A stretch of DNA of 64,000 nt. Origin: a candidate division WOR-3 bacterium. Its GTDB lineage: Bacteria; Hydrothermota; Hydrothermia; B15-G9; WFZT01. The position numbers and the translations under genes were made by a program. The stretch is taken from NCBI GenBank assembly GCA_027053075.1, contig JALUEE010000090.1:10392-74391 (forward strand), given 5' to 3'. Each line of letters opens with the position of its first letter. Position 1 is the stretch's first letter. Of the stretch, positions 1 through 64,000 are shown piece after piece. The notes beneath the pieces were generated by a model. The model had not been told where the DNA came from and did not search any database. It saw nothing but the letters and a program-made list of their open reading frames with translations.

Positions 1-73
1 CCCTCCGATTATCGCAACCCCTGATTACTTATTTCGTTCCACCGATGTTTTTCCGCTTGAATTCAGCGAAATA

Positions 74-499
74 ATGGAAAATCACATTCTTGTTTTTGGA
101 AAAGACCTTGTGAACTCTATTGATATTCAGGCCGGGAACCTTAGATTGCAGGTGGAAAGTGAACTCAAAGGCAAACTCCTAAAATTCCGGCAGGGCATCA
201 TTTTTCTCTCAAATGATACTACAGAGTTCAAAAGATTTTTCATTCGAACAGTTACCTCGTTCGTACCCGTATTCAGGGGGGTTTTAAGATTATTCAACGT
301 TAAGCCACCCTATGATTTCCTTGAACTGGCGCATAAACTTGAGGAGCAGACCGGATTTTCAAGCTCAATCCTCGAAAAGGCATGGGAGATAAAGAAGGGT
401 GCCCCAATTTCTCACGACGACTTAAATAATGTCACGTATCAGTTCCATGAGGAGCTGGAAAAACTTATCGATCTCGTTGACCGGCTAAAGGTGAAATGA
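74..499 (+). CDS. hypothetical protein (141 aa); overlaps the next gene by ATGA
   Basis: ORF with no internal stops. The stop overlaps the start of the TPM gene (496-499). No motif recognised. Confidence 0.45.
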   Translation: MENHILVFGKDLVNSIDIQAGNLRLQVESELKGKLLKFRQGIIFLSNDTTEFKRFFIRTVTSFVPVFRGVLRLFNVKPPYDFLELAHKLEEQTGFSSSILEKAWEIKKGAPISHDDLNNVTYQFHEELEKLIDLVDRLKVK

Positions 500-1200
500 A
501 ACTGCTTTTATTTATTGCAATATTGATGAAATTCCCTGCTCCGAGAGGGTATGTCAATGATTTTGCCCATATCCTATCGCCAGCGGAAGAGGCGAGAATA
601 GAGCATCTCTGCCGAATTGCAAAGCAAAAACTCGGTGTCGAAATAGCAGTTGTAACCATTGAAACCTACGAGCCATATTCATCCATCGAAGAGTATGCCT
701 TCAGATTGTTTGAATCATGGGGAATTGGCTCAAAATCAAAGGATAATGGCCTTCTATTTCTTGTCTCGTTGAGAGAGCGGAGGGTGAGAATAGAAGTTGG
801 TTACGGCCTTGAGGGAATTATAACCGATGGCCGTGCGGGAGACATAATCAGAAATTACATCGTACCATACTTTAAAAAAGGGGAATTTGGCAAAGGGCTT
901 GAGAATGGCATCCGAAGGGCCATGGAACTGATCGCCGTAGAATACAGTGTAAATCTGGATGAAACCGAAAAAGCACAGCCTGTGAGCCAGAATCAAAACG
1001 ACTGGCGTAGTGCTATTATCTGGTTGATCTTTGTTATCCTCTTCATTCTCCCATTTTTCTTGAGAAAAAAAAGAAGAGGCGGAACAATTTTCTGGGGAGG
1101 TGGATTTGGAGGATGGGGTGGAGGAGATGGCGGCGGTGGAGGATTTGGAGGCTTTGGAGGAGGCGCCTCTGGAGGAGGTGGCGCGAGTGGTGGCTGGTAA
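496..1200 (+). CDS. TPM-domain protein (YgcG/TLP18.3 phosphatase-like) with C-terminal TM helix and Gly-rich tail
   Basis: YVNDFAHILSPAEEARIE...IAVVTIETY...GLLFLVSLRERRVRIEVGYGLEG fits the TPM fold. It is followed by a hydrophobic helix and a GGGFGGWGGGDGGGGG tail. Confidence 0.8.
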   Translation: MKLLLFIAILMKFPAPRGYVNDFAHILSPAEEARIEHLCRIAKQKLGVEIAVVTIETYEPYSSIEEYAFRLFESWGIGSKSKDNGLLFLVSLRERRVRIEVGYGLEGIITDGRAGDIIRNYIVPYFKKGEFGKGLENGIRRAMELIAVEYSVNLDETEKAQPVSQNQNDWRSAIIWLIFVILFILPFFLRKKRRGGTIFWGGGFGGWGGGDGGGGGFGGFGGGASGGGGASGGW

Positions 1201-1337
1201 TTCCCATAACTTCAACAGTTTTCAACTGGGGGTTGATTTTACCCAACGGCGTTGTTATAATTATTCACGCTTAAAGATGATGCTCTTTAAATAACGATAA
1301 AAATCCCCATCCAACCACCCCCTCCTGCCCCAGGGAG

Positions 1338-1380
1338 TCCGTCCCCGCTCCCTGGGGATTTTTTTTCTTTATAATATTTT
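1338..1380 (+). terminator. rho-independent terminator hairpin plus T-run
   Basis: CCCCAGGGAG-(10 nt)-CTCCCTGGGG followed by TTTTTTTTCTTT. Confidence 0.6.
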
Positions 1381-1382
1381 CC

Positions 1383-2252
1383 ATGCAGGCTTATCTCCTT
1401 GTCCTTATTTGCGTCTCTCTCTGGGCCCTTATCCCGGTAGTTTCAAAATTAGGACAGACAAACCTCGACCATCACCAGTTTCTATTCTGGTCAAGTCTCC
1501 TCTCTTTCCTTGCATACTTCATTCCGCTCGTCCTAAAAAGGAATTCAGGCTGGAGTCTCTCGAGAAAAGAATCTTTTGAGGCTACAGGGCTTGGATTCCT
1601 TGGAACCTATCTTTACTACATTTTGCTGTACTATGGCTACTCTCATGCAAAGCCCCTCGAAGTGCTGATAATTCAATACAGCTGGCCCATTTTTATCGTG
1701 ATTTTATCTATGATCATATTGAATGAGCGTCTCACTGCTCTGCGGGGAGTTTCAGCACTATTTGGATTTATGGCAGTTTTACTTGTGATAACCAGGGGAA
1801 ATTTACATAGTATCCGGTTTTCAAATCTCAGCGTTGACCTGATAGTTCTTTTTGCCGCTTTTGTTTTTGCACTGTTTTCTGTACTGAGTAAAGACATAAA
1901 AATCCAGCCTTTACCTCTTCTTACTGTGTATTTTGGAACAGCCCTAATTTTTTCGCTCGCGGGGATGTTTATCTTCTCGAGCTTCAGAGTGCCTCACGGC
2001 AAAAGTATTCTGCCGGTGCTAATAAATGGAATCTTAGTGAATGGGTACTCCTACCTATTCTGGATACTTGCATTGAGGAAGGCGGAAGCGTCATATGTTG
2101 CGCTGTTTGTGTACCTAACGCCGATAATTTCGACTATGTATGTTGTGTTAATTTTTGGGGCGAGGCTCAGCCCGATTTTCGGGCTGAGCCTCGCCCTCAT
2201 AGTTATAGCCGGCATTCTAAATCAGAAATCACAGATGGGAAGCTCGGGTTAA
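1383..2252 (+). CDS. EamA/DMT-family transporter (10 TM)
   Basis: Two repeated 5-TM halves and hydrophobic throughout, the typical drug/metabolite transporter architecture. Confidence 0.7.
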   Translation: MQAYLLVLICVSLWALIPVVSKLGQTNLDHHQFLFWSSLLSFLAYFIPLVLKRNSGWSLSRKESFEATGLGFLGTYLYYILLYYGYSHAKPLEVLIIQYSWPIFIVILSMIILNERLTALRGVSALFGFMAVLLVITRGNLHSIRFSNLSVDLIVLFAAFVFALFSVLSKDIKIQPLPLLTVYFGTALIFSLAGMFIFSSFRVPHGKSILPVLINGILVNGYSYLFWILALRKAEASYVALFVYLTPIISTMYVVLIFGARLSPIFGLSLALIVIAGILNQKSQMGSSG

Positions 2253-2343
2253 ACCCAGCCGGTTACCCGGTAATATTTTTATTCGGTTCATTTATGGGGA
2301 AACTAAACAAGAAAAAAGATGGAGGACTTATTTATGGTGAAAA

Positions 2344-2378
2344 AGGGTGTGGGCGGCGCCTTCGGCGCCGCCCACACC
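2344..2378. terminator. bidirectional terminator between convergent genes
   Basis: 16-bp perfect stem GGGTGTGGGCGGCGCC-TTC-GGCGCCGCCCACACCC, flanked by an A-run on the 5' side and a T-rich stretch on the 3' side. Confidence 0.6.
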
Positions 2379-2388
2379 CTCAAATTTC

Positions 2389-3339
<951 letters not shown>

Positions 3340-3412
3340 TTACCTCCATTTAAATTTTCAATTAAATTTTATGCCATAAATCGAATATGTTCAATGAATT
3401 GCCCGGTGGAAA

Positions 3413-4270
3413 CTAATACCTTTCGACTGGATAGCGCCAGTCTTTGTCGAGACACATCTTTGAAAGCCTCGTGATTGTGGGAGGTTTTCTTTTGTGCTCT
3501 GAGCGTATGATTCTGCGATAAATGTCCTCAACTGAGTCCATGCTGATATTGAGCAACTCCGAAGTTTCCCGGACTGAGAGCTCAAGCTCCACGAGAGCGT
3601 ATAGAACCCGGTCTATTTCGTAATATGTGTGTCCAAGTTCTTCTTCGTCAGTTTGTCCCTTCCAGAGCCCAGCAGATGGTTTCTTGCGTATGATTTCCGT
3701 TGGGATACCGATATATTCGGCAAGTTGCCAGACCTGAGTTTTATAAAGGTCACCTATAGGATAGATATCTGCTGCCATATCGCCAAATTTTGTTCCATAT
3801 CCGAGGAGAAGCTCTGTTTTGTTGGACGTACCAAGGACAATCTTGCCCTCGTAGTTGGCATACATGTAGTTTACGATCATCCTTATCCGGGGCTTTACAT
3901 TGGCAATGGTGAGTCGAGTCTGAGGATCATTTAGGTCCTGATTGGGGAGCATCTCTGTAAACCATTTCACAGCATCGTTGATTTTAATATACTTGTATTT
4001 GATCCCCCGGGATTTAACAAGATTCAGGGCATCCCGAATGTCATTTTCAGGAGAAATTCCCTCTTCTGGCATTATGATGGCAAGCAGTTTGTCCCCAAGA
4101 ACCTCGTGGGCAAGAGTGGCCACAAGGGATGAATCAATTCCACCGGAAAGCGCCACCACTCCGCCTTTTGCACGTATTTTCTCAATCCTCGTTAGGATAG
4201 ATTTTTGGATGATCCTTTTAAAGATTTCGAGCTCTTCTTCAGTGAGTTTTATGTCTATTGTCTGGTTCAT
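3413..4270 (-). CDS. nadE: NAD+ synthetase, synthetase (ATP-pyrophosphatase) subunit
   Basis: GVVALSGGIDSSLVATLA PP-loop; 285 aa, which is NadE-like. Confidence 0.85.
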   Translation of the reverse strand: MNQTIDIKLTEEELEIFKRIIQKSILTRIEKIRAKGGVVALSGGIDSSLVATLAHEVLGDKLLAIIMPEEGISPENDIRDALNLVKSRGIKYKYIKINDAVKWFTEMLPNQDLNDPQTRLTIANVKPRIRMIVNYMYANYEGKIVLGTSNKTELLLGYGTKFGDMAADIYPIGDLYKTQVWQLAEYIGIPTEIIRKKPSAGLWKGQTDEEELGHTYYEIDRVLYALVELELSVRETSELLNISMDSVEDIYRRIIRSEHKRKPPTITRLSKMCLDKDWRYPVERY

Positions 4271-5100
4271 AGATTCATATCCTCATAGGCATCAAGGAGT
4301 TCTTCGAGAATCTCCCTTCTTACCTCACGCACCCTGATGTCGCGTCTTCGAAGTCTCTTTGATTCGTCCAGGTCGATTTCCACTGTATCAAAGGTTTCTT
4401 CAAGCAGTGGAAGCTCTTTTATCAGCTTACCAGATGCACTGAACGCCATGCTACCTCCCCAATAGGTAACGCCGTCCTGTATCCCTGACTGGTTCACGAA
4501 AACAGCGGGAAGTATATTGTCTCTCACGCGCTCCCTCAGAAAATCTTTCCACAGTAGGTTTTTGCCTCTATCGTAGGGAGATGCAGAGAGAACAATCAGT
4601 ATTTCAGCGCCGCGGAATGTTAGTCCCCTTGATGGCTCAGGAAACCATACATCCTCGCAGATCAGGACACCAAGGTTTGCATATTTTGTTTTAAAAACTG
4701 GCAGATGTGAGCCGGGTTTAAAGTATCTTTTCTCATCAAAAAGCCTGTAGTTTACAAGTTGCACCTTATGATACTTACCGATAATCTCACCGTCTTCGAT
4801 GATAGCAGCTGCATTGTAGAAAAATCCCCTTTCATCCTGGTCAACAAATCCGACTACTCCAATTATTCCGGCCTCTCCGGCTACCTGCTTTATCTCCTCG
4901 AGGGCTTCGAGATTTTCGTTGACCTTATCGAGATAGATGTCGCCAGAGCCAAATCCCAGGGTCGAAAGCTCTGGAGTTATGAGGATTTTCGCCCCACTCT
5001 CCCGTGCTTTATAGATGGCATCAATTATTTTCTCCTTGTTGCCCTGAACATCTCCAAGTTTCGTTTCAATCTGGGCCATTGCAATCTTTAGTTTCTTCAT
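4267..5100 (-). CDS. carbon-nitrogen hydrolase (nitrilase-superfamily) protein, likely the glutaminase partner of NadE
   Basis: KIAMAQIE...ILITPEL...ICEDVWFPE gives the CN-hydrolase catalytic E-K-C context. Its stop overlaps the nadE start by ATGA (4267-4270). Confidence 0.75.
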   Translation of the reverse strand: MKKLKIAMAQIETKLGDVQGNKEKIIDAIYKARESGAKILITPELSTLGFGSGDIYLDKVNENLEALEEIKQVAGEAGIIGVVGFVDQDERGFFYNAAAIIEDGEIIGKYHKVQLVNYRLFDEKRYFKPGSHLPVFKTKYANLGVLICEDVWFPEPSRGLTFRGAEILIVLSASPYDRGKNLLWKDFLRERVRDNILPAVFVNQSGIQDGVTYWGGSMAFSASGKLIKELPLLEETFDTVEIDLDESKRLRRRDIRVREVRREILEELLDAYEDMNL

Positions 5101-5101
5101 G

Positions 5102-5413
5102 TCAATCCGCCAGGGTTAATACAACCTTTCGCCCCACCTTGACTATTTTCCCGGGTAATGGGTACTGCTCGACAACAGTCTGCGGTGGAGCGGGGTAGGT
5201 TTTGTACCCCTTTATTACGGGAACGAGCCCGTGTTTTACGAGAGTTACATTAGCCTTTGAAACACTCATACCTCTCACGTCTGGCACCTTTACCTCCTGC
5301 CCGTGACGAGTGTACATGGGCATGATTACCTGGTCAACCACAACGAGGGTGACCAGGGAAAGCACTCCAAACGTAATAAGTGCTATGATAACAATTTTTA
5401 AATACCGCTTCAC
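5102..5413 (-). CDS. single-TM PASTA-domain protein
   Basis: N-terminal TM helix, then VKVPDVRGMSVSKANVTLVKHGLVPV...VVLTLAD, a PASTA-like beta-rich module. Confidence 0.65.
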   Translation of the reverse strand: MKRYLKIVIIALITFGVLSLVTLVVVDQVIMPMYTRHGQEVKVPDVRGMSVSKANVTLVKHGLVPVIKGYKTYPAPPQTVVEQYPLPGKIVKVGRKVVLTLAD

Positions 5414-5431
5414 GGCTCTATTTTTTAGCTC

Positions 5432-6346
5432 TTACAGTATTTTGTCAATAATAAACGAGACCGCAAGGAGCAATCCGATATTCAGGTGAAGCTTTATCGT
5501 GGCGGCATTTGCAGGTGTAAGCTCACGGAACCTGTTGTAATTGTTTTTCACAATTTTCTGGGTTTTGATAGCCACAGGGAGAGTGACAAAGACGATTAAT
5601 GAGCAGACAGGGAGTGCTTTTGCAAGGATACCAATAATTACACTCAGGTAGGATAGATAGAGCAAGATGATGTAAATCTGTGCCGCCCTGTTTAATCCAA
5701 GTCTTGCTACAAGATGAACTTTGCCCGCTTTTTTATCCGCTTCACTGTCCTGAAATTGGTTGATCCAGAGAACAAGTGTTATGAGAAGGGAGACTGGAAT
5801 GGATGCAATAACCGGTGTCCATGAGAGAAAATCTGTTTGAACAAAAAATGCCCCCAATGTGATCAAAATACCGAAGTTCAAGCCAATGAGAATTTCACCC
5901 ACACCCTTTCCGGCAAGGAAAAGAGGGGTTGCAGTATAAAAATAACCTGAAAGAAGTCCGATGAATCCGAGTATCAGAACAATGTATCCATGACGAATGA
6001 AAAGGATGATACCCATTGCAAGGGCAATGAGGTATGCGACCATAAAGATCCCCTTCATCTCTTCTGGAGAAATTAAACCATTTGGAATCATTCTTGAGCC
6101 CCCGGTAAAGGGGAAAGCGAATGTTTTATTGTACCTGTCTGTTCCGTTTTTCCAGTCATAGTAGTCGTTTGAGGCGTTTGCACCTGCGTGAAGTGCGATC
6201 ACTCCCACGAGCGTTAAAAGGAAATCCACCAGCGAAAATTTACCATACCACGCCCAGGCCATGGCCGTACCGAGCAATACAGGCACAATACTTGCAGTGA
6301 AGAATGGCGGTCGAGTTGCCATAATGTAAAGCTTCAGTCGTTTCAT
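5432..6346 (-). CDS. UbiA-family prenyltransferase (MenA-like)
   Basis: NDYYDWKNGTD Asp-rich motif and 8-9 TM segments. Confidence 0.75.
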   Translation of the reverse strand: MKRLKLYIMATRPPFFTASIVPVLLGTAMAWAWYGKFSLVDFLLTLVGVIALHAGANASNDYYDWKNGTDRYNKTFAFPFTGGSRMIPNGLISPEEMKGIFMVAYLIALAMGIILFIRHGYIVLILGFIGLLSGYFYTATPLFLAGKGVGEILIGLNFGILITLGAFFVQTDFLSWTPVIASIPVSLLITLVLWINQFQDSEADKKAGKVHLVARLGLNRAAQIYIILLYLSYLSVIIGILAKALPVCSLIVFVTLPVAIKTQKIVKNNYNRFRELTPANAATIKLHLNIGLLLAVSFIIDKIL

Positions 6347-7011
6347 CAGTCCTCACCTCCGTTTTCTTCAAGGATTTTTAAAATCATGCGAAAATCACTT
6401 TTGATTTCATGCATACGGCCTGGATTTCTCAAAATTGCCGCGGGGTGATATGTAACGAGCAACCTGGGGCCGAAAACCGATTCGTGGAGTTTACCCCTGA
6501 GTTTTGAAAGCGGAACCTTATCTCTTCCGGATAGGAAATACGCAGCAAATCTGCCAAGTGCCACAAGAAGCTTGGGTTTTATTATTTTTATCTGCTTTAC
6601 AAGATATGGGCTGCATGCCCTGATTTCTGCTGGAAGAGGGTCTCTATTGCCGGGAGGTCTGCATTTTAAAACATTGGCAATGTAAACATCTTTTTCCCTG
6701 TCAAGCCCAATCTCCTTTAGAAGTTGAGTCAAGAGTTTACCAGCCCTGCCAACGAATGGCAGACCTTCACGGTCTTCATCTGCACCCGGTGCCTCTCCCA
6801 CAAACATAACCTTTGCGTATGGATTCCCTGAGCCGAAAACGTAGTTTGTTTTTTGCAGGTGAAGGGGACACTTCTTACACCTGTAAACCTCTTCTTTTAG
6901 CTCTTCGAGTTCTTTTTCGACAGTTCTCACCTCTTCCTTCTCCACCAAAATTTCATTTATTCCGAGGAATTCTTTTAAAAACAGGAGTACTTCTAAGTTA
7001 TCCTTTCTCAA
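6346..7011 (-). CDS. uracil-DNA glycosylase, family 4
   Basis: CKKCPLHL...[19 protein letters not shown]...GRAG are family-4 UDG Fe-S and active-site motifs. Confidence 0.85.
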
Positions 7012-8176
7012 TTTTCTCGGCTATTTTGTCATAAAGCAAAATTGCAAGCTCGGACTTGGTTATGGTCTCGAGGGGTATTCTCTCTCCATCCTTCGTTAGA
7101 ATGTAGCCACTGATGTAATCGCTTCCCATGGCAGTAGCGTAATTTGCTACAATCATGTCCACTCCCTTCTCTTCCATCTTTTTTCTGGCGTTTTCAAGTA
7201 GATTTTTAGATTCAAGAGCAAATCCCACGAAAACCTGGTCGGGTCTCTTATGTTCACTCAGACTTTTCAAAATGTCTTCAGTAGGCTCAAATTCTACCAC
7301 CAGTTTTCCACCCCTTTTAACCTTGCCTTCCATTCTCCCAACAGGCTTAAAATCCGATACAGCGGCGGCCATTATCAGGACATCCGCTTTAGGCACAATT
7401 TCATGAAGGGTCGCCGAAAGCTGGTCAACACTGCGTGCGTAATAAATTTCATCGTAGTAAAGGGGATGAACCTCTACTCTTCCCACCACCGCGATAACGT
7501 GAGCTCCGAGTTCTTTTGCCCTTCTTGAGAGCGAAATACCCATTTTGCCGCTGGATTTATTGGTAATTACACGCACTTCGTCAATATCTTCTTCAGTGCC
7601 ACCATAGGTAATGACAATTTTTTTACCGCGTAATTTTCTCTCGGTATTTCCAATCTCGATGACCCTCTCAATGATGTCTTCGGGCTCAGCCATACGACCA
7701 ATGCCACGATCTCCAGAGGAAAGCTCACCTTCGTAAGGACCTATGAATTCATAGCCAAAAATTTTCAGCCTTTTAACATTGTCCTGAAGCACGCGACTGT
7801 TCCACATCTCGGTGTGCATGGCTGGAGCAAGTAAAACAGGTCTGTCAATAGCTCCGATGGTGGATGTCAGAAGGTCATCTGCAAGTCCGTGGGCGAGCTT
7901 ACCTAAAAAGTGCATGGTGGCCGGTGCCACTACTACAACATCTGGCCACCTCGCGAGCTCGATGTGAAGAGGGACTTTCTGACCAGGAATCCAGAAGTCG
8001 TCCTCTGTAAAAACATCGTTAACCGTAAGGTTTGATATAGAGAGTGATGAGATAAAATTCTCACCCCCTCTTGAAAGTATAGTTTTTACTTCATGTCCGG
8101 CTTTTACTAAAAGCCTTGCAACTAAAACACTTTTGTATGCCGCTATACTACCGGTTACGCCCAGAAGGACCTTCAC
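6998..8176 (-). CDS. coaBC: bifunctional phosphopantothenoylcysteine decarboxylase / phosphopantothenate-cysteine ligase
   Basis: N-terminal flavoprotein motif VLLGVTGSIAAYK plus a C-terminal CoaB domain; 392 aa. Confidence 0.9.
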   Translation of the reverse strand: MKVLLGVTGSIAAYKSVLVARLLVKAGHEVKTILSRGGENFISSLSISNLTVNDVFTEDDFWIPGQKVPLHIELARWPDVVVVAPATMHFLGKLAHGLADDLLTSTIGAIDRPVLLAPAMHTEMWNSRVLQDNVKRLKIFGYEFIGPYEGELSSGDRGIGRMAEPEDIIERVIEIGNTERKLRGKKIVITYGGTEEDIDEVRVITNKSSGKMGISLSRRAKELGAHVIAVVGRVEVHPLYYDEIYYARSVDQLSATLHEIVPKADVLIMAAAVSDFKPVGRMEGKVKRGGKLVVEFEPTEDILKSLSEHKRPDQVFVGFALESKNLLENARKKMEEKGVDMIVANYATAMGSDYISGYILTKDGERIPLETITKSELAILLYDKIAEKIEKG

Positions 8177-8396
8177 TTATCACCACCTTTCTGACTTTTG
8201 TCTTTTTAACAATCCTCCACTTAATTTCACCTCTGATCAGTTTCTCAAGTGCCAGTATGGTGGGCTTTATAGGTAACTTCTCTCCCTTTTCTCTTGCCTC
8301 TCTTGCGATTCTCCTTGCTTCTTTAGATGCAATCACAATTGCTTTGTATTTATTGGGCATAACCTTCCACAGATCATCAACTGTGAATCTTTCCAT
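8148..8396 (-). CDS. rpoZ: DNA-directed RNA polymerase subunit omega
   Basis: MERFTVDDLWKVMPNKYKAIVIASKEARRI; sits directly upstream of coaBC, the conserved arrangement. Confidence 0.8.
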   Translation of the reverse strand: MERFTVDDLWKVMPNKYKAIVIASKEARRIAREAREKGEKLPIKPTILALEKLIRGEIKWRIVKKTKVRKVVISEGPSGRNR

Positions 8397-8468
8397 TTTT
8401 CAATCACCTCCAGGGCGTTGATTATAAAGCATTCAACCCGTATTTGGAATGTTTTTATGTGCTTTTTT

Positions 8469-8633
8469 AGGGGTGGCCCGCGCACTCTGTGCGCGGGCCA
8501 CCCCTAAAAAAGAGAGACAACTTTTCAATCAGCCCAACATGAGCTATTTGGCGAACTTCACGTTATTTGGGTTTCCAAAAGGAATCCCCCCATCTATCTC
8601 CTCCCCCCGCATAAATTTGTTCGCGGGGGGAGG
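8469..8633. repeat. pair of GC-rich palindromic units in the divergent rpoZ / TPR-lipoprotein promoter region
   Basis: AGGGGTGGCCCGCGCAC-TCTGT-GTGCGCGGGCCACCCCT (8469-8506) and CTCCTCCCCCCGC-ATAAATTTGTT-CGCGGGGGGAGGA (8598-8633). They share motifs with the repeats at 19.3, 28.1 and 50.4 kb. Confidence 0.6.
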
Positions 8634-8862
8634 ATGAAAGGAGAGGGGCCACATATTAAAGTTTTTTGGATAAAATGAGAGAAAATCTAACAAATTTTCC
8701 CTCACATCCAGTGTATGAGGGTATTTGTCTTAGATTATTAATTTTTCAAGAGAGATCCCTGCGTCTATACTTGCTTTGACAAGCAGTAGAAATCATTAAA
8801 TACACTCTATTTGCAAATGCAGATTATGGAGAATCAAATTTTCCAAATCCTTTTGTTTAACC

Positions 8863-8891
8863 TTGACATTGAACGATGAAAGTGATTACAC
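8863..8891 (+). promoter_or_regulatory. putative sigma70-type promoter for the TPR lipoprotein gene
   Basis: TTGACA, 17-bp spacer, then TTACAC/TACACT, with GGAGG 8 nt before the ATG at 8921. Confidence 0.3.
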
Positions 8892-8920
8892 TAATAAAAA
8901 TTTCCCAGGGAGGTAGAAAG

Positions 8921-10204
8921 AAGATGAAGAAGCTCATCATCGCTATAGCTGTATTCGGAGCACTCTATATGACATCTTGTGCACCACCGGCTTCTCAGCA
9001 GGGTGCGAATGTTACTGTTAAAAAAACAAAGAGAACCTATTCGCCGGACTCTGCCAAGATCTGGTTCTCCGTCGGCAAAGATTACCTGAATAAAAAGCGT
9101 TATGACGACGCCATCAGGAACTTTAAGGTCTCAATTGAGTACGATTCAACATTCATTCCTGCATACCTGAACCTCGCATGGGCTTATCTACAGAAGGCAC
9201 AGACGCTCACAATGGATACCACATGGAAGGTTTATTACGATTCTGCGGCAACGGTTTACAGAAAGATCGCTCAGATAGATCCAAAAGACTCCAGAGGCTG
9301 GCAGGGGCTCGGATTCATGTATGGAATTTATAAAAATGACATAGACTCAGGAATTTATTTTTACAGAAAAGCCCTTGAGGTGGACCCCAACAACAATGAT
9401 GCCCGCTACGGATTGGCAAAGTTGCTGGATAGGGCGGGCAGGAAAGATGAGGCCGAAAAACTATACAAAGAGGCCCTTGCAAAAGACCCGAACAATCCGG
9501 GTTTGAATAAATCCTACGGGAGATTCCTTGCAGAACAGAAGAGATATGCGGAGGCAGTTCCATATCTTGAAAAAGTCATTTCAAAGACTCCTAACGATTA
9601 CGAGTTGATTGGATACCTTGCCAAGGGATACGAACAACTTGCACAGAAGGAGCAGGACCCCCAGAAGAAGGCCGAATATATTGATAAAGCCCTTTATTAC
9701 TACGACAAACTGATTGAGCACAATCCCAAGGATTACACCCTCTACATGAAGAAGGGGGACCTCTTGCTGATGAAGGGCGACGTGGACGGTGCAATTGCCC
9801 AGTATGACAAGGCGATAGAGCTTGCCCCAAATAGCCCCTATCCATACCTGAAGAAGGTTGCAGTGATAATTGACAAGAAACACGATCAGATTGCAGCCCG
9901 TAAGATACTTTTGAAGGCCATCTCCCTTGAGATTCCAGACCCTGTTCTCAAAGCCGCTGCTTATGCTCTGCTGGCTGATACCTATATCTACACGGGTCGC
10001 CAGTATTACAAAAAGGCGAAGAAGGAAAAGATCAGAGACTACTACAAGGATGCTATGGACAATTACGACGAAGCAATCAAGTATCTTAAAAAAGTCCTTG
10101 AAATTCAGGGCGCGGGTAAATGGAAGGATTATGCGCAAAAGCAGCTTTTGAGGGTTCAGAAGCTGCGGAAATTTGCGTATCGTAAGTATGTTGGCATTGG
10201 GTAA
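8921..10204 (+). CDS. TPR-repeat lipoprotein
   Basis: MKKLIIAIAVFGALYMTSC lipobox signal, then multiple 34-aa TPR units (AW/LG/Y/A/P spacing). The ORF-track start at 8876 is probably too early. Confidence 0.75.
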   Translation, partial: KMKKLIIAIAVFGALYMTSCAPPASQQGANVTVKKTKRTYSPDSAKIWFSVGKDYLNKKRYDDAIRNFKVSIEYDSTFIPAYLNLAWAYLQKAQTLTMDTTWKVYYDSAATVYRKIAQIDPKDSRGWQGLGFMYGIYKNDIDSGIYFYRKALEVDPNNNDARYGLAKLLDRAGRKDEAEKLYKEALAKDPNNPGLNKSYGRFLAEQKRYAEAVPYLEKVISKTPNDYELIGYLAKGYEQLAQKEQDPQKKAEYIDKALYYYDKLIEHNPKDYTLYMKKGDLLLMKGDVDGAIAQYDKAIELAPNSPYPYLKKVAVIIDKKHDQIAARKILLKAISLEIPDPVLKAAAYALLADTYIYTGRQYYKKAKKEKIRDYYKDAMDNYDEAIKYLKKVLEIQGAGKWKDYAQKQLLRVQKLRKFAYRKYVGIG

Positions 10205-10713
10205 TGTCCGTTAAAGGAAGGGTACTTGTTTTAAATGGAAACTACGAACCTTTAAATGTAAGCACGGTAAAGAGGGCCGTTACCCTTGTTTATCTGGGGA
10301 AGGCCGAGATAGTTCACAGGTATGATGGCGGGGTATTGCGAGCCGAAAGGCTCGCAATACCCCGCCCAAGTGTTATTAAACTCCGCTACTACATCAAAGT
10401 CAAAAGAAGAGAAATACCCCTCACCAAGAAAAATATTCTCAAAAGGGATAACTACACATGCCAGTACTGTGGCACGACTGAGGGGCCAATGACTGTTGAC
10501 CATGTTATACCCAAAAAATACGGCGGAAAAGATACCTGGGAGAATCTTGTTTGTGCCTGTTTTAAATGCAACAACAAGAAAGGGGATAGAACCCCTGAAC
10601 AGGCTGGGATGAAACTACTCAGAAAACCAAGGAAGCCACACTACTTCCTCTTTATCTTAAACGGTGAGAAAATCCCCGACGAAAAATGGAAACCCTATCT
10701 TTTCATGGTTTGA
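10204..10713 (+). CDS. HNH endonuclease (stand-alone, McrA-like)
   Basis: CQYCG...DHVIPKKYGG...NLVCACFKCNNKKGD is the HNH ββα-Me motif. Its start overlaps the TPR gene stop (TAATG). Confidence 0.8.
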   Translation: MSVKGRVLVLNGNYEPLNVSTVKRAVTLVYLGKAEIVHRYDGGVLRAERLAIPRPSVIKLRYYIKVKRREIPLTKKNILKRDNYTCQYCGTTEGPMTVDHVIPKKYGGKDTWENLVCACFKCNNKKGDRTPEQAGMKLLRKPRKPHYFLFILNGEKIPDEKWKPYLFMV

Positions 10714-10752
10714 GAATTTGCAAAGCCTTCCCCTCCATTATTTCGGAACGGG

Positions 10753-11628
10753 TTAGAGGGGTTCTACTGCTGGTTCCTCACCTTCAGCAAAATAGTTGAT
10801 GACTATGCCAGCAAGGATAAAGAGGGAGCCTACTACCTGAAGTGTTTTAACACCTTCACCAAGGATGAAGTAGGCAAGAATTGCAGAGCCAATGGGCTCA
10901 CCAAGAATCAAAACTGTTACGAAGGTCGCAGACGTATGCTTCAGGGCCCAGTTGAAAGACGTGTGACCAATAATCTGTGGAATAAGCGCAAGAAGCACAA
11001 AATATTTGAAAACGTCAACCGGATAACTTTTTATTGGTGTTCCGGTAAGGACGCAAAAAATATAGAGAAACACCGAGGCTGAAAGGTAAACGGGGAACAC
11101 ATACTCAATCAATCCCGCGTGTTTCCTCGTTCTCCTGCCAATCAAAAAATAGATGGAAATCATTATAGAGCCAAGAATAGAAAGGACATCCCCCTTCAAA
11201 TTGGCAAGTCCTACAAGCCTGTCGGAATAGCCCACAATCAGTCCACCTAAAAGTGAAACAAAAATACCAGTCCAGGCAAGCAAAGACGGTTTCTCTTTTA
11301 GGAAAATCCAGGATAGAATACCCACGAAAACCGGGTTCATGGTTACAAGAACTACCGAACTCAGGACGGATGTGTATTTTAGAGAGCTTATCCAGAATGC
11401 AAAGTGTAATGCCATAAAGAGCCCCGCAAGCACCTCGTAGCGAAAATCTTCTCCAAGCCTTCCACCCTTCAGGGCATAGACCGGGGAAATGAAGAGGGTT
11501 GCAAGAAAAAGTCTGTAAAATGCGATAACAAGGGCTGGAACCTGTGGAACCAGTTTGATAAAAATACTTGCAAACGAAACAGATATAACCCCTATTAAAA
11601 CTACGGTAAAAACTTTGAATCTGGACAT
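10753..11628 (-). CDS. EamA/DMT-family transporter
   Basis: 10 TM helices in two EamA-like halves. Confidence 0.7.
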   Translation of the reverse strand: MSRFKVFTVVLIGVISVSFASIFIKLVPQVPALVIAFYRLFLATLFISPVYALKGGRLGEDFRYEVLAGLFMALHFAFWISSLKYTSVLSSVVLVTMNPVFVGILSWIFLKEKPSLLAWTGIFVSLLGGLIVGYSDRLVGLANLKGDVLSILGSIMISIYFLIGRRTRKHAGLIEYVFPVYLSASVFLYIFCVLTGTPIKSYPVDVFKYFVLLALIPQIIGHTSFNWALKHTSATFVTVLILGEPIGSAILAYFILGEGVKTLQVVGSLFILAGIVINYFAEGEEPAVEPL

Positions 11629-11636
11629 TCAGGAGT

Positions 11637-12032
11637 TTAAATGTCTATGTGCTTTTTCTCATTCCGCTTCAGGTCAAGTGATGAGGTGAGGAAAAATATC
11701 TCCAGGGTATTCCAGACCTCTGCCTCCAGGAGATGACCGCCTTTAACTTCTCCACTTTTCAGGCCAACTACGGCGTGGATATGATATGGAGGCTCCGCAT
11801 TCTTCATAAGAGAGCCACTCAGTGCGAGTACCTCAACCGGCTCTGGAATAAGATGTTCGATGTATTTCCCCTTCTCGAAGTATCCAAGCTTTACGCCGCG
11901 AAACATACCGAGACCAGATAGAATGATCTTCAATGGCTCACCTGTTTCGATCAAATCTTTTAAGCCAGCGATAAAATTCTCTCCGTCATCAAACCTTGCA
12001 ACCAATACTCCATCTTTTTCCACAAACTTCAT
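11637..12032 (-). CDS. PPC/DUF296 domain protein
   Basis: The FRGVKLGYFEKGKYIEH...YHIHAVVG pattern matches PPC (DUF296). Confidence 0.65.
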   Translation of the reverse strand: MKFVEKDGVLVARFDDGENFIAGLKDLIETGEPLKIILSGLGMFRGVKLGYFEKGKYIEHLIPEPVEVLALSGSLMKNAEPPYHIHAVVGLKSGEVKGGHLLEAEVWNTLEIFFLTSSLDLKRNEKKHIDI

Positions 12033-12943
12033 TGCATTTCCTCCTCTTTAACACTTTCAAGTGCAGCCTTTACCATTGCCCTTAAATTTATAAGGTAAGC
12101 CTCAATAGGCTGATACACCTGCTCCTTTTCGTAGTCCTCCATCGTTATGATTTTTACCACTTTTTCTGTGTCACCAAATCTTCTGTAAAGGCTAATTATT
12201 CGGTTGCGATAATCCATGGTTGTTCTAAGGTGCTTTTCAATATGCTCTCTCACCTGGTCTTTCCCCTTTACCACACCTGAGTGGGGGAGACACAGTAGCT
12301 CTATATCAAGTTTTTTTAGAAGTTCAATGGATTTCGCATATTCGTCGTAGTTCGAAAGAAACTCAGCCATGATGCTACCTGAGCCCGTGTAAACTCCAAG
12401 TCCATCGCTGCCAAATACCGCTTTATCGGGTGTCAGGTAGTAGGTCACTGAGTCTTTAGTGTGCCCCGGTGTATAAAAAACTTTCATTTCCACTCCATCG
12501 CCAAGATCAAAAACTTCACCATCTTCAGCTACATGGTCAACTTCAATTGTGTCAATCTCGGCTGCTTTCTTCCAGTCTTCATCAATGTTCGGATCAAATC
12601 TAAGGGATTGTCTGTTAAGCTCCCGGATGATTTCCATGGCCCGGGGATTTGAGAAAACCTTTGCTGCATAGGGGTGGGCAACCACCTTTATTCGTGGATT
12701 GATCCTTTTTATGTAGGAAACAAGCCCCACATGGTCATAGTGAGAATGGGTAAGAAAAAGGTAATCCAGTTTGTCAAATCCACCAATGGTCTTTTCCACA
12801 TCGTGGGTTAGCCCCTTAACGTTCACTGTCATCCCTGCATCCACAAGTGCCTTTGATGGGGCATCAATAATGTAGAACGACATCATGGCGTCCCCGACAA
12901 AATGGACATGTTCGGATACTCTTGAGGGCTCCAATATCCTCAT
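12029..12943 (-). CDS. MBL-fold metallo-hydrolase
   Basis: LTHSHYDHVG metal-binding motif. Confidence 0.8.
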   Translation of the reverse strand: MRILEPSRVSEHVHFVGDAMMSFYIIDAPSKALVDAGMTVNVKGLTHDVEKTIGGFDKLDYLFLTHSHYDHVGLVSYIKRINPRIKVVAHPYAAKVFSNPRAMEIIRELNRQSLRFDPNIDEDWKKAAEIDTIEVDHVAEDGEVFDLGDGVEMKVFYTPGHTKDSVTYYLTPDKAVFGSDGLGVYTGSGSIMAEFLSNYDEYAKSIELLKKLDIELLCLPHSGVVKGKDQVREHIEKHLRTTMDYRNRIISLYRRFGDTEKVVKIITMEDYEKEQVYQPIEAYLINLRAMVKAALESVKEEEMQ

Positions 12944-13446
12944 TTCTGTTTAGTGGTTGAGAGTTTTGTTATGGTCTCATAAATCTTCGCAAGGTCTCTT
13001 TTCTCTTCTTCGATGACCTTTTCAATCATCAGGCGGGCTTCCATGTCATGGATATAGTTGGCAAGTTCCTGATAGAGAAGAATTGCATTTTTCTTATGCT
13101 CCTTCGCAAGCTTCAGAGCGTCAAGCGGGTCTTTTATCCCCTTTAAAACTTCGTCCTTGTTTTTTCTGTTTACAAAGATGTTTTCGTCGATGATGAACTT
13201 GAAAAATTCTTCCATGCCCGGAGGTCCACATAGCTCATCCTCAATGGCTTTATCCTCACAGACCCGTGCCTTGAGACTCGAGAAAATATCGCGATGTTCC
13301 TTCTCCCTCTCGAGAATTTCCTTGAAAAGACCCTTGAGCTCCGGGTCTTTTACTGTTTCCACCACGTAGTTGTAGCAGAAAATGGTTTCATCAAAAATGG
13401 AGAGGATAAGGTCAATAACGTCCAGGACTTTAATCTTTTCCTTCAT
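12940..13446 (-). CDS. hypothetical ferritin-like / rubrerythrin-like helical protein
   Basis: All-helical, with an EKEH (ExxH) motif. Weak call. Confidence 0.4.
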   Translation of the reverse strand: MKEKIKVLDVIDLILSIFDETIFCYNYVVETVKDPELKGLFKEILEREKEHRDIFSSLKARVCEDKAIEDELCGPPGMEEFFKFIIDENIFVNRKNKDEVLKGIKDPLDALKLAKEHKKNAILLYQELANYIHDMEARLMIEKVIEEEKRDLAKIYETITKLSTTKQK

Positions 13447-14236
13447 TATTCCCTCCTTTTAAAACACGTGCTTTTATCTCTTTTAACCTTTGCTGAGTGG
13501 CATCAAGAATCTCAAACTCAATGTTACCTATGGTGAACTTTTCACCAACTTTTGGCACACGGTCGAGCTTCTCCAGGATGTAGCCACTCAATGTATTGAC
13601 CTCCTCGGATTCGAGGTCTACGCCAAGCACCTTCGATGCCTCGTCGAGGTCAATCCTCGCCTTGAAGATAACGCTACCGTCATCCAGTTTTCTGTATAAA
13701 ATTTCTTCCCTGTCAAATTCCTCCCAGATTTCACCCACGATTTCCTCGATCAAGTCTTCGAGTGTCACAAGCCCTGTAACACTTCCAAATTCGTCCACAA
13801 CCATGGCAATAGAAATATGCTTTGCCTGGAAGAATCTCAAGCTATCCAGTACTTTTTTATTCTCTGGAATGAAGACGGGCCTCATCATCAGGTCGCTAAC
13901 GGTAAATTTATCAATCTTATCCAGATGCTTGAGTACCTCCTTCATATACAGGATGCCGACCACATTATCAGAGCGTTCCCTTATCACTGGCATCTTTGAG
14001 AAACCGTTCTTCTTGTAAACTTCGATGGCCTCTCTTAGTGGCATGGATGCTTTGACAGTAACCATGTCAACTCTGGGTTTCATCACCTCTTCAACCTGCT
14101 TGTCCGAAATATCCATGAGCCTTTCCACTATCATCTTCAGGTGTTGGGGGATAATTTCTTTTTCAGCTGCCTTCTCAAATATTTCCTTTAGTTCTTCAAT
14201 GTTGTTTACGTTGCAAAATAGGTTAATCCATCGCAT
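13430..14236 (-). CDS. CBS-pair plus CorC/HlyC transporter-associated domain protein
   Basis: Two CBS motifs followed by a CorC_HlyC C-terminal domain; no DUF21 membrane part. Confidence 0.8.
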   Translation of the reverse strand: MRWINLFCNVNNIEELKEIFEKAAEKEIIPQHLKMIVERLMDISDKQVEEVMKPRVDMVTVKASMPLREAIEVYKKNGFSKMPVIRERSDNVVGILYMKEVLKHLDKIDKFTVSDLMMRPVFIPENKKVLDSLRFFQAKHISIAMVVDEFGSVTGLVTLEDLIEEIVGEIWEEFDREEILYRKLDDGSVIFKARIDLDEASKVLGVDLESEEVNTLSGYILEKLDRVPKVGEKFTIGNIEFEILDATQQRLKEIKARVLKGGNNEGKD

Positions 14237-14891
14237 TTTCTATTATCTCGCTCCCCTCAGGCGGAACTACGAGTCCGCCCGAAACAACCATTTTTATAGC
14301 ATCTTCAATACTGATGTTAAGGTACTTCACCTTCGATTCTTCCACTATTATATACCAACCCGAAGTCGGATTTGGAGTTGTGGGAATAAAAACATTTAGC
14401 AAATTTCCCCTACCGGTACGCCATTTCTCGCTATTGGTTATAAATCCTATGGCGAAACTCCCTTCATAAGGAAACTCAACAAGTACCGCATGGGCAAAGG
14501 AGCGGTTTTGCGTTGAAAACGCATTTATCAATTGCTTTGTGCCAACATAAATACTTCTCACAAAAGGGATTTTCTCAATTATTGACTCACCGTACCCAAG
14601 AATCTCGCGGCCAATAAAGCTCGAAGAGAAAATCCCCACTATGTAGATGATGAAAACAAGAAGCACAAGGGCAACAAGGGTCAGGAAAAACTGGGGAATC
14701 CAGCTCAGCAGAGGAAAGTGTGAGAGAATGGAGGCGAGTTTGCCTCCTATAGCTGCAACTATCACCCAGATGACATAAAGTGTGATTAGAACGGGTGCTA
14801 ATGTTATAAGGCCGGTTACGAAGTTCCTTCGAAAGGGTGGAGGCTCAACCTCTCGTGCCTTTTTTATGAGTTCTTCAAATTTTGCCTTCAT
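14223..14891 (-). CDS. DUF502 membrane protein
   Basis: 2 TM helices plus the conserved IPFVRSIY...VGF core. Confidence 0.65.
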   Translation of the reverse strand: MKAKFEELIKKAREVEPPPFRRNFVTGLITLAPVLITLYVIWVIVAAIGGKLASILSHFPLLSWIPQFFLTLVALVLLVFIIYIVGIFSSSFIGREILGYGESIIEKIPFVRSIYVGTKQLINAFSTQNRSFAHAVLVEFPYEGSFAIGFITNSEKWRTGRGNLLNVFIPTTPNPTSGWYIIVEESKVKYLNISIEDAIKMVVSGGLVVPPEGSEIIENAMD

Positions 14892-16272
14892 CTTTTATCC
14901 CCATCCTCTTTTTAATTTCTCCTGCAGCAACAAGCCCGGAAATTGCCGAGTGCAGAAGACCTCTTGTAATCCCTGCACCGTCACCAATAGTGAAAAGTCC
15001 CTGTACAGAAGTTTCAAGGGACTTACTGACCTCAATCCTATTGGAGTAGAACTTAACTTCAACCCCATACAGCAAAGTATAGGGTGAAGCCACACCAGGT
15101 GCAATTTTATCGAGAGCCTCGAGCATTTCGATCAGGTTCACAAGGTACCTGTATGGAAGAATAAAAGATATGTCACCGGGGACAGCACTTTCAAGTGTTG
15201 GTTTTACTGGGTTTTTGGAAATTCTCCTCTCTGTAGACCTACGCCCTCTCATGAGATCACCTAACCTCTGAAGAAGCACACCGCCGGAGATCAGGTTTGC
15301 AAGTCTTACTATGGATTTCCCAAATGTTATTGGATCATTAAAGGGCTCAGTGAAACTTGTTGAAACCAGCAGGGCAAAGTTGGTATTTTCTGAAATAGGC
15401 TCCGTATTGGAAAATCCGTTGACCGTGATGACATCTTCTGCGAATTCCTGAACCACCACACCATTGGGATTAACGCAGAAAGTTCTAATTCTATCGTCAA
15501 ACTTCTGAGAGTAGTAAATTAGCTTGGGCTCGTATACCACTTTTGTCAGGTGGTCCATAATGGATGCAGGAAGCTCCACTCTTACACCGATATCCACTGG
15601 ATTGGGGTGCGTTTTTAAACCTAATTTTTTTGCCTGCTTGGCCATCCAGGTCGCCCCTGCTCGCCCCGGCGCCACAATGACAAAGTCTGCATGATACTCA
15701 TTTCTCTTACTTCTTACTCCATAAACCTTGCCATCTTTAGCAAGAATTTCCTCGACCTTTTCGTTGAAATGAATATCAATCCCGAGCCTATCCACATAAT
15801 TTCTCATGCTCTCGAGAACCTTAAAGCCACCGTCTGTGCCAAGATGCCTGATAGGGGTTGGAACGAAAACGAGTCCATGCTTCTGGGCCTCATACTTAAT
15901 TTTCCTTATGGCGTCGTCGTCAGTTCCAAATAGCCTGTCTGGAGCACCAAATTCAAGCAGTCTGCTGTCCACATATTTCATTAATCTCAGGAAACTGTGG
16001 TTTTCGATGTATTTTTCGAGGTTGCCGCCCACCTGTGGTGAAAGCGTAATTTTCCCATCTGAAAATGCGCCCGCACCGCCAAATCCTGAAATCAGAGGAC
16101 ACACGGGGCATCTGAGGCATATTTTCTTATAGTCTATGGCGGGACAACGGCGTTTTTTTAAATCAGGCCCTTTTTCGATGATTATAACATTAAGTCCAGC
16201 CTCTGCGAGTTCAATGGCAGAAAACAAACCTGCAGGACCCGCACCAACGATTATAACGTCGTACTTTTCCAT
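14875..16272 (-). CDS. FAD-dependent oxidoreductase (COG2509-like)
   Basis: YDVIIVGAGPAGLFSA dinucleotide-binding motif plus a Cys cluster CPAIDYKKICLRCPVCP. Confidence 0.75.
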   Translation of the reverse strand: MEKYDVIIVGAGPAGLFSAIELAEAGLNVIIIEKGPDLKKRRCPAIDYKKICLRCPVCPLISGFGGAGAFSDGKITLSPQVGGNLEKYIENHSFLRLMKYVDSRLLEFGAPDRLFGTDDDAIRKIKYEAQKHGLVFVPTPIRHLGTDGGFKVLESMRNYVDRLGIDIHFNEKVEEILAKDGKVYGVRSKRNEYHADFVIVAPGRAGATWMAKQAKKLGLKTHPNPVDIGVRVELPASIMDHLTKVVYEPKLIYYSQKFDDRIRTFCVNPNGVVVQEFAEDVITVNGFSNTEPISENTNFALLVSTSFTEPFNDPITFGKSIVRLANLISGGVLLQRLGDLMRGRRSTERRISKNPVKPTLESAVPGDISFILPYRYLVNLIEMLEALDKIAPGVASPYTLLYGVEVKFYSNRIEVSKSLETSVQGLFTIGDGAGITRGLLHSAISGLVAAGEIKKRMGIKDEGKI

Positions 16273-17691
16273 TTATTCAACAATGGAAACTTTCATCAGG
16301 TTTGTGCGTCCCTTCACCCAGAGTGGGTAGCCAGCTACTGTCACGTAGAGGTCGCCTTTTTCAAGAACTTTCCGTTCGAGCCCGATGTCTTCTGCAAGCT
16401 CAAAGATGCTCTCTACCTGCTCAACCTTGCGGTTTATCACATGGTAATCAACGCCAAAGAGAATGAGCATCTTGCGCGCTACATCCATAGATGGAGTGAT
16501 GGCCAAAACTGGCATTCGTGGACGCAGTTTGGAGATAAATTTCGCCGTAAATCCACTCTTTGTGAAAACAATAATGGCCTTTGCGCCAAGCTCCACTGCA
16601 CTTTCCACAGCAGCACGCGCCACGGACCTTGCAATAGGCGAGCGTTTGAATGATATACTCTCGAATGGAGGCAAAGCCTCTTCCACAGTGGAGGCAACAT
16701 TTTCAAGTGTTTCAATGACTTTGACTGGATATTTGCCGATACTCGTTTCTTCGGTCACAAGAAGGGCATCCGAGCCATCAAAAATGGCATTGGCAATGTC
16801 TGAAACCTCTGCTCTTGTGGGAGTCTCGTGGGTAACCATGGACTCGAGAATCTGTGTGGCCGTTATAACGGGTTTTGAATACTCTTTGGCGAGTTTGATT
16901 ATCCTCTTCTGCGCGAGGGGGACAAGGGGCAGGGAAATTTCCACACCCAGATCACCACGGGCCACAATTACGCCATCAGAGACCTGCATTATTTCCGGCA
17001 GGTTGTCGAGCGCTGCCTTGCACTCGATTTTAGAAATTATCCAGGGATGTTCTTTTTTGTTGCCGAGTTTGCTTTGAATCAATTCCTTTACATATTTAAC
17101 ATCACCAGCGGTTCTCACAAATGAAAGTGCCACAAAATCCACACCAAGTTCAAGCGAGATATCAAGGTCAGCCCTGTCCTTATCAGTCAAAATGGGCAGA
17201 TTTTTCAATGCCCCGGGTACATTGACCCCTTTACCGACCTTTATTTCACCGCCGACAAGACATATTGCCTCAAGGTATCTTCTTGATTTTTTGACCACCT
17301 GAAAACGAACTTTACCATCGTTCACAAGTATCATATCGCCTTCATTTACGTCATCTACGAAGTCTCGAAAGTCCACAACGATAACATTTTCTTCCTCGAC
17401 ATCTTCAAATCCCGTGAACCGCACGACATCTCCCTTTTTGACATTCATTGGGGATGCAGCAAGTTTCTTAATCCTCACTTTGGGACCGTGGAGATCGGCC
17501 ATGATACCGATGGGGCGATTAAGCTCCTTCTCAAGCTCTCTTAGGAGCCCGTGATACTCCCGGAAAGTTTCGTGGTTTGTGAAGGAGAAGTTGAATCTGA
17601 AAACATCTGTTCCCGCGAGGACCATGTTTTTAATGGTCTCCCGGTCAAAGGTGCTTGGCCCAAGGGTTGCAAGAATCTTAGTCTTTGACAT
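16273..17691 (-). CDS. pyk: pyruvate kinase
   Basis: KTKILATLGPS and MVARGDLGVE motifs; 472 aa. Confidence 0.9.
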   Translation of the reverse strand: MSKTKILATLGPSTFDRETIKNMVLAGTDVFRFNFSFTNHETFREYHGLLRELEKELNRPIGIMADLHGPKVRIKKLAASPMNVKKGDVVRFTGFEDVEEENVIVVDFRDFVDDVNEGDMILVNDGKVRFQVVKKSRRYLEAICLVGGEIKVGKGVNVPGALKNLPILTDKDRADLDISLELGVDFVALSFVRTAGDVKYVKELIQSKLGNKKEHPWIISKIECKAALDNLPEIMQVSDGVIVARGDLGVEISLPLVPLAQKRIIKLAKEYSKPVITATQILESMVTHETPTRAEVSDIANAIFDGSDALLVTEETSIGKYPVKVIETLENVASTVEEALPPFESISFKRSPIARSVARAAVESAVELGAKAIIVFTKSGFTAKFISKLRPRMPVLAITPSMDVARKMLILFGVDYHVINRKVEQVESIFELAEDIGLERKVLEKGDLYVTVAGYPLWVKGRTNLMKVSIVE

Positions 17692-18421
17692 TTTTCAATT
17701 CCTCCAGAATCTCAGGCAATATTTCTCCTGCCTTGCCCATAAAAGAAAAGTCGGCAATTGCCGTAACAGGTGTTTTTTCAATGTTAACTTCGATTATAAG
17801 AGCTCCCATTTCTTTTGCCTCGAATGGGAGCTGTGCTGCAGGATAGACGACTGCCGACGTGCCTATTACAAAGAAAAATTCGGAATTTCTCGCGATTTCA
17901 AAACTCTTTCTGAGTGCATCGGGTGGTAGCATTTCACCAAACCATACCACGTCAGGCCTGAGAAGTGCACCGCACTCAGGACACCTGGGAAGCTCACCTT
18001 CCCGTATCTCAAAATCAGTGTAAATTTTGCCGCAGCCGGTACATCTGGCACGGAGGAGATTCCCGTGGAGCTCTATAACGTTCTTCGAGCCCGCCTTTTG
18101 ATGGAGATTGTCAACATTCTGAGTGATGGTGTGGAATTCCTCAAAAATGGATTCAAATTCCTTTAAGGTGTAGTGAGCGGGATTTGGTTCAGTGCTTTTG
18201 ACGAGTTTGATACGCCAATTGTACCATTCCCATACCAGTTTGGGGTTTCTCATGAAGGCCTCGGGAGTTGCCAGGTCCTCCGGCCGGTATTTATTCCACA
18301 AACCATCTTTCCCGCGGAAAGTTGGGACGCCGCTCTCACTGGAGACTCCGGCTCCAGTGAGAGCGGCGCCTCTTTTCATTTTACTCAAAATCCTGGCAAG
18401 CTCCCTGATTTTTGGGTTCAT
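17678..18421 (-). CDS. cobB: NAD-dependent protein deacylase (Sir2 family)
   Basis: GAGVSSESGVPTFRG, plus a CxxC...CxxC zinc ribbon. Confidence 0.85.
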   Translation of the reverse strand: MNPKIRELARILSKMKRGAALTGAGVSSESGVPTFRGKDGLWNKYRPEDLATPEAFMRNPKLVWEWYNWRIKLVKSTEPNPAHYTLKEFESIFEEFHTITQNVDNLHQKAGSKNVIELHGNLLRARCTGCGKIYTDFEIREGELPRCPECGALLRPDVVWFGEMLPPDALRKSFEIARNSEFFFVIGTSAVVYPAAQLPFEAKEMGALIIEVNIEKTPVTAIADFSFMGKAGEILPEILEELKNVKD

Positions 18422-18918
18422 TCCCTGCTCCAGTAGACCCTCAAAAGTTTTTGGCTATCAGAAAATGAAAATTCAAGCTCGCCCTGATGGGCCTTATGAA
18501 CCGCCTTGCCAAGCTTTTTGGCAAGGGTTTCAGTAGTGGTCTCGATAACGAGACCATCATCGGTTTCCTTGATACTCATAATTCTTGCAAGGGGATTGCG
18601 TTTCATTTCATATTCGGCCTCATTTTTAATGAGATTCAAAATCTCTTGCTTGTTCTCTTTAACGTAATCACCAACAAGCTCCACAATCCCCAGAGGGTAA
18701 TGATCCTCGATTTTTCTGCATGCCGGGCATTTCTTAAAGTTGACTTTACTTTTGTCTTTCATGAGCTCTTTGTAATAATCCTCATCCCAGAACCACCTTT
18801 TATTGTGGTAAATAAGTTTGCAGGAAGGACAGATTGTCGGGTCTTTGTACTGGGACTTGTCCATGTATGGATCGTGCAACTTCATGTCGTAGAGTTTATC
18901 AATTCTTTTCATCGTCAT
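18418..18918 (-). CDS. hypothetical zinc-ribbon protein (CPSC...CPAC)
   Basis: Two CxxC pairs 27 residues apart. Its stop overlaps the cobB start by ATGA. Confidence 0.5.
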   Translation of the reverse strand: MTMKRIDKLYDMKLHDPYMDKSQYKDPTICPSCKLIYHNKRWFWDEDYYKELMKDKSKVNFKKCPACRKIEDHYPLGIVELVGDYVKENKQEILNLIKNEAEYEMKRNPLARIMSIKETDDGLVIETTTETLAKKLGKAVHKAHQGELEFSFSDSQKLLRVYWSRE

Positions 18919-19159
18919 TCCTCCATTTTTCTATTCTCGTTTTTAGTTTAATAACCACTCATACCACTGTCAAGGATAGGGGGGGCGTTTCTATTCTGCA
19001 CAAGCGGTGTTTATTGTGGGTATTTCTTCATCCTTCGCTTACCTGGTGAGGGCACAGGATTGGTTATTACTCCTGGAAATCAAAGATATGGTAATCATTT
19101 AAACGGGGATTAACGGGTTCTTCACTCGAAAAGATTCCATTATGTAACCCTTTCTCGCT

Positions 19160-19425
19160 CCTTTCCCGTAAGAATTTACACGGGGAGAGGAAGTCTTATC
19201 TAATACCAAATCAAATTGTTGGGCCTACAACTTTTGCTATAGACTGAGTGAATTGCCACATATCAATTCCTGCAAGCACAACCTATGTGCATGGAGCACC
19301 GAAGGCACTTTCTTCATAAGTGAACCCTCTACCCGAAATTGGTAAGAATACTTATCTCCCCCGCGCTTTGCGCGGGGGAAGGCGACGGGTGGGGACATTC
19401 CGCTTAAAAACTATGTAAACAATGT
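19160..19425. repeat. intergenic mosaic repeat copy A
   Basis: GAATTTACACGGGGAGAGGAAGT block (19171-19194), CCCCCGCGC-TTTG-CGCGGGGG palindrome (19356-19378) and ACATTCCGCTTAAAAACTATGTAAAC block (19393-19420). Confidence 0.65.
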
Positions 19426-19450
19426 TCCCCGGTCTCAAGCTCCAATAAAT

Positions 19451-20458
19451 TTATTTAAGCTTCTCTATTGCCCACTCGATGTGAGGACTCCAGAGATCAT
19501 TGCCCTTCTCCCAGAGCTTCTTGAGTTTCTCGATATATTCGGGGTTTCCAGAATTGCCGGCAGCAATTATTACGTTTCTCATAAATCCCTCATACTTCGA
19601 ACGCCTGACCGGTGTCCCCTGAAATCTTTCTTCAAATTCTTCCTCACTAAGAGATAAAAGTTCTCCAATTAGCGGAGCAAAAGTTCCCTCTCTTGGTTTG
19701 AAATCCTCAATTCTCGTGGCTGGAATTTTCTGGTTATAAGGGCATACCTCCTGGCAGATGTCGCATCCGAAGACCCAGTTCCCCATTTTCTCGCGCAATT
19801 CCTCCGGGATGACCCCCTTGTACTCAACGGTTAAGTATCCTATGCAGAGATTTGCGTTAATGAGGCGGGGCTCCACGATGGCACCTGTAGGGCAGGCATC
19901 AATGCATCGTGTACAGTTGTAGCAGAGATCAGGCTGAATCTGCTCTTCGTCAGTTTCCAGTTTTTCCTTAAGAATGACCTCTGAGAGGAATAGGTACGAG
20001 CCAAAATTCTTATTTATGAGCATGGCATTTTTGCCGATCCAGCCAAAACCGGCCCTGTAGGCGAGTTCCCTTTCAAGTATGGGACCTGTATCAACGTAAA
20101 TTTTTCCGTGAAGGTCAAGCTCTCGCAAAACGCGTTTAAGCTTCTTTTTCAGCACCTTGTGATAATCTCTACCCCATGCATATTTTGAAATCAGGGCACG
20201 CTCTGGGTTATTCATAAATTTCTTTAGCGAGAATGTGAAATAGCTCGCTGCAAGAACAATTATGGTGCCGTGCCCATCAAATATTTTTTCAATATTTTGA
20301 ATGGCATCGAGGTGCCGTGCCATGTATTCCATTTCACCGTGAAAGTTGGACTCGAGCCACTTCTTGAAAAATTCTGCCGTCATATAATCTCTGGGTCTTA
20401 AAAATGAGATTAGGTCAAAACCCTCTTTCCTGGCGAGCTCTTTAAATTTTTCCTCCAT
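19451..20458 (-). CDS. queG: tRNA epoxyqueuosine(34) reductase
   Basis: CYNCTRCIDACPTGAI and CIGY...CDICQEVCPYN ferredoxin motifs, plus a HEAT-like C-terminus. Confidence 0.85.
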   Translation of the reverse strand: MEEKFKELARKEGFDLISFLRPRDYMTAEFFKKWLESNFHGEMEYMARHLDAIQNIEKIFDGHGTIIVLAASYFTFSLKKFMNNPERALISKYAWGRDYHKVLKKKLKRVLRELDLHGKIYVDTGPILERELAYRAGFGWIGKNAMLINKNFGSYLFLSEVILKEKLETDEEQIQPDLCYNCTRCIDACPTGAIVEPRLINANLCIGYLTVEYKGVIPEELREKMGNWVFGCDICQEVCPYNQKIPATRIEDFKPREGTFAPLIGELLSLSEEEFEERFQGTPVRRSKYEGFMRNVIIAAGNSGNPEYIEKLKKLWEKGNDLWSPHIEWAIEKLK

Positions 20459-20537
20459 CGGTTAAATGATAAACCAATCCATCCGAACACATTCTGGTTG
20501 AACATTGACAGATTCTTAAAAGATACAAGAAAATTGA

Positions 20538-21215
20538 GTGATGGCAGGAAAACTGTTTGTGGTGGCCACACCTATCGGGAATATTAAAGATATAACACTG
20601 CGGGCACTTGAAACCCTTAAGGAGGTTGACCTTATCCTCTGTGAGGACACGAGAAGAACGAGACCTCTTCTCTCGCATTACGGTATTTCAAATGAGCTTT
20701 TATCTTACAACGAGCACAACGAGCGCGAAAGAATACCATACGTCTTGGAGATGCTCGAACAGGGCCATGATGTAGCACTGGTCTCAGATGCTGGTACTCC
20801 CGGAATTTCTGATCCCGGATACCGCCTCGTAAGAGAGGCAAGATTGAGAGACTTTGAAGTCGTCTCGATTCCTGGTCCCTCTGCAATTATTGCGGCCCTT
20901 TCTATTTCCGGTTTACCCACAGACAGATTCGTTTTTGAAGGCTTCCTGCCACGTAAGAAATCAAGGCGTTTAAAACGCCTGGAATTTTTGAAAAAGGAGG
21001 ATCGAACGATTATAATTTATGAGTCGGTTCACCGCATAGAGCGAACCCTCCATGAGATTTTAGAGATTATGGGTGATAGAGAGGTGGCTCTGTGCAGGGA
21101 ATTGACGAAAGTACATGAAGAAGTTAAATTTGGAATGCTAAGCGAAATAATCAAGAAAGGTTTCACGAAAAAAGGTGAGTTTGTGATAGTTTTAAGAGGC
21201 TATGATGAGTCTTGA
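20538..21215 (+). CDS. rsmI: 16S rRNA (cytidine1402-2'-O)-methyltransferase
   Basis: GKLFVVATPIGNIKDITLRALETLKEVDLILCEDTRRT is the RsmI/tetrapyrrole-methylase signature. Confidence 0.85.
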   Translation: MMAGKLFVVATPIGNIKDITLRALETLKEVDLILCEDTRRTRPLLSHYGISNELLSYNEHNERERIPYVLEMLEQGHDVALVSDAGTPGISDPGYRLVREARLRDFEVVSIPGPSAIIAALSISGLPTDRFVFEGFLPRKKSRRLKRLEFLKKEDRTIIIYESVHRIERTLHEILEIMGDREVALCRELTKVHEEVKFGMLSEIIKKGFTKKGEFVIVLRGYDES

Positions 21216-21786
21216 CGCTCTGAAGAAGAAAGGGAAATCTTCTTTAAGGCCCTTTGTTAATCTCATGATTGCTCTCAAGGTGTCCCCGGACACTTTGAGT
21301 GTGACGGGATTCCTTATAACTCTAATCATCGGTTATTTCTATGCTCGTGGAGAGCTTGTACTGGGTGGAATTTTTATACTCGTGTCCGGATTGTTTGATG
21401 CCATTGATGGAGAGGTGGCAAGGGCAACAGGGAAAAGTTCAAGAAAAGGGGCACTTCTGGACTCAAGCATAGATAGAGTATCTGAATTCTTTATCTTTGG
21501 CGGCCTTTTGTACTATTTTAGGGCTAACACCTATGCGTTTGTCATCCTCTACCTTTCACTTGTTTTTTCTATACTCGTGAGTTACATGAGAGCTCGTGGC
21601 GAAGGACTTGGGTATTCTGCCCGTTCGGGCTTGATGGATCGGTCTGGAAGGATGATATATTTATTCTTTGCGTCACTTCTTGGGGAGAGGACGTTTATCT
21701 CCCTCATGACTGTATTTATGGTTCTGACATTTGCCACTGTGGTGGAAAGGTGGTTGATTTTGAGAAAAATTCTTTCTGAAAAATAA
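21202..21786 (+). CDS. CDP-alcohol phosphatidyltransferase family protein (candidate phosphatidylinositol-phosphate or DIPP synthase)
   Basis: [12 protein letters not shown]...G...D motif and 5-6 TM helices. Overlaps rsmI by 14 nt and lies 11 nt upstream of the inositol-phosphate synthase gene. Confidence 0.75.
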
Positions 21787-21797
21787 GGAGGTTAGAA

Positions 21798-22895
21798 ATG
21801 GGAGAAATCAGAGTTGCGATTGTTGGTGTTGGTAATTGCGCATCAAGTCTGGTGCAGGGCGTTTACTATTATAGAAATGCCCAGCCCGGTGATTTTATTC
21901 CGGGAATTATGCATGTGATTTTCGGTGGGTATCACATCAATGACATTAAATTCTGTTGCGCGTTCGACATCAACAAGACAAAGGTAGGAAAGGACCTCTC
22001 AGAGGCTATTTTTGCTTACCCCAACAACACATACAAGTTTACAGATGTTCCCAAAATGGGAGTGAAAGTTTACCGCGGAATGACCCATGACGGAATAGGC
22101 AAATATCTTGCTGACATTATCGAGAAGGCACCTGGTCCTACAGACGATGTGGCAAAAATCCTCAAAGAAGAAGGTGCTGACGTCGTAGTGAACTTCCTGC
22201 CTGTGGGCTCAGAAGAAGCCACAAAATGGTATGTTGAGCAGGCAATCCAGGCTGGAGCAGCGTTTGTTAATGGAATTCCGGTGTTTATCGCAAGCTCCGA
22301 ATACTGGAGCAAGAGGTTTGAGGAAGCCGGACTTCCTGTGCTCGGAGACGATATTAAGTCTCAGGTCGGTGCGACCATTGTCCACAGGACACTGGTACAG
22401 CTTTTCCTCGACAGAGGAGTAAAGCTTGAGAGAACCTCTCAGCTCAATGTAGGTGGAAACACTGACTTCCTCAACATGCTCGAGAGGGAAAGACTTCACT
22501 CAAAGAAGATTTCCAAGACTCAGGCTGTAACATCACTCCTACCCTACGACATTGGTGAGGAGAATGTGTACATTGGCCCATCAGACTATGTGGCATGGCT
22601 CAAGGACAGAAAGTGGGCATACATGAGACTTGAAGGTAGGACTTTCGGAGACGTGCCTCTGAATATCGAGCTCAAGCTTGAGGTCTGGGATTCGCCCAAC
22701 TCTGCAGGTGTAATGATAGATGCCATCAGAGCTGCAAAGATTGCAAAGGATAATGGACTTAAGGGTGCAATAATCGAGCCTTCAAGCTACTTCTTCAAGT
22801 CGCCACCGAAGCAGTTCCCTGACTACAAGGCACGTGCACTGCTTGAGGACTGGATAAAGAAGCACACGGAGAAGAAGGAAGAAAAGAAGAAGTAA
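21798..22895 (+). CDS. myo-inositol-1-phosphate synthase (archaeal/bacterial type)
   Basis: [23 protein letters not shown]-terminus and Lys-rich C-terminus; 365 aa. AAGGAGG RBS. Confidence 0.85.
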
Positions 22896-22917
22896 TAATT
22901 TGGGAGATCTTTGAACT

Positions 22918-22962
22918 TAAGTGGGGCGGCACGCTTCGCGTGCCGCCCCACTTAATTTTTCT
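22918..22962 (+). terminator. rho-independent terminator
   Basis: AAGTGGGGCGGCACGC-TTC-GCGTGCCGCCCCACTT followed by AATTTTTCTC. Confidence 0.65.
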
Positions 22963-23387
22963 CAAAAAAATTTTAGCCCCTCTCTCACCGGTAGGTGAGG
23001 AGAGGGGGCTAAGTCAAACCACCTCCTGCGTCCTTATTCCCCCTCCATGCAATTTTACAAATGGCAATTTTTCTGCCACAAGATAAAATTTGGGATGGAG
23101 AAATGTATATGCTCCTTCTAATTAAGAGAAGTGTCCTTTCTAAACCCGGGCTGCAGGGCAGATAGGAGCAGAAAGATTTATCATAAATTCTTAAAAAGTT
23201 CTATTTGATGAACGGGCGGCGTGCTTTTGTCTGAAGTCCCATTTTGAGACTTAACCAGGAGGAAAAGTTCATAAAATGCCCAAAATTCCTGCTAATATAT
23301 CGAGTCCCAAAATGGGACACAAAAACGGAACACTCTAACTCATTTTATTTTCTGCGGAAAAACACTCTAAACCACAGGGTGAAAGCT

Positions 23388-24101
23388 CTACAAAATATTT
23401 TTGATCTCGCTGAGTCGGGTAATCACCCAATCTGCTTCCGTATCCCCTTCCCATTCCGGGTTGAAGAGAATGGCCTTCATGCCCACAGATTTTGCTCCCT
23501 TAACATCATACTCTTCGAGGTCGCCCACCATAATCGTTTCCTCGGGATAAGACTCGAGCCTTTCGAGTGCCCTTCTAAAAATCTCAGGATGGGGTTTCCT
23601 TATCCCTTCACCGGCGGACGAAAGGATTTTGTTAAAAAATTTGTTTAATCCATGCTTTTCCATCAATCTTAAGACAAACCTGTGGCAGGTAGAATTTGAT
23701 ATCAGGCCCAGTCTGTGCCCCTTATTCTTCAGGTATGAAAGCACATCCAGCGTGTCTGGAAAGAGTACATATTTCTCAATTTCCGGGGTAAAGAAAGCGT
23801 CAACTGCACGTTTCTTTATGGATTCAGGCACATTTTCAATCTGAAGAATGGATAAAGTTTTATCGAGAACTTCGTCGGCTGTAACCTCCTTTAGGGTCTC
23901 GTCAGCCTTCTTGAACGCTTTTAACCTTTCTTTTGTCCATACCCTGAGAAGATCGTCAAATTCGATGTAAATACCCTCGAGAGAAAAGACCCTATGCATG
24001 AGCTCAACGCCCTTTCGATTTACCTCTTCCACATCACCTGTGAATTTTACAAGGGTATTCCCCAGATCAAAGATTAAGGTCAAAAAGCCCTCCCTCTTCA
24101 A
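23388..24101 (-). CDS. HAD-superfamily hydrolase (phosphatase)
   Basis: LIFDLGNTLV (DxG motif I) ... GLISNS ... MVGDLEEYDVKGA (motif IV). Confidence 0.75.
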   Translation of the reverse strand: MKREGFLTLIFDLGNTLVKFTGDVEEVNRKGVELMHRVFSLEGIYIEFDDLLRVWTKERLKAFKKADETLKEVTADEVLDKTLSILQIENVPESIKKRAVDAFFTPEIEKYVLFPDTLDVLSYLKNKGHRLGLISNSTCHRFVLRLMEKHGLNKFFNKILSSAGEGIRKPHPEIFRRALERLESYPEETIMVGDLEEYDVKGAKSVGMKAILFNPEWEGDTEADWVITRLSEIKNIL

Positions 24102-25098
24102 TGATCGCCGTTATAAGTGAAATTGTGGCCTCAACATCGGACTTTCTCACAATGGAATTTGCACTGTGAATGTATCTTACCGGGACAGAAATGGCGGTGG
24201 CGTGGACTCCCTCACGAGAGGTCTGGATGGCTGCTGCATCTGTGGCTCCAACTCGTTTAACGATGAGCTGATAGGGTATTCCTCTTTTCTCTGCGAGGCT
24301 GGAAATGAAATTTACCCAGGCGCGCGAGGCAACAAAGGCCCTATCAGAAAGCCTGATTTCAGGTCCTTTCCCAACTTCGGCAAGCTTCCTGTGAAATGGC
24401 ACGCCAGGGGTGTCAAGGGCAACTGTTCCCTCAAGGGCAACTGCAAGGTCAGGTTCGATTCCAAATGCCGCTGTTCGAGCTCCCCTTAATCCTGCCTCTT
24501 CTTCCGCTGCAGCGAGAAGATAAAGGTCCACAGACCTCTTCGAAGCCCTCCTTGCTGCCTCGATCATCACGAATACCCCGACTCTGTCATCAAAGGCCTT
24601 ACCAAGGATCGCCTCTTTCTGCTCAACCGCCTTTGTATCAAAGGTTACAGAATCACCTATCTTGATGAGCTTCTTAACCGTTTCAGGTTCAAGTCCGGTG
24701 TCAACAAACATCTCGTCGAGGTCCGGTAATTTTTTGTCCTCTCCTTTTCTGACGTGAGGTGGAACTGATCCAAAAACACCGTAAACTGGCTCCTTACCCC
24801 AAATCACAACTCTCTCTCCATAAGCATGCTCAGGGGGTATGCCGCCGACAGGGACAACCCGAATAAATCCGTCCTCGTCAATTTTTGATACCATAAAACC
24901 CACTTCGTCCATGTGGGCGTCAAGTAGAAGCTTCGGACCCTCACCTTTTATGTGTATAATGAGATTACCGAGGGGATCTGTTTTTACTTCATCCGCCAGG
25001 TCTTTGAGTTCGCGGAGCACAATTTCCCTTATCTTACCCTCGTCACCGGGAATACCCGGGGTATCCGATAATTCAATTAAAAGTTTCCAGTTAGTCAT
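24067..25098 (-). CDS. M42-family aminopeptidase (FrvX-like)
   Basis: DPLGNLIIHIKG...LLDAHMDEVGFMV matches the M42 metal-site region. Confidence 0.8.
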   Translation of the reverse strand: MTNWKLLIELSDTPGIPGDEGKIREIVLRELKDLADEVKTDPLGNLIIHIKGEGPKLLLDAHMDEVGFMVSKIDEDGFIRVVPVGGIPPEHAYGERVVIWGKEPVYGVFGSVPPHVRKGEDKKLPDLDEMFVDTGLEPETVKKLIKIGDSVTFDTKAVEQKEAILGKAFDDRVGVFVMIEAARRASKRSVDLYLLAAAEEEAGLRGARTAAFGIEPDLAVALEGTVALDTPGVPFHRKLAEVGKGPEIRLSDRAFVASRAWVNFISSLAEKRGIPYQLIVKRVGATDAAAIQTSREGVHATAISVPVRYIHSANSIVRKSDVEATISLITAIIEEGGLFDLNL

Positions 25099-25882
25099 CT
25101 ATTTCTTGCCTCCTTTCAGCGATTTCCTTAAGAAAATTTTTAAGCTCTTCGGGATTCCTGAGGAGGATTTTTAGTTCCATTAAGACGTTTGAGAAATCCT
25201 GTAGAGCGTCCTCAACATTTTTTCGGTTGGTTAAAAGTATATCAAATGCCATGTCAGGATTCTGGGCAGCAAGCCGGGTGGTGGATTTGATGCCTGGACC
25301 CCAAAAATCTGCATATTTTGACGAGAGTCTTGTGAGAGCCAGGGCTATCACATAAGGCATATGACTTGTGTAAGCCATCACAGTGTCGTGTATCTCTGGT
25401 TCGATCCAGATGGGAATTGCACCAACATCCCGAACGATGGTTTCAACAACTTTTTTGTCTTTTCGCCGAAGATTCCCGGAAAGGAAAAATTTCTGATTTT
25501 CAAAGAGGTCTGCATTCCAGCTCTCAGGACCCTTTTTCTCTGTTCCACACAGTGGATGACCTCCCACAAACTTGAGTTTTTTCCGCTTTGCAATTTCCAT
25601 TATCCTCAGCTTCGTACTTCCAGTGTCCATTATGATCCCGGCAAAACTTTCTATTGAGTCGAGGATTTTCTCGTTTGCGAGAATAGGAGCCGAAAGTATC
25701 AGAAAATCAACACTACCTTTTAGCTCGTCGAGTGTGTCAAACTGGCCGTCAATCTTTTCCTCAATTGCCTTTTTTATGGCCTTGTCTTTATCGAGGCCAA
25801 ATACCTGGTACTTCCCGGTTTTTGCAAGAGCAAGAGCCAGTGATCCACCTATTTGACCGAGACCCACGATTCCAATTTTCAT
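25091..25882 (-). CDS. tyrA: prephenate/arogenate dehydrogenase
   Basis: MKIGIVGLGQIGGSLA Rossmann motif ... HPLCG. Confidence 0.8.
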   Translation of the reverse strand: MKIGIVGLGQIGGSLALALAKTGKYQVFGLDKDKAIKKAIEEKIDGQFDTLDELKGSVDFLILSAPILANEKILDSIESFAGIIMDTGSTKLRIMEIAKRKKLKFVGGHPLCGTEKKGPESWNADLFENQKFFLSGNLRRKDKKVVETIVRDVGAIPIWIEPEIHDTVMAYTSHMPYVIALALTRLSSKYADFWGPGIKSTTRLAAQNPDMAFDILLTNRKNVEDALQDFSNVLMELKILLRNPEELKNFLKEIAERRQEIDD

Positions 25883-26700
25883 CTTTTTTCACCAGGATAT
25901 GAACCTATTACCTTCACAAAGGTTGCTAACTTCAGGAGTTCTATGAGTGCATCTTCGACGTTTTTGTCGGTTACGTGCCCCTCAAAATCGAGGTAAAATA
26001 CATACTGCCAGGGGGATTTTTTGTCCGGGCGAGACTCGATTTTTGTGAGATTTATGCCTCTTTTTGCGAAAGCTTCCAGACACTCCAGCAAAGCTCCAGG
26101 CTTGTGCCTTGTAGAAAAGACGATGGATGTTTTGTTGTAATCAGATTTCCCGGGTTCCTCACGCGATAGAATGAAAAATCTCGTGAAATTCCAGGGGAAA
26201 TCTTCGATGGATTCGTCAAGTATCTTTAGGCCGTAAATCCCAGCAGCCCTCTTTGAGGCGATACATGCATACTCAGGATTGTTCATCTCTTTTATTTTCC
26301 TTGCACTTCCTGCAGTGTCAAACTCTGGAATTGCCTGAAGATTTTTTCTGCGAATGTAGTTCTGGCACTGAGCTAAGGCCTGTGGGTGAGAGATGACGTA
26401 TTTAACAGTGGAAAGAGAAGCTGAGTCCACACCAAGAAGAGCATGGGATACCCTTAGTGTGACCTCTCCGTAAACGTGCAGAGGCGTCATAAACAGCAGG
26501 TCATAAACCTGAGTGACGGAGCCGGCAACAGAGTTTTCAATGGGTAGAATACCAAAATCTGCTTCTCCGCTTTGAACAAGCTCCACAACCTCTTCGAATG
26601 AATAGCAGGGGATCGTTTCAATGTCTTCGCTTTTGAAAAACTTCAGTGCCGCTTCTTCTGAAAAAGCGCCTTTCTCGCCCTGAAAAGCTACTTTTTTCAT
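25879..26700 (-). CDS. pheA: prephenate dehydratase with ACT domain
   Basis: KVAFQGEKGAFSEEAA...ESRP; the C-terminal ACT domain GALLECL. Confidence 0.85.
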   Translation of the reverse strand: MKKVAFQGEKGAFSEEAALKFFKSEDIETIPCYSFEEVVELVQSGEADFGILPIENSVAGSVTQVYDLLFMTPLHVYGEVTLRVSHALLGVDSASLSTVKYVISHPQALAQCQNYIRRKNLQAIPEFDTAGSARKIKEMNNPEYACIASKRAAGIYGLKILDESIEDFPWNFTRFFILSREEPGKSDYNKTSIVFSTRHKPGALLECLEAFAKRGINLTKIESRPDKKSPWQYVFYLDFEGHVTDKNVEDALIELLKLATFVKVIGSYPGEKR

Positions 26701-27053
26701 GATAAATCACTCCTCAAGGAGGCAGCGCCCCTCAAATAGACATGCTTAATCTCATCCTGTGATTTGTCGGTTTCAAAAAGGAGGAGAATGCGAATAACCC
26801 GTTTCATTGCTCCTTCTACCTCCATCTCCTGGGTGTCAAGCAGTGGAACACGTGTAAGGCCCATCTCTCTTGCCGCCTCTGCCGGAAACGCCTTGTTCAG
26901 ATCACTTGTTGCCGAAAAAATGATAGCAGAGATATTTTCTCCAGAAATTTGATTCCGCTCCAGAATCTCTGTCAAAAGCTCTTTTGTGCGGGAGAGAATC
27001 TCCTCGCGTTCATTTTTATTGCAGGTTATAGCTCCTCTGACTCCTCTTACCAT
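26697..27053 (-). CDS. aroH: chorismate mutase, AroH class
   Basis: MVRGVRGAITCNKNEREEIL...VYLRGAASLRSDLS is colinear with B. subtilis AroH. Confidence 0.85.
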   Translation of the reverse strand: MVRGVRGAITCNKNEREEILSRTKELLTEILERNQISGENISAIIFSATSDLNKAFPAEAAREMGLTRVPLLDTQEMEVEGAMKRVIRILLLFETDKSQDEIKHVYLRGAASLRSDLS

Positions 27054-27973
27054 GCCCTGCCGTTTGAACCGAAAAGGCGAATTTTCCTCTTTACCGTTTC
27101 TTTCACCATTTCTCTGCCCTCGCCGAGGTATTTCCTCGGGTCGAAGACGTCAGGGTTTTCTGAGAGGAATTTTCGAACACCTGCAAGAAAAGATAGTCTT
27201 AAGTCGGTATCTATGTTGATCTTGCAAATACCTGCCTCAATCGCGGCTTTAATCTGATCATCCGGTACTCCCTTTGCTCCTTTGAGCTCAGCACCATATT
27301 TTTCTGCAAGTGCAACAATGTCAGGAAGTACACCAGATGCACCGTGTAGAACGAGGGGAATTTTAACAAGTTCACGTATCTTTTTGATCCTTTCAATGTC
27401 TAATTTTGGCTCACCTTTGAACTTGTATGCACCATGGGATGTTCCCACTGCCACTGCAAGAGCATCAACTCCTGTGGCGTCTACGAACTCTTTTGCCTCC
27501 ACGGGGTCCGTAAGAACTGCTTCTCTTTCACTGACCTTGACGATATCTTCAATCCCTTTAAGTCTCCCAATTTCAGCCTCGACTGTTACCCCCACTGCGT
27601 GGGCAAGGTCCACAACTTTGGAAGTAATTCTTACATTATCCTCAAAAGGTTTATCCGAAGCATCAATCATTACAGATGTGAATCCATTTCGAATGGCCGA
27701 GACAATCACTTCCCAGTGCTTTCCGTGGTCCACGTGGAGTGCAATGGGGACAGATGACTTTGATGCGGCGAGTTTGACCATCTCTGCTAAAAATTCGATT
27801 CCAGCGTATTTCATTGCACCTTCACTAACTGCGATAATAACCGGTGAATTTTCTTCCTCTGCTGCCTCTACGATAGCCTGCATAAATTCAAGATTGTTGA
27901 TATTGAAGGCGCCTACACCATAACCCTTTTCGTAGGCGTCAGTGAGAATTTCTTTCATTGTAACAAGTGCCAT
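27047..27973 (-). CDS. fba: class II fructose-bisphosphate aldolase
   Basis: GYGVGAFNINNLEF...LHVDHG...VMIDAS zinc-aldolase motifs. Confidence 0.85.
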   Translation of the reverse strand: MALVTMKEILTDAYEKGYGVGAFNINNLEFMQAIVEAAEEENSPVIIAVSEGAMKYAGIEFLAEMVKLAASKSSVPIALHVDHGKHWEVIVSAIRNGFTSVMIDASDKPFEDNVRITSKVVDLAHAVGVTVEAEIGRLKGIEDIVKVSEREAVLTDPVEAKEFVDATGVDALAVAVGTSHGAYKFKGEPKLDIERIKKIRELVKIPLVLHGASGVLPDIVALAEKYGAELKGAKGVPDDQIKAAIEAGICKINIDTDLRLSFLAGVRKFLSENPDVFDPRKYLGEGREMVKETVKRKIRLFGSNGRAW

Positions 27974-28109
27974 GATTACCTCCTTGTAAATAGTTTAATC
28001 TTCGAGAGAAGGCGTTGCAATAGAGGGTGAATTTATGCGGGAAGGAAAATTTTGTAAGCAGGCATAAGCAATGAGTACTCGAGAGGCTCATCCTGTAAAA
28101 TAAAAAAAG

Positions 28110-28345
28110 AAAATACGCCCCTCTCCCACAAACTTAGTTTGTGGAAGAGGGTGCAGGGAGAAGGTATTCCGCTTGAAAACTTAAAAATCCAAGATGTAAA
28201 CCCTCACCCCACCCCTCTCCCGCGAAGCAGGAGAGGGAGATTTTCAGATTTTTGATTGAAATTTTGTCAGATGTGACCACTAACCTCATTCATATCCCAG
28301 CAGAGAATTTACACGGGGAGAGGAAGTTTATTTTGATGGGGTGTC
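28110..28345. repeat. intergenic mosaic repeat copy B (most complete)
   Basis: CTCTCCCACAAAC-TTAG-GTTTGTGGAAGAG palindrome, GGTATTCCGCTTGAAAACTTAAAAATCCAAGATGTAAACCCTCACCCC block, CCCTCTCC-CGCGAAGCAG-GGAGAGGG palindrome, then GAATTTACACGGGGAGAGGAAGT block. Confidence 0.7.
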
Positions 28346-28394
28346 TAAACTTTTTCTCTGGTAGAAAACCATTAAATTAGAGTGGATTGGGGAT

Positions 28395-29357
28395 TTATTT
28401 CACCCCTCTTTTTATCTCCGGTACAAGATAAAAGTTGATGCCTCTGTAATTGATTCGTTTGAGGTCCCCTCTTTTAACAAGCTGGTCAAGGAAGTTGTCC
28501 GGTATGTCCTCGAATCTTTTCTTCAGGGTTTCGATAATCTCATCTTCCCTCATTGGATGCCTGCGACAAATAGATTTTATGGCCTCAACTGGATTTTCAA
28601 ATCCTTCAAGGTCAAATTCACCCTGCTCCGGGTGTGTAATTGGAACTACATTCCCTAATATTGCATGCGCTCTTACAATGGCCTCTTCATCAGGTGGAAC
28701 AGCCCAGGGCTCTGCCGGTGGTCTGATGGGAACATTAATATAAACCCTATCCGGCCTGATCTTTTTAAGGGCTTGGGCAAGCTCGGTCAGCTCCTTCTCG
28801 CTGTCGTTCAACCCTTTAACGAGCATTATTTCAAGCCATATCTGACCTTTATAGATTTCCCGGAACCTGATTTGACCATCAATAACTTTATCAATTGTTA
28901 TACTTTTGTGCGGCCTGTTTAAACGTTTGAAAGTTTCCTCAAAAACGGTGTCAAGTGAGGGAAGTACTACATCAGCTTTCGAAAGGTCTTCTCTTACTCC
29001 CTTGTCATATAAAAGTGCCCCGTTGGTGATAACCGCCACAGGTAAACCTGTTTTTGATTTTGCCATCTCGATGAGCCAGCCCAGGTTAATGTTTAAAGTT
29101 GGCTCCCCCTCTCCCACAAATGTGATAAAATCTATTTTATTTTTATTGAGTGAAACTGCTTCGATTATTTCATCAAGGATGTCTTCTTTAGAGAAAAACT
29201 CCTGACGCTCATTGATAAGATGAAGTGTCCTCCCGAGTTGACAGTATACGCATGAGTAATTACAGGTTTTTAAGGGTATCGGATTAACACCGAGGGAACG
29301 ACCGAGCCTCCTTGATGGGACTGGTCCATATACATACTTAAATTTTTTCGAGTTCAC
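28395..29357 (-). CDS. radical SAM protein (GTG start)
   Basis: CNYSCVYCQLG CxxxCxxC cluster; GPVPSRRLGRSLGVN N-terminal motif. Confidence 0.8.
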   Translation of the reverse strand: MNSKKFKYVYGPVPSRRLGRSLGVNPIPLKTCNYSCVYCQLGRTLHLINERQEFFSKEDILDEIIEAVSLNKNKIDFITFVGEGEPTLNINLGWLIEMAKSKTGLPVAVITNGALLYDKGVREDLSKADVVLPSLDTVFEETFKRLNRPHKSITIDKVIDGQIRFREIYKGQIWLEIMLVKGLNDSEKELTELAQALKKIRPDRVYINVPIRPPAEPWAVPPDEEAIVRAHAILGNVVPITHPEQGEFDLEGFENPVEAIKSICRRHPMREDEIIETLKKRFEDIPDNFLDQLVKRGDLKRINYRGINFYLVPEIKRGVK

Positions 29358-29691
29358 TTTTCACCATCTCCAGTGCCTTTTCAATGGGTACATTTTTCTT
29401 CATTAATGGGAACATTTTTATACCCTTCTTTTCAAGTAGTTTCCTGTTTTGTAGACCCATTGAGTGGCCAATAAAAACCTGACAGTCCGAGAGCAAATGT
29501 TTTATGAGCTTTGCCTTCTCGGGATTGTTGTGCTCATCAATACCTAATTTTTCATCGGTGTAATCATTTATTCGCTTTTCAACGAAATGGAACTCACCAT
29601 CTTTGTAATCGTAAATGTAATACATTTCAGCGTCACCAAAATGGCCAAACCTCACAGTTTTACCGTCATCTGTGGCAACTGCTATTCTCAT
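29338..29691 (-). CDS. NifX/NifB-C-terminal-like (dinitrogenase FeMo-cofactor-binding fold) domain protein
   Basis: MRIAVATDDGKTV..HFGDAEMYYIYD matches the PF02579-type fold. GGAGGAG RBS. Overlaps the radical SAM start by 20 nt. Confidence 0.75.
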   Translation of the reverse strand: MRIAVATDDGKTVRFGHFGDAEMYYIYDYKDGEFHFVEKRINDYTDEKLGIDEHNNPEKAKLIKHLLSDCQVFIGHSMGLQNRKLLEKKGIKMFPLMKKNVPIEKALEMVKSELEKI

Positions 29692-30197
29692 GTTTCTCTC
29701 CTCCTTTTTGCAGCTATGAAAATTTCCATGAAAGTTTCACGAATTTCTACGATCTCAAAGCCGTACTTTTTAAGCATGGATTCAAATTCTTCCCTGCTGT
29801 AGTATCTTTCGGGGATTCCTGTATTCGCCCCTTTCTTCCAGTCTATGATGATAAAAATTCCGTCTGGCTTTAATACGAGTGGTAATTTGCTTAAGAATTT
29901 GTCAGGATGTGAGATATGATGGAAAGAATGTATGGTGTATACAAGATCAAACGTGCCTTCAAGTTTATCAACGTCTTCTGCTTTTAGCGGAACAAGCTCA
30001 ATGTTTTTATCTTTGTAATGGGTGGTATATGGGTCTATCCCAACGCCTCTAACTCCAAATTTTTCTACGAGCTTGAAAAGGAACCTCCCGCTTCCAGTAC
30101 CCACGTCAAGAATAGTATGTCCCTTTTCTGTTCGTGCAGTGACTGCCTTTAGTTTCAGGTTTTCTATGTATTTTGCGATAAAATCAAGGTGCTGCAT
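29688..30197 (-). CDS. class I SAM-dependent methyltransferase
   Basis: ILDVGTGSGRF motif I ... GIDP ... LKPDGIFII. GGAG RBS. Confidence 0.75.
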   Translation of the reverse strand: MQHLDFIAKYIENLKLKAVTARTEKGHTILDVGTGSGRFLFKLVEKFGVRGVGIDPYTTHYKDKNIELVPLKAEDVDKLEGTFDLVYTIHSFHHISHPDKFLSKLPLVLKPDGIFIIIDWKKGANTGIPERYYSREEFESMLKKYGFEIVEIRETFMEIFIAAKRRRET

Positions 30198-30358
30198 CAG
30201 TCTCCGAATTCTTCGTAAAGTTTCTGATAATCTTCTGTATCAACGACGAATTGATTCAGCTTCTGGTCATCCCGATCGAAGATATTTTGTCTGTAACGTT
30301 GAAAATTTCTACCATTTCTTTTGAGTCTTCTCAGGTTTATGGTATTTTTGAGATTCAT
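30197..30358 (-). CDS. possible 54-aa basic small protein (MNLKNTINLRRLKRNGRNFQRYRQN...), TGATG-coupled to the methyltransferase gene
   Basis: Found by manual translation of the minus strand; below the 60-aa cutoff of the ORF track. Only a weak GAG Shine-Dalgarno. Confidence 0.25.
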   Translation of the reverse strand: MNLKNTINLRRLKRNGRNFQRYRQNIFDRDDQKLNQFVVDTEDYQKLYEEFGD

Positions 30359-30509
30359 TCTCAATTATCGCCGGATTTTATTGATTAATCAAGATTTCGA
30401 GAACGTGTTCGGAAACATCACCTCTGTTTATCCCTTTGTGGGTGTAAGTGGAGTGAGTAGAAAGATGATGTTAAAAATTAAGTAATTCAAGACTTTCCAG
30501 TTTGGACGA

Positions 30510-30720
30510 AACGAAACTCCCTCCCTTCCACTGGAAGGGAGGGCTGGGGTGGAATGGGGGAACAAAATTTCGAAATAATTCATTTTCCCACTCTCCCCTG
30601 GCCTCTCCTTCCTCGAGAAAAGGAGGGAAATTTACGCTGCAATTATCATTGATGGGATTCCGTTAGAAAATGTGGCAATCAAAATTCAGATTTTTCGAAC
30701 AAGCTTGAACCGATGTTTAT
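30510..30720. repeat. intergenic mosaic repeat copy C (long form)
   Basis: CCCTCCCTTCCA-CTGG-AAGGGAGGG perfect palindrome, GGGGTGGAATGG, CTCCCCT...GGAGGGAAATTTAC, GATTCCGTTAGAAAATGTGG and GATTTTTCGAACAAGCTTG blocks. Paralogous to 36484-36745. Confidence 0.7.
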
Positions 30721-30803
30721 ACATGTATGGTGAGTCAGGAAGTTTAGATGAGTCTAAAAAGCCAGGCAGTGCATTATAAGGGTGCATTATAATTTCGATT
30801 CTT

Positions 30804-32042
30804 ATGCACAGGGAGACGCGGAAAATCTTTGAGAATTTCTCCTGGATGTTACTCGGTCAGGTGGCCGGTCGGGTATTTGGCTTCTTTGCCATCATCTTTC
30901 TTGCCAGGAGACTCGGTAAGAGTGCCTATGGTATGTGGGCTTTTGCATTCGCACTGCTTTCCTACGGCATGCTCCTAACGGATTTCGGACTCAGCACCTA
31001 CGGGTTGATCGAGGTTTCAAAAGACAGAAAAGCACTGAAAACACTCCTCGGAGATATCCTTTCCATCAGGCTTGTAATAGCATTTTTTCTACTCATCATC
31101 ATTGTTCCTTTCTCGCGGATTGTCCCAAAGCTCAGCTCAATGTCAGGCCTCTTATTCTTAACCTTCCTTAATCTCATCCCCTTTGCCCTCTCCTTAGATT
31201 GGGCGTTCAGAGCGCTGGAAGATATGAAGTTCGCTGCACTCTGGACGTTTATTTTTAATCTTTTATTCTTTTTGCTGATAATTTTTGTGGTTAGAAGTCC
31301 GTCAGATATTCTAAAAGTCCCATCCTCAAGATTCTTTTCACTTCTTATTGCTTCTGGTCTTCTTATTTACTTTCTCTGGAAAAGATACCCTGAGCTCTTT
31401 GCCTTCAATGTAAATTTCAGCAGATGGCCTGCCATTATGAAGGTTTCAGTTGTCCTTACGGCTTCCTTTGTCATGATTAAAATTTACTACAACATTGATG
31501 TACTGATGCTTGGATTTTACAGGACAATGAAGGAGGTGGGAGTTTACAGCGCAATTTACAACTTTGTCCTCGCCCTGTCAGTGGTGAGATTTTCGCTTCT
31601 CTATGCTGTGCAGCCTACACTTTCCCGGATTGAGCAGATACCCTGGAAGGATTATTCGAAAAAATTGTGGAAATTCGAGACAGTCTCCATAGCCATTGGG
31701 GTTCTTTTGTATCTTTTTGTTTTCGTTCTGGCAGGACCTATCATAAAGATTTTTTACGGTGGTAAATACACAAGTCCCGAAACAATAAAACTTTTAAGAA
31801 TTCTCATCAACGCCAACCTTATAATGTTCATAAACCTTGTTTTCCCCTCTCTTTTGATCATTGTGAAGAGGGAAATGCTCTACTTCTGGGTTACAACCGC
31901 TGGAGCGACCACAAACTTTTTATTAAATCTGTATCTGATACCGAGGTTTGGGTACTTTGGGGCTGCATACACGACTGTGCTCTCAGAATTTGTTGTATTT
32001 TTGCTGTCTTTTGTTTTATACTACCGCCTGATTAGACCATGA
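30804..32042 (+). CDS. MOP-superfamily (Wzx-like) polysaccharide/lipid-linked oligosaccharide flippase
   Basis: 412 aa with 12-14 TM helices and a Wzx-like N-terminal basic patch. Confidence 0.65.
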   Translation: MHRETRKIFENFSWMLLGQVAGRVFGFFAIIFLARRLGKSAYGMWAFAFALLSYGMLLTDFGLSTYGLIEVSKDRKALKTLLGDILSIRLVIAFFLLIIIVPFSRIVPKLSSMSGLLFLTFLNLIPFALSLDWAFRALEDMKFAALWTFIFNLLFFLLIIFVVRSPSDILKVPSSRFFSLLIASGLLIYFLWKRYPELFAFNVNFSRWPAIMKVSVVLTASFVMIKIYYNIDVLMLGFYRTMKEVGVYSAIYNFVLALSVVRFSLLYAVQPTLSRIEQIPWKDYSKKLWKFETVSIAIGVLLYLFVFVLAGPIIKIFYGGKYTSPETIKLLRILINANLIMFINLVFPSLLIIVKREMLYFWVTTAGATTNFLLNLYLIPRFGYFGAAYTTVLSEFVVFLLSFVLYYRLIRP

Positions 32043-32758
32043 AAGCATTTATTCTTGCAGCGGGAAAGGGTACACGACTTATGCCATTGACAGCCGAGAT
32101 TCCGAAGGCCCTGCTTGAGTTGAAAGAAGGCCTCACTCCACTGGATTTTCAGCTGAATCTACTCACCAAGTATGGGTTTTCCCCGGCGGATATTTTCATT
32201 ATCGGTGGTTATCGTTTTGAAAAACTCAAGAGATACGGTGAAATTGGAGTCAATCTTGTTTTTAATGAGAAATACGACAGTTTGAACAATATCTACACTT
32301 TTCTGCTTGCTTCAAATTTCACAAACGGTGAAGATTTTTTAATTTTGAATGTTGACACAATTTTTGATGAATCATTGCTCGATGAGCTTATAAAAACACC
32401 AGGAAGTGCAATGGTGGTGGATAACGTCAAGATTCTTGGTGATGAGGAAATGAAGGTCAAGATCGCTGATGGAAGAATTGTGGAGGTCAGTAAATTCATA
32501 CCACCTGAGAATGCCCATGGTGAATACATCGGGATTTCAAAATACTCGCACTCAGAGGCCACAGTGATATTCGACAAAATCAGGGATATGCTTGAAAATG
32601 GCGAGGGGCACAGATGGTATGAGGACGCAATAAATCTTGTTCTCGACAGGGTTGAGATATCACCTGTTTTCACAGAAGGTAAAAAGTGGATTGAAATTGA
32701 TACGCCGCAGGATTTAGAAATAGCGCGGGGGCTTGTTCATGATTTACAGAACGATTAA
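32039..32758 (+). CDS. LicC/IPCT-type alcohol-phosphate cytidylyltransferase (nucleotidyltransferase fold)
   Basis: MKAFILAAGKGTRLMPLT..PKALL, LVFNEKYDSLNNIYTFLL and WIEIDTPQDL are nearly colinear with S. pneumoniae LicC. ATGA overlap with the flippase gene. Confidence 0.8.
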   Translation: MKAFILAAGKGTRLMPLTAEIPKALLELKEGLTPLDFQLNLLTKYGFSPADIFIIGGYRFEKLKRYGEIGVNLVFNEKYDSLNNIYTFLLASNFTNGEDFLILNVDTIFDESLLDELIKTPGSAMVVDNVKILGDEEMKVKIADGRIVEVSKFIPPENAHGEYIGISKYSHSEATVIFDKIRDMLENGEGHRWYEDAINLVLDRVEISPVFTEGKKWIEIDTPQDLEIARGLVHDLQND

Positions 32759-33776
32759 CATTCCGGTTTTTCTGGAAATCGGTGAGGGTATCCTTGAAGA
32801 CTTTAATGGAATTTTAAAAAAACATAATCTCTCCTTTTCTCGTCCATTGATTCTCACAGGTGAGAAAAGCTCAAAAGTTCTTGCAGGATTTGATTTTTTT
32901 AATAGATTTGAAAAGCTATTCATCCGGGAAAACGACCTTGAAACTTTGCTCGTGATAAAAAGTGACATTTACGGTAAAGGTTACGATCTGTTACTCGCGT
33001 GCGGAGGTGGAAGGGTAATTGATAGTGGAAAGTTTCTCTCCCTCGAGACTTCCCTGCCACTTGTTGCTATTCCAACAATCTTATCGAGCGACAGCGTGTC
33101 ATCGCCAATAAGTATTCTTAAAGATAACCATGGAACGAGGAGCATGGGGACAGTTATGCCAATGGGGGTTTTAATTGATGTACAGATAATCAGGACTTCG
33201 CCCGAGATTTACCTAAAAGCGGGATTGGGTGACCTTATGTCCAATCTGTCATCTGCTTATGACTGGGAGCTTGCTTACAAACGAGGTTTTGAAAGAATCG
33301 ATAACTTCTCGAGGATGCTCGCCCTTTTGCCCGCTCAGCGGATTCTTCTCAAAACCGATGGGTACAAGGGGTTAAAAGACGAGGAGCTACTTGCTGATCT
33401 TGCCGAAGGACTGGTGCTCAGCGGAATTTCAATGGCTATAGCCGGGAGTTCAAGGCCTGCCAGTGGAAGTGAGCACAATATCAGCCATAGCCTTGACAGG
33501 ATACTCGGGCAGCAAAAGAAACTTCACGGGCTGCAGGTAGGACTTGCTACCGTTCTTACCCTAATTCTTCAGGGGAATAGAGAGCAGGCCGATGTGCTTT
33601 CGCAATTGTATAAGAAGACTGGCTTCCCTTTGAATTTAAAGGAGCTTGATATCTCCTGTGAAGATTTCGAGAAGGCCCTTGAAATAGCACCAGGCCTGAG
33701 AGACAGATATACTGTCCTTAATGAAATCCCTATTGAGGAGCTGAAAGAAGTCGCAAGAGCCAGACTCTGCAAGTAA
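32733..33776 (+). CDS. egsA: sn-glycerol-1-phosphate dehydrogenase (EgsA/AraM family)
   Basis: GGGRVIDSGK, PTILSSDSVSSP, GLGDLMSNLSSAYDWELAYK and SSRPASGSEHNISHSLD match the archaeal G1PDH motif set; 347 aa. Overlaps the cytidylyltransferase gene by 26 nt. Confidence 0.8.
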   Translation: MFMIYRTINIPVFLEIGEGILEDFNGILKKHNLSFSRPLILTGEKSSKVLAGFDFFNRFEKLFIRENDLETLLVIKSDIYGKGYDLLLACGGGRVIDSGKFLSLETSLPLVAIPTILSSDSVSSPISILKDNHGTRSMGTVMPMGVLIDVQIIRTSPEIYLKAGLGDLMSNLSSAYDWELAYKRGFERIDNFSRMLALLPAQRILLKTDGYKGLKDEELLADLAEGLVLSGISMAIAGSSRPASGSEHNISHSLDRILGQQKKLHGLQVGLATVLTLILQGNREQADVLSQLYKKTGFPLNLKELDISCEDFEKALEIAPGLRDRYTVLNEIPIEELKEVARARLCK

Positions 33777-33780
33777 CCAC

Positions 33781-34698
33781 ATGTTTGATCCCATTTATCT
33801 TGAAGCCTACGAGACGGGCAGGCTAAAGGAAAAAGTGGAAGAGGCCCTTGAGTCTCTGAGTTCATGCGTAGCCTGTCCGATTGGATGTCGGGTGAATAGG
33901 CTCGAAGATGAGATTGGTGATTGCGGGGTTGGGAGATTTGCAATTCTTTCTTCCTATGGACCTCATTTCGGGGAAGAATCTGTGCTTGTCGGTTACCACG
34001 GCTCGGGTACGGTGTTCTTTGGAGGATGCAACCTCAGATGTGTTTACTGCCAGAACTATGATATAAGTCAGCTCAGATGGGGTAGAGCAGTGGACGCTAA
34101 AACCCTTGCAGGTGTGTTCCTCGAAATTCAGGATATGGGTTGTCATAACCTCAATCTCGTGAGTCCCACCCACGTGGTTCCCCAGATCCTCGAAGCACTT
34201 TTGATCGCTGTGGAGAAAGGTTTCAGGCTACCTCTTGTTTATAATACAGGTGGATATGACCACATAAGGACGTTGAAATTGCTCGACGGAATTGTTGATA
34301 TTTACATGCCCGATACGAAATATGGCGATTCTAAAAAGGGTTTAAAGTACTCAGGGGTTAAAAACTACTTTGAGATCAATAAGAGAAACCTGAGAGAAAT
34401 GCATCGGCAGGTAGGAGATTTGAGGATTGAAGAAGGTCTTGCCGTCAGAGGACTCCTAATTCGGCATCTTGTTTTACCGAACAATATTTCTGACTCTGAG
34501 AAGGTCATCGATTTTATAGCCGATGAACTCTCAAAAGATAGCTGGCTGAATCTCATGGATCAGTATTATCCTGCCTACAGAGCGATGGAGTACCCTGAAC
34601 TGTCCCGAAGGATTACACGGAGAGAATACTTCAGGCTTGTGGATTATGCATTAAACAAGGGAATTCACAGAGGAATTCCGTTTGATCATGCCCGATAA
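33781..34698 (+). CDS. radical SAM protein, PflX/COG1313 (AmmeMemoRadiSam-type) family
   Basis: CNLRCVYCQNYDIS cluster plus an N-terminal extra Cys motif SCVACPIGC. Confidence 0.7.
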   Translation: MFDPIYLEAYETGRLKEKVEEALESLSSCVACPIGCRVNRLEDEIGDCGVGRFAILSSYGPHFGEESVLVGYHGSGTVFFGGCNLRCVYCQNYDISQLRWGRAVDAKTLAGVFLEIQDMGCHNLNLVSPTHVVPQILEALLIAVEKGFRLPLVYNTGGYDHIRTLKLLDGIVDIYMPDTKYGDSKKGLKYSGVKNYFEINKRNLREMHRQVGDLRIEEGLAVRGLLIRHLVLPNNISDSEKVIDFIADELSKDSWLNLMDQYYPAYRAMEYPELSRRITRREYFRLVDYALNKGIHRGIPFDHAR

Positions 34699-34699
34699 A

Positions 34700-36163
<1,464 letters not shown>

Positions 36164-36171
36164 TTAAAAAG

Positions 36172-36243
36172 CTGGGGGGCAGGGATTCGAACCCCGACTA
36201 CCTGATCCAGAGTCAGGCGTCCTGCCGGTTAGACGACCCCCCA
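36172..36243 (-). tRNA. tRNA-Gln (anticodon CUG)
   Basis: U1-A72 acceptor pair, anticodon stem CCUGA/UCAGG, loop CUCUGGA, T-loop TTCGAAT; hand-folded. Confidence 0.7.
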
Positions 36244-36250
36244 AAATTTT

Positions 36251-36328
36251 TGGCAGCGCCACCGGGATTTGAACCCGGGTCTCCTGGCTGAGAACCAGGT
36301 ATCCTAGGCCGGACTAGACGATGGCGCC
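36251..36328 (-). tRNA. tRNA-Glu (anticodon CUC), CCA encoded
   Basis: UCGUCUAG D-arm as in tRNA-Glu, anticodon stem CCUGG/CCAGG, loop UUCUCAG, T-loop TTCAAAT; hand-folded. Confidence 0.7.
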
Positions 36329-36483
36329 GCGTGAAAGTGCTATATTTATAAACCACCACCCCATACCTGTCAATAGGAGGGGGTGTGTTTGAAAATGTTC
36401 CCCTGGTTATTTTGTAGCTATAGGTTAATAGATTGATCAGAAAAGTGAGGTTAAACAAGTTTCCTTAAGCATGTTAAGTAGCA

Positions 36484-36745
36484 AACTCCCTCCCTTCCGC
36501 TGGAAGGGAGGGTTGGGGTGGAATGGATAAATTTAATGATATCACTGTATGTTCTGAAATATCACTCCATTAGATATTCTAAATCTAAAGATTGTTAATC
36601 TTACCCCCATTCTCCCCTAACCCCTCCTTCCCCGGGGAAGGAGGGGAAATTTACCGACTGGTTTGCGATAATTAATGGAATTTTAAGAATCTTAAAAAGT
36701 GGAACTTAAATCGAGGATTTTTCGAACAGGCTCGTAGGAGGGGAG
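36484..36745. repeat. intergenic mosaic repeat copy D (long form with ~80-nt insertion)
   Basis: CCCTCCCTTCC-GC-TGGAAGGGAGGG, GGGGTGGAATGG, CCCTCCTTCCCC/GGGGAAGGAGGG 24-nt perfect palindrome, GGGGAAATTTACC and GATTTTTCGAACAGGCTCG. Confidence 0.7.
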
Positions 36746-37018
36746 TGTGTTTGAATAATTCCAACCCTAAAGATTGGTACCTGTAAGAAAGGTACATGTG
36801 ACTACTTTCTTTGTTTTGCCTGACTCTTAGGGTTGTGCAACCAGATATTCTTCTTCCGCAAAAAATTTATGCGAAGAGAGGAATTTCTTCGTGTAATTAG
36901 CAATGTATTTTTGAACTTGACGCAGGAGACTGGATTCAAAAATATTAAAAATTTTTAAATACCCGGCTTCTCTGTCACCTTTCACCCTCATTGAGGGGAC
37001 AATTGGGTTGACTTATAA

Positions 37019-37777
37019 TTGAAGTCCATGAGTGGTGATAAAGAATTAACCGTATGGGAACATCTTGAAGAGCTTCGTACACGTCTCATCAGAATAACCA
37101 TAGCGGTACTCGTCACGGGTATAGTTGGCTATATCTTTTCTGACTGGATTATTCACGTTGTGTCAAAGCCAGTTGGCACACTCTATTTCTTCTCACCTCC
37201 AGAGGCATTCATTATTCGACTGAAAATCCTCCTTTTCTCTGGCCTTTTTTTCTCAGCTCCCTACATGCTTTACGAACTCTGGAAGTTTGTGGAGCCCGGA
37301 CTCCTGCCCCATGAGAAAAAGTATGCCCTACCACTTATCCTGAGTGGCACAATTCTCTTTTACGTTGGCATTGCCTTTGGGCTTTTTATAGCTCTTCCCC
37401 TTGGAGTCAAAGTCCTCGTTGAATTTGGTGGAAAATACATGCAGGGGCTTTTCAACGCAAAAAGCTATTTTAATTTTGCCCTGCTTCTGCTTTTTAGCTT
37501 TGGAATTCTATTCGAGTTTCCAGTGGTGATCGTATTCCTTGCCCAGATTGGTGTGATAGACCCTTACAAACTGGCAAAGCAGAGAAAGTATGTCATCGTC
37601 GGAATATTCGTGGTTGCAGCCATCATCACACCCTCTGTTGATATGGTCACACAGCTTGTGCTTGCGATTCCTCTGATTTTTCTCTTCGAGATTTCCATAT
37701 TTTTCTCAAAGATGGTCCGAAAGAAACCCGCAGAAACCAGGGTAGAGAAGGAGAATGAGGTTACAGAGAACAAATGA
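37019..37777 (+). CDS. tatC: twin-arginine translocase subunit TatC
   Basis: LTVWEHLEELRTRLIR N-terminal signature and 6 TM helices. Confidence 0.85.
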   Translation: MKSMSGDKELTVWEHLEELRTRLIRITIAVLVTGIVGYIFSDWIIHVVSKPVGTLYFFSPPEAFIIRLKILLFSGLFFSAPYMLYELWKFVEPGLLPHEKKYALPLILSGTILFYVGIAFGLFIALPLGVKVLVEFGGKYMQGLFNAKSYFNFALLLLFSFGILFEFPVVIVFLAQIGVIDPYKLAKQRKYVIVGIFVVAAIITPSVDMVTQLVLAIPLIFLFEISIFFSKMVRKKPAETRVEKENEVTENK

Positions 37778-39255
37778 TACTTGTTGCCCTTTCACTGGTT
37801 CTCTATATCCTCTCTTTTCCACCATTTAGTGTTCCATTCCTGATATTCATCGCGTTTGTTCCGGCATTTTTAGCCATTGGCAAAATCTCTTACAAGAAGG
37901 CCTTCTGGTGGTTCTTTGCAGGAGGAGCAATCTTTTCTCTCATTCATGTTCACTGGATTTTAAATCTTCAGGTTCCTCCGGGCATAGAAAAGCTCCTTGT
38001 ACTTGGCCTCATTTTGATGATTGCATATCTCGGCGCTTTTTATGGAATTATAGGTGTTGCTTTCAAATATGGGGCCAAAAGCACAGCAGGATTTTTACTT
38101 TTCATCCCTTCCGCATGGGTTTTGATTGAATTTTTCCGTTCCTATGGTGACCTTGGATTCCCCTGGAATCCGCTCTGGGAAGCACTGCTTCACAACTTGA
38201 GTATTTATCAAATTGCAAGGTTCTGGGGACCCTTTGGTGTATCCTTCCTCATTATTCTCGTGAATGCTCTAATGGCTTATGGTTTACTTAAAAGAAGAAG
38301 GCTATTTGCCGCCGCAGGTTTCCTGATCATCGTGATGCTTCAATTTTGGGGAATCTATCTCAGGTCACAAACTTTTAAATCTACCAAATCTTTGAAAGTG
38401 GCTATCTTCCAGCCCAATGTATTACCTCGCTACGAGGACAACCCTGAAGAATGGAAAGAAACCTTTGCCGCCTATGATAGCCTGAACCGTCTTTTAAAAG
38501 ATTCGCCGGATTTAATAGTTTTTTCCGAGTCATCATTACCCGGATATTACAGGCTTTCAAGGAACTCAAAGGAAGTTGTCAGGAATGTTCTGGAAAGGCA
38601 TAAAAGTTACATTTTGCTTGGCACCGCCGATTACAAATTTGAGACTCGAGACAAATACAATCTTTATAACGCAGCATTTCTGATTTCACCCACCGGAGCG
38701 GTGATAGATAAATTTTACAAAACCCATCTTGTTCCATTTGGTGAGTGGTTGCCCTTTCAGGACAAATTCCCGTGGCTTGCTAATATCCACCTTGGCCAGG
38801 GTAACTACCTACCCGGGAAAAGATTCAGACCTCTGCAAGTGAAATGTGCAAGGCTTGGAGTTTTGATTTGCTTTGAATCCATTTTCCCGGAAATTGCAAG
38901 GAAAGAGGTAAACCTTGGGGCAAACCTGCTTGTCAACATAACAAACGACGGCTGGTTCGGGCGTTCTCTTGGCCCGCGAGAGCATTTTTATCTTGCTATC
39001 TTCAGGTCGATTGAGACCCAGAGGTATCTTGTAAGAGCTGCTAAAACAGGTATCTCAGCTATAGTGAGTCCAGAGGGGAAAATAGAGGAAAAACTCGACC
39101 AGTTTAAATTGGGGATTATTGAGAGGGAAGTTCCTCTCCTGAGGAATGAAACTTTTTATGTAAGGCATGGCAACTGGATGGTGTATTTATCGTTATTGAT
39201 GGCAATCATATTTCTGGCTTATAATTCAGTCAAAAGGCTAATCCACGGAGGTTAA
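37774..39255 (+). CDS. lnt: apolipoprotein N-acyltransferase
   Basis: N-terminal 6-TM domain plus a C-terminal CN-hydrolase domain (FSESSLPGY...ICFESIFPE). ATGA overlap with tatC. Confidence 0.85.
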   Translation: MILVALSLVLYILSFPPFSVPFLIFIAFVPAFLAIGKISYKKAFWWFFAGGAIFSLIHVHWILNLQVPPGIEKLLVLGLILMIAYLGAFYGIIGVAFKYGAKSTAGFLLFIPSAWVLIEFFRSYGDLGFPWNPLWEALLHNLSIYQIARFWGPFGVSFLIILVNALMAYGLLKRRRLFAAAGFLIIVMLQFWGIYLRSQTFKSTKSLKVAIFQPNVLPRYEDNPEEWKETFAAYDSLNRLLKDSPDLIVFSESSLPGYYRLSRNSKEVVRNVLERHKSYILLGTADYKFETRDKYNLYNAAFLISPTGAVIDKFYKTHLVPFGEWLPFQDKFPWLANIHLGQGNYLPGKRFRPLQVKCARLGVLICFESIFPEIARKEVNLGANLLVNITNDGWFGRSLGPREHFYLAIFRSIETQRYLVRAAKTGISAIVSPEGKIEEKLDQFKLGIIEREVPLLRNETFYVRHGNWMVYLSLLMAIIFLAYNSVKRLIHGG

Positions 39256-39258
39256 GAG

Positions 39259-42009
39259 ATGCAATCAATGTTATTGGCATTTTTATTGTTTTCGCAGCAG
39301 CAGGTGACGATACAGCAGATTCAAGGTAACGGTCCAACGTCCCCCTATGTTGGTCAAAGAGTGATAACCACTGGAGTAGTAACTGGTGTCTACCAGCATG
39401 GATTTTTTATAGAGGACACCAGTGCAGGTCCCTGGAGTGGAATATGGGTCCATTCATACGCAAGTGTTGCAAGGGGTGACTTTATCAGGCTTTCTGGGGT
39501 TGTGGTGGAATACTACGATTTAACCGAGCTTGATAGCACGGAGAATGTTTCAGTGCTGGCTCATGGATATGTCATCCCCCCGGAGACCCTTTCAACCCAT
39601 GATGTTGCCAATGAGATGTGGGAAAGTGTACTGGTGACGGTTCTTGGGGCCGTATGTGATTCTCTTCCCAACCAGTACGGTGAATGGTGGGTGAATGATG
39701 GAAGTGGCCCAATAATGGTTGACGATATGGGATACGCCGCATCTCCAACCCTCGGTCACTGTTACAATATAACCGGGCCGGTTTACTATTCCTATAGAAA
39801 TTATAAAATTGAGCCGAGGGACGCCAACGATGTTCAGGAAGTTGTCTGTCCCATTAGATTCACAAATGTTTACTTTAACCCAACTTTGCCAGATCCAGAC
39901 GAGGATGTTTCTGTGGTTGCAGTGGTGAGTTCTCATACCCAGATTTATCAGGACTCGTTGTTTTATGCAGTAAACGGGACTTCTTCCTGGAATTCTGTGC
40001 CTCACGACAGTGTTGTCGGCTCAAACTACTATTACACTATTCCTCATCAGCCACTCGGTAGTATAGTCCATTTCTATATCACGCTCTGGAGGCAGGACTT
40101 AAGCTTTGAAACATCCGATACTCTCATGTATCTCGTGCCTGATTTCTCGAAAACCATTCCGCTTGGTTTTGTCCATGTCCTCGATAGAAACGGAGTTTCT
40201 ATTCTTGAAGGAAGAACCATTAAATTTACCGGGAAATTAACCACGGGAGGCGAACTTGGCCTCACATACTTCTTGCAGGATACCTCAGGTGGAATAGCCA
40301 TCTATAATCCGGGAGTCTCTCTGAATAGAGGCGACAGTGTTGTGGGAATGGGCACTGTGGAGTCTTATTACGGTCTTGCGGAATTGAAAAATGTTTCCTT
40401 CAGCTTGATTGAGCATGGAAACGAAATACCTCCACAGGTGGTTACCTGCAGGGAGCTTTCGGAGAATGGAGAGAAGTATGAAGGTAAACTTTTGAGAATA
40501 AAGGGTGTAACCTCGACTGCTACCTTCTTCCCGGTGGATGGAACCATCACTGTGACTGATTCAACAGGTACTTTTACCCTTTTCATCGACAGAGATACTG
40601 ACCTTGGCTCGCTTCCTGTGCCTGAGGGAGAGTTTGATGTTATTGGTGTTCTTTCCCAGCACGATGCAACACCTCCTTATACTGAAGGCTATCAGCTCGT
40701 CCCAAGGTCCCACGAGGATGTGATATTCCAGGGTAATGGAAGTGGTGAGGTCAATATTATCCCGCCCATCGCTTTTCCCGGTGACACGACGTCACTGCAT
40801 TTTGAAGGTAGCAATTTACCTGGAAATGTCAGGGTAGTTATCCCAACAGGGCTCGAATGGAGCTTTGATACTACTGATGTCCAGGTATCAGGTGTTGACT
40901 CATTTAGTATTGATACGACCTCGCGTTTTGTTACTTTTTACAGCACGGACACACTGATTTCTTTTGACCTTGAAAATGTATATGTGCCCGATACAACAAG
41001 AGATTACATCTTCATGGTGAAGACCTCTTCTGGCACCAGTTTCAGGAGAATAATGAAATATCCGGTGCTCTACACAGTGACTCCGCTTAAGGATGTTCAG
41101 GGTGACGATTACACCTCTCCCATGCTTGGAGATACCGTTCGGATCGGAGGCTGGGTCATTGGCCCATCAGACGTGTTCAGCCCATCAGGTAAGACAACAT
41201 TCTGGCTCTATGATGGGACAGACGGTGTGGAAGCCTTTTCTTACAGCACAACACCACCTGAAAGGGTGGGAGATTTTATCGTGCTCACAGGAGTCGTCAA
41301 TGAGTACAATGGACTTACGCAGGTAACATTTTCATCTGATGGATTTACAAAGGTTTTAAGTGTATCTCCTGATTCCCCATTCCTGCCTACGCCTGATACT
41401 CTTGGAGAATCTGAGGGACTCAACGAATCCCTTGAAGGTCATCTTGTCGTGGTTCGTGGAAATGTTGCCACTGATCCGTCTCGTGGTGGCAGTGGTTTTA
41501 ATCTGACAATAATGAACGGCCTTACACCTGTTGATCTGCGAATTTTAGATGCAACCGGAATTGATGTCACACAGTTTCACAAAGGACAGGTCCTGGAAGT
41601 TAGAGGAATTGTTTCCCAGTACGACCAGACCCCTCCATTTACTTCTGGTTACCAGCTTATGCCTGTGAAACCCGGCGATATAAGGATTTTTCAGGGTCAG
41701 ACGACAACAGCGGTTTCCATGCAGCTCAACAGGTCGGTGGGAATTATAGATGATGGTAAGACTTTCACAATAACCGTGAAATCACCTTCAACTGCTGAGA
41801 ATACTATTACAATCTACGACCTCGAAGGCCGGAAGATCAGGACACTGATTGAGCGACACGTGGGGCCTGTGGTGGTAAACTGGAATCTACTTGACGATTA
41901 CGGCCAGACGGTTAAATTAGGAATGTATATCATTCAGCTAAAGTCAATTGTAGGTGGAAAGACAAAAGTTTTAAATAAACTTGTGCTTGTGACGAGGAGG
42001 TTTAAGTAA
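39259..42009 (+). CDS. 916-aa secreted protein of tandem ExeM/NucH-type OB-fold domains with a C-terminal T9SS/FlgD-Ig-like sorting domain
   Basis: At least four copies of the IQG..x..SP..G..V...GVVT...YQL.P module (aa 14-95, 310-400, 610-690, 720-800). The C-terminus ITIYDLEGRKIRTL...GMYIIQL is typical of Por-secretion CTDs. GGAGG RBS. Confidence 0.7.
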   Translation: MQSMLLAFLLFSQQQVTIQQIQGNGPTSPYVGQRVITTGVVTGVYQHGFFIEDTSAGPWSGIWVHSYASVARGDFIRLSGVVVEYYDLTELDSTENVSVLAHGYVIPPETLSTHDVANEMWESVLVTVLGAVCDSLPNQYGEWWVNDGSGPIMVDDMGYAASPTLGHCYNITGPVYYSYRNYKIEPRDANDVQEVVCPIRFTNVYFNPTLPDPDEDVSVVAVVSSHTQIYQDSLFYAVNGTSSWNSVPHDSVVGSNYYYTIPHQPLGSIVHFYITLWRQDLSFETSDTLMYLVPDFSKTIPLGFVHVLDRNGVSILEGRTIKFTGKLTTGGELGLTYFLQDTSGGIAIYNPGVSLNRGDSVVGMGTVESYYGLAELKNVSFSLIEHGNEIPPQVVTCRELSENGEKYEGKLLRIKGVTSTATFFPVDGTITVTDSTGTFTLFIDRDTDLGSLPVPEGEFDVIGVLSQHDATPPYTEGYQLVPRSHEDVIFQGNGSGEVNIIPPIAFPGDTTSLHFEGSNLPGNVRVVIPTGLEWSFDTTDVQVSGVDSFSIDTTSRFVTFYSTDTLISFDLENVYVPDTTRDYIFMVKTSSGTSFRRIMKYPVLYTVTPLKDVQGDDYTSPMLGDTVRIGGWVIGPSDVFSPSGKTTFWLYDGTDGVEAFSYSTTPPERVGDFIVLTGVVNEYNGLTQVTFSSDGFTKVLSVSPDSPFLPTPDTLGESEGLNESLEGHLVVVRGNVATDPSRGGSGFNLTIMNGLTPVDLRILDATGIDVTQFHKGQVLEVRGIVSQYDQTPPFTSGYQLMPVKPGDIRIFQGQTTTAVSMQLNRSVGIIDDGKTFTITVKSPSTAENTITIYDLEGRKIRTLIERHVGPVVVNWNLLDDYGQTVKLGMYIIQLKSIVGGKTKVLNKLVLVTRRFK

Positions 42010-42011
42010 CA

Positions 42012-43397
42012 TTGGCAGACCCGAGAGTTTTAACAGATAAAAAGCCACCGCACTCTATAGAAGCAGAGATGAGTGTACTGGGCTCTATGATGCTCGATGA
42101 GAGTGCGGTGCATAAGGCTATTGAAATTCTCCGTGAAGAGGATTTTTACCTGAAATCCCACAGAATTATTTTCAAAACCCTGGTGGAACTTTATGAGGAG
42201 CGCTCCACGACGGACATCCTCTCAGTAAAGGACAAGCTTGAGAAGGAAAACAAACTGCAGGAGATCGGTGGGCCAGAGTATCTCAGTGCACTTGTTGAGG
42301 CTGTGATTACTCCGGACCTTGTTACTGAACATGCAAAGATTGTGCTCGAGAAGTCCATTTACAGACGTGTCATTCAGGTGGCAAACTCCATACTTATGCA
42401 GGCTTATCAGGAAGGTGAGCCGGCAGACTACCTTCTTGATTTTGCAGAGCACAAAATCCTTGAGATCGGTCAGAGAAGGGTTTCAGGCGGATGGGTGAAA
42501 AGTAGTAAAGTGATTGTGGATGTATTTGAAGAAATTGAAGCCATGATCAAAAGGGGTGAGGGCATCGTAAGTGGACTCCCCAGTGGATTCAAAGACCTGG
42601 ATAAGCTTACAACCGGTTTCCAGCCCGGTGACCTTGTAATTCTTGCATCAAGACCGTCAGTGGGAAAAACAACCCTCGCCTTGAATATAATGCGACACCT
42701 GTCCATTGAGGAAAACATTCCGACTGCTATCTTCAGTCTGGAGATGACAAAGGAGCAGCTCGCATTTCGCCTCTTGTGCATGGAAGCTCGAGTTGACGCC
42801 CAGAAAATAAGAAAAGGTTATGTGGACAAGTCTGAAATCAAGAAGTTAACTGATGCCGCAAGTGTACTCTCAAAGGCTCCGATCTTTATTGATGACACAC
42901 CTGCAATTTCAATTCTTGAGCTCAAAGCCAAAGCAAGAAGGATAGTGAAAGATGAGGGTGTAAAGCTGATAGCAGTTGACTACCTCCAGCTTGTTCAGGG
43001 GCCAAGGGATGTAGACAACAGGCAGCAGGAAATTTCTGCCATTTCCCGTTCTCTTAAGGCACTCGCAAAGGAGCTGAATATCACAGTCCTTGCACTTTCT
43101 CAGCTCTCACGTGCAGTTGAGCAGAGGCATGACAAGCGGCCGCAGCTGTCTGACCTCAGGGAATCGGGTGCTATTGAGCAGGATGCGGATACTGTCCTCT
43201 TCATCTACAGGCCTGAAATGGGCAGAAGAGAAGAGGAAGTTCCCGAAGAAGAAAGAAACGTTGCAGAAATCATTATCGGAAAACAAAGAAACGGTCCTGT
43301 CGGGACCATTAAATTAGTATTCTTGAAGAACCAGCTGAGGTTTGAGAACTTTACACAACAGGAGGAAGAAATTCCTGAAATAGACATCATTGGATAA
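42012..43397 (+). CDS. dnaB: replicative DNA helicase
   Basis: PHSIEAEMSVLGSMMLD N-terminus; Walker A GSRPSVGKTT; 461 aa. Confidence 0.9.
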   Translation: MADPRVLTDKKPPHSIEAEMSVLGSMMLDESAVHKAIEILREEDFYLKSHRIIFKTLVELYEERSTTDILSVKDKLEKENKLQEIGGPEYLSALVEAVITPDLVTEHAKIVLEKSIYRRVIQVANSILMQAYQEGEPADYLLDFAEHKILEIGQRRVSGGWVKSSKVIVDVFEEIEAMIKRGEGIVSGLPSGFKDLDKLTTGFQPGDLVILASRPSVGKTTLALNIMRHLSIEENIPTAIFSLEMTKEQLAFRLLCMEARVDAQKIRKGYVDKSEIKKLTDAASVLSKAPIFIDDTPAISILELKAKARRIVKDEGVKLIAVDYLQLVQGPRDVDNRQQEISAISRSLKALAKELNITVLALSQLSRAVEQRHDKRPQLSDLRESGAIEQDADTVLFIYRPEMGRREEEVPEEERNVAEIIIGKQRNGPVGTIKLVFLKNQLRFENFTQQEEEIPEIDIIG

Positions 43398-43403
43398 GGA
43401 GGT

Positions 43404-43793
43404 TTGAAGATGAAAGTTCAGCTGATTTTGTCGCTGATTTACTTTATAGTCGCGGCACTGTTTTTGGGAGTAAACTCGGAGTATGCAAGAGGGACATTCC
43501 ACATCAACCTGATTTTCGGGAAAGCAGATGTTGCCATTTTCCCTTTGATTATTGGCATCTCTTTCATCTGGATGCTCATCATTATTCTCATTGACTACAT
43601 GAGCATAAACTCGCTAAAGAAGCAGATTTACAAGCTAAAAGCACAGGTCCACGACACTGAAAAATCCGAGATGCTAAAACTCCTTAAAGAAATCAATGAA
43701 AAATTTGATGGGCACGCAACAACTGTTTATCAGCAGTTGCATGAAATTGAGGAGATAATCAAGGGAAAGCAAAATCAGCAGAAAACGGAGTAG
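43404..43793 (+). CDS. LapA-like (DUF1049) small membrane protein
   Basis: 2 TM helices plus a C-terminal coiled coil. AGGAGG RBS. Confidence 0.5.
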   Translation: MKMKVQLILSLIYFIVAALFLGVNSEYARGTFHINLIFGKADVAIFPLIIGISFIWMLIIILIDYMSINSLKKQIYKLKAQVHDTEKSEMLKLLKEINEKFDGHATTVYQQLHEIEEIIKGKQNQQKTE

Positions 43794-43797
43794 GGGA

Positions 43798-45165
43798 ATG
43801 AAAATTTACAACACGTTAACAAAGAAGCTGGACGATTTTGTGCCAATACGAGATAACAAAGTCGGTTTTTACATGTGCGGAATGACCGTTCAGGACAGAC
43901 CGCACCTGGGGCATTTGAGGACCTTTACCACCGGTGATATCGTGCGGCGGTATCTCATTTACAAAGGTTACGAAGTCACATACGTGACAAACTTTACGGA
44001 TATTGACGACAAAATTATTCAGAAATCACATGACCTTGGGATTGACTGGCGAAAGATCGGAGAAACCTACATCGAGGAATTTTTCAAAGTAACCGATGAA
44101 ATAAACATCATGCGAGCTGATTATTATCCGCGAGCGACCCAATTCATTCAGGAAATAATCGAGGCGGTGGAAATTCTGGTGGACAAAGGGTTTGCCTATG
44201 TCACCGGCGGCGATGTCTGGTTTGATGTCAGGAAGAAAAAGGACTATGGAAAGCTCTCTGGCAAAAAACTTGAGGACCTGATGGAGGGCGCGAGGGTTGA
44301 GCCTTCCCCAAATAAGAAATTCCCCATGGATTTCTCCGTCTGGAAGGCCTGGAAAGAGGGTGAACCTTATTGGTGGTCTCCATGGGGGAAGGGCAGACCC
44401 GGATGGCACATTGAGTGTTCGGTGATGTCCACACATTACCTTGGACAGCCCTTTGACATTCATGGTGGGGCGCAGGATTTGATTTTCCCGCACCATGAGA
44501 ATGAAATTGCCCAGTCCGAGGCAATAAGGGGCACAGAATACGTTAGATACTGGCTCCACGGTGGCTTTGTAAATATAAAAGGCGAAAAGATGTCCAAAAG
44601 CAAGGGACTCTTTTTTGCTGCCCAGGAAGTTTTGAAAGAATACGGTGCCAATCCTGTGAGACTATATTTCCTTCAAACTCATTATAGAAGTCCCATAGAT
44701 TTTTCGGCCGAAAGGCTGACTGAGTCTCAAAAGGCTTGGGAAAGGATTTCGAATTTCCTCGAAAAAGTACCGGAGGGTAACGGAAAGGAGACGGACTTTT
44801 CTTTTGCTGGTGAATACCTGAAGAGATTTGAAGAAGCTATGGACGAGGATTTCAACACACCCCGTGCAGTTGCGGTAATTTTTGATATGGTAAAGCAGGG
44901 AAATGCACTTCTTGATAAGGAGCCTGAGAAGGCGGCAGAAATCGGCAGAGTACTTAGAACAATCTTAAATATTCTTGGATTCAAGCCTGAGAAAAAAGAG
45001 AGAGCAGGAATCGAAGATGATCTTGTTTCTATCATCGTAGAAGTCCGCCAGAAGATGCGCCAGGAAAAGAAATTTGAAATTGCGGACTGGATCAGAGACC
45101 AGCTCAAAAATCTTGGAGTAATCCTCGAGGACACCCCTCAGGGGACAAAGTGGAAGATAAAATAA
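43798..45165 (+). CDS. cysS: cysteine--tRNA ligase
   Basis: HLGHLRT (HIGH) and KMSKS both present. Confidence 0.9.
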   Translation: MKIYNTLTKKLDDFVPIRDNKVGFYMCGMTVQDRPHLGHLRTFTTGDIVRRYLIYKGYEVTYVTNFTDIDDKIIQKSHDLGIDWRKIGETYIEEFFKVTDEINIMRADYYPRATQFIQEIIEAVEILVDKGFAYVTGGDVWFDVRKKKDYGKLSGKKLEDLMEGARVEPSPNKKFPMDFSVWKAWKEGEPYWWSPWGKGRPGWHIECSVMSTHYLGQPFDIHGGAQDLIFPHHENEIAQSEAIRGTEYVRYWLHGGFVNIKGEKMSKSKGLFFAAQEVLKEYGANPVRLYFLQTHYRSPIDFSAERLTESQKAWERISNFLEKVPEGNGKETDFSFAGEYLKRFEEAMDEDFNTPRAVAVIFDMVKQGNALLDKEPEKAAEIGRVLRTILNILGFKPEKKERAGIEDDLVSIIVEVRQKMRQEKKFEIADWIRDQLKNLGVILEDTPQGTKWKIK

Positions 45166-45336
45166 AATCTGGTTTTTAGGGATGTAGAGTTGTTTTAATT
45201 TTTGTGGGGCCGCGCACTATTTTTCAAACTTCAAGCCTTTCGGTCAATATTTATACACTCGCTCAGGAATATCTCATTTTTCCTGAACCTGCAAATACCC
45301 ATTTGCCCATGGAGCCAGGATAGGAAGAGAATTTGT

Positions 45337-45365
45337 CTTACATTCTTTGACACAACCTTTATAAT
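45337..45365 (+). promoter_or_regulatory. putative sigma70-type promoter for the acyl-CoA ligase/dehydratase operon
   Basis: CTTACA, 17 bp, then perfect TATAAT (45360-45365). GGAGG RBS at 45385. Confidence 0.35.
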
Positions 45366-45397
45366 TTCTATGACAAAAACTTCATGGAGGTGTTTTT

Positions 45398-47068
45398 ATG
45401 GATCGTCCGTGGCTGAAATTCTACGATGAAGATGTACCACGGAGTATTGATTATCCCAGAATGCCCATCTATGGCATTCTCGATGGTTCAGCAGAAAAGT
45501 TCCCCTCCAAAACGGCTTCCATATTCTACGGTAAAAAGCTCACTTACAAAGAGCTAAAAGAATTATCCGATAGATTTGCAAATTCCCTCAAAAAACTTGT
45601 CATTGGAAAAGGAGACAAAGTAGCACTTCTCCTGCCAAACTTCCCGGGTTACGTTATTGCCTACTTTGGTGCTTTAAAATCCGGCGCTGTCGTTGTCCCA
45701 CTGAATCCCCTTTACACAGAGAGTGAGCTTGAGTTTCACTTTAACGATTCCAGTGCGGAGACCGTTGTTACAATCCCTATGTTTGTTGAAAAGGCAGCCG
45801 CACTAACGAAAAAGACACCACTCAAGCGTGTCATCGTTTCCTACATTGCTGACTTTTTACCATTTCCCCTCAGTTTTGTTCAGAAACTCAGAGAAAATCC
45901 ATATGTGAAGCGGGCAAAGAAGACCATTTCAGGTGAGCTTCTCAATATGAAAGACATGATTTCGAGCCCTGCCACTGGTTTTAAACCTGCACAGGTGAAT
46001 CCCGATGAGCTTGGAATTCTCATTTATTCGGGAGGTACAACAGGTGTGGCAAAGGGGATAATGCTCTCTCACTACGCAGTTGTGGCAAATGCCCACATGA
46101 TCAAAGCCTGGGGTCACCTTGATGAAAACGAGAGGATGCTGGCAGTGCTGCCGTTTTTTCACGGCTACGGCATGAATGTAACCATGAACGCAGCACTACT
46201 CTCGGGCATGTCCATTGTAATGCTGCCCAGATTCAGCGCGCGCGAGATGGCAAAGACCATTGATAAATACAAACCCACGCAGACCGCAGTTGTTCCCACC
46301 ATCCTCGTTGCACTTTCCGCTGTCAAAAACGTGGAAAAGTATGATTTTTCAAGCCTCAAGGCCATTTGGGTTGGAGCTGCCCCGCTGACTGCTGCCATCA
46401 AAGAGAATTTTGAGAAGAAAACCGGTGGACGTGCCATAGAGGGTTATGGCCTCACCGAGGCAGTCACTGCAATAATGGCCAATCCCATGAAGGGAAAACA
46501 CAAGGTAGGAAGTATCGGACTCCCATTCCCTGATGTTGATGCGAAAATCGTTTCACTTGATGGAACAAAAGACCTTCCATCCGGTGAGGTGGGAGAGATT
46601 GCACTAAAAACCCCGACCGTGATGCTCGGTTACTACAATAGACCCGAGGAAACTGCAAAAACCATTAAAGACGGCTGGCTTCTCACTGGGGATATTGGTT
46701 TTATGGACGAAGAGGGTTATTTTTATATAACCGACAGGAAAAAGGACCTCATCATTGTTGGTGGATTTAACGTTTTCCCGAGGGAAATTGACGAGTTGAT
46801 TTATAAGCATCCGAAGGTGAAAGAGGGAATAACTGTTGGCGTGCCTGATGAATTTAAGGGTGAGAAAATAAAAGTCTTTATCGTGCTCAAAGAGGGTGTT
46901 ACAGCCACGGCAGAAGAGTTTATTGAATATTTCAAAAAGCACCTTGCCCCCTACAAAGTGCCAAGTGAGGTAGAATTCAGGAAAGAGCTTCCAAAGAGTG
47001 CAATTGGAAAGATTCTTCGAAGGGTACTAAGAGAGGAGGAAATCAAAAAGCGTGGTAAAAATACCTAA
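45398..47068 (+). CDS. AMP-forming acyl-CoA ligase (FadD/long-chain-type)
   Basis: YSGGTTGVAKG AMP-binding P-loop, GYGLTE, TGDIGFMDEEGYFYITDRKKDLI and PKSAIGKILRR. Confidence 0.85.
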   Translation: MDRPWLKFYDEDVPRSIDYPRMPIYGILDGSAEKFPSKTASIFYGKKLTYKELKELSDRFANSLKKLVIGKGDKVALLLPNFPGYVIAYFGALKSGAVVVPLNPLYTESELEFHFNDSSAETVVTIPMFVEKAAALTKKTPLKRVIVSYIADFLPFPLSFVQKLRENPYVKRAKKTISGELLNMKDMISSPATGFKPAQVNPDELGILIYSGGTTGVAKGIMLSHYAVVANAHMIKAWGHLDENERMLAVLPFFHGYGMNVTMNAALLSGMSIVMLPRFSAREMAKTIDKYKPTQTAVVPTILVALSAVKNVEKYDFSSLKAIWVGAAPLTAAIKENFEKKTGGRAIEGYGLTEAVTAIMANPMKGKHKVGSIGLPFPDVDAKIVSLDGTKDLPSGEVGEIALKTPTVMLGYYNRPEETAKTIKDGWLLTGDIGFMDEEGYFYITDRKKDLIIVGGFNVFPREIDELIYKHPKVKEGITVGVPDEFKGEKIKVFIVLKEGVTATAEEFIEYFKKHLAPYKVPSEVEFRKELPKSAIGKILRRVLREEEIKKRGKNT

Positions 47069-48173
47069 GAGGCACGAGGTTTGCAGGAAATTTAAGGAGC
47101 AGGGGGGAAAGGTTGCGGCAGTATTGCCCATCCATTATCCGAGAGCACTTTTGAGGGCTTTTGATATACTACCTGTGGAAGTGTGGGGACCTCCTCAAGT
47201 GGACGTAAGTTATGGAGGTGCACACCTGCAGCCCTATGTTTGCTCGATAGTTCACAATGCCCTTTCGTTTCTCAAAACCGGTGGGCTGGATGAAACCGAC
47301 ATTATCATTGTTCCGCACACGTGTGACTCGCTTCAGGGATTTGGAAGCATTCTGCTTGATTTTGTTAAGCCCAGACAGCCGGTTTTTCCAATTTATTTGC
47401 CACGCGGAAAAAGGTCGGAGGATGTTGAATTTCTGGTGAATGAGTTTAAATCTCTATACAGGGGGCTCGAAAAAATTACCGGCAAAAGCCCGATGGATGA
47501 TGAGATGCTTAAGAGAATCGAAATTGAAGAGGAGGCCGATGCAAAGCTAAAAGAGCTTTATGAGATCAGGGGTGAATTTTCCTTTGAGTCAGGAAAGACC
47601 AAAAGCAGGTCAAGCAAGGGAGAAGCCCTTTCAACCTACGATTTTTACAGGGTTGTGCGGGCAAGAGAATTTTTACCAGCCGAGAAATTTATTGAGATTG
47701 CTGACGAGGTGATTTCGGAATATTCATTTGTAAGAGATGGTGTGCCTGTGATACTTTCGGGGATAGTTCCAGAGCCCATGGAGGTTTTGAATGCCATTGA
47801 AGAAGCCGGGGGATTTGTCGTTGTAGATGACCTTGCCTGCTGTGGCAGACGTCTTTATGGACGTGGAAAATCGAGTGAGCCATTGAAAAGGATGGCCGAA
47901 AGGATTATTTTCGGGCCACCTGATGTGACACGAGGGAATTTGATTGAGGAGAGGTTTGAACATTTGAAGTATCTTGCTGAGGTCACAGGGGCACGCGGTA
48001 TCATTTTCTATACTGTAAAGTTCTGCGAGCCCGAGTTATTTGATTTACCTGACCTGAAGAATATGCTGAAGAGTGCGGGGGTACCTTCGGTGCAGGTTGA
48101 GATCGATATCGGTGACCCATTACCTCATCAGACTATCACGAGATTGACTGCGTTTTTAGAGGTGCTGGCATGA
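47052..48173 (+). CDS. 2-hydroxyacyl-CoA dehydratase / benzoyl-CoA reductase family subunit (HgdB/BcrB-like), GTG start
   Basis: [26 protein letters not shown] and [11 protein letters not shown] patterns of the HgdAB/BcrBC fold. Overlaps the ligase by 17 nt. Confidence 0.7.
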
Positions 48174-49492
48174 GTTTGAAAGACCATCTCAAATATTACT
48201 GGAATGTGAAGCTTGTTGGGAGTGCCTATCTCAGGTGGCAGAGGTGGCAGGCAGAGCGGAAGCCTCGAATTCCGCGAAATTGGAGAACGAATATAATCGC
48301 ACCACCGCTGAAGATCAGTGCCCGCACAAAAGAGCTGATCTCAAGGCATTATCTTGAGGGAAGGTATGCGAATGGGCATAAGCCTGTTGCGTGGGTTACA
48401 TCTGGTGGGCCGGTCGAAATCCTTCAGGCTCTTGGCTTTTATGTTTTGTATCCTGAAAATCACGGCGCGCTCTGTGGAGCGCGCCGTTACGCTCTTGAAC
48501 TCTCAGAAGAGGCCGAAAACTACGGTTTCTCCCAGGATATTTGCTCATACGCGAGGACGGATATAGGGAGCATGCTCTCGGGGAAGACACCGATTGGAAG
48601 ACTTCCAAAGCCTGATCTTCTGCTTGCATGCACAAATATTTGTCAGACAGTGCTTTTCTGGTATCGAGTGCTTGCAAAGCATTTTAACGTTCCGATTATC
48701 CTGATTGACACACCATTCGTTTACAAAGATGCACCGGAGCACGCTATTGAATACGTGAAAAAGCAGCTCGAGGCTTCGATTCCGGTGGCCCAGAGGGTTG
48801 CAAAGAAAAAGCTTAGCTTTAAAAAATTAAAGGAAGTTGTGAGGCTCAGCCGTGAGGCTTCTGAGCTGTGGCTCGAGATTATGTATAGGGGAAAGGCAAA
48901 GCCTGCCCCGATCTCGGTTTTTGACCAGTTCATACACATGGCTCCAATTGTGGAGATGCGGGGTAAACCCGAAACGGTGGATTTTTACGCAGCAATGCTC
49001 AAAGAGGTTGATGAAAGAATCAAAAAGGGTATCGGAGCAGTGAAGAATGAGAGGAAAAGGCTGCTCTGGGATAATTTGCCCATCTGGTATAAACTGAGAT
49101 TCCTTGCGGAGTATCTTGGTGAGCATGGGATTTCGGTGGTTGCTTCTACTTATACCATGGCATGGGGTGAGCTTGCCCCATTGATTGACCCGGAAAGACC
49201 CATTGAATCAATGGCAAAGACTTATATTTACCCAATTTTGAATCGTGGAACAGGCTACAAGTTGCAAAAGATGAGGGACATGGTTGAGGAATTTGACCTT
49301 GATGGTGCAATTTTGCATTCTGACCGCTCGTGTAAGCCTTATTCTATCGGACAGGTGGATCAGAGGAACAGATTGATCAGTGAATACGGGATACCTGCTC
49401 TTATTTTAGAGGCTGATCATAATGATCCCCGGGCATTTGCAGATGAGCAGGTAAAAGCAAGACTTGATTCATTTATAGAGATGCTGGAATGA
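48170..49492 (+). CDS. 2-hydroxyacyl-CoA dehydratase family subunit (HgdA/BcrC-like)
   Basis: [32 protein letters not shown] and [10 protein letters not shown] Cys ligand context. ATGA overlap upstream. Confidence 0.7.
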
Positions 49493-50265
49493 TTAAAGCA
49501 ATAGGAATTGATGTAGGTTCAACAACGGCAAAGATTGTAGGAGTTAACGAGGGTGGGGACTTTGTGTGGAGCTATATTGAACCTGCCGACCCAAGGGTAG
49601 AGGACCAGGTGGAGAGGTTTCTCGAGAAGGTCAGGGAAGTGGCAGGTTCCATTGAAGGAATTCCCATAGTGGCAACAGGTTATGGAAGAAACCTTGTCCA
49701 TCAGGCAACGAAGAAGGTGACAGAAATCACCTGCCATGCGCGCGGGGTTTTCAAGCAGCTTGGCCATGGTGGAACGCTTGTGGATATTGGTGGACAGGAC
49801 AGTAAGGTGATTGTAATAGGGCCGCATGGAGAGGTGGTGGATTTCACCATGAACGACAAGTGCGCCGCAGGGACAGGAAGATTTCTTGAAAATACTGCCG
49901 GAAGGCTCAGGGTGAAGCTCGAAGAGATGGGGAGTGTGGCCCTCTCTGCTCCTGAAGAGGTGAAAATTTCCAGTACGTGTACGGTTTTTGCTGAATCTGA
50001 GATTATTTCAATGATTGCTCATGGTGTGAGGGTTGAGCCCATTTTAAAGGGGCTTCACAGGTCCCTTGTGAAGCGAATTGTTGCCATGATTAGAAGTGTG
50101 GGGCTGGTGCCTCCATTGATGCTGTCCGGGGGAGTAGTAAAAAACCCGGCAATAAGGAAGATGATTGAGGAAGAAACGGGAGAGAAGGTAATTTTACCCG
50201 AGCACCCGCAGTTCATGGGCGCCTACGGCGCCGCCTTGATAGGATTGAAGTTGGGGAAAGGGTAG
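49489..50265 (+). CDS. CoA-substrate-specific enzyme activase (BadF/BadG/BcrA/BcrD/HgdC ATPase)
   Basis: [14 protein letters not shown]-terminal ASKHA motif and [12 protein letters not shown]; ATGA overlap. Confidence 0.85.
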
Positions 50266-50364
50266 GCAAATTAGGAGAATTATTAAATTCAAAGAATTTT
50301 GTTTACTTTCCTGAGAGTTATTTGGTTATAGCAATCCCCATTGGAAATTATAAAATATAGCCCC

Positions 50365-50665
50365 TCACCTTGCCTCTCCCCGCAAAGAATTTATGCGGGG
50401 AGAGGAAGTTTTTGGGTGTAGGAGTAATTGATTGAACATGCAAACGGAGCGCATAGGCTAAATGAATTTCCACCTGTACATCCCTGCAATCACAATATAA
50501 ATTACCAGAAAACCAAGTAGAACCTTTCTAACAAGCGAAACTTGTTTCCCCCAACAACACAAAATATTTCCCTCCCCTGCGCTTTGCGCTGGGGAGGGTG
50601 AGGGAGGGGTATTCCGCTTGAAATCTTGAAATTACATATCTAAACCATCACCCTTACCCCCTTCT
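50365..50665. repeat. intergenic mosaic repeat copy E
   Basis: CCTCTCCCCGC-AAAGAATTTAT-GCGGGGAGAGG palindrome with embedded GAATTTATGCGGGGAGAGGAAGT block, CCCTCCCCTGCGC-TTTG-CGCTGGGGAGGG palindrome, then GGTATTCCGCTTGAAATCTTGAAATTACATATCTAAACCATCACCC block. Confidence 0.7.
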
Positions 50666-50906
50666 GCTAAGCTGAAGAGGTAGATAGATTTTTCCTCAAA
50701 ACTTTTGAAATGTAGCCTCTTTCCTCAACCCTCTTAAACAAATTTTTGTGGGAAAAGTTTTTTATAAAATCGTCAACCTGTTTGAGCCCCCTCGTTTAGA
50801 CGCTTCCTCGTAATTATGCGCCCCAATTTACACTGTAGCAAATTCAACAATGTGCACCAATAGAAACCCGGTTGTTTGTGCCATCGGTGGAAATTATCAT
50901 ATCAAT

Positions 50907-52673
50907 ATGAAGAAAGAGTTGAGGCCTGAGGAACTCAAAGATAGCCTGATTTCAGGTGCGGCCAATGTTATTAAAAATCGGGAAAAGCTCAACAAGATCA
51001 ACGTCTTCCCGGTGCCGGATGGGGATACCGGTTCAAACCTTGCGGAGACCTTCAAAAGTATTCTCCAAACCCTAAAAAGTCGCGATTTTGACAGTGCCCA
51101 CGCTCTTCTCAGTGCTGTATCACGAAACATGCTTAGAAATGCCAGAGGAAATTCAGGGGTCATATTTTCCCAATTTTTCTACAGTTTCAGCAAGTCTTTG
51201 AAGGGCAAGAAAAACGTTTCAATTCATGATTTTGCGGAAAGTATGAAGCAATCTATCAAAAAGACCTATGAAGCACTTGAAAAGCCTGTCGAAGGCACTG
51301 TTCTCACGGTCATCAGAGAGGTATCCGAAGAGGCTGAGAAAATTTCCTTGAAGGTAAATGATTTTCGTGAATTTATAGAGCATCTTCAGGAAACCGCTAA
51401 AAAATCGGTTGAAAAAACGCGGGAGACATTGCCACAGTTGAAAAAGGCACGGGTGGTGGATGCCGGTGGACTCGGATTCCTTTATTTTTTACAGGGAATT
51501 TCTGCTTATTTTAAAGGAGATAGGATTAAATTTGATGAGGATTTTTCGGCATCCCGCGTTGACGAATACAAGGCTGAATTTAGCGAGAAGTATAGATATT
51601 GTACAGAAGTTTTACTTGAGGATAGCAGATTAAATTCTGTTGAAATAAAAAGGAAGCTCTCTTCTCTTGGAGATTCCCTTATTGTTGTGGGTGACCCGGC
51701 TCTATTTCACATACATATTCACACAGACGAGCCTGAAAAAGTTTTTAAAACACTTTCCGAAGTTGGAAAAATCAGGATGAAAAAGGCCGACGACATGCAT
51801 GCGCAGGTGCGCATCAGGCAGGATTATGCAATTCTTGTGGATTCAGGAATGGACCTCCCTCCTTCGTATTATCAAAAATATGGGTTCAAGGTAATTCCCT
51901 TTCAGGTTTTCGTCGGGAATAAATCGTATAAAGAAGGAGTGGATATATCTCGTGAAGAGATTATAAAAATCCTCACTTCAAACAGATGGAAAGAATTGAA
52001 AACCTCGCAGCCTGCCTTCTCCGATTATTTAGAAGCTTATAAAGAGCTCTTAAACCGGGCTCGTCACGTATATGCCATTCATCTATCTTCAAATTTCAGT
52101 GGCACATATTCGAGTTCGGTTACAGCCGCGGAAAGGATTGACCCTGAGCGTATCACGGTTTTTGACACAAAACTGTTCAGTATTGCTGCTGGTCTGCTGG
52201 CTTTAAGGATCAGAGATATGATTGAGAAAAAGATGCCGCGAGAGGAAATTCTAAAGAAAATTGAAGAAATTCGGCTCCAATCCTTTGCTGTAATAGTTCT
52301 CGATACCATGAAAAATTTGGTTCATGGAGGTAGGGCTGGGAAGCTTAAAGGAGGGTTTGTAGATTTCCTTGGTATCAAATTGATTATCACCATTGATGAG
52401 GATGGATACCTCAAAAAACTCACCCAGGCCTTTGGAAGAAAAGCCGCCCTCAAGAAAGTTTTATCTCTTTTGCGAGAGAAACTGGACCCGGGACGCACTT
52501 ATGACTTTGGAATAGCTCACGTAAATACACCTCAAAAAGTGGAGTTTATCAGGGAATTCATCAGGTCAAATTTTAAGTACAGGGACATTATCGTGAACTA
52601 CACCACCCCTGCAATTGCTGTCTATGGTGGTCCTGGAGCTTATGGGGTATTTGCGGTACCTGTAGAAGAATAG
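50907..52673 (+). CDS. DAK2-domain fusion protein (YloV/FakA-like fatty-acid kinase subunit)
   Basis: VFPVPDGDTGSNL Dak2 motif, a middle domain, and a C-terminal EDD/DegV-like domain (ILVDSGMDLP..., SSNFSGTY). Start taken at the second Met (MKKELRPEEL). Confidence 0.75.
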   Translation: MKKELRPEELKDSLISGAANVIKNREKLNKINVFPVPDGDTGSNLAETFKSILQTLKSRDFDSAHALLSAVSRNMLRNARGNSGVIFSQFFYSFSKSLKGKKNVSIHDFAESMKQSIKKTYEALEKPVEGTVLTVIREVSEEAEKISLKVNDFREFIEHLQETAKKSVEKTRETLPQLKKARVVDAGGLGFLYFLQGISAYFKGDRIKFDEDFSASRVDEYKAEFSEKYRYCTEVLLEDSRLNSVEIKRKLSSLGDSLIVVGDPALFHIHIHTDEPEKVFKTLSEVGKIRMKKADDMHAQVRIRQDYAILVDSGMDLPPSYYQKYGFKVIPFQVFVGNKSYKEGVDISREEIIKILTSNRWKELKTSQPAFSDYLEAYKELLNRARHVYAIHLSSNFSGTYSSSVTAAERIDPERITVFDTKLFSIAAGLLALRIRDMIEKKMPREEILKKIEEIRLQSFAVIVLDTMKNLVHGGRAGKLKGGFVDFLGIKLIITIDEDGYLKKLTQAFGRKAALKKVLSLLREKLDPGRTYDFGIAHVNTPQKVEFIREFIRSNFKYRDIIVNYTTPAIAVYGGPGAYGVFAVPVEE

Positions 52674-52722
52674 ACCAATCCCTTTGGCTAAATAGAGAGG
52701 CAGCTAAGAATCAGTTCTGTAA

Positions 52723-53331
52723 TTAGCCCTTTCTCGGGGCAATAACAAGAACAACATTATCCCCACGCCCAACCTGATAGACCCTGATCTTTCTATCCCT
52801 TTTGAGAATATCCCTGATGAGTTTTCTCTCTTCGGGGGAAAGGTCATCGTCAATGCGCATTTCCATGCCAGTTTCTTTTACCCTCTTTGCAACGGCTTTT
52901 GCCTTGTTGATAATGAACTCTCTACGACGTCTCCTGTATCCAGAGACATCTATGTCCACATGGATGTCATTCTTTTTACGTTTGATGAGCAAGGAGAGAA
53001 GATAAGCAAGGGCATCCAGATTCTTTCCCTTTTTACCAATGAAAACAGAGTCATACCCCCTGGTATGTATGTTTACATTGTATCTTTTCCTCCTTCTCGG
53101 CTCTATATCAATTTCGACTTTGACACCGAGGGTATCAAAAAATTCTTTTATTACCCCTTCTATGATGTCAAAGTCCTCTTCGTCCAGATAGAGCCGAATT
53201 TTTGCAGGCTCGCTATTAAACCCTTCATTTATAATTTCAAAGCGAGCCTCACTCCTCTCTATGCCTGCCTTCCTTAGCGCCTTTTCCAATGCCTCTTCTA
53301 CCGTTTTTCCTTCCTCTTCGATGTACCGCAT
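52723..53331 (-). CDS. jag: RNA-binding protein Jag/KhpB (Jag_N-KH-R3H)
   Basis: MRYIEEEGKTVEEALEKAL N-terminus; directly downstream of yidC. Confidence 0.85.
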   Translation of the reverse strand: MRYIEEEGKTVEEALEKALRKAGIERSEARFEIINEGFNSEPAKIRLYLDEEDFDIIEGVIKEFFDTLGVKVEIDIEPRRRKRYNVNIHTRGYDSVFIGKKGKNLDALAYLLSLLIKRKKNDIHVDIDVSGYRRRRREFIINKAKAVAKRVKETGMEMRIDDDLSPEERKLIRDILKRDRKIRVYQVGRGDNVVLVIAPRKG

Positions 53332-53334
53332 TCT

Positions 53335-54855
53335 CTACCCTCCGCTGTACTCTTTTTTGATCACGTACTGTTCAATTATGCTTAACAAATTATAAACAAA
53401 CCAATAAAGTACTATCCCTGAAGGGAATTTGAGGAATAGTACTGTAATAAAAATGGGCATAAACAAAGCCATCATCCTGGCATTTTTATCCTGCGCTGGC
53501 TGAGTTAACGCCTGACCAAGACTTGCCAGACCCATCAAAATTGGTAAAATGAAATAAGGGTCTGCACTTGAAAGGTCTTTTATCCATAGAATCCAGTGTG
53601 CCCCCCTCAGGTCAATGGTGGTCTTTAAGACCTGATAAAGAGCCCAGAAAATGGGGAACTGTAGCACGAGAACAAGGCAGCCCGAGAATGGATTTACCTT
53701 ATACTGCCTGTAGAGCTCCATCATTTCCTTGTTTAATCTCTGAGGATCATCTTTGTATATTTTCTGCAACTGCTTCATTTTCGGCTGGAGTTCCTGCATC
53801 TTCCTCATGGATTTCAAACTGTATCTGGTGAATGGGAAGAAGAGGATTTTCATCAGGATGGAGAAGATTACAATTGCCCAGCCATAATTTGGAATAAATC
53901 TGTGGATATACCTCAATGCGTAAAGGATTATTTTGGAGAAAATGTTGATGACAGGAGGTCCGAATTCATAAATACTTGCAAGGTCGTATCCCACATCCTT
54001 AAGGAGGAAATAGTCAATGGGCCCGAAATAAACCTTTAATGGATGTGGCCCATCTTTAGAAAGTGCATCAAAAGAAATCCTGTCTTTTTCCGCTCTTGCA
54101 TAGACCCTATGAAGCTTCCCCTTGTGAATTACATCAAAGGTGAAGTATTTTGTCCTTATGCCAAACCATGTAAAGTCATCGGCAATGGCCTTAAATTCAT
54201 ACTTTCTAAGTTTTTTGAGCCCTATTTTGTGGAGTTTATCTTTGTAATAGATAAATTTAAAATGTCTAACATCGTCAGAATGATTTTTTTCTGTCCCTTT
54301 CAAACCTGAATCAAACCTGTAGAGGATTTCACCCCTGTAACCCTTGATTTTAAGGTCATAATCGATCATGTAAATCTTTGGATCGAATTTAAAAACCTTT
54401 TCTATCTGTAGGTTATCATTAACTCTGGAAACAAGCTTTAATTCAAAAGGTCCATTTATAACAAAAGTATCTTTGGCCGCTTCGAAATCGAGATTTATCC
54501 CTTTAATGCTATCTGTTTCAAAATCAAACATTCCGTAACCTTCAGGGATAAGCTCAACGGGTTTACCAAAGGCATCTTTGTACTTTTTCAAAGTGTAACT
54601 TACAAGTAATCCCCCTTTCCTTGAGAATTTTGCGATAAAGGTGGGTGATTCCACTACTATCGGGGTAGTTACCTTTACTGTTTTAACTGCTTTTGTAACG
54701 GTTTTCTCAAGGCTTTTCCCTGCCTTTGTGGTATCAACCTGAGTGGACTGAGCTTTACTTACAGGCTTTTTGGGCTTTGGCTTCATGAAAAGCGCCTGAT
54801 ACAGGATGAGAAATAGGAATATGAATATGGTGTATGTTAGAAATCTTTTATCCAT
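53335..54855 (-). CDS. yidC: membrane protein insertase YidC
   Basis: Periplasmic domain plus a 5-TM core with the NPFSGCLVLVLQFPIF motif. Confidence 0.9.
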   Translation of the reverse strand: MDKRFLTYTIFIFLFLILYQALFMKPKPKKPVSKAQSTQVDTTKAGKSLEKTVTKAVKTVKVTTPIVVESPTFIAKFSRKGGLLVSYTLKKYKDAFGKPVELIPEGYGMFDFETDSIKGINLDFEAAKDTFVINGPFELKLVSRVNDNLQIEKVFKFDPKIYMIDYDLKIKGYRGEILYRFDSGLKGTEKNHSDDVRHFKFIYYKDKLHKIGLKKLRKYEFKAIADDFTWFGIRTKYFTFDVIHKGKLHRVYARAEKDRISFDALSKDGPHPLKVYFGPIDYFLLKDVGYDLASIYEFGPPVINIFSKIILYALRYIHRFIPNYGWAIVIFSILMKILFFPFTRYSLKSMRKMQELQPKMKQLQKIYKDDPQRLNKEMMELYRQYKVNPFSGCLVLVLQFPIFWALYQVLKTTIDLRGAHWILWIKDLSSADPYFILPILMGLASLGQALTQPAQDKNARMMALFMPIFITVLFLKFPSGIVLYWFVYNLLSIIEQYVIKKEYSGG

Positions 54856-54858
54856 AGC

Positions 54859-55122
54859 TTACCTCACAGGGTCGTAACCTCCGGGATTTAGTGGATTACA
54901 ACGCAAGATTCTCCAGATAGACATTAAACCTCCTTTTAAGATTCCGTATTTTTTGATTGCCTCGATGCTGTAATTTGAACAGGTTGGGTAAAATCTACAG
55001 GTGTGTGGGAGAGAGGGAGAAATAGCCCTTTGATAAAATTTAATCAGGGAAATTGCAATGTCACTCAGGAATTTTCCAGGTCCTTTGCGAACCTTTTCAG
55101 GTCTTCCTGAATCTCCTCCCAT
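54859..55122 (-). CDS. yidD: membrane protein insertion efficiency factor YidD (start uncertain)
   Basis: [37 protein letters not shown] is the YidD core. The ORF-track call (155 aa) runs into rnpA; an internal Met at 55122 would give 88 aa. Confidence 0.65.
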
Positions 55123-55379
55123 CTGGCCCTCAATGTATTGTGAGAGCCCATGAATATGTATTTCCCGGGTGGTAAGATGTCCAGGTTCAGCCTCACGACT
55201 TCCCTGAGCCTCCTCTTGACCCGATTTTTTTTGACCCTGGTTCTTAACTTTTTTGAAGCCGCGAAGCCGAATTTCTTTTCTTCTGACGGTACCCAGTACA
55301 CCACGAATGTTTTTAATCTTCTCCATCTCCCGTTTTTTATAATATAAAAAAAATCCTCGTTCTTCTTTAAGGTTTCCAA
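55065..55379 (-). CDS. rnpA: ribonuclease P protein component
   Basis: Basic [19 protein letters not shown]-like motif; sits between rpmH and yidD. Confidence 0.8.
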
Positions 55380-55383
55380 AAGA

Positions 55384-55518
55384 TCAGGCTGTTAAAACTT
55401 TTCTTCCTCTTCTTCTGCGGTTTCTTATAATTTTTCTACCTGATTTTGTTTTCATTCTCGCTCTGAAGCCATGTCTTCTCTTTCTTTTAATAATAGACGG
55501 CTGAAAAGTCCTCTTCAT
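55384..55518 (-). CDS. rpmH: 50S ribosomal protein L34
   Basis: Manual translation gives [44 protein letters not shown] (44 aa). AGGAGG RBS. Not in the ORF track because it is under 60 aa. Confidence 0.85.
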
Positions 55519-55546
55519 TGGGGCCTCCTTGGGGAATTTTTACAAG

Positions 55547-55622
<76 letters not shown>

Positions 55623-55879
55623 ACGTTAAGCTCGTATATTATAATAAGTATGCAAAAAATTTACAAGTGAAGTTGGTTCTGTTTATGGGGAGAGGTAAAA
55701 AGTAAAGGTTTTCGTGGATTCCATGATATTAAATCCATTGAAAGCCACAGCTCCCATGTAAGAGTGAAATATTACCATTCTGGAGATATCCAGATCGGCC
55801 AAAAATAAGGCTAACCTGCCGTGTACGATACTTCCGGGTATTTGACATTTCATTTTCTTGGCCAATAAACTAAATCCCG

Positions 55880-56026
55880 ATGAGAAAGATTGGATGGATA
55901 ATAGCGATAATTGTTACCATTACAGTTTCTGCGGCCTTTCTATATCACGGGATAAAGGCCGGAGAAAATAACGAAATAGGGATGAATGCATCACTTATCT
56001 GTTTTTCATGCATCGGGCTTGAATAA
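55880..56026 (+). CDS. possible 48-aa small membrane protein with CFSC motif, TAATG-coupled to the polyferredoxin gene
   Basis: Manual translation gives MRKIGWIIAIIVTITVSAAFLYHGIKAGENNEIGMNASLICFSCIGLE. Confidence 0.3.
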   Translation: MRKIGWIIAIIVTITVSAAFLYHGIKAGENNEIGMNASLICFSCIGLE

Positions 56027-56889
56027 TGGTTTCGAAAATCAGGAGATTTTTTCAATATATAAGTGCCGCCGCCATTGACAACTATGTCAAGGGGGTTTTA
56101 ATAGGGCAGGCCATTTATCAGGGAGTTTTTAAGAACGTACCTGCACCTGCCCTCAACTGCTACTCGTGCCCCCTTTCGAGATTCGCCTGTCCCATTGGTA
56201 CTTTTCAGCATTTTTTGACCCTCAGACAGGTCCCGTACTTTATGCTTGGTTTCTTTGGCTTCATCGGAGGCTTGATCGGAAGGGCTCCATGTGGATGGAT
56301 CTGCCCTTTTGGGCTTATCCAGGAACTCCTCTACAAAATCCCTTCATTCAAAATCAGCTTGCCTGAGTGGGTAAAATACTTCAAGTATGTGGTTCTTGTC
56401 ATTCTTGCGATTTTGTTGCCAATTTTTCTCCTTGAGCCGTGGTTCTGTAAATTCTGCCCCGCAGGCACAATCGAAGCCGGTATCCCACTTCTCGCCTGGA
56501 ATCCAGTTAAATCCATGGGGTCATCCCTGTATGACCTTTTAACCACCCATTTTTACGTCAAATACGGGATATTACTCGCATTCCTTGCCCTGTTTATCAC
56601 GACCAAGAGACCATTTTGCCGTATGATGTGCCCACTTGGTGCTATTTTCTCCCTTTTCAATAAGTTCGCTGTTATTAGAATGCATGTTGATCTTGATAAG
56701 TGCTCCAGGTGCGACCTTTGCTACAATGTTTGCCCCATGGAGATAAGAATCTGGGAAAATCCAGACAACGTAGACTGTATAAGATGCATGAAATGCTACG
56801 ATGTATGCCCGGATAGGGCTATTCAGGTGATAACTCCCCTAAACTTCCCGGTAGAAGTCAAGCTACAAAAGAATTATCCTCCGGCATGA
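56026..56889 (+). CDS. NapH/MauN-like membrane polyferredoxin (4Fe-4S binding)
   Basis: CYSCPLSRFACPIG and CGWICPFG in the membrane region; two C-terminal CxxCxxCxxxCP ferredoxin motifs. Confidence 0.75.
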   Translation: MVSKIRRFFQYISAAAIDNYVKGVLIGQAIYQGVFKNVPAPALNCYSCPLSRFACPIGTFQHFLTLRQVPYFMLGFFGFIGGLIGRAPCGWICPFGLIQELLYKIPSFKISLPEWVKYFKYVVLVILAILLPIFLLEPWFCKFCPAGTIEAGIPLLAWNPVKSMGSSLYDLLTTHFYVKYGILLAFLALFITTKRPFCRMMCPLGAIFSLFNKFAVIRMHVDLDKCSRCDLCYNVCPMEIRIWENPDNVDCIRCMKCYDVCPDRAIQVITPLNFPVEVKLQKNYPPA

Positions 56890-57749
56890 TTTTCACATAT
56901 TAGCCCTGAATCACAGATTTTTTCTTTTTCAATCTGGATGGTTGTATGAGTGATGCCAAATTTGTCTTTAAGTGTGTCCTGAACCCTTTTCAAAATACTA
57001 TCCGTGTCTGAGCTTGATGCGACCAGATGACAGGAGAGAAATATTTCCTTTGAATCAACACTCCAGACATGGATACTGTGAATATCGTCCACGCCATCAA
57101 TTTTCTTAATCTCCCTGGCAATTTCATTTATGTCAAAACCTTCGGGTACCCCCATCATGAGAATGTGCACCGTATTTTTTAGTAACTCATAGGCGCTTTT
57201 TAACATCAGAATGACTATCAAAAAAGAGATAATTGGGTCGAAAAAAACGAATCCTGTAAAGTAGATAACTGGAACCGCTATTACCACAAGTACAGAAGAA
57301 AGTGTATCATAAAATAAGTGGAGATAGGCGGCTTTAACGTTGATGCTATGCTCTTTGTGTGAATGTAGCATAAGGATACTGAAGAAGTTTCCAAGAAGTC
57401 CAATCACTGCTGCAACTGACATTACCCCAAGCTCAATAGGCTCCGGGTGGGTAAATCTCTTAACAATTTCAATCACTATCCAGATGGCGACTGCAAAAAG
57501 GAAGACTGCGTTTAAAAGCGCGGCAAGGATTTCTGACCTTTTGAAGCCAAAGGTGTGTCTTTCATCTGCTGGCTTCTTTGAAATCCTTTCCCCGAGATAG
57601 CCAATTATGAGTGAGAGAACATCACTCAGGTTATGGATTGCATCCGAAATGAGGGCGAGGCTCCCGGATAAAAGCCCTCCCAATATTTCCACAAGGGTAA
57701 TAGTTATATTTAGCAGGATTGAAATGAGAAACTTACGGGAGAGATTCAT
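56874..57749 (-). CDS. cation diffusion facilitator family transporter
   Basis: ALISDAIHNLSD CDF signature, 6 TM helices, C-terminal cytoplasmic domain. Confidence 0.85.
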   Translation of the reverse strand: MNLSRKFLISILLNITITLVEILGGLLSGSLALISDAIHNLSDVLSLIIGYLGERISKKPADERHTFGFKRSEILAALLNAVFLFAVAIWIVIEIVKRFTHPEPIELGVMSVAAVIGLLGNFFSILMLHSHKEHSINVKAAYLHLFYDTLSSVLVVIAVPVIYFTGFVFFDPIISFLIVILMLKSAYELLKNTVHILMMGVPEGFDINEIAREIKKIDGVDDIHSIHVWSVDSKEIFLSCHLVASSSDTDSILKRVQDTLKDKFGITHTTIQIEKEKICDSGLICENHAGG

Positions 57750-58888
57750 TTAGAGGTAAATTCTTTGACAATTTTTCGTAGTTTTTTATCGTTTTTGAGA
57801 TGCACGTAGGCAAATATTACAAATCCGTCGGTGTCCTTAGAATCTTTAACGAGTTCAAGCTCCTTTTTAACATAATCTTTGCTCAGGGTGTCAAACCAGA
57901 CTCCAATTCCCATGAGCAGTTTTGAGTTTTTCTTACCCGCAGTGCAATAACGGAGGTATTTCTCGAAAGTGTTGACATAAGGGGTGTATGCCATAGGAAC
58001 TGTGAGGTCGAGAAGTCCATCCTCATTCCACGTCCTCCAGTCTTGACCAAGCTGGAGGTACGCAGAGCCTACATTGGCAAATACTGCCGCAGATATTTCT
58101 ACCTCTGGATTAATGGCTTTAACCCTTTCCCTCACCTGGGCCACTATTTGTTTTACTGCCTCAACACGGGTTTCGTTCCACAGCTTGAATTTGTATTCCG
58201 CATAACGTTCGTAAAGGTTCTTTGCCCTCAATGTATTCCAGTGAGGAGATTTGATGCGCGAGATGTACGGAGAATAAATGGGGTCGTAGTGGTTTTGTGC
58301 TTCAAAATCCTCCCTGATTTCAGGATCGTAACCGTAATTATATCCGGGATATCTAATGAAATCAAAGTGAACGCCATCCACATCATAGTTGGAAACAATC
58401 TCTTCAAAGATACTTGTGATGAAATCCCGAACCTCTTTTTTCCGTGGCTCCAGGAAGAGCCCGTCTGCACTTAAACGGATAAATTGCTCTTTGGTGTAAT
58501 AACGGGTGTTTGTACCATTGTCATCGTAGAGGAACCAATCAGGATGTTTGTAATAAACATGATTTGAGTCTTTTGGTGGAGTTCTCAATGACCAAAATAG
58601 GACCGAATTCACCCATGCGTGGACTTTGATCCCGTTTTTGTGAGCTTCTTCTACAATTTCTTTTAAAGGGTCACGCCCTTTTATGTATTCCGAGACCGGT
58701 AAAATTTTAGATGGGTAGTATGCGTATCCACCAACAACGACCTGGACGAAAATGGCGTTAAGCCCCATCTCTTTGACATTTTTCACTATTTCTCGCGGAG
58801 CGTCAGGAGGCCTTAACTGTCTTGCCGTAATCCAAACACCTTTCACATTCATCGTTCCCATGAGTAGCAAAAGCAATAGCTTCAACAT
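57746..58888 (-). CDS. GH10-like (GHL10/UPF0748) putative glycoside-hydrolase-like lipoprotein
   Basis: Signal peptide, then GVWITA...GLNAIFVQVVVGGYAYYPS...GIKVHAWVN TIM-barrel pattern. Confidence 0.6.
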   Translation of the reverse strand: MLKLLLLLLMGTMNVKGVWITARQLRPPDAPREIVKNVKEMGLNAIFVQVVVGGYAYYPSKILPVSEYIKGRDPLKEIVEEAHKNGIKVHAWVNSVLFWSLRTPPKDSNHVYYKHPDWFLYDDNGTNTRYYTKEQFIRLSADGLFLEPRKKEVRDFITSIFEEIVSNYDVDGVHFDFIRYPGYNYGYDPEIREDFEAQNHYDPIYSPYISRIKSPHWNTLRAKNLYERYAEYKFKLWNETRVEAVKQIVAQVRERVKAINPEVEISAAVFANVGSAYLQLGQDWRTWNEDGLLDLTVPMAYTPYVNTFEKYLRYCTAGKKNSKLLMGIGVWFDTLSKDYVKKELELVKDSKDTDGFVIFAYVHLKNDKKLRKIVKEFTSK

Positions 58889-58921
58889 TGCCTTCTATCG
58901 TAAACAAATCCACAAAAAACG

Positions 58922-60610
58922 TCAAGAAGACGGGAACTCAAATCCCCTTTTGAAAACTTCTATGCAGGCATCCACAACGTCCCTGTCGTATAGCGTCCCC
59001 CTGTTCTTTTTGATCTCATCGAGGGCAACCGAAATGCCAAGAGCAGGCCTGTATGGTCTGTGGGAGCTTATAGCCTCGACTACATCGGCTACGGCAATTA
59101 TCCTTGCCTCAATAAGAATGTCTCCGTCTTTCAGCCCCTGAGGATACCCTGATCCATCCAACCTCTCATGGTGCTGAAGAACGATAGTAGCTACTGGCCA
59201 GGGGAATTCTATCTTTTTAAGAATTTGATAGCCGGTAACTGGATGATGTTTAACGAGCATGTATTCAACCTCGGTGAGTCGAGTGGGCTTTGTCAGTATA
59301 TCTGATGGGATAGCAATTTTGCCAATATCATGTAATAATCCAGCGATTCTCAAGGCTTTAATTCTGTTCTCAAGGCCCATTTCTTTTGCAATCTCAACAG
59401 CGAGCTGGGTTACCCTCCTCTGGTGTCCTGCAGTGTAGAGGTCTCTTACCTCCACAGCTGAGCTTAATGCCATCACAGTGGAATCAAAGAGTTTCTCCAT
59501 CTTCCTCAGATTCTCGAGTAGCGAAGCTTCAAGATTTTTCAGCTCAGTTATGTCCTGTAGACTACCTTCAATATACACTTTCCCGTGCTCGTCTTTCCTT
59601 ATTCTTGAAGTATCCTTTAGCCAGATTATTCTGCCGTCCTTTCGCCTCATCCTGAATTCTCGCTCCACACTCCCTTTCTTTAATAACTCTTTAAGCCATT
59701 TTTCTCTTTCAGCTTTGTCAACATAAAAGTCCGAGGCCTTCCTGACTTTTAGTTCTTCCTGTGAGTAACCAAGTATCAAGGATGACTGTGGATTAAAGTT
59801 GACAATATCCCCTTCAGGTGTTGTAGTATAGAGACCTACAGGCACATGCTCAAAGAGAGACCTGTATTTTGATTCGGACTTCTCAAGCTTCTTATAGGCC
59901 TTTCTTATCTCCGTGATATCACGTACAACCAGGACGACTCCTCGATAACGCATGTTTAGCATGATAGGTGACTGTTTTACATGAAAATATCTTGTTTTAC
60001 CTTCTATTCTGAGCTCAACCTCGTACTCTGCAATTTTCCCCTTTTGGTTCTCTTCAAGTGCCTTATAAAATCTGTTAGAGAATTTCTCTGGCAGAATGTC
60101 TTCAGGTTTCTTACCCACAAGCGTTTGGGTTTTGAGAGAACCAAATCCGTAGGGATTATTGGCAAATATAACCCTTCCATGTTCGTTCATAAGAAAAACA
60201 AAATCACCGATGGAATTTAAGAAAATGTGCATAATGGCTTCGATTTCTTTTTCAGTAAATCCAAGTCCATAGACCATCTCATTAACATATCCAGTGACTA
60301 TATGGTCTTCCTTATCCCTAGTTTTGCTCGTAACTACATTAATAAAAATCTCTTCTCCATTTTTCCTTAATGCTTTGAAAGTGCAGCTCTGAAAACCAGG
60401 CTTTTGCATCTCTGTAAGCACTGCGTTTTTCCACGATGGATGTATGAGAGATTCAAAGCCAACATTTAGCAACTCTTCCTTTGAATATCCGAAGATTCTT
60501 GAGAAAGAGGAGCTAACATAGGTGAACCTCTCGTTCTTGACCTGGAATATTCCGTACCCTGACTCATCAGCGAGGTGTACGAGAATATCCGTTATTTCTC
60601 CATTACTCAT
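58922..60610 (-). CDS. three-PAS HD-GYP phosphodiesterase
   Basis: LLHDIGKIAIP...HHERLDGSGYPQGL is the HD-GYP motif. Three PAS-like blocks precede it. Confidence 0.8.
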   Translation of the reverse strand: MSNGEITDILVHLADESGYGIFQVKNERFTYVSSSFSRIFGYSKEELLNVGFESLIHPSWKNAVLTEMQKPGFQSCTFKALRKNGEEIFINVVTSKTRDKEDHIVTGYVNEMVYGLGFTEKEIEAIMHIFLNSIGDFVFLMNEHGRVIFANNPYGFGSLKTQTLVGKKPEDILPEKFSNRFYKALEENQKGKIAEYEVELRIEGKTRYFHVKQSPIMLNMRYRGVVLVVRDITEIRKAYKKLEKSESKYRSLFEHVPVGLYTTTPEGDIVNFNPQSSLILGYSQEELKVRKASDFYVDKAEREKWLKELLKKGSVEREFRMRRKDGRIIWLKDTSRIRKDEHGKVYIEGSLQDITELKNLEASLLENLRKMEKLFDSTVMALSSAVEVRDLYTAGHQRRVTQLAVEIAKEMGLENRIKALRIAGLLHDIGKIAIPSDILTKPTRLTEVEYMLVKHHPVTGYQILKKIEFPWPVATIVLQHHERLDGSGYPQGLKDGDILIEARIIAVADVVEAISSHRPYRPALGISVALDEIKKNRGTLYDRDVVDACIEVFKRGFEFPSS

Positions 60611-60799
60611 GATTTTTACTCCCGGGAACCTTTTACGGACCTTTTAAATTAACCCTCCGTGAGATTAATTTCACGTAAGTATTAGGTCAATGGTAACTTT
60701 GATTCGAGCGCAAGTCAAGGACAATGCCTGCCTGGTCTGATACTGGCCCATGTGAGAGATTGAGTCCGGTAAGTGAAGGATTAATTTATCAGAAACAAT

Positions 60800-61972
60800 T
60801 TAGGTCAATTCAGACATTATAGATATGTATTTACTGGCTACATCTTCTGGAGCGAATTCCCTTGCGTGAGCGAAGGCGTTTCTGGACATTTTCCAGAGTT
60901 CACTCTCAGAGAGGCCCAGAATGGCCTTTTTTAAACCATCTTGGCTGTCGATATCAAAAACAATACCTGTTTCTTTATGCTTTACGAGCTCTGGAAGGCC
61001 GCCTCTATTCGAGGCTATAACAGGTATTCCGTATGCATTTGCCTCGTGAACAACGGTTGGAGAGGAGTCGTTACACAGGGACGGTACCACGAGCACGTCA
61101 ATCTGGGAGTAAAAACTTGTGGCATCAACCCATCCGAGGAATTTAATATTTCCCCTTTTGACAAGTGAGTTAAGAAATTTCCCGTATTCTGACGTATAAG
61201 GACTTCCGGCGATGAGCAACGGGGCGTCAATTTCGTTGAAGGTTTTAATTGCTACTTCAATACCTTTAGATGGGTGGAGTTTTCCGATAAATCCAAAGGT
61301 GGGATTCTTGAAGTCTTTCTCGATGTGCTCGGGGAAGGGTACTATAACCGGGTTGTAAATGACAGAGAATGGAGTGTCTGTGAAAAATCCGAGATTCTGG
61401 TGTCTTGTGATGATATATCTACTTGTACCCACTACAAAATCGATATAATTGATAAACTTTTTCTTCAATGCAGCGTATATACTGCATGTCGTGCAAATCT
61501 TTTCACAGTTCTTCATGTTTTTAAACATGGTGGCTTTAACACACATGAAACTGTGATCATGGAGGGTATGGACAACCTTGAAACTTCTAAACTCCTTCAG
61601 CACTCCAAAAGACAGTTCGCTTAAGTTGTGGGTGTGGATGATATCGGGTTTTTCAGACGATAATATATCTTTTACCTTCCCCCGGACAAGGGGGTTGTTT
61701 ACGTTGATAAGATGCCAAAGAGGGCGAATAACGGGAGATTTGGACGAGGAATCTTTTCCCCGGTAAATATTTCTGTTGTGAAGTCTGTAAACCCTTATCC
61801 CTTCTATTTCCTCAATTGAGTCTCTGGCTCCGGAAGTAATGACAAAAACCTGATGTCCTAGTTTACGGTAAGTCTCGGTAAGCTTTTTCACTACCATCTC
61901 CGCGCCACCAATTGATTCCGGATAGTAGTATGAATTTACAACCGCAATCTTAAATTTTTTTGAAGAATTCAT
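60800..61972 (-). CDS. GT4-family glycosyltransferase
   Basis: KIAVVNSYYYPESIGGAEMVV N-terminus and the EX7E-type C-terminal region (GLPELV...ETG). Confidence 0.8.
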   Translation of the reverse strand: MNSSKKFKIAVVNSYYYPESIGGAEMVVKKLTETYRKLGHQVFVITSGARDSIEEIEGIRVYRLHNRNIYRGKDSSSKSPVIRPLWHLINVNNPLVRGKVKDILSSEKPDIIHTHNLSELSFGVLKEFRSFKVVHTLHDHSFMCVKATMFKNMKNCEKICTTCSIYAALKKKFINYIDFVVGTSRYIITRHQNLGFFTDTPFSVIYNPVIVPFPEHIEKDFKNPTFGFIGKLHPSKGIEVAIKTFNEIDAPLLIAGSPYTSEYGKFLNSLVKRGNIKFLGWVDATSFYSQIDVLVVPSLCNDSSPTVVHEANAYGIPVIASNRGGLPELVKHKETGIVFDIDSQDGLKKAILGLSESELWKMSRNAFAHAREFAPEDVASKYISIMSELT

Positions 61973-63170
61973 ATATTCTCCTCGCTGCCTCGCCATCCCG
62001 AAATTTATAAATACGTGTCACAAACCTATCTCGTGCCTCTTTAAAAGGGTCATTGCCCGATAGATGGTCTTCAATGTGTTTAATTAGCGAAGGAAAGTCA
62101 CGTGCTTTCTCGCCAGGCGTGAAATCTTCATATTTGAAATACATGTCACGGTTTTTTGAAAGATATTCCTCGAGGTCATATGGGTAAAAGATAACAGGCC
62201 TGTTAAGGATCAGGAAATCGAGGTATATCGAAGAATAATCGGTGATTAAAACGTCAATTAGTAGAAGAAGTGGATAGAAATCAAATGTCTGCTCCACGAA
62301 GACTATATTTGAATAATTCCTATCCGGTTTAAAAGGTGTGTAGGGATGGGGTTTGATGATCAAATAAGCTCCATAATTTTTGAACACCCGGTTTAGCTGG
62401 TCAAGGTCAAGAAAATCAATAGGATTCTCTCCGCTCTCTCTAAAAGTCGGAAAATATGCAAACAATTTTTTCCCTGAAGTTTTAAGCTCCTTCAGCCTTT
62501 TGTAAATTTCTTCTGAGGAGCCGATAAACATCCCGCGGATTTTCTTAAAGAGTACATCGTTTCGTGGATATCCAGTAATAATCACGTGATCTTCAGGGAT
62601 ACCGAGTCCACTTGAAAGACCTTTTACGAAGATTTCTGAGGTGGCTATTGTGTAATCCCATTTCTCAAAGGTCCAGGGTCTGAAGATTTTTAAGATCAGC
62701 CTTTTTATAGGGTTTGGCGTATTCCTCATGTCATTTTTGTCATCATTCGCAATCCTCTTAAGTGGCAGACCATGCCAGAGATTGACCTTAATGCTTCCAC
62801 CTGCAAACCAGTAGTTGAGGTCCTGAGTGCAATAATCAAAAAAAGTAAATTTTGCACGCAGAAGCTTTAGAATCCCTTTCAAAGAGTTGGAATGATAGAC
62901 CTGAAAGCCAAGAGCCCTTAGTTTTTTTAAAACATCTTTGTTTTCGGTTATCCAGATCGTTTCTATATCCTTTCTCTCCTGTAATTCAAGAAAAAGGTAT
63001 TTGGGATTTCCGGAAAATGTTTGTGCTCCAAAACTTCCAAATGCCCATAAATTCTGGTCTTTTGGAATGAACTTACTGAATATGCGAAAAAAATGCATGA
63101 AAGGCCTGAGAAGTATGCGAATTTTCTTCTCCCTGAAGATTTTCTCGAAAAACGAAGCTATTATGGACAT
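61950..63170 (-). CDS. CDP-glycerol glycerophosphotransferase (TagB/TagF family)
   Basis: GNPKYLFLEL...WHGLPLKRI...TDYSSIYLDF matches the TagF catalytic-domain pattern; 406 aa. Confidence 0.75.
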   Translation of the reverse strand: MSIIASFFEKIFREKKIRILLRPFMHFFRIFSKFIPKDQNLWAFGSFGAQTFSGNPKYLFLELQERKDIETIWITENKDVLKKLRALGFQVYHSNSLKGILKLLRAKFTFFDYCTQDLNYWFAGGSIKVNLWHGLPLKRIANDDKNDMRNTPNPIKRLILKIFRPWTFEKWDYTIATSEIFVKGLSSGLGIPEDHVIITGYPRNDVLFKKIRGMFIGSSEEIYKRLKELKTSGKKLFAYFPTFRESGENPIDFLDLDQLNRVFKNYGAYLIIKPHPYTPFKPDRNYSNIVFVEQTFDFYPLLLLIDVLITDYSSIYLDFLILNRPVIFYPYDLEEYLSKNRDMYFKYEDFTPGEKARDFPSLIKHIEDHLSGNDPFKEARDRFVTRIYKFRDGEAARRIYEFFKKI

Positions 63171-63380
63171 GGTGTTTTATTTAAAAGGAATTGGGGAAGT
63201 TATTCAATGGCAGATTTAGAGTCGGTGAGGTGAGATGAAAGATTAAAAAAGTTGGGAGCTCTCATCATATCACCCACTAATTCTTGGATTAGAAGGAATT
63301 CATGTTCCCGCGGGCTCACAACCTGTTGACATTACTAATTTGAGGCAGGGAAAATAAAGTAAACCCGAAGGAGACTCTTT

Positions 63381-64000
63381 ATGAGAGATATTGCCTTTGA
63401 AATTTCGGAATATATCAGCTCAGTAAAATTCGAGGATATCCCTGAAGAAACTCTGCACAATGTAAAGCTTTTCATTTTTGACACCATAGGAGTTGGAATT
63501 GCTGGACATAGAGCGCCAGGTGTCAGGCCTCTCTATGAGCTTCTCTCTCAACTCGGTGGTAGTAGAGATTCTACCGTTTTAAAGTTTCGTACCCGGCTTC
63601 CTGCCCCTTCAGCTACACTCCTAAACAGTACCATGATACATGCTTATGATTTTGACGATACCTTCGATGAGGGAGCACTTCATACCTACGTCTCTATACT
63701 CCCTTCCGTGCTATCACTTGCCGAATGGTCAGGAAACACTGGAGGTAAAGAAATTCTCACGGCTACCACGCTGGGTGTGGACCTTATCGTCAGGCTTTCT
63801 CTTGGAATAAAGACACCACTCTCGTGGATAAGAACAGCCACACTTGGCTCCTTTGGCGCAGCTGCCGCTTCCGCAAAAATCCTTGGATTCGGGAAAGATA
63901 AGACTCACAGGGCACTCGGTGTTGTTTATAGCATGACTTCCGGCAATGCTCAGACGCTTATTGACGGCGGGCTCACCAAAAGGATGCAGCCAGGATTCAG
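63381..64000 (+). CDS. MmgE/PrpD-family protein (2-methylcitrate dehydratase-like), 3'-truncated by the window end
   Basis: MRDIAFEISEYISSVKFEDIPEETLHNVKLFIFDTIGVGIAG is the MmgE/PrpD N-terminus. AAGGAG RBS at 63368. Confidence 0.7.
   Translation, partial: MRDIAFEISEYISSVKFEDIPEETLHNVKLFIFDTIGVGIAGHRAPGVRPLYELLSQLGGSRDSTVLKFRTRLPAPSATLLNSTMIHAYDFDDTFDEGALHTYVSILPSVLSLAEWSGNTGGKEILTATTLGVDLIVRLSLGIKTPLSWIRTATLGSFGAAAASAKILGFGKDKTHRALGVVYSMTSGNAQTLIDGGLTKRMQPGF

Follow-up and report, generated by a model that had tools for sequence, protein, structure and literature searches.

Gene organization of the cassette

The window, meaning the entire 64,000-nucleotide stretch of DNA from a candidate division WOR-3 bacterium that was analyzed, carries a three-gene cassette followed closely by a fourth gene on the same strand:

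30804-32042, + strand: Wzx/MOP-family flippase, 412 aa (PF01943), the first gene of the cassette
32039-32758, + strand: LicC/IPCT-like nucleotidyltransferase (NT), 239 aa, a predicted CTP:glycerol-phosphate cytidylyltransferase (PF00483)
32733-33776, + strand: G1PDH-family dehydrogenase of the NT-coupled clade, 347 aa when read from TTG 32733 (PF13685, NF002022)
33781-34698, + strand: radical SAM protein, 305 aa (PF04055)

The Wzx, NT and G1PDH open reading frames are real and translationally coupled, and every reading frame and motif quoted in the initial annotation was located where it had been placed. The Wzx/NT junction is an ATGA, as had been described, with the NT start overlapping the Wzx stop. 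The NT and dehydrogenase genes also overlap, but the reported 26 nt holds only if translation begins at TTG 32733. Judged from the sequence, ATG 32739, which sits 8 nt past a GGGGG run, is the more likely start; the N-terminus that it gives (MIYR...) agrees with those of homologs, and the protein would be 345 aa long, as is homolog P0001, with an overlap of 20 nt. The radical SAM gene, absent from the initial annotation, begins 4 nt after the dehydrogenase stop codon and is probably cotranscribed with the cassette. Its product matched PF04055 at 44.5 bits, and its NCBIfam matches to activases of glycyl-radical enzymes were weak. Among the homolog loci (numbered with the prefix L), this gene is kept at the same position in L001 and L002 and is missing from L004, L089 and remoter loci; thus, it was not regarded as a core part of the cassette.

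The closest genome match was a WOR-3 MAG with 65% identity and identical gene order. The host is bacterial, as the window encodes YidC with a periplasmic domain, YidD, CoaBC and UDG; TatC, Lnt and DnaB were also recognized from translations read by eye. A reverse gyrase gene in L089 indicates a thermophilic lineage, and the host is a hot-vent bacterium.

The flippase matched PF01943 (Polysacc_synt) at 100.7 bits (cutoff, 28.2) across residues 10 to 276 and PF13440 at 39.6 bits, with no equivalog-level NCBIfam match found in the profile search. The gene order Wzx-NT-G1PDH recurs in L001, L004 and L089, while in L007 Wzx lies ahead of the pair. The NT matched PF00483 at 42.7 bits (cutoff, 21.2) and has the N-terminal nucleotide-binding motif (L)xAAGxGxRL...PK, reading MKAFILAAGKGTRLMPLTAEIPKAL. 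Its best PDB match was LicC (1jyk; 54 bits, confined to the N-terminal half), with the PntC fusion 6pd1 and the IPCT 2xme also matching, and these closest solved relatives work on small phospho-alcohols or phosphonates. The top NCBIfam match was Arch_glmU (70 bits), with IPCT/DIPPS at 58.6 bits, all far under the respective cutoffs. The name given by NCBI to this family is "phosphocholine cytidylyltransferase family protein."

Family and active site of the dehydrogenase

The dehydrogenase matched PF13685 at 73.7 bits (cutoff, 28). Its score against the NCBIfam G1PDH model NF002022 was 225.9 bits, approximately three times that for GldA (76.4 bits) and below the equivalog cutoff of 413. Foldseek searches with an AF2 model (pLDDT, 93.1) returned as top matches 3ce9 (TM score, 0.86), the G1PDHs of M. 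jannaschii (approximately 0.80) and Pyrobaculum (0.79), and AraM 9h4x (0.78), with G1PDH-type structures ranked by E value above all GldA entries. Residues D167, R241, H248, H252 and H265 are invariant in all 83 aligned homologs, the window protein included; D167, H248 and H265 are presumably the metal ligands. The G1PDH-specific motif SSRPASGSEHxxSH is also kept. By profile, fold and active-site motifs the 347-aa protein is therefore a member of the G1PDH family, but it is not a canonical EgsA.

The "full motif set" previously attributed to this protein holds for the D/H/H triad and SSRPASGSEH but not for a near-invariant Ser, which is replaced by Ile at position 128. All 11 NT-coupled proteins have Ile, Val or Thr here, where 71 of the 74 remaining homologs carry Ser; this Ser, within S-P-x-V/A-S, is also shared by 3ce9 and by the solved G1PDHs of M. 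jannaschii and Pyrobaculum. In this segment the NT-coupled clade resembles glycerol dehydrogenase (GldA, S-V) and not G1PDH (V-S), the window protein having S-I. Substrate binding may consequently differ from that of G1PDH, and because the change from Ser to Ile or Val is glycerol dehydrogenase-like across the NT-coupled clade, both substrate and stereochemistry are inferred. One haloarchaeal protein with a G1PDH annotation provides a precedent, having turned out to be a glycolaldehyde reductase (PMC9700705).

In a neighbor-joining tree the window protein grouped with WOR-3 sequences, a Thermococcus paralog and a sequence from a DPANN archaeon with 100/100 bootstrap support. When the tree was rooted at its midpoint, this group fell on the bacterial side, separated from approximately 39 archaeal EgsA sequences, and the label of "archaeal-type" EgsA is hence not supported. 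Comparison with GldA, which had been suggested as a check, favored G1PDH by profile and fold. In Thermococcus and Pyrococcus the NT-coupled-clade G1PDH is an extra copy, with relatives in the set carrying a separate canonical-type EgsA. Overall, the window protein shares with archaeal EgsA and Bacillus subtilis AraM its family, fold, putative metal-ligand triad and SSRPASGSEH motif; it differs in clade, in its score below the equivalog cutoff, in Ile 128, and in its partners, where a cytidylyltransferase and glycan genes stand in place of GGGPS/PcrB.

Pairing of the NT and G1PDH genes across genomes

An NT gene directly adjoins a G1PDH-family gene at 11 distinct loci in Bacteria and Archaea (L001 to L007, L013, L030, L088 and L090). 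The two genes lie on the same strand, with spacing that ranges from a 22-nt overlap to a 13-nt gap, and both gene orders exist (L007). At approximately 70 other homolog loci, which include all canonical archaeal EgsA genes, no adjacent NT was found, bar a weak 27-bit match to the NT profile 71 nt downstream in L074 (Thermotogaceae); the coupling itself is seen in none of the 74 homologs outside the NT-coupled set. The identities of NT and G1PDH proteins to their respective counterparts were strongly correlated (r = 0.95; 66 pairs; Mantel P of approximately 2e-4), a codivergence implying that the two genes travel together, also from one domain to the other.

The remaining partners of the pair are variable and comprise TagF-like enzymes or CDP-alcohol phosphotransferases, Wzx flippases, GT4 glycosyltransferases and TagGH-like ABC transporters. 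Wzx lies beside the pair in the WOR-3 loci and L007. A TagF-like gene adjoins the pair in Thermococcus sp. 9N3, where AglB, GT4 and GT2 genes are also present; the Pyrococcus pair neighbors two CDP-OH_P_transf genes and three GT4 genes; and the Streptomyces pair neighbors genes for DUF5941, a CDP-alcohol phosphatidyltransferase, a glycosyltransferase and an ABC transporter. Loci L006, L088 and L090 have CDP-OH_P_transf genes next to the pair. The cassette, the window and the 11 NT-coupled loci yielded neither a kinase nor a Gtp3-like phosphotransferase. Next to 35 other bacterial homologs no recurrent lipid gene was found, and their recurrent partner was a HAD phosphatase.

Other relevant genes in the window

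Two overlapping genes near the end of the window encode the candidate transferase pair:

61950-63170, - strand: TagF/TarF-like CDP-glycerol glycerophosphotransferase, 406 aa (PF04464, 236 bits)
60800-61996, - strand: GT4 glycosyltransferase, 398 aa (PF00534, 88.2 bits; PF13439, 67.6 bits)

The TagF-like assignment made in the initial annotation was borne out by a PF04464 score well over the cutoff of 22.1, although the NCBIfam TarF score (137.9 bits) was below the equivalog cutoff of 550. The GT4 gene overlaps the TagF-like gene by 47 nt; the pairing of a TagF ortholog with a GT4 is kept in L092, L093 and L095, and in L094 a polyprenyl synthetase gene lies directly upstream of the TagF-GT4 unit. 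The two genes are 28 kb from the cassette and lie beside it in no WOR-3 relative examined. Neither TagD nor any other candidate source of CDP-glycerol for the TagF-like enzyme was found in the window. That the TagF/GT4 pair at 60.8 to 63.2 kb is the partner of the cassette is a tentative assignment, at somewhat less than even odds.

The gene at 5432-6346, noted earlier as a UbiA-family prenyltransferase, is present and is the only one of its family, but it encodes MenA (TIGR00751, 113.6 bits; cutoff, 102.15). As previously stated, no GGGPS/PcrB gene is among the annotated open reading frames, and DGGGPS and CarS likewise were not found in the 64 kb. An inositol-phosphate synthase (MIPS) and a CDP-alcohol phosphotransferase (CDP-AP) are encoded at 21202-22895. 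The CDP-AP scored best as an (archaetidyl/phosphatidyl)inositol-phosphate synthase, at 152 and 121 bits versus 56 bits for DIPPS; the archaetidylinositol-phosphate synthase score was slightly over that for the bacterial PIP synthase, both being under their cutoffs.

Proposed function and alternatives

The reading that we prefer, with a probability of roughly 55%, is that Wzx, NT and G1PDH form a module for the precursor supply and the export of a glycerol-phosphate surface glycopolymer, either teichoic-acid-like or a lipid-linked glycan decorated with GroP. Drawing on NAD(P)H, the dehydrogenase would turn DHAP into glycerol phosphate, most probably as the sn-1 enantiomer that its family makes, and the LicC/IPCT-like NT would then presumably join this product to CTP, giving CDP-glycerol (CDP-1-Gro). 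A glycerophosphotransferase, for which the TagF-like enzyme of the window with its paired GT4 is a candidate, would move GroP onto a polyprenol-linked glycan, and Wzx would flip the lipid-linked product. The same three genes had been proposed as one unit that activates glycerol phosphate with a nucleotide for use in an exported glycopolymer, and this proposal is supported by the pairing at 11 loci, the codivergence and the CDP-alcohol-using neighbors, which also make the alternative given in the initial annotation, a "teichoic-acid-like polymer in a diderm," the stronger of its two readings.

The components of this reading differ in strength. What is shown comprises how the genes are arranged, which families they belong to, the conserved pairing and codivergence of NT and G1PDH, and the presence of CDP-alcohol-using enzymes beside them; DHAP as the substrate, the sn-1 configuration, CTP as the nucleotide, which of the two steps comes first and which transferase is the cognate one are inferred. 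A CDP-activated small polyol phosphate destined for a surface glycoconjugate is the probable product of the cassette. As no kinase is present in any cassette, the product of the reductase must already be phosphorylated. That it is sn-G1P is favored only slightly: where housekeeping enzymes already supply a bacterium with G3P, a dedicated DHAP reductase would be needed only if the other enantiomer is to be made, but the second G1PDH in Thermococcus and Pyrococcus would be redundant if its product were G1P, which counts against this identity. Further points against the preferred reading are the NF002022 score (226 against 413), the change at position 128, the glycolaldehyde reductase precedent and the 28-kb distance to the TagF/GT4 genes.

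The logic proposed here is like that of the wall teichoic acid enzymes TarI/TarJ (CDP-ribitol) and TagD (CDP-glycerol from sn-G3P). It is established that a reductase and a cytidylyltransferase provide a CDP-alditol donor for TagF/TarL-family transferases acting on a lipid-linked polymer (PMC8262930). Those systems use an MDR reductase and an IspD-like or TagD-type enzyme, whereas the cassette has a G1PDH/Fe-ADH_2 reductase and a LicC-like NT, and its predicted enantiomer is sn-1.

The gtp1-gtp2-gtp3 genes of pneumococcal serotypes 15 and 23 suggest a different small-polyol route, which we consider unlikely for the cassette. In type 23F the layout is very similar (wzx-wchX-gtp1-gtp2-gtp3): a dehydrogenase (Gtp1) and an NTP_transferase-type nucleotidyl transferase (Gtp2) are encoded beside Wzx and a glycerol phosphotransferase (WchX), and glycerol phosphate is added to a Wzx-dependent surface polysaccharide. 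By analogy, the dehydrogenase could act on an unphosphorylated or other carbonyl, for example on dihydroxyacetone, which pneumococcal Gtp1 is reported to reduce to glycerol, and the donor would be CDP-2-glycerol or another CDP-polyol; alternatively, the NT might act first, forming CDP-dihydroxyacetone from CTP and DHAP, with the nucleotide-linked ketone then being reduced. The glycerol dehydrogenase-like pocket segment created by Ile or Val in place of Ser 128 and the precedent of a G1PDH-annotated paralog with another substrate fit such a route. However, the pneumococcal pathway, which yields glycerol-2-phosphate, requires the Gtp3 phosphotransferase, of which, as of a kinase, no counterpart was found in the cassette, window or 11 loci, while cytidylyltransferases require a phosphorylated substrate. 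In addition, the protein shares SSRPASGSEH, including the invariant Arg and His, with true G1PDHs.

Synthesis of a compatible solute or head group, in which CDP-glycerol is turned into a phosphodiester such as glycerophosphoinositol or diglycerol phosphate by a CDP-alcohol phosphotransferase, as in Archaeoglobus and Aquifex, is less probable still. The lineage is thermophilic, the CDP-AP and MIPS of the window might take part, and CDP-OH_P_transf genes flank the pair at the three loci given above. NT homologs in A. fulgidus and Geoglobus adjoin genes for CDP-OH_P_transf proteins of 177 to 179 aa, and A. fulgidus has a Gro1P-preferring GCT activity for which the gene has not been identified (PMC8262930). 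The IPCT/DIPPS and Af2299-type systems of Archaeoglobus (CDP-inositol, CDP-glycerol), the latter a small CDP-alcohol phosphotransferase using a soluble CDP-alcohol (PMC4634129), likewise join a LicC/IPCT-fold cytidylyltransferase with a CDP-alcohol phosphotransferase, but their products are solutes and not exported polymers. The NT of the window is neither fused nor adjacent to such an enzyme, being coupled to the dehydrogenase and, as in all close relatives, translationally to Wzx; the CDP-AP is 10 kb away in another operon and scores best as a lipid enzyme; and elsewhere the pair is accompanied by exporters of the ABC or Wzx type and by GT4s.

A genuine phosphocholine (LicC) or inositol-1-phosphate (IPCT) cytidylyltransferase with an Fe-ADH-family neighbor of unrelated redox role is very improbable, since the NCBI family name, the LicC structural match, the IPCT/DIPPS match and the MIPS gene are offset by scores far under all cutoffs, by the absence of LicA, LicB and LicD, and by a strict pairing and codivergence with a G1PDH-family enzyme across two domains that would be left unexplained. 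Least probable of all is the lipid-divide angle of the initial annotation, with G1P feeding ether or ester lipids of archaeal stereochemistry in a bacterium, for although the protein is of the G1PDH family, the CDP-AP leans slightly to archaetidylinositol-phosphate synthase and GGGPS/DGGGPS are known from FCB-group bacteria (PMC6431249), none of GGGPS/PcrB, DGGGPS and CarS was found in the 64 kb, the UbiA gene of the window is MenA, the clade is separate from canonical EgsA, defined by cytidylyltransferase coupling and glycan genes and an extra copy in Thermococcales, and a HAD phosphatase, not a lipid gene, recurs beside the other bacterial homologs. On balance, the most likely product of the pair is an activated donor of glycerol phosphate that serves a teichoic-acid-like surface polymer and not archaeal-type membrane lipids.

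Implications and a related Streptomyces region

The donor CDP-sn-1-glycerol is considered probably absent from bacteria (PMC8262930), and the NT-G1PDH pair may be, at a little under even odds, a mobile, cross-domain two-gene route to it. In that case the glycerol phosphate of some surface polymers, in Bacteria and Archaea alike, would be "archaeal-handed" and would come from a nucleotide donor and not from phosphatidylglycerol. The stand-alone Archaeoglobus NT homologs would then be the long-sought Gro1P-preferring glycerol-phosphate cytidylyltransferase, and many of the "bacterial G1PDH" matches that enter phylogenomic work on the lipid divide would belong to glycan synthesis or metabolism and not to lipid synthesis.

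A syntenic "teichoic acid" region of Streptomyces contains araM and genes for a nucleotidyltransferase, a CDP-alcohol phosphatidyltransferase, a GT2 and TagGH; it was reported as synteny only, with neither mechanism nor stereochemistry proposed (PMC13118837). Its proteins share approximately 30% identity with those of the window, and an ABC transporter takes the place of Wzx, but the NT-G1PDH-like core, with a 13-nt overlap (L088), likewise lies in a context of glycopolymer export.

Structure of the cassette and its surroundings

The three open reading frames (ORFs) assigned to the cassette by the initial annotation are present in the window as described, with a radical SAM gene beginning 4 nt beyond the stop codon of the third.

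Genes of the cassette and the gene downstream
30804-32042, forward strand: Wzx flippase (PF01943, 100.7 bits)
32039-32758, forward strand: NT, a LicC/IPCT-like nucleotidyltransferase (PF00483, 42.7 bits)
32733-33776, forward strand: Fe-ADH_2 protein, the G1PDH-family dehydrogenase (best NCBIfam model, NAD(P)-dependent glycerol-1-phosphate dehydrogenase)
33781-34698, forward strand: radical SAM protein (PFL-activase/PflX-like)

The flippase stop codon and the NT start codon overlap as ATGA. The 26-nt overlap originally given for NT and the dehydrogenase holds if TTG at 32733 is the start codon; however, the ATG at 32739 is located 8 nt past a GGGGG run and agrees with the N-termini of homologs, making a 345-aa dehydrogenase and a 20-nt overlap more likely. 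A search for exact matches to the 347-aa ORF gave none, probably because gene callers start at ATG 32739. The radical SAM gene was retained in this position only in L001 and L002, two comparison loci, and no glycyl-radical enzyme was found near it.

GC content across the cassette was unremarkable, thus giving no compositional sign of recent transfer. Promoter scanning returned 8 sites where 8.4 were expected, i.e., not above chance, and for the upstream spacer of 600 nt Rfam gave only spurious miRNA-like matches, on a long hairpin. A palindromic structured repeat of approximately 115 to 160 nt occurs twice in the window (30515-30632 and 36485-36640), with no copies expected by chance, flanking 6 kb of sequence in which the cassette, the radical SAM gene, IMPDH, and tRNA-Gln/Glu are located. 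The repeat, with core CCCTCCCTTCCNCTGGAAGGGAGGG, has a predicted RNA fold of -54.9 kcal/mol (z, -3.8). The repeat, which may be a REP/MITE-like element, was missing from all 97 comparison loci.

The dehydrogenase belongs to the G1PDH family but not to canonical EgsA

Using NCBIfam models, the dehydrogenase scored 225.9 bits as G1PDH (cut-off, 413) versus 76.4 bits as glycerol dehydrogenase. Its best solved sequence relative was 3ce9 (173 bits), a Clostridium structural-genomics entry labeled "glycerol dehydrogenase," followed by the G1PDHs of Methanocaldococcus jannaschii (153 bits) and Pyrobaculum (124 bits) and AraM of Bacillus subtilis (82 bits), with true GldA enzymes at 64 bits or less. 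Fold comparison based on an AlphaFold model (pLDDT, 93.1) ranked the solved relatives in the same order. From an alignment of 83 G1PDH-family sequences, drawn from 80 genome loci together with metagenome loci, it was found that D167, H248, H265, H252, D120, and K100 are invariant, as is the G1PDH-specific motif SSRPASGSEH, and all are present in the window protein. The first three residues are presumed to be the metal ligands.

A neighbor-joining tree (344 columns, 100 bootstraps, midpoint root) grouped the window dehydrogenase with two WOR-3 sequences, a protein of Thermococcus sp. 9N3, and one from a Nanobdellati (DPANN) archaeon, with 100% support. Relative to the midpoint root, this clade is on the bacterial side, away from approximately 39 archaeal EgsA sequences. 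Profile, fold, and motifs place the protein in the G1PDH family, but the earlier label of archaeal-type EgsA is not supported. As Thermococcales metagenome-assembled genomes (MAGs) in the set carry a separate canonical-type EgsA (33 to 39% identity to the window protein), the copies in Thermococcus sp. 9N3 and Pyrococcus kukulkanii are paralogs.

NT and the dehydrogenase form a widely distributed gene pair

Among more than 80 loci with a G1PDH-family gene, an NT homolog adjoins that gene in 11 distinct places, the two genes sharing a strand and either overlapping by up to 22 nt or lying no more than 13 nt apart. No other NT adjacency was seen in this set, save a weak 27-bit match to the NT profile 71 nt downstream of the G1PDH-family gene in Thermotogaceae (L074).

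Places in which NT and the dehydrogenase are coupled
WOR-3 lineage group: the window; L001/L002; L004/L089 (WOR-3)
Archaea: L003 (Thermococcus); L090 (Pyrococcus); L005/L091 (DPANN); L007 (Nitrosopumilales; gene order reversed)
Other Bacteria: L006 (uncultured); L013 and L030 (Gammaproteobacteria); L088 (Streptomyces plasmid)

Pairwise identities of NT and of the dehydrogenase were correlated (r = 0.95; 66 pairs; Mantel P of approximately 2e-4), indicating that the pair has been inherited and transferred as a unit, also between Bacteria and Archaea. Where a third partner was identified it varied, but it was always a CDP-alcohol user or a gene for glycan assembly or export.

Third partners of the pair
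Thermococcus: TagF-like Glyphos_transf, beside AglB, two GT4s, and one GT2
Pyrococcus: two CDP-alcohol phosphotransferases and three GT4s
L006: CDP-alcohol phosphotransferase
Streptomyces: DUF5941, CDP-alcohol phosphatidyltransferase, glycosyltransferase, and ABC transporter
WOR-3 loci and L007: Wzx flippase

The Streptomyces pair was found by plasmid tblastn, which also returned homologs in C. butyricum and N. vulgaris with uninformative neighborhoods. NCBI annotates its members as "phosphocholine cytidylyltransferase family" and "iron-containing alcohol dehydrogenase family." In the searchable literature, the association is reported only as unannotated synteny, in a 2026 survey that labels the Streptomyces region "teichoic acid," with araM and tagGH, and proposes no mechanism (PMC13118837). 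In the DPANN locus (L005/L091, 9295-11041), the pair has no further partner and is flanked by SecDF and a family-B DNA polymerase.

Position 128 distinguishes the NT-coupled proteins. All 11 have Ile, Val, or Thr at this position, whereas 71 of the 74 other homologs have Ser, the three exceptions all being WOR-3 loci. Over this segment, S-P-x-V/A-S is found in 3ce9 and in the solved G1PDHs of M. jannaschii and Pyrobaculum; the window protein reads S-P-I-S-I, resembling the S-A-L-S-V of glycerol dehydrogenase. The equivalent residue lines the nicotinamide/substrate pocket of Bacillus glycerol dehydrogenase, and substrate or cofactor handling may thus be altered. One haloarchaeal protein with a G1PDH annotation has proved to be a glycolaldehyde reductase without DHAP activity (PMC9700705); membership of the family alone leaves the substrate unfixed.

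A predicted route to CDP-1-glycerol

The solved relatives closest to NT are LicC (54 bits), a PntC fusion, and Archaeoglobus IPCT, which cytidylylate small phospho-alcohols or phosphonates. In the proposed route, the dehydrogenase would reduce DHAP to glycerol phosphate, NT would convert this with CTP to CDP-glycerol, a glycerophosphotransferase would place GroP onto a polyprenol-linked glycan, and Wzx would flip the GroP-bearing lipid-linked product. Three inferences favor sn-G1P. The protein is of the G1PDH family and retains its motifs; no kinase was found in the NT-coupled cassettes, so that the reductase product would already have to be phosphorylated; and a bacterium should have no need of a DHAP reductase for this purpose unless the enantiomer is one left unsupplied by housekeeping metabolism.

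A candidate for the transferase step is encoded approximately 28 kb from the cassette, where the initial annotation had correctly placed a TagF-like gene.

TagF/GT4 pair
60800-61996, reverse strand: GT4 glycosyltransferase, overlapping the next gene
61950-63170, reverse strand: TagF-like protein (PF04464, 236 bits)

Proteins 100% identical to the TagF-like one are encoded in GCA_015489415.1 and in metagenome scaffolds labeled REYS20-1. No TagD, kinase, or second NT was found in window ORFs of at least 150 aa, in small ORFs, or at the end of the window, occupied by an MmgE/PrpD-like gene; apart from the cassette NT, no gene able to supply the TagF-like enzyme is present in the window. In relatives the TagF/GT4 unit never adjoins the cassette (in one, a polyprenyl synthetase gene immediately precedes the TagF ortholog), yet the two co-occur in one metagenome with matching divergence. 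For these reasons we regard the partnership only as a tentative one, a little less probable than its converse.

Supply of CDP-alditols to TagF-type transferases by a reductase and a cytidylyltransferase has classical precedent in TarIJ, TagD, and Gtp1-3; the new elements are the families to which the enzymes belong and the sn-1 donor that is predicted. Among characterized systems, the pneumococcal CDP-2-glycerol locus wzx-wchX-gtp1-gtp2-gtp3 is the closest in layout. That system requires the Gtp3 phosphotransferase, which the cassette lacks. For glycerol-phosphate polymers, CDP-glycerol is thought to be the source of sn-3 units, and phosphatidylglycerol the sole source of sn-1 units. Bacteria are considered probably to lack free Gro1P and CDP-1-Gro (PMC8262930), a presumption that this DHAP reductase-cytidylyltransferase module, if correctly read, would overturn; it would also be an enzyme source for enantiopure CDP-1-glycerol.

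Stand-alone NT homologs (37 to 41% identity) were identified in Archaeoglobus fulgidus, A. neptunius, and Geoglobus, divergent beside a CDP-alcohol phosphotransferase of 177 to 179 aa, a candidate glycerophosphodiester synthase. Those at L084/L085 (A. fulgidus-like, 6001-6735) and L086/L087 (Geoglobus) share 37 to 38% identity with NT. PMC8262930 cites Rodrigues et al. 2017 for a Gro1P-preferring glycerol-phosphate cytidylyltransferase in lysates of A. fulgidus, which is not assigned there to a gene. Members of the NT family are candidates for encoding it.

Archaeal-type lipids and other contexts of bacterial G1PDH homologs

Bacterial G1PDH homologs have been cited in the debate on mixed or archaeal-type bacterial membranes, and the initial annotation had raised this "lipid divide" reading for the cassette, pointing to a UbiA-family gene. 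That gene is MenA (TIGR00751, 113.6 bits; cut-off, 102.15), and its link to archaeal lipids was rejected. The reported absence of GGGPS from the window was borne out, DGGGPS and CarS were likewise not found in the 64 kb, and the dehydrogenase clade is defined by cytidylyltransferase coupling, leaving the lipid reading unsupported. Its sole remaining hint is a 194-aa transferase.

Inositol-related genes
21202-21786, forward strand: CDP-alcohol phosphotransferase (194 aa), immediately upstream of the next gene
21798-22895, forward strand: myo-inositol-1-phosphate synthase

The transferase leans toward archaetidylinositol-phosphate synthase (152.5 bits; cut-off, 180) over bacterial PIP synthase (121.1 bits; cut-off, 170), with both scores below cut-off. 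In this WOR-3-like bacterium, the two genes have the look of a pair for inositol lipids or inositol phosphodiesters.

A Pfam census of 112 genes flanking 35 other bacterial G1PDH homologs revealed no recurrent lipid gene. The recurrent neighbor was a HAD-family phosphatase of approximately 220 aa (PF12710/PF06888), at 10 or more loci, and PcrB/GGGPS coupling of these homologs was rejected; the upstream gene of this size is the phosphatase. The pairing suggests a route from DHAP via G1P to glycerol, or another nonlipid role. Two context classes of bacterial homologs, NT-coupled (glycan) and HAD-phosphatase-coupled, call for caution in reading G1PDH as lipid potential. A same-strand gene of approximately 220 aa lies directly upstream of the homolog at L014, L017, L020, L022, L031, L036, L038, L043, L052, L062, L064, and L078, in Alphaproteobacteria, Elusimicrobia, Verrucomicrobia, and others; the census gives totals, and HAD assignment at each locus is by gene size and position. 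In L010 (WOR-3 UBA6260, 5216-11062), a homolog lacking NT overlaps a gene for a 653-aa membrane protein and is preceded by a hexapeptide acetyltransferase and two GT4 genes, indicating a glycan context there too.

Host lineage and other genes in the window

The host is a bacterium, encoding YidC with a periplasmic domain, YidD, CoaBC, and UDG; TatC, Lnt, and DnaB were read from translations only. The closest genome match was a candidate division WOR-3 MAG (65% identity, identical gene order). Reverse gyrase is encoded at L089 (1-2805, reverse strand), on a 76-kb contig that also carries the cassette's closest relative among long contigs, indicating a thermophilic WOR-3-like lineage.

A 166-aa protein (18418-18918, reverse strand) matched the NMD3 family (PF04981, E = 1.2e-9), which is odd in a bacterium, as this ribosome export adaptor is normally eukaryotic or archaeal. 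From translations only, 45398-50265 (forward strand) encodes an acyl-CoA ligase, two subunits resembling 2-hydroxyacyl-CoA dehydratase/benzoyl-CoA reductase, and a BcrAD/HgdC-like activase. A split NAD synthetase is located at 3413-5100 (reverse strand), where the genes for a nitrilase-type glutaminase (4267-5100) and the synthetase (3413-4270) overlap by 4 nt.

Follow-up and report, generated by a model that had tools for sequence, protein, structure and literature searches.

An uncharacterised four-gene operon for a putative ligase-dependent 2-hydroxyacyl-CoA dehydratase-type system in a candidate division WOR-3 bacterium

Gene organization and flanking signals

The DNA analyzed here is a stretch of 64,000 nt from a candidate division WOR-3 bacterium (assembly GCA_027053075.1, contig JALUEE010000090.1), hereafter the window, whose numbering is used for all positions. 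Four ORFs lie on the same strand between 45398 and 50265, in the order ligase, beta-like subunit, alpha-like subunit and ATPase (together, the module). The features are:

45337 to 45365, + strand: sigma-70-like promoter CTTACA-17-TATAAT (10 of 12 matches; TATAAT conservation)
45366 to 45397, + strand: short conserved 5' region (TTCTATGACAAAAACTTCATGGAGGTG...) with Shine-Dalgarno GGAGG at 45386-45390 (comparison with relatives)
45398 to 47068, + strand: FadD-type AMP-forming acyl-CoA ligase, 556 aa (Pfam, NCBIfam, FadD alignment)
47052 to 48173, + strand: HAD beta-like subunit, HadC/BzdN-like, 373 aa, GTG start (HGD-D, NCBIfam, PDB)
48170 to 49492, + strand: HAD alpha-like catalytic subunit, HadB/BzdO-like, 440 aa (HGD-D, NCBIfam, PDB, fold search)
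49489 to 50265, + strand: single ATP-dependent electron-activating ATPase (activase), 258 aa (BcrAD_BadFG, TIGR00241, PDB)
50373 to 50413, + strand: perfect 12-bp G+C-rich hairpin (50373-50405) followed by T5 at 50409-50413 (100% complementary repeat, fold)

A first-pass annotation had described a fully overlapped four-gene operon, and both its ORF coordinates and its overlaps of 17, 4 and 4 nt were reproduced. The ligase and beta coding regions share 17 nt, with AGGAGG placed 12 nt 5' of the GTG, and the beta/alpha and alpha/ATPase junctions are each an ATGA. The GTG start of the beta gene is supported because beta homologs from other loci align from residue 1-4. The proposed families (a ligase, an HgdB-/HgdA-like pair and an activase) agree with Pfam, which assigns AMP-binding and AMP-binding_C to the ligase, HGD-D to two ORFs and BcrAD_BadFG to the ATPase.

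An intergenic spacer of 232 nt separates the cysS stop (45165) from the ligase ATG. In the comparison with WOR-3 relatives its sole conserved block is 45366-45397, the rest being conserved only within the same species, and no Rfam family matched the spacer. The TATAAT is kept in four of these relatives (L007, L008, L009 and L011) despite otherwise divergent spacers, and it is degenerate (TATGAC) in a fifth one (L017). Since promoter-like matches in the region are no commoner than in shuffled sequences (10 found vs 8.4 expected), support for the promoter comes from TATAAT conservation and not from the scan. The TATAAT promoter of the earlier annotation is thus retained, but not its 230-nt leader: with the end of the TATAAT lying 32 nt 5' of the ATG, the leader comes to about 25 nt, and the remainder is intergenic spacer without conservation beyond the species. 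At the 3' end, the hairpin with its T5 likely serves the operon as intrinsic terminator; the segment 50355-50425 folds with -34.9 kcal/mol (z -5.1). A consensus scan did not pick the hairpin up, owing to its 9-nt loop.

Subunit families and cluster ligands

The alpha-like protein (alpha) matched HGD-D with 253 bits, and among NCBIfam models it scored best with HadB (287 bits), ahead of BcrB (172), BzdO (148) and DCCP (77). HadB was also the top match in the PDB sequence search (E 1e-68) and in a fold search with the predicted structure (pTM 0.87), where it gave a TM of 0.91 (rmsd 2.2 Å), followed by BzdO/MbdO (about 0.81) and DCCP (about 0.72). For the beta-like protein (beta; HGD-D, 194 bits) the NCBIfam ranking was HadC (122 bits), double-cubane (99) and BzdN/BcrC (87), and the PDB search placed HadC (E 2e-29) above BzdN (E 1e-23). 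Both large subunits score best with HAD models, with all scores below the cutoffs, the equivalog values being 750 for HadB and 700 for HadC. The activase reached 199 bits with BcrAD_BadFG and 249 bits with TIGR00241 (acyl-CoA dehydratase activase), over the cutoff of 125.4; its PDB matches were MbdQ (198 bits) and HadI (194), to which it is equally close, and HgdC (168).

Diagnostic residues were mapped by means of the BzdNO structure paper (PMC11971306) and HMMER alignments. We found that alpha C125, C158 and C388 and beta C64, C91 and C325 are 100% conserved in 71-75 orthologs; both cluster cysteines of the activase (C125 and C164, which align in its PDB matches) are invariant as well. The three alpha cysteines align with BzdO Cys95, Cys128 and Cys380, and alpha E96, invariant among orthologs, aligns with BzdO Glu65; cluster coordination in HadB is the same as in BzdO (PMC11971306). 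The BCR-specific residues His131 and Trp46 of BzdO are not retained, being replaced by Val161 and Gly80 in alpha. Beta has Cys at four of the six BzdN [8Fe-9S] ligand positions (C64, C91, C263 and C325), the C263/C264 pair being conserved in about 85% of the same orthologs; equivalents of BzdN Cys36 and Cys293 are absent, so that beta, judging from its sequence, cannot build a double cubane. The first-pass annotation had left open a dehydratase or a reductase, and this residue pattern, HAD-like and not BCR-like, narrows the pair by favouring the dehydratase type. In addition, the clade has Gly-Gly or Gly-Ala at alpha positions 79-80, unlike the bulky Val-Phe of HadB and Ala45-Trp46 in BzdO, and a roomier acyl pocket would be in keeping with this.

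The closest characterised relative is HadBC, an (R)-2-hydroxyisocaproyl-CoA dehydratase of Clostridioides difficile, with its activase HadI (PDB 3O3M/3O3N, 4EHT), which likewise has two paralogous HGD-D subunits, each with a three-Cys cluster site, a separate ATPase, the conserved Glu, and no BCR-type His/Trp. However, alpha shares only 32-33% identity with HadB, begins with an additional helical stretch of about 45 aa and has one more invariant cysteine (Cys102), and beta differs from HadC by the extra CC pair. The module runs beta-alpha-activase, as opposed to hadI-hadB-hadC, a FadD-type ligase stands in for the CoA-transferase HadA, and ldhA, acdB and etfBA are not linked to it. DCCP with DCCP-R of Carboxydothermus hydrogenoformans (PDB 6ENO, 7YYL) shares the fold family and the ATPase partner type, but DCCP forms homodimers in which every subunit has six Cys, as against two different subunits, each providing 3 to 4 ligand Cys, and the module scores with NF040772 (99 bits for beta, 77 for alpha) stay far from the cutoff of 350.

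A reductase of the ATP-dependent BCR type, or a BCR/HAD intermediate, would use the ligase to make an aryl-, alkenyl- or unsaturated acyl-CoA that alpha-beta reduces, taking low-potential electrons from the ATPase and spending ATP stoichiometrically; we regard this as unlikely. The class I BCRs BzdNOPQ (Aromatoleum, PDB 8S02), MbdONPQ (Thauera chlorobenzoica, PDB 9GAI) and BcrCBAD (Thauera aromatica) belong to the same superfamily, and BzdO (447 aa) is similar in length to alpha. In line with a reductase are the BcrB/BzdO and BcrC/BzdN matches of alpha and beta, the fold similarity of alpha to BzdO/MbdO, the rank of MbdQ as top PDB match of the ATPase, and beta C263 with the following Arg, at BzdN distal sub-cluster positions; furthermore, for BZD-type enzymes only a transient contact between the ATPase and catalytic dimers is predicted (PMC11971306). 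Nevertheless, two double-cubane Cys and both the His and Trp equivalents are missing, HAD-type NCBIfam models outscore the others for all three proteins, and the module has one ATPase gene where class I BCRs rely on a pair of unlike ATPase subunits (P/Q or A/D), no second BcrAD_BadFG gene lying beside it in the loci examined. Ferredoxin, dienoyl-CoA hydratase and other ring-pathway genes are not recurrent nearby. As for gene order, bcrCBAD and bzdNOPQ place a gamma-like and then a beta-like gene before those of the ATPase, and they come with benzoate-CoA ligases. The module mirrors this order (beta-like/gamma, catalytic subunit, ATPase) as well as the provision of substrate by a dedicated AMP-forming ligase; the order is indeed, as first annotated, unlike hgdCAB and hadIBC, and it is unlike fldIBC too, but it matches class I BCRs.

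The ligase and its linkage to the HAD genes

The ligase scored 311 bits with Pfam AMP-binding, and its top eight NCBIfam models are all long-chain fatty-acid-CoA ligases, with every cutoff missed. The long-chain fatty acyl-CoA synthetase FadD of E. coli aligns with it collinearly over the full length (39% identity), and its counterpart FadD-1 of Archaeoglobus fulgidus (PDB 3G7S) is the best PDB match (273 bits), compared with 160 bits for benzoate-CoA ligase structures. By sequence the ligase is of the FadD-like class and not benzoate-CoA-ligase-like, which also argues against the reductase. In contrast to these FadD enzymes, it falls in a separate, tight orthogroup (63-100% identity, far above the 39% to FadD) tied genetically to HAD genes.

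Alpha likewise forms a discrete orthogroup (64-98% identity), present in MAGs that are labelled WOR-3, Anaerolineae/Thermoflexales, Thermodesulfobacteriota, Calditrichia, Melioribacteraceae, Desulfurellales, Deferribacteres and Aquificales, and the beta-then-alpha order is constant across its loci. All 80 genome matches to the module are MAGs, no cultured organism being found among them. Counting ligase orthologs at >=55% identity, 27 of the 52 informative loci have one adjoining the HAD genes (60-97% identity) in three arrangements: the ligase is upstream in 19, downstream in the same orientation in 6 and convergent in 2. The other 25 lack a ligase ortholog within flanks of 2 kb or more. Reciprocally, six of eight sampled ligase orthologs adjoin at least one HAD-system gene, one being paired with the activase alone where HGD-D genes are absent, and the flanks of the remaining two hold no HAD gene. 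This co-conservation argues against a generic FadD. That ligase and HAD trio are unrelated neighbours, a generic FadD beside a dehydratase served by a distant CoA-transferase, draws on those 25 loci and two flanks; we consider it very improbable, given that adjacency recurs across MAGs of many named lineages, even as an activase-ligase pair away from beta-alpha, that the ligase orthogroup is tight, that ligase and beta genes overlap in the window, and that a CoA-transferase is never recurrent nearby.

Neither CoA-transferase, (R)-2-hydroxyacid dehydrogenase, acyl-CoA dehydrogenase nor Etf genes recur near the module, and no family is enriched in 245 flanking ORFs. A ligase gene inside a HAD cluster has been described in the phenyllactate dehydratase cluster fldLAIBC of Clostridium sporogenes, which contains the acyl-CoA ligase gene fldL (PMC12064059). 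However, that cluster has the CoA-transferase FldA as main activating enzyme, together with fldH, acdA and etfAB, and the order activator, alpha, beta, whereas in the module the activase comes last and the ligase is the sole recurrent partner. The suggested replacement of the CoA-transferase by a ligase holds in this sense, but a ligase within such a cluster is not without precedent.

Proposed reaction and substrate

In the window, the module is surrounded by housekeeping genes (dnaB, cysS and yidC), and a FakA-DegV fusion lies downstream of the operon. Another locus has the module near hrcA-grpE-dnaK-dnaJ and tyrS. One ligase ortholog (74% identity) stands in a DegV-PlsX-ligase row, and another (65%) adjoins a TPP enzyme for which 2-hydroxyacyl-CoA lyase ranks second among NCBIfam models (317 bits, under the cutoff).

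Such surroundings would suit a lipid-directed enzyme of the HAD family, a reading that we consider rather unlikely, in which a long-chain fatty acid, possibly imported, is activated by the ligase for an O2-independent change of the acyl chain as low-flux housekeeping, for example 2-enoyl/2-hydroxy fatty acyl-CoA interconversion in membrane lipid synthesis or remodelling, or anaerobic alpha-oxidation. The nearest relatives of the ligase are long-chain fatty acyl-CoA synthetases, and an AMP-forming ligase is better suited to biosynthesis or salvage at low flux than to fermentation. Dehydration of CoA esters is not the reaction of every HAD-family enzyme, one exception being a lipid enzyme, the plasmalogen synthase PlsA/PlsR (PMC12838417). 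Yet PlsA/PlsR has fused activation and reduction domains, unlike the module, the lipid-gene neighbours are single cases, and chain length is not fixed by FadD-family resemblance.

On balance, we think it reasonably probable that the operon encodes a self-contained, ligase-dependent HAD-type system, so far uncharacterised. In agreement with the radical pair of the HgdAB/BcrBC family, activase and dedicated ligase proposed in the first-pass annotation, the families, the invariant Cys and the ligase linkage support such machinery. The FadD-type ligase would convert the free acid into its CoA thioester, with ATP going to AMP and PPi. The single ATPase, as a homodimer bridging a [4Fe-4S] cluster, would hydrolyze ATP to send one low-potential electron into the beta cluster, and from there to the alpha [4Fe-4S] cluster, in which three irons would be bound by Cys and the fourth left open. 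At alpha, the thioester would become a ketyl radical, the 2-hydroxyl would be eliminated and (E)-2-enoyl-CoA released; the electron would be recycled over later turnovers, and the enoyl-CoA passed to enzymes encoded elsewhere in the genome. The sequences show the gene structure, the families, the conserved cluster ligands and catalytic Glu, the HAD-like residues and the evolutionary tie between ligase and HAD genes; what we infer is the reaction, its direction, that ATP is used catalytically instead of stoichiometrically, and the kind of substrate. The substrate is probably aliphatic, judged only from the family resemblance of the ligase and two pocket positions, and the acid would most likely be a medium-/long-chain or otherwise bulky aliphatic 2-hydroxy acid.

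Several observations count against a dehydratase: the wide margin by which the HadB/HadC cutoffs are missed and the low identity of alpha to HadB, the usual HAD pathway partners that never recur beside the module, the energy cost of an AMP-forming ligase for a fermentative pathway, the BCR-like gene order and ligase use together with the near-equal MbdQ and HadI scores of the ATPase, and the informative loci without an adjacent ligase ortholog. Even so, the HAD-type system is the reading that we favour, and the same gene set is kept across many anaerobic phyla.

Operon structure and flanking signals

The four genes form one tightly packed unit on the forward strand. The first-pass annotation had described a fully overlapped operon, and the ORFs and their junctions were found as it claimed: a 17-nt overlap between the first two genes and ATGA overlaps at the two following junctions. 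The two dehydratase-family subunits are called here beta (HadC/BzdN-like) and alpha (HadB/BzdO-like).

Genes of the operon (45398-50265, window numbering)
45398-47068, +, FadD-type AMP-forming acyl-CoA ligase (556 aa, ATG start)
47052-48173, +, beta-like subunit of a 2-hydroxyacyl-CoA dehydratase (HAD) (373 aa, GTG start)
48170-49492, +, alpha-like subunit of a HAD (440 aa, ATG start)
49489-50265, +, activase, single ATPase (258 aa, ATG start)

At the 17-nt overlap, an AGGAGG motif lies 12 nt 5' of the beta GTG, and this start is credible because beta homologs at other loci align from residue 1-4. Regarding the control region, a TATAAT promoter followed by a 230-nt leader had been proposed. 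The TATAAT site was recovered within the best promoter-like sequence, CTTACA-17-TATAAT at 45337-45365, but the long leader was not, as the site ends 32 nt before the ligase ATG. When the upstream regions of five WOR-3 relatives were aligned, the conserved block upstream of the ligase comprised only the TATAAT and about 25 nt running into GGAGG and the ATG. A riboswitch or structured leader was ruled out, since no Rfam family matched in the 232-nt spacer and this spacer is not conserved among the relatives. Downstream of the operon, the likely terminator is a G+C-rich hairpin at 50373-50405 with a perfect 12-bp stem and T5 after it. In GC and GC3 content the four genes match dnaB and cysS on their flank, and a recent horizontal transfer into the window is therefore not indicated.

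The 585-nt spacer 3' of the operon (50266-50849) holds two near-perfect G+C-rich hairpins, at 50373-50405 and 50570-50598, both built on a CCTCTCCCC/GGGGAGAGG motif. This motif is over-represented in the window (28 matches against 15.3 expected, a count reached by none of 100 shuffles), with sites also at about 8600-8633, 19182-19334, 28120-28323 and 55687. Several copies are intergenic, and together they suggest a family of REP-like palindromic elements.

Family membership and predicted cluster ligands

The last three genes had been read as an HgdAB/BcrBC-family pair with its activase, and profile searches agree: Pfam detects HGD-D (PF06050) twice, in the adjacent, ATGA-overlapped genes for beta (194 bits) and alpha (253 bits), and BcrAD_BadFG once, while the activase passes TIGR00241, the acyl-CoA dehydratase activase model, with 249 bits against a cutoff of 125.4. 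Among NCBIfam models, beta scores best with HadC (122 bits), followed by double-cubane (99), BzdN (87) and BcrC (87), and alpha with HadB (287 bits), followed by BcrB (172), BzdO (148) and double-cubane (77). These scores miss the equivalog level of HadB (cutoff 750) and HadC (cutoff 700), as well as the cutoff of 350 of the double-cubane model NF040772. HadB and HadC are also the closest solved structures (E 1e-68 for alpha and 2e-29 for beta), ahead of BzdO/BzdN, MbdO/MbdN and the double-cubane cluster protein (DCCP). A confident AlphaFold model of alpha (pTM 0.87) superposes on HadB with a TM score of 0.91 and an rmsd of 2.2 Å, the TM score being about 0.81 for BzdO/MbdO and about 0.72 for DCCP. 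The activase is nearly equidistant from MbdQ, a benzoyl-CoA reductase (BCR) subunit (198 bits), and HadI (194 bits); its C125 and C164 align with both and are invariant among orthologs.

Residues described in the 2025 structure paper on BzdNO were mapped to the window proteins through HMMER alignments. Cys95, Cys128 and Cys380 of BzdO are the ligands of its aqua-[4Fe-4S] cluster, and its active site also has Glu65, His131 and Trp46; HadB has the same coordination without the His (PMC11971306). The three Cys correspond to C125, C158 and C388 of alpha and Glu65 to E96, all of them invariant in 75 orthologs, from which alpha is predicted to hold a three-Cys [4Fe-4S] cluster with one open iron and an active-site Glu. 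His131 is replaced by Val161, an invariant Val across the clade, and Trp46 by Gly80, a position occupied by Gly or Ala in the clade. A double cubane in alpha was ruled out, as its C-terminal half contains no Cys except C388.

BzdN carries an [8Fe-9S] double cubane on six Cys (36, 73, 100, 263, 293 and 327), and HadC only a single cubane (PMC11971306). Beta has Cys at four of the six BzdN positions (C64, C91, C263 and C325), with Cys36 replaced by Pro and Cys293 by Asp; C64, C91 and C325 are invariant and align with HadC Cys. In the 71-75 orthologs compared, conservation is 100% for the ligand Cys and about 85% for the C263/C264 pair. Cys102, considered as a clade-specific extra ligand, was ruled out because it is present in 57 of 120 family representatives.

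The C263-C264 codons lie at 47838-47843. The BzdN counterpart of C263 is Cys263, which ligates the distal [8Fe-9S] sub-cluster (PMC11971306); HadC lacks a Cys at this position, and the Arg that follows the pair aligns with BzdN Arg267. Judging from the alignment, C263 could either be an evolutionary relic of the distal cluster or coordinate the beta cluster as a fourth protein ligand.

Alpha also bears an N-terminal extension (residues 1-45, window 48170-48304) rich in Trp, Arg and Lys, with a long helix confidently predicted at residues 3-30 (block pLDDT 80-92). Absent from HadB and BzdO, this helical stretch of about 45 aa sets the module apart from characterised HADs and is common only to two sister groups and one 40%-identity representative.

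Dehydratase or reductase

The module is a member of the BCR/HAD superfamily and carries all the structural features of a HAD that can be examined in silico. Paired HGD-D subunits, a three-Cys alpha, the Cys set of a single-cubane beta and a separate activase are shared with HAD systems, and by its predicted cluster inventory and active-site residues the system is HAD-like rather than BCR-like or DCCP-like. We consider it probable that it is a HAD-type dehydratase with a dedicated ligase. By analogy, it would dehydrate an (R)-2-hydroxyacyl-CoA to the (E)-2-enoyl-CoA with catalytic use of ATP. The ligase would form the CoA thioester of a free acid, and the homodimeric ATPase would use ATP to drive one electron into the beta cluster. 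At the alpha cluster the thioester would be converted into a ketyl radical, the 2-hydroxyl would be eliminated and the 2-enoyl-CoA released, after which the electron would be recycled. The mechanism itself is established for HADs (PMC11574389) and is carried over to the module by homology.

Several characters deviate from characterised HADs. The order beta, alpha, activase confirms the unusual arrangement noted in the first-pass annotation; a FadD-type ligase is present and a CoA-transferase is not, while fldLAIBC of C. sporogenes has both (PMC12064059); beta has the putative relic distal-cluster Cys, C263; and the taxonomic range of the module lies outside Clostridia.

In bcrCBAD and bzdNOPQ, the order is likewise gamma, beta, ATPase, with a dedicated CoA ligase. 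This likeness to class I BCR in gene order and ligase is a resemblance only; together with the retained C263 and its following Arg, it would speak for a reductase-type function. We regard such a function as quite unlikely, as beta has only four of the six Cys of the [8Fe-9S] site, alpha lacks the equivalents of His131 and Trp46 (BzdO numbering), and there is one ATPase gene where class I BCR has two different ATPase subunits (A/D or P/Q). The window has a single BcrAD_BadFG gene, and no adjacent second copy was found in the related loci examined. Other relatives differ in architecture. DCCP is a homodimer whose single kind of subunit carries six cluster Cys, whereas the module has two distinct subunits. 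PlsA/PlsR, encoded in a two-gene plsA-plsR operon, have ATPase domains fused to the reduction/dehydration domain (PMC12838417), a published architecture that sets them apart from a module with a separate 258-aa ATPase and with the HGD-D domain alone in alpha and beta.

The linked ligase and the putative substrate

The ligase contains the Pfam domains AMP-binding and AMP-binding_C and aligns collinearly with E. coli FadD across all 556 aa, at 39% identity. Its best PDB match is Archaeoglobus FadD-1. The top eight NCBIfam matches are all long-chain fatty-acid-CoA ligases and all under cutoff (PRK06710 best, 544 bits against 1116; FadD PRK08974, 448 against 884), and chain length is not readable from the ligase sequence.

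The ligase forms a tight orthogroup of its own, with 63-100% identity among the best 120 matches. An ortholog of at least 55% identity is directly adjacent to the other genes in 27 of 52 informative loci, in three arrangements: upstream (19), downstream on the same strand (6) or convergent (2). Eight diverse orthologs on long contigs were also sampled. Four adjoin the full trio of beta, alpha and activase, one beta-alpha only and one the activase alone, so that six of the eight neighbour a HAD-system gene; the flanks of the other two (on contigs L089 and L090) have none. Such linkage, surviving rearrangement across phyla, strongly supports the ligase as a part of the system, as had been supposed at first reading.

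Some of these loci merit description. At L090 (6001-9615, a Caldilineales MAG) the gene after a 65% identical ligase ortholog, on the same strand, encodes a 595-aa TPP enzyme, whose best NCBIfam match is PRK05858 (418 bits) and whose second is 2-hydroxyacyl-CoA lyase (317 bits), both below cutoff. This single pairing is a hint at a 2-hydroxyacyl-CoA as the possible product of the ligase. L089 (4119-7671) has a same-strand row of DegV (FakB-like), PlsX and a 74% identical ligase ortholog; the 6 kb upstream of the row contain no HAD gene, and downstream the contig stops after 1.5 kb. On L087, another contig, activase and ligase are adjacent (5099-7698) and no HGD-D gene is close by; their neighbours are an aminotransferase and an ADP-forming acyl-CoA synthetase. 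The pair suggests a 2+2 split of the module, which would fit several Anaerolineae beta-alpha loci that lack an adjacent activase (apparently split loci: L042-L049, L054, L055 and L082).

Alpha positions 79-80, Val-Phe in HadB and including the Trp46 site of BzdO, are Gly-Gly or Gly-Ala in the clade. Since the ligase is FadD-like and these residues are small in alpha, the substrate acyl group may, as a weak indication, be aliphatic and medium- to long-chain or otherwise bulky. A specifically lipid-directed role, which overlaps chemically with a HAD-type dehydratase, seems rather doubtful: the DegV-PlsX-ligase row of L089 and a FakA-DegV neighbour in the window provide a weak link to fatty-acid handling, while no family is enriched among 245 flanking ORFs. 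In the neighbour (50850-52673, +; 607 aa), the N-terminal Dak2 domain and the middle domain of FakA are fused to an entire DegV domain, which is FakB-like and fatty-acid-binding. This has the look of a fatty acid kinase in a single chain; it is syntenic only in L007, the closest WOR-3 MAG.

Distribution, genomic context and significance

At a threshold of E 1e-20, alpha has over 3,700 relatives, and the best 120 cluster representatives share 67-98% identity with it. When representatives at 50% identity were searched exhaustively, the whole alpha clade collapsed into one (64% identity, 653 bits), followed by two sister groups at 49-52% and by all others at 44% or less; this gap marks off alpha as a discrete orthogroup. 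Among species-representative genomes, 347 alpha relatives were detected. The best match, at 98% identity, is a WOR-3 MAG with syntenic cysS-ligase-beta-alpha-activase-fakA. The best 80 of the 347 are all MAGs, with no cultured carrier, and are named as WOR-3, Anaerolineae/Thermoflexales, Thermodesulfobacteriota, Melioribacteraceae, Calditrichia, Desulfurellales/Hippea, Deferribacteres and Aquificales. Beta precedes alpha wherever both subunit genes were detected, and the activase is directly next in 60 loci.

No recurrent partner beyond the four families emerged from all-against-all ORF clustering of 86 loci. In a Pfam tally of the 245 flanking ORFs, counts were highest for a generic methyltransferase (5), Fe-ADH (3) and AFOR (2); the ORF calling was crude, with true genes liable to be displaced by antisense ORFs, and weak themes could have escaped. 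CoA-transferase, 2-hydroxyacid dehydrogenase, acyl-CoA dehydrogenase, Etf, enoyl-CoA hydratase and ferredoxin are absent from the recurrent families listed in that tally. Likewise, the canonical HAD partners (CoA-transferase, (R)-2-hydroxyacid dehydrogenase, acyl-CoA dehydrogenase/Etf) do not recur near about 80 loci. Neighbours are often housekeeping genes: tatC, lnt, dnaB and cysS upstream and the FakA-DegV fusion, jag, yidC and yidD downstream in the window, or hrcA-grpE-dnaK-dnaJ and tyrS at another locus. With no recurrent partner and such neighbours, the module is autonomous, and no pathway can be read from its surroundings.

Upstream of yidC, a 155-aa ORF (54859-55326, -) has its YidD domain confined to residues 90-154 and no Pfam match at E 1e-5 or better in the N-terminal 90 residues; it may have a mis-called start or be a fusion. 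A full-text literature search on ligase and HAD, WOR-3, Anaerolineae and 2-hydroxy fatty acids found no description of this cluster. Syntrophomonas wolfei Swol_0412, a proteomics match in the literature, could not be linked to the alpha clade.

HAD-family radical enzymes perform some of the most demanding reductive chemistry of anaerobes. To our knowledge, their known substrates number only a handful and come almost entirely from amino-acid-fermenting Clostridia and degraders of aromatic compounds. The module is a discrete and strongly conserved orthogroup (alpha about 65-98% identical across phyla) spread in abundant uncultured sediment and hydrothermal lineages, among them WOR-3, Anaerolineae, Thermodesulfobacteriota, Calditrichia, Desulfurellales, Deferribacteres and Aquificales. 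Its chemistry is probably familiar. A further, speculative and on balance doubtful reading is that it provides many uncultured anaerobic phyla with a common O2-independent route for 2-hydroxy, possibly long-chain, acids, or that it is a BCR/HAD intermediate. Such a route might be the entry step of anaerobic alpha-oxidation or of 2-hydroxy-fatty-acid salvage (2-hydroxyacyl-CoA <-> 2-enoyl-CoA), or an anaerobic counterpart of the O2-dependent fatty-acid 2-hydroxylases, serving membrane lipids. Alternatively, the module might be a surviving BCR-HAD evolutionary intermediate with its own chemistry, a version with which the BCR-like gene order, the ligase, the MbdQ-like ATPase and the putative relic distal-cluster Cys of beta are compatible. 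The mixture of BCR-like and HAD-like traits in the module bears on the evolution of the family through loss of cluster parts, as proposed in PMC11971306. The module is routinely annotated in metagenomes as "benzoyl-CoA reductase" or "2-hydroxyglutaryl-CoA dehydratase", and these labels can mislead metabolic reconstructions. For the biochemist, the interest of the module lies in its wide conservation, its frequent mis-annotation as benzoyl-CoA reductase and the question of its substrate, which is directly testable because the ligase is genetically tied to the enzyme.

Follow-up and report, generated by a model that had tools for sequence, protein, structure and literature searches.

The glycerophosphotransferases TagF, TagB and TarF and the ribitol-phosphate polymerase TarL belong to Gram-positive wall teichoic acid synthesis. 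In its TarI/TarJ branch, CDP-ribitol is made by a ketose-phosphate reductase (TarJ, from the medium-chain dehydrogenases) and a cytidylyltransferase (TarI, an IspD-like enzyme) and passes to a transferase of the TagF family. A second route to an activated polyol phosphate is the pneumococcal CDP-2-glycerol pathway, whose Wzx/Wzy-dependent capsule locus carries gtp1, gtp2, gtp3 and wchX. Gtp1 is reportedly a dihydroxyacetone reductase that works with the LicC-like nucleotidyltransferase Gtp2, and Gtp3 phosphorylates glycerol at C2. The gtp1-3 genes and the transferase gene wchX have been tied to glycerol-2-phosphate, with donor module and transferase encoded together in the capsule locus (Bentley 2006, PMC1391919).

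Among diderms, Cps3D and Cps7D of A. pleuropneumoniae and Bcs3 of H. influenzae b combine a TagF-like module with glycosyltransferase activity and use CDP-glycerol. These large multidomain proteins are encoded in group 2 capsule loci that rely on ABC export and on a glycerol-phosphate cytidylyltransferase (GCT) of the TagD family (Cps3B, Cps7B). Cps3D joins a TagF-like domain to a glycosyltransferase domain (PMC5974469, PMC8262930), and Cps7D accepts CDP-1-glycerol in vitro (PMC8262930). CDP-glycerol also serves glycerophosphoinositol synthesis (PMC8262930), as with GCT and DIPPS of Archaeoglobus fulgidus and Aquifex aeolicus, and the summary of Rodrigues 2017 given in PMC8262930 has the archaeal GCT activity preferring glycerol-1-phosphate. 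Archaeal EgsA and B. subtilis AraM supply sn-glycerol-1-phosphate (G1P) for ether lipids (PMC4244643).

We analyzed a 64-kb stretch of DNA (the window) for which the nearest relative found was a bacterium of candidate division WOR-3, represented by a syntenic contig at 95% identity. The host had been annotated as a diderm, and the available evidence agrees: the window contains a homologue of Lnt, a TonB-dependent receptor and Por_Secre_tail proteins occur in relatives, and WOR-3 is a lineage that we take to be diderm.

A TagF-like enzyme paired with a GT4 glycosyltransferase

One end of the window holds the following features:

61950-63170, minus strand: TagF-family CDP-polyol (probably CDP-glycerol) phosphotransferase, PF04464, 406 aa, a single catalytic module; gene 1 of a two-gene unit
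60800-61972 (390 aa), or 60800-61996 (398 aa) by an alternative ATG, minus strand: GT4 (GT-B) glycosyltransferase, Glyco_transf_4 and Glycos_transf_1
63171-63380, 210 nt of sequence: divergent intergenic region between the TagF-like gene and an unrelated MmgE/PrpD gene

The initial annotation described the first two genes as co-directional and overlapping, and this description is correct. The Pfam profile PF04464 (Glyphos_transf) covers the 61950-63170 ORF in full (E 8.6e-70, 236 bits), and the 60800-61996 ORF contains both GT4 halves (Glyco_transf_4, E 1.7e-18; Glycos_transf_1, E 6e-25). The GT4 start overlaps the TagF-like stop by 47 nt if the first ATG (61996) is used and by 23 nt if translation begins at the ATG at 61972. 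The latter is preceded by AGGAG and is the start chosen in public gene calls (390 aa). Since both genes lie on the minus strand, the TagF-like gene is transcribed first. NCBIfam and PDB searches with the GT4 protein returned generic GT4 matches only, which do not narrow its sugar or acceptor.

The MmgE/PrpD gene, previously placed downstream of the pair and read as a pointer to polysaccharide synthesis, does not hold that position. It starts at 63381 on the plus strand, divergent from the pair; its full 450-aa form, seen in public contigs of the same sequence, consists of MmgE_PrpD_N and MmgE_PrpD_C. Its partner is a flavoprotein gene, and it is not kept beside the TagF-GT4 pair in relatives, where the flanks of the pair vary. 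The gene is therefore no indication of a polysaccharide. Both divergent promoters presumably sit in 63171-63380; a scan of this region found sigma-70 consensus sites no more common than in shuffled sequence, so we infer their placement only.

Loss of catalytic residues would have undermined the assignment of the TagF-like protein, and its active site is intact. The signature is not the His/Asp pair named earlier but two histidines. In an alignment with S. epidermidis TagF (3l7i, E 8.7e-25), H133 corresponds to TagF H444 and H275 to chain position 584, and the TDYSS motif is also present. H133, K138, K273, H275, D311 and S313 are invariant in 120 homologues, with Y312 and S314 kept in 119. An AF2 model (pLDDT 94.7) matched TagF best (TM 0.72, 3l7j), followed by TarL, Cps3D and Bcs3, with matches to 8qoy and 8a0c spanning E 1e-17 to 1e-18. 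The protein therefore shares family, fold and catalytic residues with the wall teichoic acid transferases. Unlike these, it falls far under every equivalog cut-off (TarF, its best NCBIfam model, 138 bits against 550; TarB, 54 against 500; TarL, 96 against 1000), belongs to a diderm, has no TagD, TagO/TagA or TagGH genes near its gene, and has a GT4 as its partner; by our reading, a Wzx flippase and a donor pathway that does not use TagD also belong with it.

A flippase-nucleotidyltransferase-dehydrogenase unit

The unit of egsA-like, LicC-like and flippase genes noted 28 kb from the pair exists at 30804-33776, where three overlapping genes share the plus strand:

30804-32042, plus strand: Wzx-like (Polysacc_synt, MOP-type) flippase, PF01943, E 1.3e-28; first gene of the proposed donor-side unit
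32039-32758, plus strand: LicC/IPCT-like nucleotidyltransferase (NT), NTP_transferase and NTP_transf_3; proposed CTP:glycerol-phosphate cytidylyltransferase
32733-33776, plus strand: EgsA-like (Fe-ADH_2) dehydrogenase, PF13685; proposed dihydroxyacetone phosphate (DHAP) to sn-glycerol-1-phosphate reductase

The nearest solved relative of the NT is LicC (1jyk, E 1.5e-13), and IPCT (2xme) matches as well; both make CDP-alcohols. The unit thus resembles TarI/TarJ in having a reductase and a cytidylyltransferase as candidates to feed a TagF-family enzyme, but its protein families, Fe-ADH_2 and LicC-like, are different.

The dehydrogenase shares the Fe-ADH_2 family with EgsA and AraM. Nearly all of it aligns with 4rgq, the G1P dehydrogenase of M. 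jannaschii (E 1.1e-43), and the two have the active-site blocks GGGRxID, AGxGDxxSN..DWxLAYK and SSRPASGSEH in common. The name egsA nevertheless overstates this likeness: a score of 226 bits against the cut-off of 413 for the archaeal G1P dehydrogenase model NF002022 sets it apart from canonical EgsA. The NT-adjacent homologues tested also score below this cut-off (7/7, 225-266 bits), as do the three nearest named homologues that were tested, which all come from Thermococcales (256-263 bits). The protein instead belongs to a paralog clade, archaeal members included, whose genome context ties it to NTs together with TagF-like or CDP-alcohol transferases. Because of this placement, the sn-1 stereochemistry of its product is an assignment that we infer.

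The module and the TagF-like enzyme might then cooperate on a polyol other than sn-glycerol-1-phosphate, such as glycerol converted to CDP-2-glycerol as by pneumococcal Gtp1-3, or another polyol phosphate. The low dehydrogenase scores fit this alternative, and Gtp1 and the LicC-like Gtp2 set a precedent for it. Archaea, which have G1P synthesis of their own, also carry members of the clade, two of them in Thermococcus sp. 9N3; as archaea presumably have EgsA already, the paralog might make another polyol phosphate. However, no Gtp3-like kinase/phosphotransferase gene is found in the conserved cassette at any locus, so the dehydrogenase product should already bear its phosphate. We compared Gtp1-3 by description, and the window dehydrogenase resembles, through the blocks above, G1P dehydrogenases that act on DHAP. 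Bacterial NT-TagF loci that have no dehydrogenase (L096, L099) also fit an enzyme needed only for a glycerol phosphate that bacteria otherwise lack. We therefore regard a different polyol as unlikely and favor sn-glycerol-1-phosphate.

Gene order in other genomes

In L005/L006 and L007 the TagF-GT4 pair is found again, 56-62% identical and in other flanking sequence; GT4 follows the TagF homologue in L005 and L007 (56-58% identity), and in L004 the homologue overlaps an ORF of the same direction that is truncated where the contig ends. These pairs stand alone in relatives, with no cytidylyltransferase beside them. The flippase-NT-dehydrogenase trio recurs in L008, L009/L010 and L015, and the flippase keeps its position there and in L026, L027, L031 and L097. 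GCA_054022695.1 has both units on separate contigs (the TagF homologue in L004, the trio in L010). In the window itself, 28 kb separates the units, which lie on opposite strands, and this genome therefore offers no direct link between them.

Such a link is present elsewhere. Flippase, NT, dehydrogenase and TagF-like genes form one contiguous co-directional run at four loci (L026, L027, L031 and L097), the TagF-like proteins of the first three having 36-37% identity to that of the window over nearly full length and the first one of L097 having 38%. Three of the four runs (L026, L031, L097) lie inside polysaccharide clusters with several glycosyltransferase genes, accompanied by a Wzy_C gene in L026 and by RmlABCD and Bac_transf in L097. 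In L032, TagF-like, NT and dehydrogenase genes are contiguous. The NT lies directly upstream of TagF-like genes in L097 and in the NT-TagF pairs of L096, L098 and L099; L096 also has an O-antigen polymerase (Wzy) gene, and L099 has the order NT-TagF-GT4 with a TagF/GT4 overlap like that of the window. Outside the WOR-3 clade, an NT of the window's family was immediately upstream in 4/4 TagF homologue contexts looked up (P0010, P0011, P0019, P0028). The earlier proposal of a split pathway, in which the distant NT, dehydrogenase and flippase form the donor side of the TagF-like enzyme, thus gains support from gene order at L026, L027, L031, L032 and L096-L099.

The TagF-like enzyme could alternatively use ordinary CDP-sn-3-glycerol (or CDP-ribitol) from a TagD/GCT or TarIJ encoded outside the window, leaving the trio to serve another, unseen transferase. 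The portion of the genome examined is 64 kb, and the remainder could encode a canonical TagD or another TagF-like acceptor enzyme. The separation of the two units, here and in GCA_054022695.1, is compatible with this view, and the NT family often has other partners: of 80 independent metagenome loci, 33 place the NT within 300 nt of an EgsA-like dehydrogenase, and 36, including an Archaeoglobus-type contig, pair it with a CDP-OH_P_transf rather than a TagF-like gene, which indicates that acceptor enzymes of at least two kinds draw on the family. On the other hand, a TagD probe sequence detected no TagD-type cytidylyltransferase in the window or in 94 loci, no TagD-like ORF lies beside any TagF homologue examined, and a LicC-like NT occupies the upstream position in every outside context looked up. 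The four co-directional runs also join the trio to a TagF-like gene, and the sole other acceptor candidate for the trio in the window is an AIP/PIP-synthase-like gene. On this evidence, an outside donor for the TagF-like enzyme is improbable.

A further possibility involves two adjacent genes about 10 kb from the NT:

21202-21786: CDP-OH_P_transf (CDP-alcohol phosphatidyltransferase)
21798-22895: inositol-1-phosphate synthase (MIPS)

These enzymes might use the CDP-glycerol made by the NT and dehydrogenase for a compatible solute of the glycerophosphoinositol type, such as Aquifex and Archaeoglobus make, with the TagF-like enzyme unrelated. This would account for the adjacency of the two genes and for the CDP-OH_P_transf partners at the 36 loci; Archaeoglobus members of the NT family adjoin such a gene. 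However, the window CDP-OH_P_transf has its best scores against archaetidylinositol-phosphate synthase (152 bits) and against phosphatidylinositol-phosphate synthase (121 bits), and is distant from the NT-adjacent ones (E 1e-6 to 1e-18). Wzx, the conserved first gene of the trio, would also have no role in making a soluble solute. We consider solute synthesis highly improbable here. The route of GCT and DIPPS yields a soluble solute by way of a CDP-alcohol phosphatidyltransferase; the split pathway would share its CDP-glycerol donor but direct it to a TagF-like consumer and a flippase.

A proposed split glycerol-phosphate pathway

Collectively, these findings make it fairly probable that the window encodes a split glycerol-phosphate pathway, with a two-gene acceptor unit and a three-gene donor unit 28 kb away. 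The EgsA-like dehydrogenase would reduce DHAP, probably to sn-glycerol-1-phosphate, and the LicC-like NT would join this product to CTP to give CDP-glycerol, as the sn-1 enantiomer if the first step is right. The TagF-GT4 pair would act as a self-contained, translationally coupled unit that receives its donor from the three-gene unit and not from its own neighbors. GT4 may make or extend the acceptor, part of a polysaccharide or glycolipid, on a membrane lipid carrier; the TagF-like enzyme would transfer a polyol phosphate, most likely glycerol phosphate, from the CDP-activated donor to a sugar hydroxyl. The Wzx-like flippase would then carry the finished lipid-linked unit bearing glycerol phosphate to the outer face of the inner membrane. 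Counting against this reading, the 64-kb window has no initiating phosphoglycosyltransferase, Wzy or ligase.

How many glycerol phosphates are added bears on a last alternative, in which the TagF-like enzyme and GT4 alternate as a split Cps3D/Cps7D-type polymerase and build a long poly(glycosyl-glycerol-phosphate), a teichoic-acid-like surface polymer, rather than a single decoration. Cps3D unites the same two kinds of domain, our model matches its TagF-like domain (8qoy, E 2.4e-18), and the tight TagF-GT4 coupling is conserved. In contrast to the capsule polymerases, the window has two small separate proteins, the 406-aa one without their extra domains, and a LicC-like candidate cytidylyltransferase. 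Neither the window nor the conserved contexts contain a KpsMT- or TagGH-type ABC exporter, and the linked transporter family is Wzx. Among the related cassettes, the Wzy_C gene of L026 and the Wzy gene of L096 point to repeat units polymerized after flipping. A split polymerase is thus quite unlikely, and the Wzx-type partner transporter makes one or a few glycerol phosphates on a repeat unit or glycolipid likelier than a long poly(glycerol phosphate). If the donor is indeed the sn-1 form, the split pathway would hint that bacteria can use mirror-image CDP-glycerol, a form thought to be absent from them.

A TagF-like gene and an overlapping GT4 gene

The initial annotation described a TagF-like gene with an overlapping, co-directional GT4 gene at 60.8-64.0 kb, and treated an MmgE/PrpD gene placed downstream of them as a pointer to a glycerol-phosphate-decorated polysaccharide. 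The overlapping pair was confirmed, with its strand corrected to minus, so that the TagF-like gene is transcribed ahead of GT4. The MmgE/PrpD gene is on the plus strand.

60800-61996, minus strand: GT4 glycosyltransferase, 398 aa, with both GT4 halves
61950-63170, minus strand: TagF-like protein, 406 aa, matching PF04464 over the whole profile (E 8.6e-70)
start 63381, plus strand: MmgE/PrpD gene, divergent from the pair

A GT4 start at ATG 61972, giving 390 aa and a 23-nt overlap with the TagF-like gene, is more likely because AGGAG precedes this ATG and public gene calls use the 390-aa form. The GT4 protein matched Glyco_transf_4 in its N-terminal half (E 1.7e-18) and Glycos_transf_1 in its C-terminal half (E 6.1e-25). 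It reached the cut-off of no specific NCBIfam subfamily. For its sugar and acceptor, sequence searches of NCBIfam and the PDB returned generic GT4 matches alone, with solved chains matching the C-terminal half only.

Using the Pfam gathering score as the threshold for membership, the TagF-like protein scored 236 bits against a cut-off of 22.1 for PF04464 (Glyphos_transf), with residues 33-402 corresponding to profile positions 7-364 of 367. The proposal was to be abandoned if the catalytic pair proved to be missing; both residues are intact, the signature being His/His and not the His/Asp pair first supposed. H133 aligned to H444 of Staphylococcus epidermidis TagF (3l7i, E 8.7e-25), and H275 to the histidine altered in the 3l7m mutant, at chain position 584. 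H133, K138, K273, H275, D311, and S313 were invariant in the 120 best homologues, Y312 and S314 were nearly so (119/120), and the nucleotide-binding TDYSS motif is present. The title of PDB 3l7m gives 'H548A', yet the deposited 3l7i and 3l7m sequences differ at chain position 584 (RMHYL versus RMAYL); two digits appear to have been swapped in the title.

An AlphaFold (AF2) model built from 45 sequences (mean pLDDT 94.7) had a TagF-type GT-B-like fold, with TagF as its best PDB match (TM 0.72, E 6e-25), followed by TarL, Cps3D, and Hib Bcs3; UDP-GlcNAc 2-epimerases were far weaker. No NCBIfam equivalog cut-off was reached for TarF (138 bits versus 550), TarL (96 versus 1000), or TarB (54 versus 500). 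By sequence, the protein is thus classed as a PF04464 family member and as the orthologue of no named enzyme.

TagF-like enzymes are established capsule polymerases in diderms (PMC5974469, PMC8262930), but those are multidomain, fed by a TagD-family GCT, and ABC-exported. Here, the TagF-like protein is a single 406-aa module, and a second ORF encodes the GT4. A Cps3D/Cps7D-type arrangement, with TagF-like and GT domains fused in a group 2 locus with ABC export, was not found, and no ABC exporter genes are present in the window.

On public contigs with an identical TagF-like protein, the 450-aa MmgE/PrpD gene is followed by a FAD_binding_2/Succ_DH_flav_C gene and, further out, by genes for a pilin-like protein, a Por_Secre_tail protein, and Msr; the additional polysaccharide genes sought past the window end are absent from these contigs. 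Because the MmgE/PrpD gene is divergent, has a FAD_binding_2/Succ_DH_flav_C partner, and belongs to flanks that differ in relatives, we rejected it both as a system component and as an indicator of polysaccharide synthesis. Genes on the 3' side of the GT4 gene encode PAS/HD-GYP, GHL10 hydrolase-like, and cation efflux proteins. A promoter and terminator scan of 60.4-63.5 kb gave matches no more frequent than in shuffled sequence. The TagF-like gene is mildly atypical in composition (38.3% GC versus a window mean of 43.8%, sd 2.4% in 1-kb windows), which could mean more recent acquisition.

TagF homologues with 58-62% identity stand in quite different gene neighbourhoods. At two related loci (L005/L006 and L007) an overlapping GT4 gene comes after the homologue and encodes a protein with 56-58% identity to the window GT4; at a third (L004) the next ORF is co-directional, overlaps as well, and is truncated where the contig stops. 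No cytidylyltransferase, exporter, or initiating transferase gene adjoins the TagF homologue or pair in L004, L005/L006, or L007. The pair is a conserved, self-contained unit that must obtain its CDP-activated donor elsewhere in the genome. In L004 (GCA_054022695.1), a co-directional trans-polyprenyl diphosphate synthase gene (L004:9035-9991) lies 10 nt upstream of the TagF homologue, a hint at a possible polyprenyl-based lipid acceptor.

The flippase, nucleotidyltransferase, and dehydrogenase genes

The proposed source of the donor is a set of three overlapping genes at 30804-33776.

30804-32042, plus strand: Polysacc_synt (Wzx-like) flippase
32039-32758, plus strand: LicC-like nucleotidyltransferase (NT)
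32733-33776, plus strand: Fe-ADH_2 dehydrogenase, EgsA-like

The NT matched PF00483 and PF12804, and its sequence start, MKAFILAAGKGTRL, carries the N-terminal LAAGxGxRL signature, in which L6, A7, A8, G9, and R13 were invariant across 25 homologues. Its best PDB matches were the CTP:phosphocholine cytidylyltransferase LicC (1jyk, E 1.5e-13) and also the inositol-1-phosphate cytidylyltransferase IPCT (2xme), so that its closest characterised relatives are cytidylyltransferases and it is LicC/IPCT-like. The three genes are kept together in relatives (L008, L009/L010, and L015), and in one genome, GCA_054022695.1, the trio (L010) occurs alongside a TagF homologue (L004) that lies on a separate contig. 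On a 9.8-kb candidate division WOR-3 contig, the flippase, NT, and dehydrogenase genes and a radical-SAM gene follow the order of the window, with a dehydrogenase 95% identical. As for other parts of a Wzx/Wzy pathway, the window shows the Wzx-like flippase only: no Wzy, Wzy_C, Bac_transf, WecA-type initiating phosphoglycosyltransferase, or ligase was found among its ORFs of at least 150 aa.

The dehydrogenase matched PF13685 (Fe-ADH_2, E 2.1e-20) and aligned over nearly its full length with the sn-glycerol-1-phosphate (G1P) dehydrogenases of Methanocaldococcus jannaschii (4rgq, E 1.1e-43) and Pyrobaculum (5fb3, E 7.5e-35), versus E 1e-16 or weaker for glycerol dehydrogenases. This places it in the G1P dehydrogenase/AraM clade. 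The 'egsA' label was too specific: the protein scored 226 bits against the 413-bit cut-off of the archaeal EgsA equivalog (NCBIfam NF002022), and we therefore call it EgsA-like. All seven NT-adjacent homologues tested scored 225-266 bits, including one from an archaeal-looking contig (L011), and the three closest named homologues tested, from Thermococcales, scored 256-263 bits. These closest named homologues are from Thermococcus sp. 9N3 (two copies) and Pyrococcus kukulkanii, and are annotated 'iron-containing alcohol dehydrogenase family'. The shared sub-cut-off scores argue for an NT-linked clade distinct from housekeeping EgsA, and this clade is also present in organisms that already make G1P.

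We consider G1P the somewhat more probable product of this enzyme, judging from sequence and gene context. The blocks GGGRxID, AGxGDxxSN, DWxLAYK, and SSRPASGSEH are common to it and the M. jannaschii G1P dehydrogenase, whose structure is solved; a kinase gene is absent from every cassette; and bacterial NT-TagF loci without the dehydrogenase exist (L096 and L099), which fits a dehydrogenase that a cell requires only if its metabolite pool lacks the glycerol phosphate in question. Two points count against G1P: it leaves the presence of this paralog in archaea unexplained, and there is a precedent in pneumococcus, where a similar reductase reportedly makes glycerol for CDP-2-glycerol.

The window encodes an Lnt homologue, and TonB-dependent receptor and Por_Secre_tail genes occur in relatives. 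A trio-bearing relative (L009/L010:1-2805) encodes a reverse gyrase with zf_Rg, DEAD, Toprim, and Topoisom_bac domains, which indicates a hyperthermophilic lineage. We read the organism as a thermophilic member of WOR-3, which we take to be a diderm lineage.

Several other genes in the window were also noted. At 21202-22895 (plus strand), a 194-aa CDP-alcohol phosphatidyltransferase gene and, after it, a myo-inositol-1-phosphate synthase gene form a putative inositol phospholipid gene pair of this WOR-3 bacterium. Archaetidylinositol-phosphate synthase (152 bits, cut-off 180) and PIP synthase are the best matches of the transferase, which is for this reason unlikely as a CDP-glycerol consumer. 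A UbiA gene at 5432-6346, considered as a G1P-using DGGGP synthase of archaeal lipids, was set aside as MenA-like. A 166-aa ORF (18418-18918, minus strand) matched the NMD3 family (PF04981, E 1.2e-9), known as a ribosome-export factor of eukaryotes and archaea, which makes the match unexpected in a bacterium. An AMP-binding acyl-CoA ligase, two HGD-D subunits, and a BcrAD/BadFG-type activator ATPase (45398-50265, plus strand) form a predicted 2-hydroxyacyl-CoA dehydratase-like set. Directly after the Lnt homologue, a 916-aa ORF (39259-42009, plus strand) had a weak DUF5689 match only (E 1.9e-8).

Gene neighbourhoods of the nucleotidyltransferase family

The initial annotation proposed that the trio and the TagF-GT4 pair, 28 kb apart, form one split pathway. 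An alignment of 25 NT homologues was used to scan a metagenome collection, yielding 80 loci whose ORFs were searched with profiles and with probes built from the window proteins.

Table. Genes found near the NT at 80 loci (gene; loci; loci with the gene within 300 nt)
EgsA-like dehydrogenase; 38/80; 33
CDP-OH_P_transf; 36/80; 31
Wzx-like flippase; 10/80; 6
TagF-like; 7/80; 2

Contiguous, co-directional Wzx, NT, dehydrogenase, and TagF-like genes were found at L026, L027, and L031, and L032 has TagF, NT, and dehydrogenase genes, its TagF-like ORF matching PF04464 at E 2.5e-57. The TagF-like proteins of the first three loci are 36-37% identical to that of the window over nearly full length and rank among its better matches. 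Further along, L026 has one Wzy_C and two GT4 genes, and L031 has one GT2 and two GT4 genes; no domain-of-life markers were found in the flanks of L031. We also took the reverse view, starting from four TagF homologues from outside the WOR-3 clade.

Table. Gene contexts of four TagF homologues from outside the WOR-3 clade (homologue; locus; genes)
P0028; L097; Wzx, NT, dehydrogenase, TagF, GT2, second TagF, GT4 genes, RmlABCD, Bac_transf
P0010; L096; Asn_synthase, NT, TagF, Wzy, GT4, further on Bac_transf
P0011; L099; Asn_synthase, NT, TagF, GT4, the last two overlapping like the window pair
P0019 (Halomarina ordinaria); L098; NT-TagF pair, overlapping

In all four contexts the NT belongs to the family of the window NT (31-44% identity, E 5e-23 to 9e-65). 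Some related cassettes hold fuller sets of Wzx/Wzy-pathway parts, with Wzy_C in L026, Bac_transf in L097, and both Wzy and Bac_transf in L096. Using a manually entered Bacillus subtilis TagD sequence as the query, phmmer found no TagD-type cytidylyltransferase (HxGH / RTxGISTT) among the window ORFs at E up to 10 or in 94 loci at E up to 1e-3. When the NT sequences were clustered, the window clade fell beside a cluster holding the NTs of Wzx-NT-dehydrogenase-TagF cassettes, with neighbour types intermixed across the family.

Collectively, these neighbourhoods support the NT family as the supplier of a CDP-alcohol donor to this TagF-like subfamily and the dehydrogenase as the supplier of the NT, and they support the view that the window holds, in dispersed form, a cassette whose genes are contiguous in other genomes. 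Comparative genomics gives good support to the split donor-acceptor pathway, and the sn-1 stereochemistry of its donor is what we infer from the dehydrogenase.

Three further observations concern these loci. In the polysaccharide-cluster loci L096 (7906-11251) and L099 (3373-6875), an Asn_synthase-family gene directly precedes the NT-TagF pair, so that these loci may use a modified polyol as donor instead of unmodified CDP-glycerol. The Halomarina ordinaria locus (L098:7241-9203, GCA_030553305.1) encodes a haloarchaeal TagF-like protein 37% identical to that of the window, and many top TagF matches are haloarchaeal, which suggests teichoic-acid-type glycerophosphotransfer in archaea. The PAS/HD-GYP gene directly downstream of the TagF-GT4 pair (58922-60610, minus strand) has one homologue alone within the related genome, and that one adjoins the trio (L009:11814-13829, 50% identity over the C-terminal 327 aa); this placement, seen in two genomes only, may go back to a single ancestral locus or mark a shared regulator.

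Proposed pathway and its meaning

We propose that DHAP would be reduced, probably to sn-glycerol-1-phosphate, and the product activated with CTP to give CDP-glycerol. The GT4 would build or extend a lipid-linked glycan, one hydroxyl of which would receive glycerol phosphate from the TagF-like enzyme, and the Wzx-like flippase would export the unit. The Wzx partner, together with Wzy in L026 and L096, suggests that each unit receives one or a few glycerol phosphates and argues against a long polymer. The acceptor may equally be a small glycolipid or the repeat unit of a polysaccharide.

In its logic the system comes closest to the pneumococcal gtp1-3/wchX glycerol-2-phosphate module (PMC1391919), and TarIJ for CDP-ribitol is comparable. 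We rate the TagF-GT4 pair as a new member of a known family and the combined donor-acceptor system as a variation on systems already known. Free Gro1P (G1P) is considered probably absent from most bacteria, and CDP-1-glycerol likely absent too; the prevailing assumption is that all Gro1P residues of surface polymers in bacteria derive from non-nucleotide donors such as phosphatidylglycerol (PMC8262930). Among the papers searched, none names a G1P dehydrogenase together with a glycerophosphotransferase, and CDP-1-Gro occurs in just three.

NT loci with a small CDP-OH_P_transf gene include L017, L020, L025, L030, L033-L038, L041-L047, and an Archaeoglobus-type contig (L095), and 15 of the 36 also have an EgsA-like dehydrogenase. 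These look like a pathway from CDP-glycerol to a glycerophospho-alcohol of the diglycerol phosphate or glycerophosphoinositol type. The gene for the Gro1P-preferring GCT activity of Archaeoglobus fulgidus is yet to be identified (PMC8262930), and the NT family is a candidate for it.

Taken jointly, the parts allow a tentative reading, to which we give slightly less than even weight: a bacterial, TagD-independent route to sn-1 CDP-glycerol, in which EgsA-like and LicC-like enzymes supply a TagF-like enzyme for Wzx-dependent glycans, with the window holding a dispersed cassette and the NT family providing the Gro1P-preferring GCT of Archaeoglobus and other archaea. If the dehydrogenase product differs, the finding reduces to a new TagF-family member with an unusual, not unprecedented, donor module. 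If the joint reading holds, a recurrent cassette of flippase, LicC-like NT, G1P-dehydrogenase-like, and TagF-like genes, of which this WOR-3 genome has a split copy, would overturn the assumption that bacteria have no free Gro1P and no CDP-1-glycerol. Further consequences would be a specific candidate gene for the archaeal GCT activity, thermostable enzymes for enantiopure CDP-1-glycerol synthesis, and a predicted new class of Gro1P-containing glycans.
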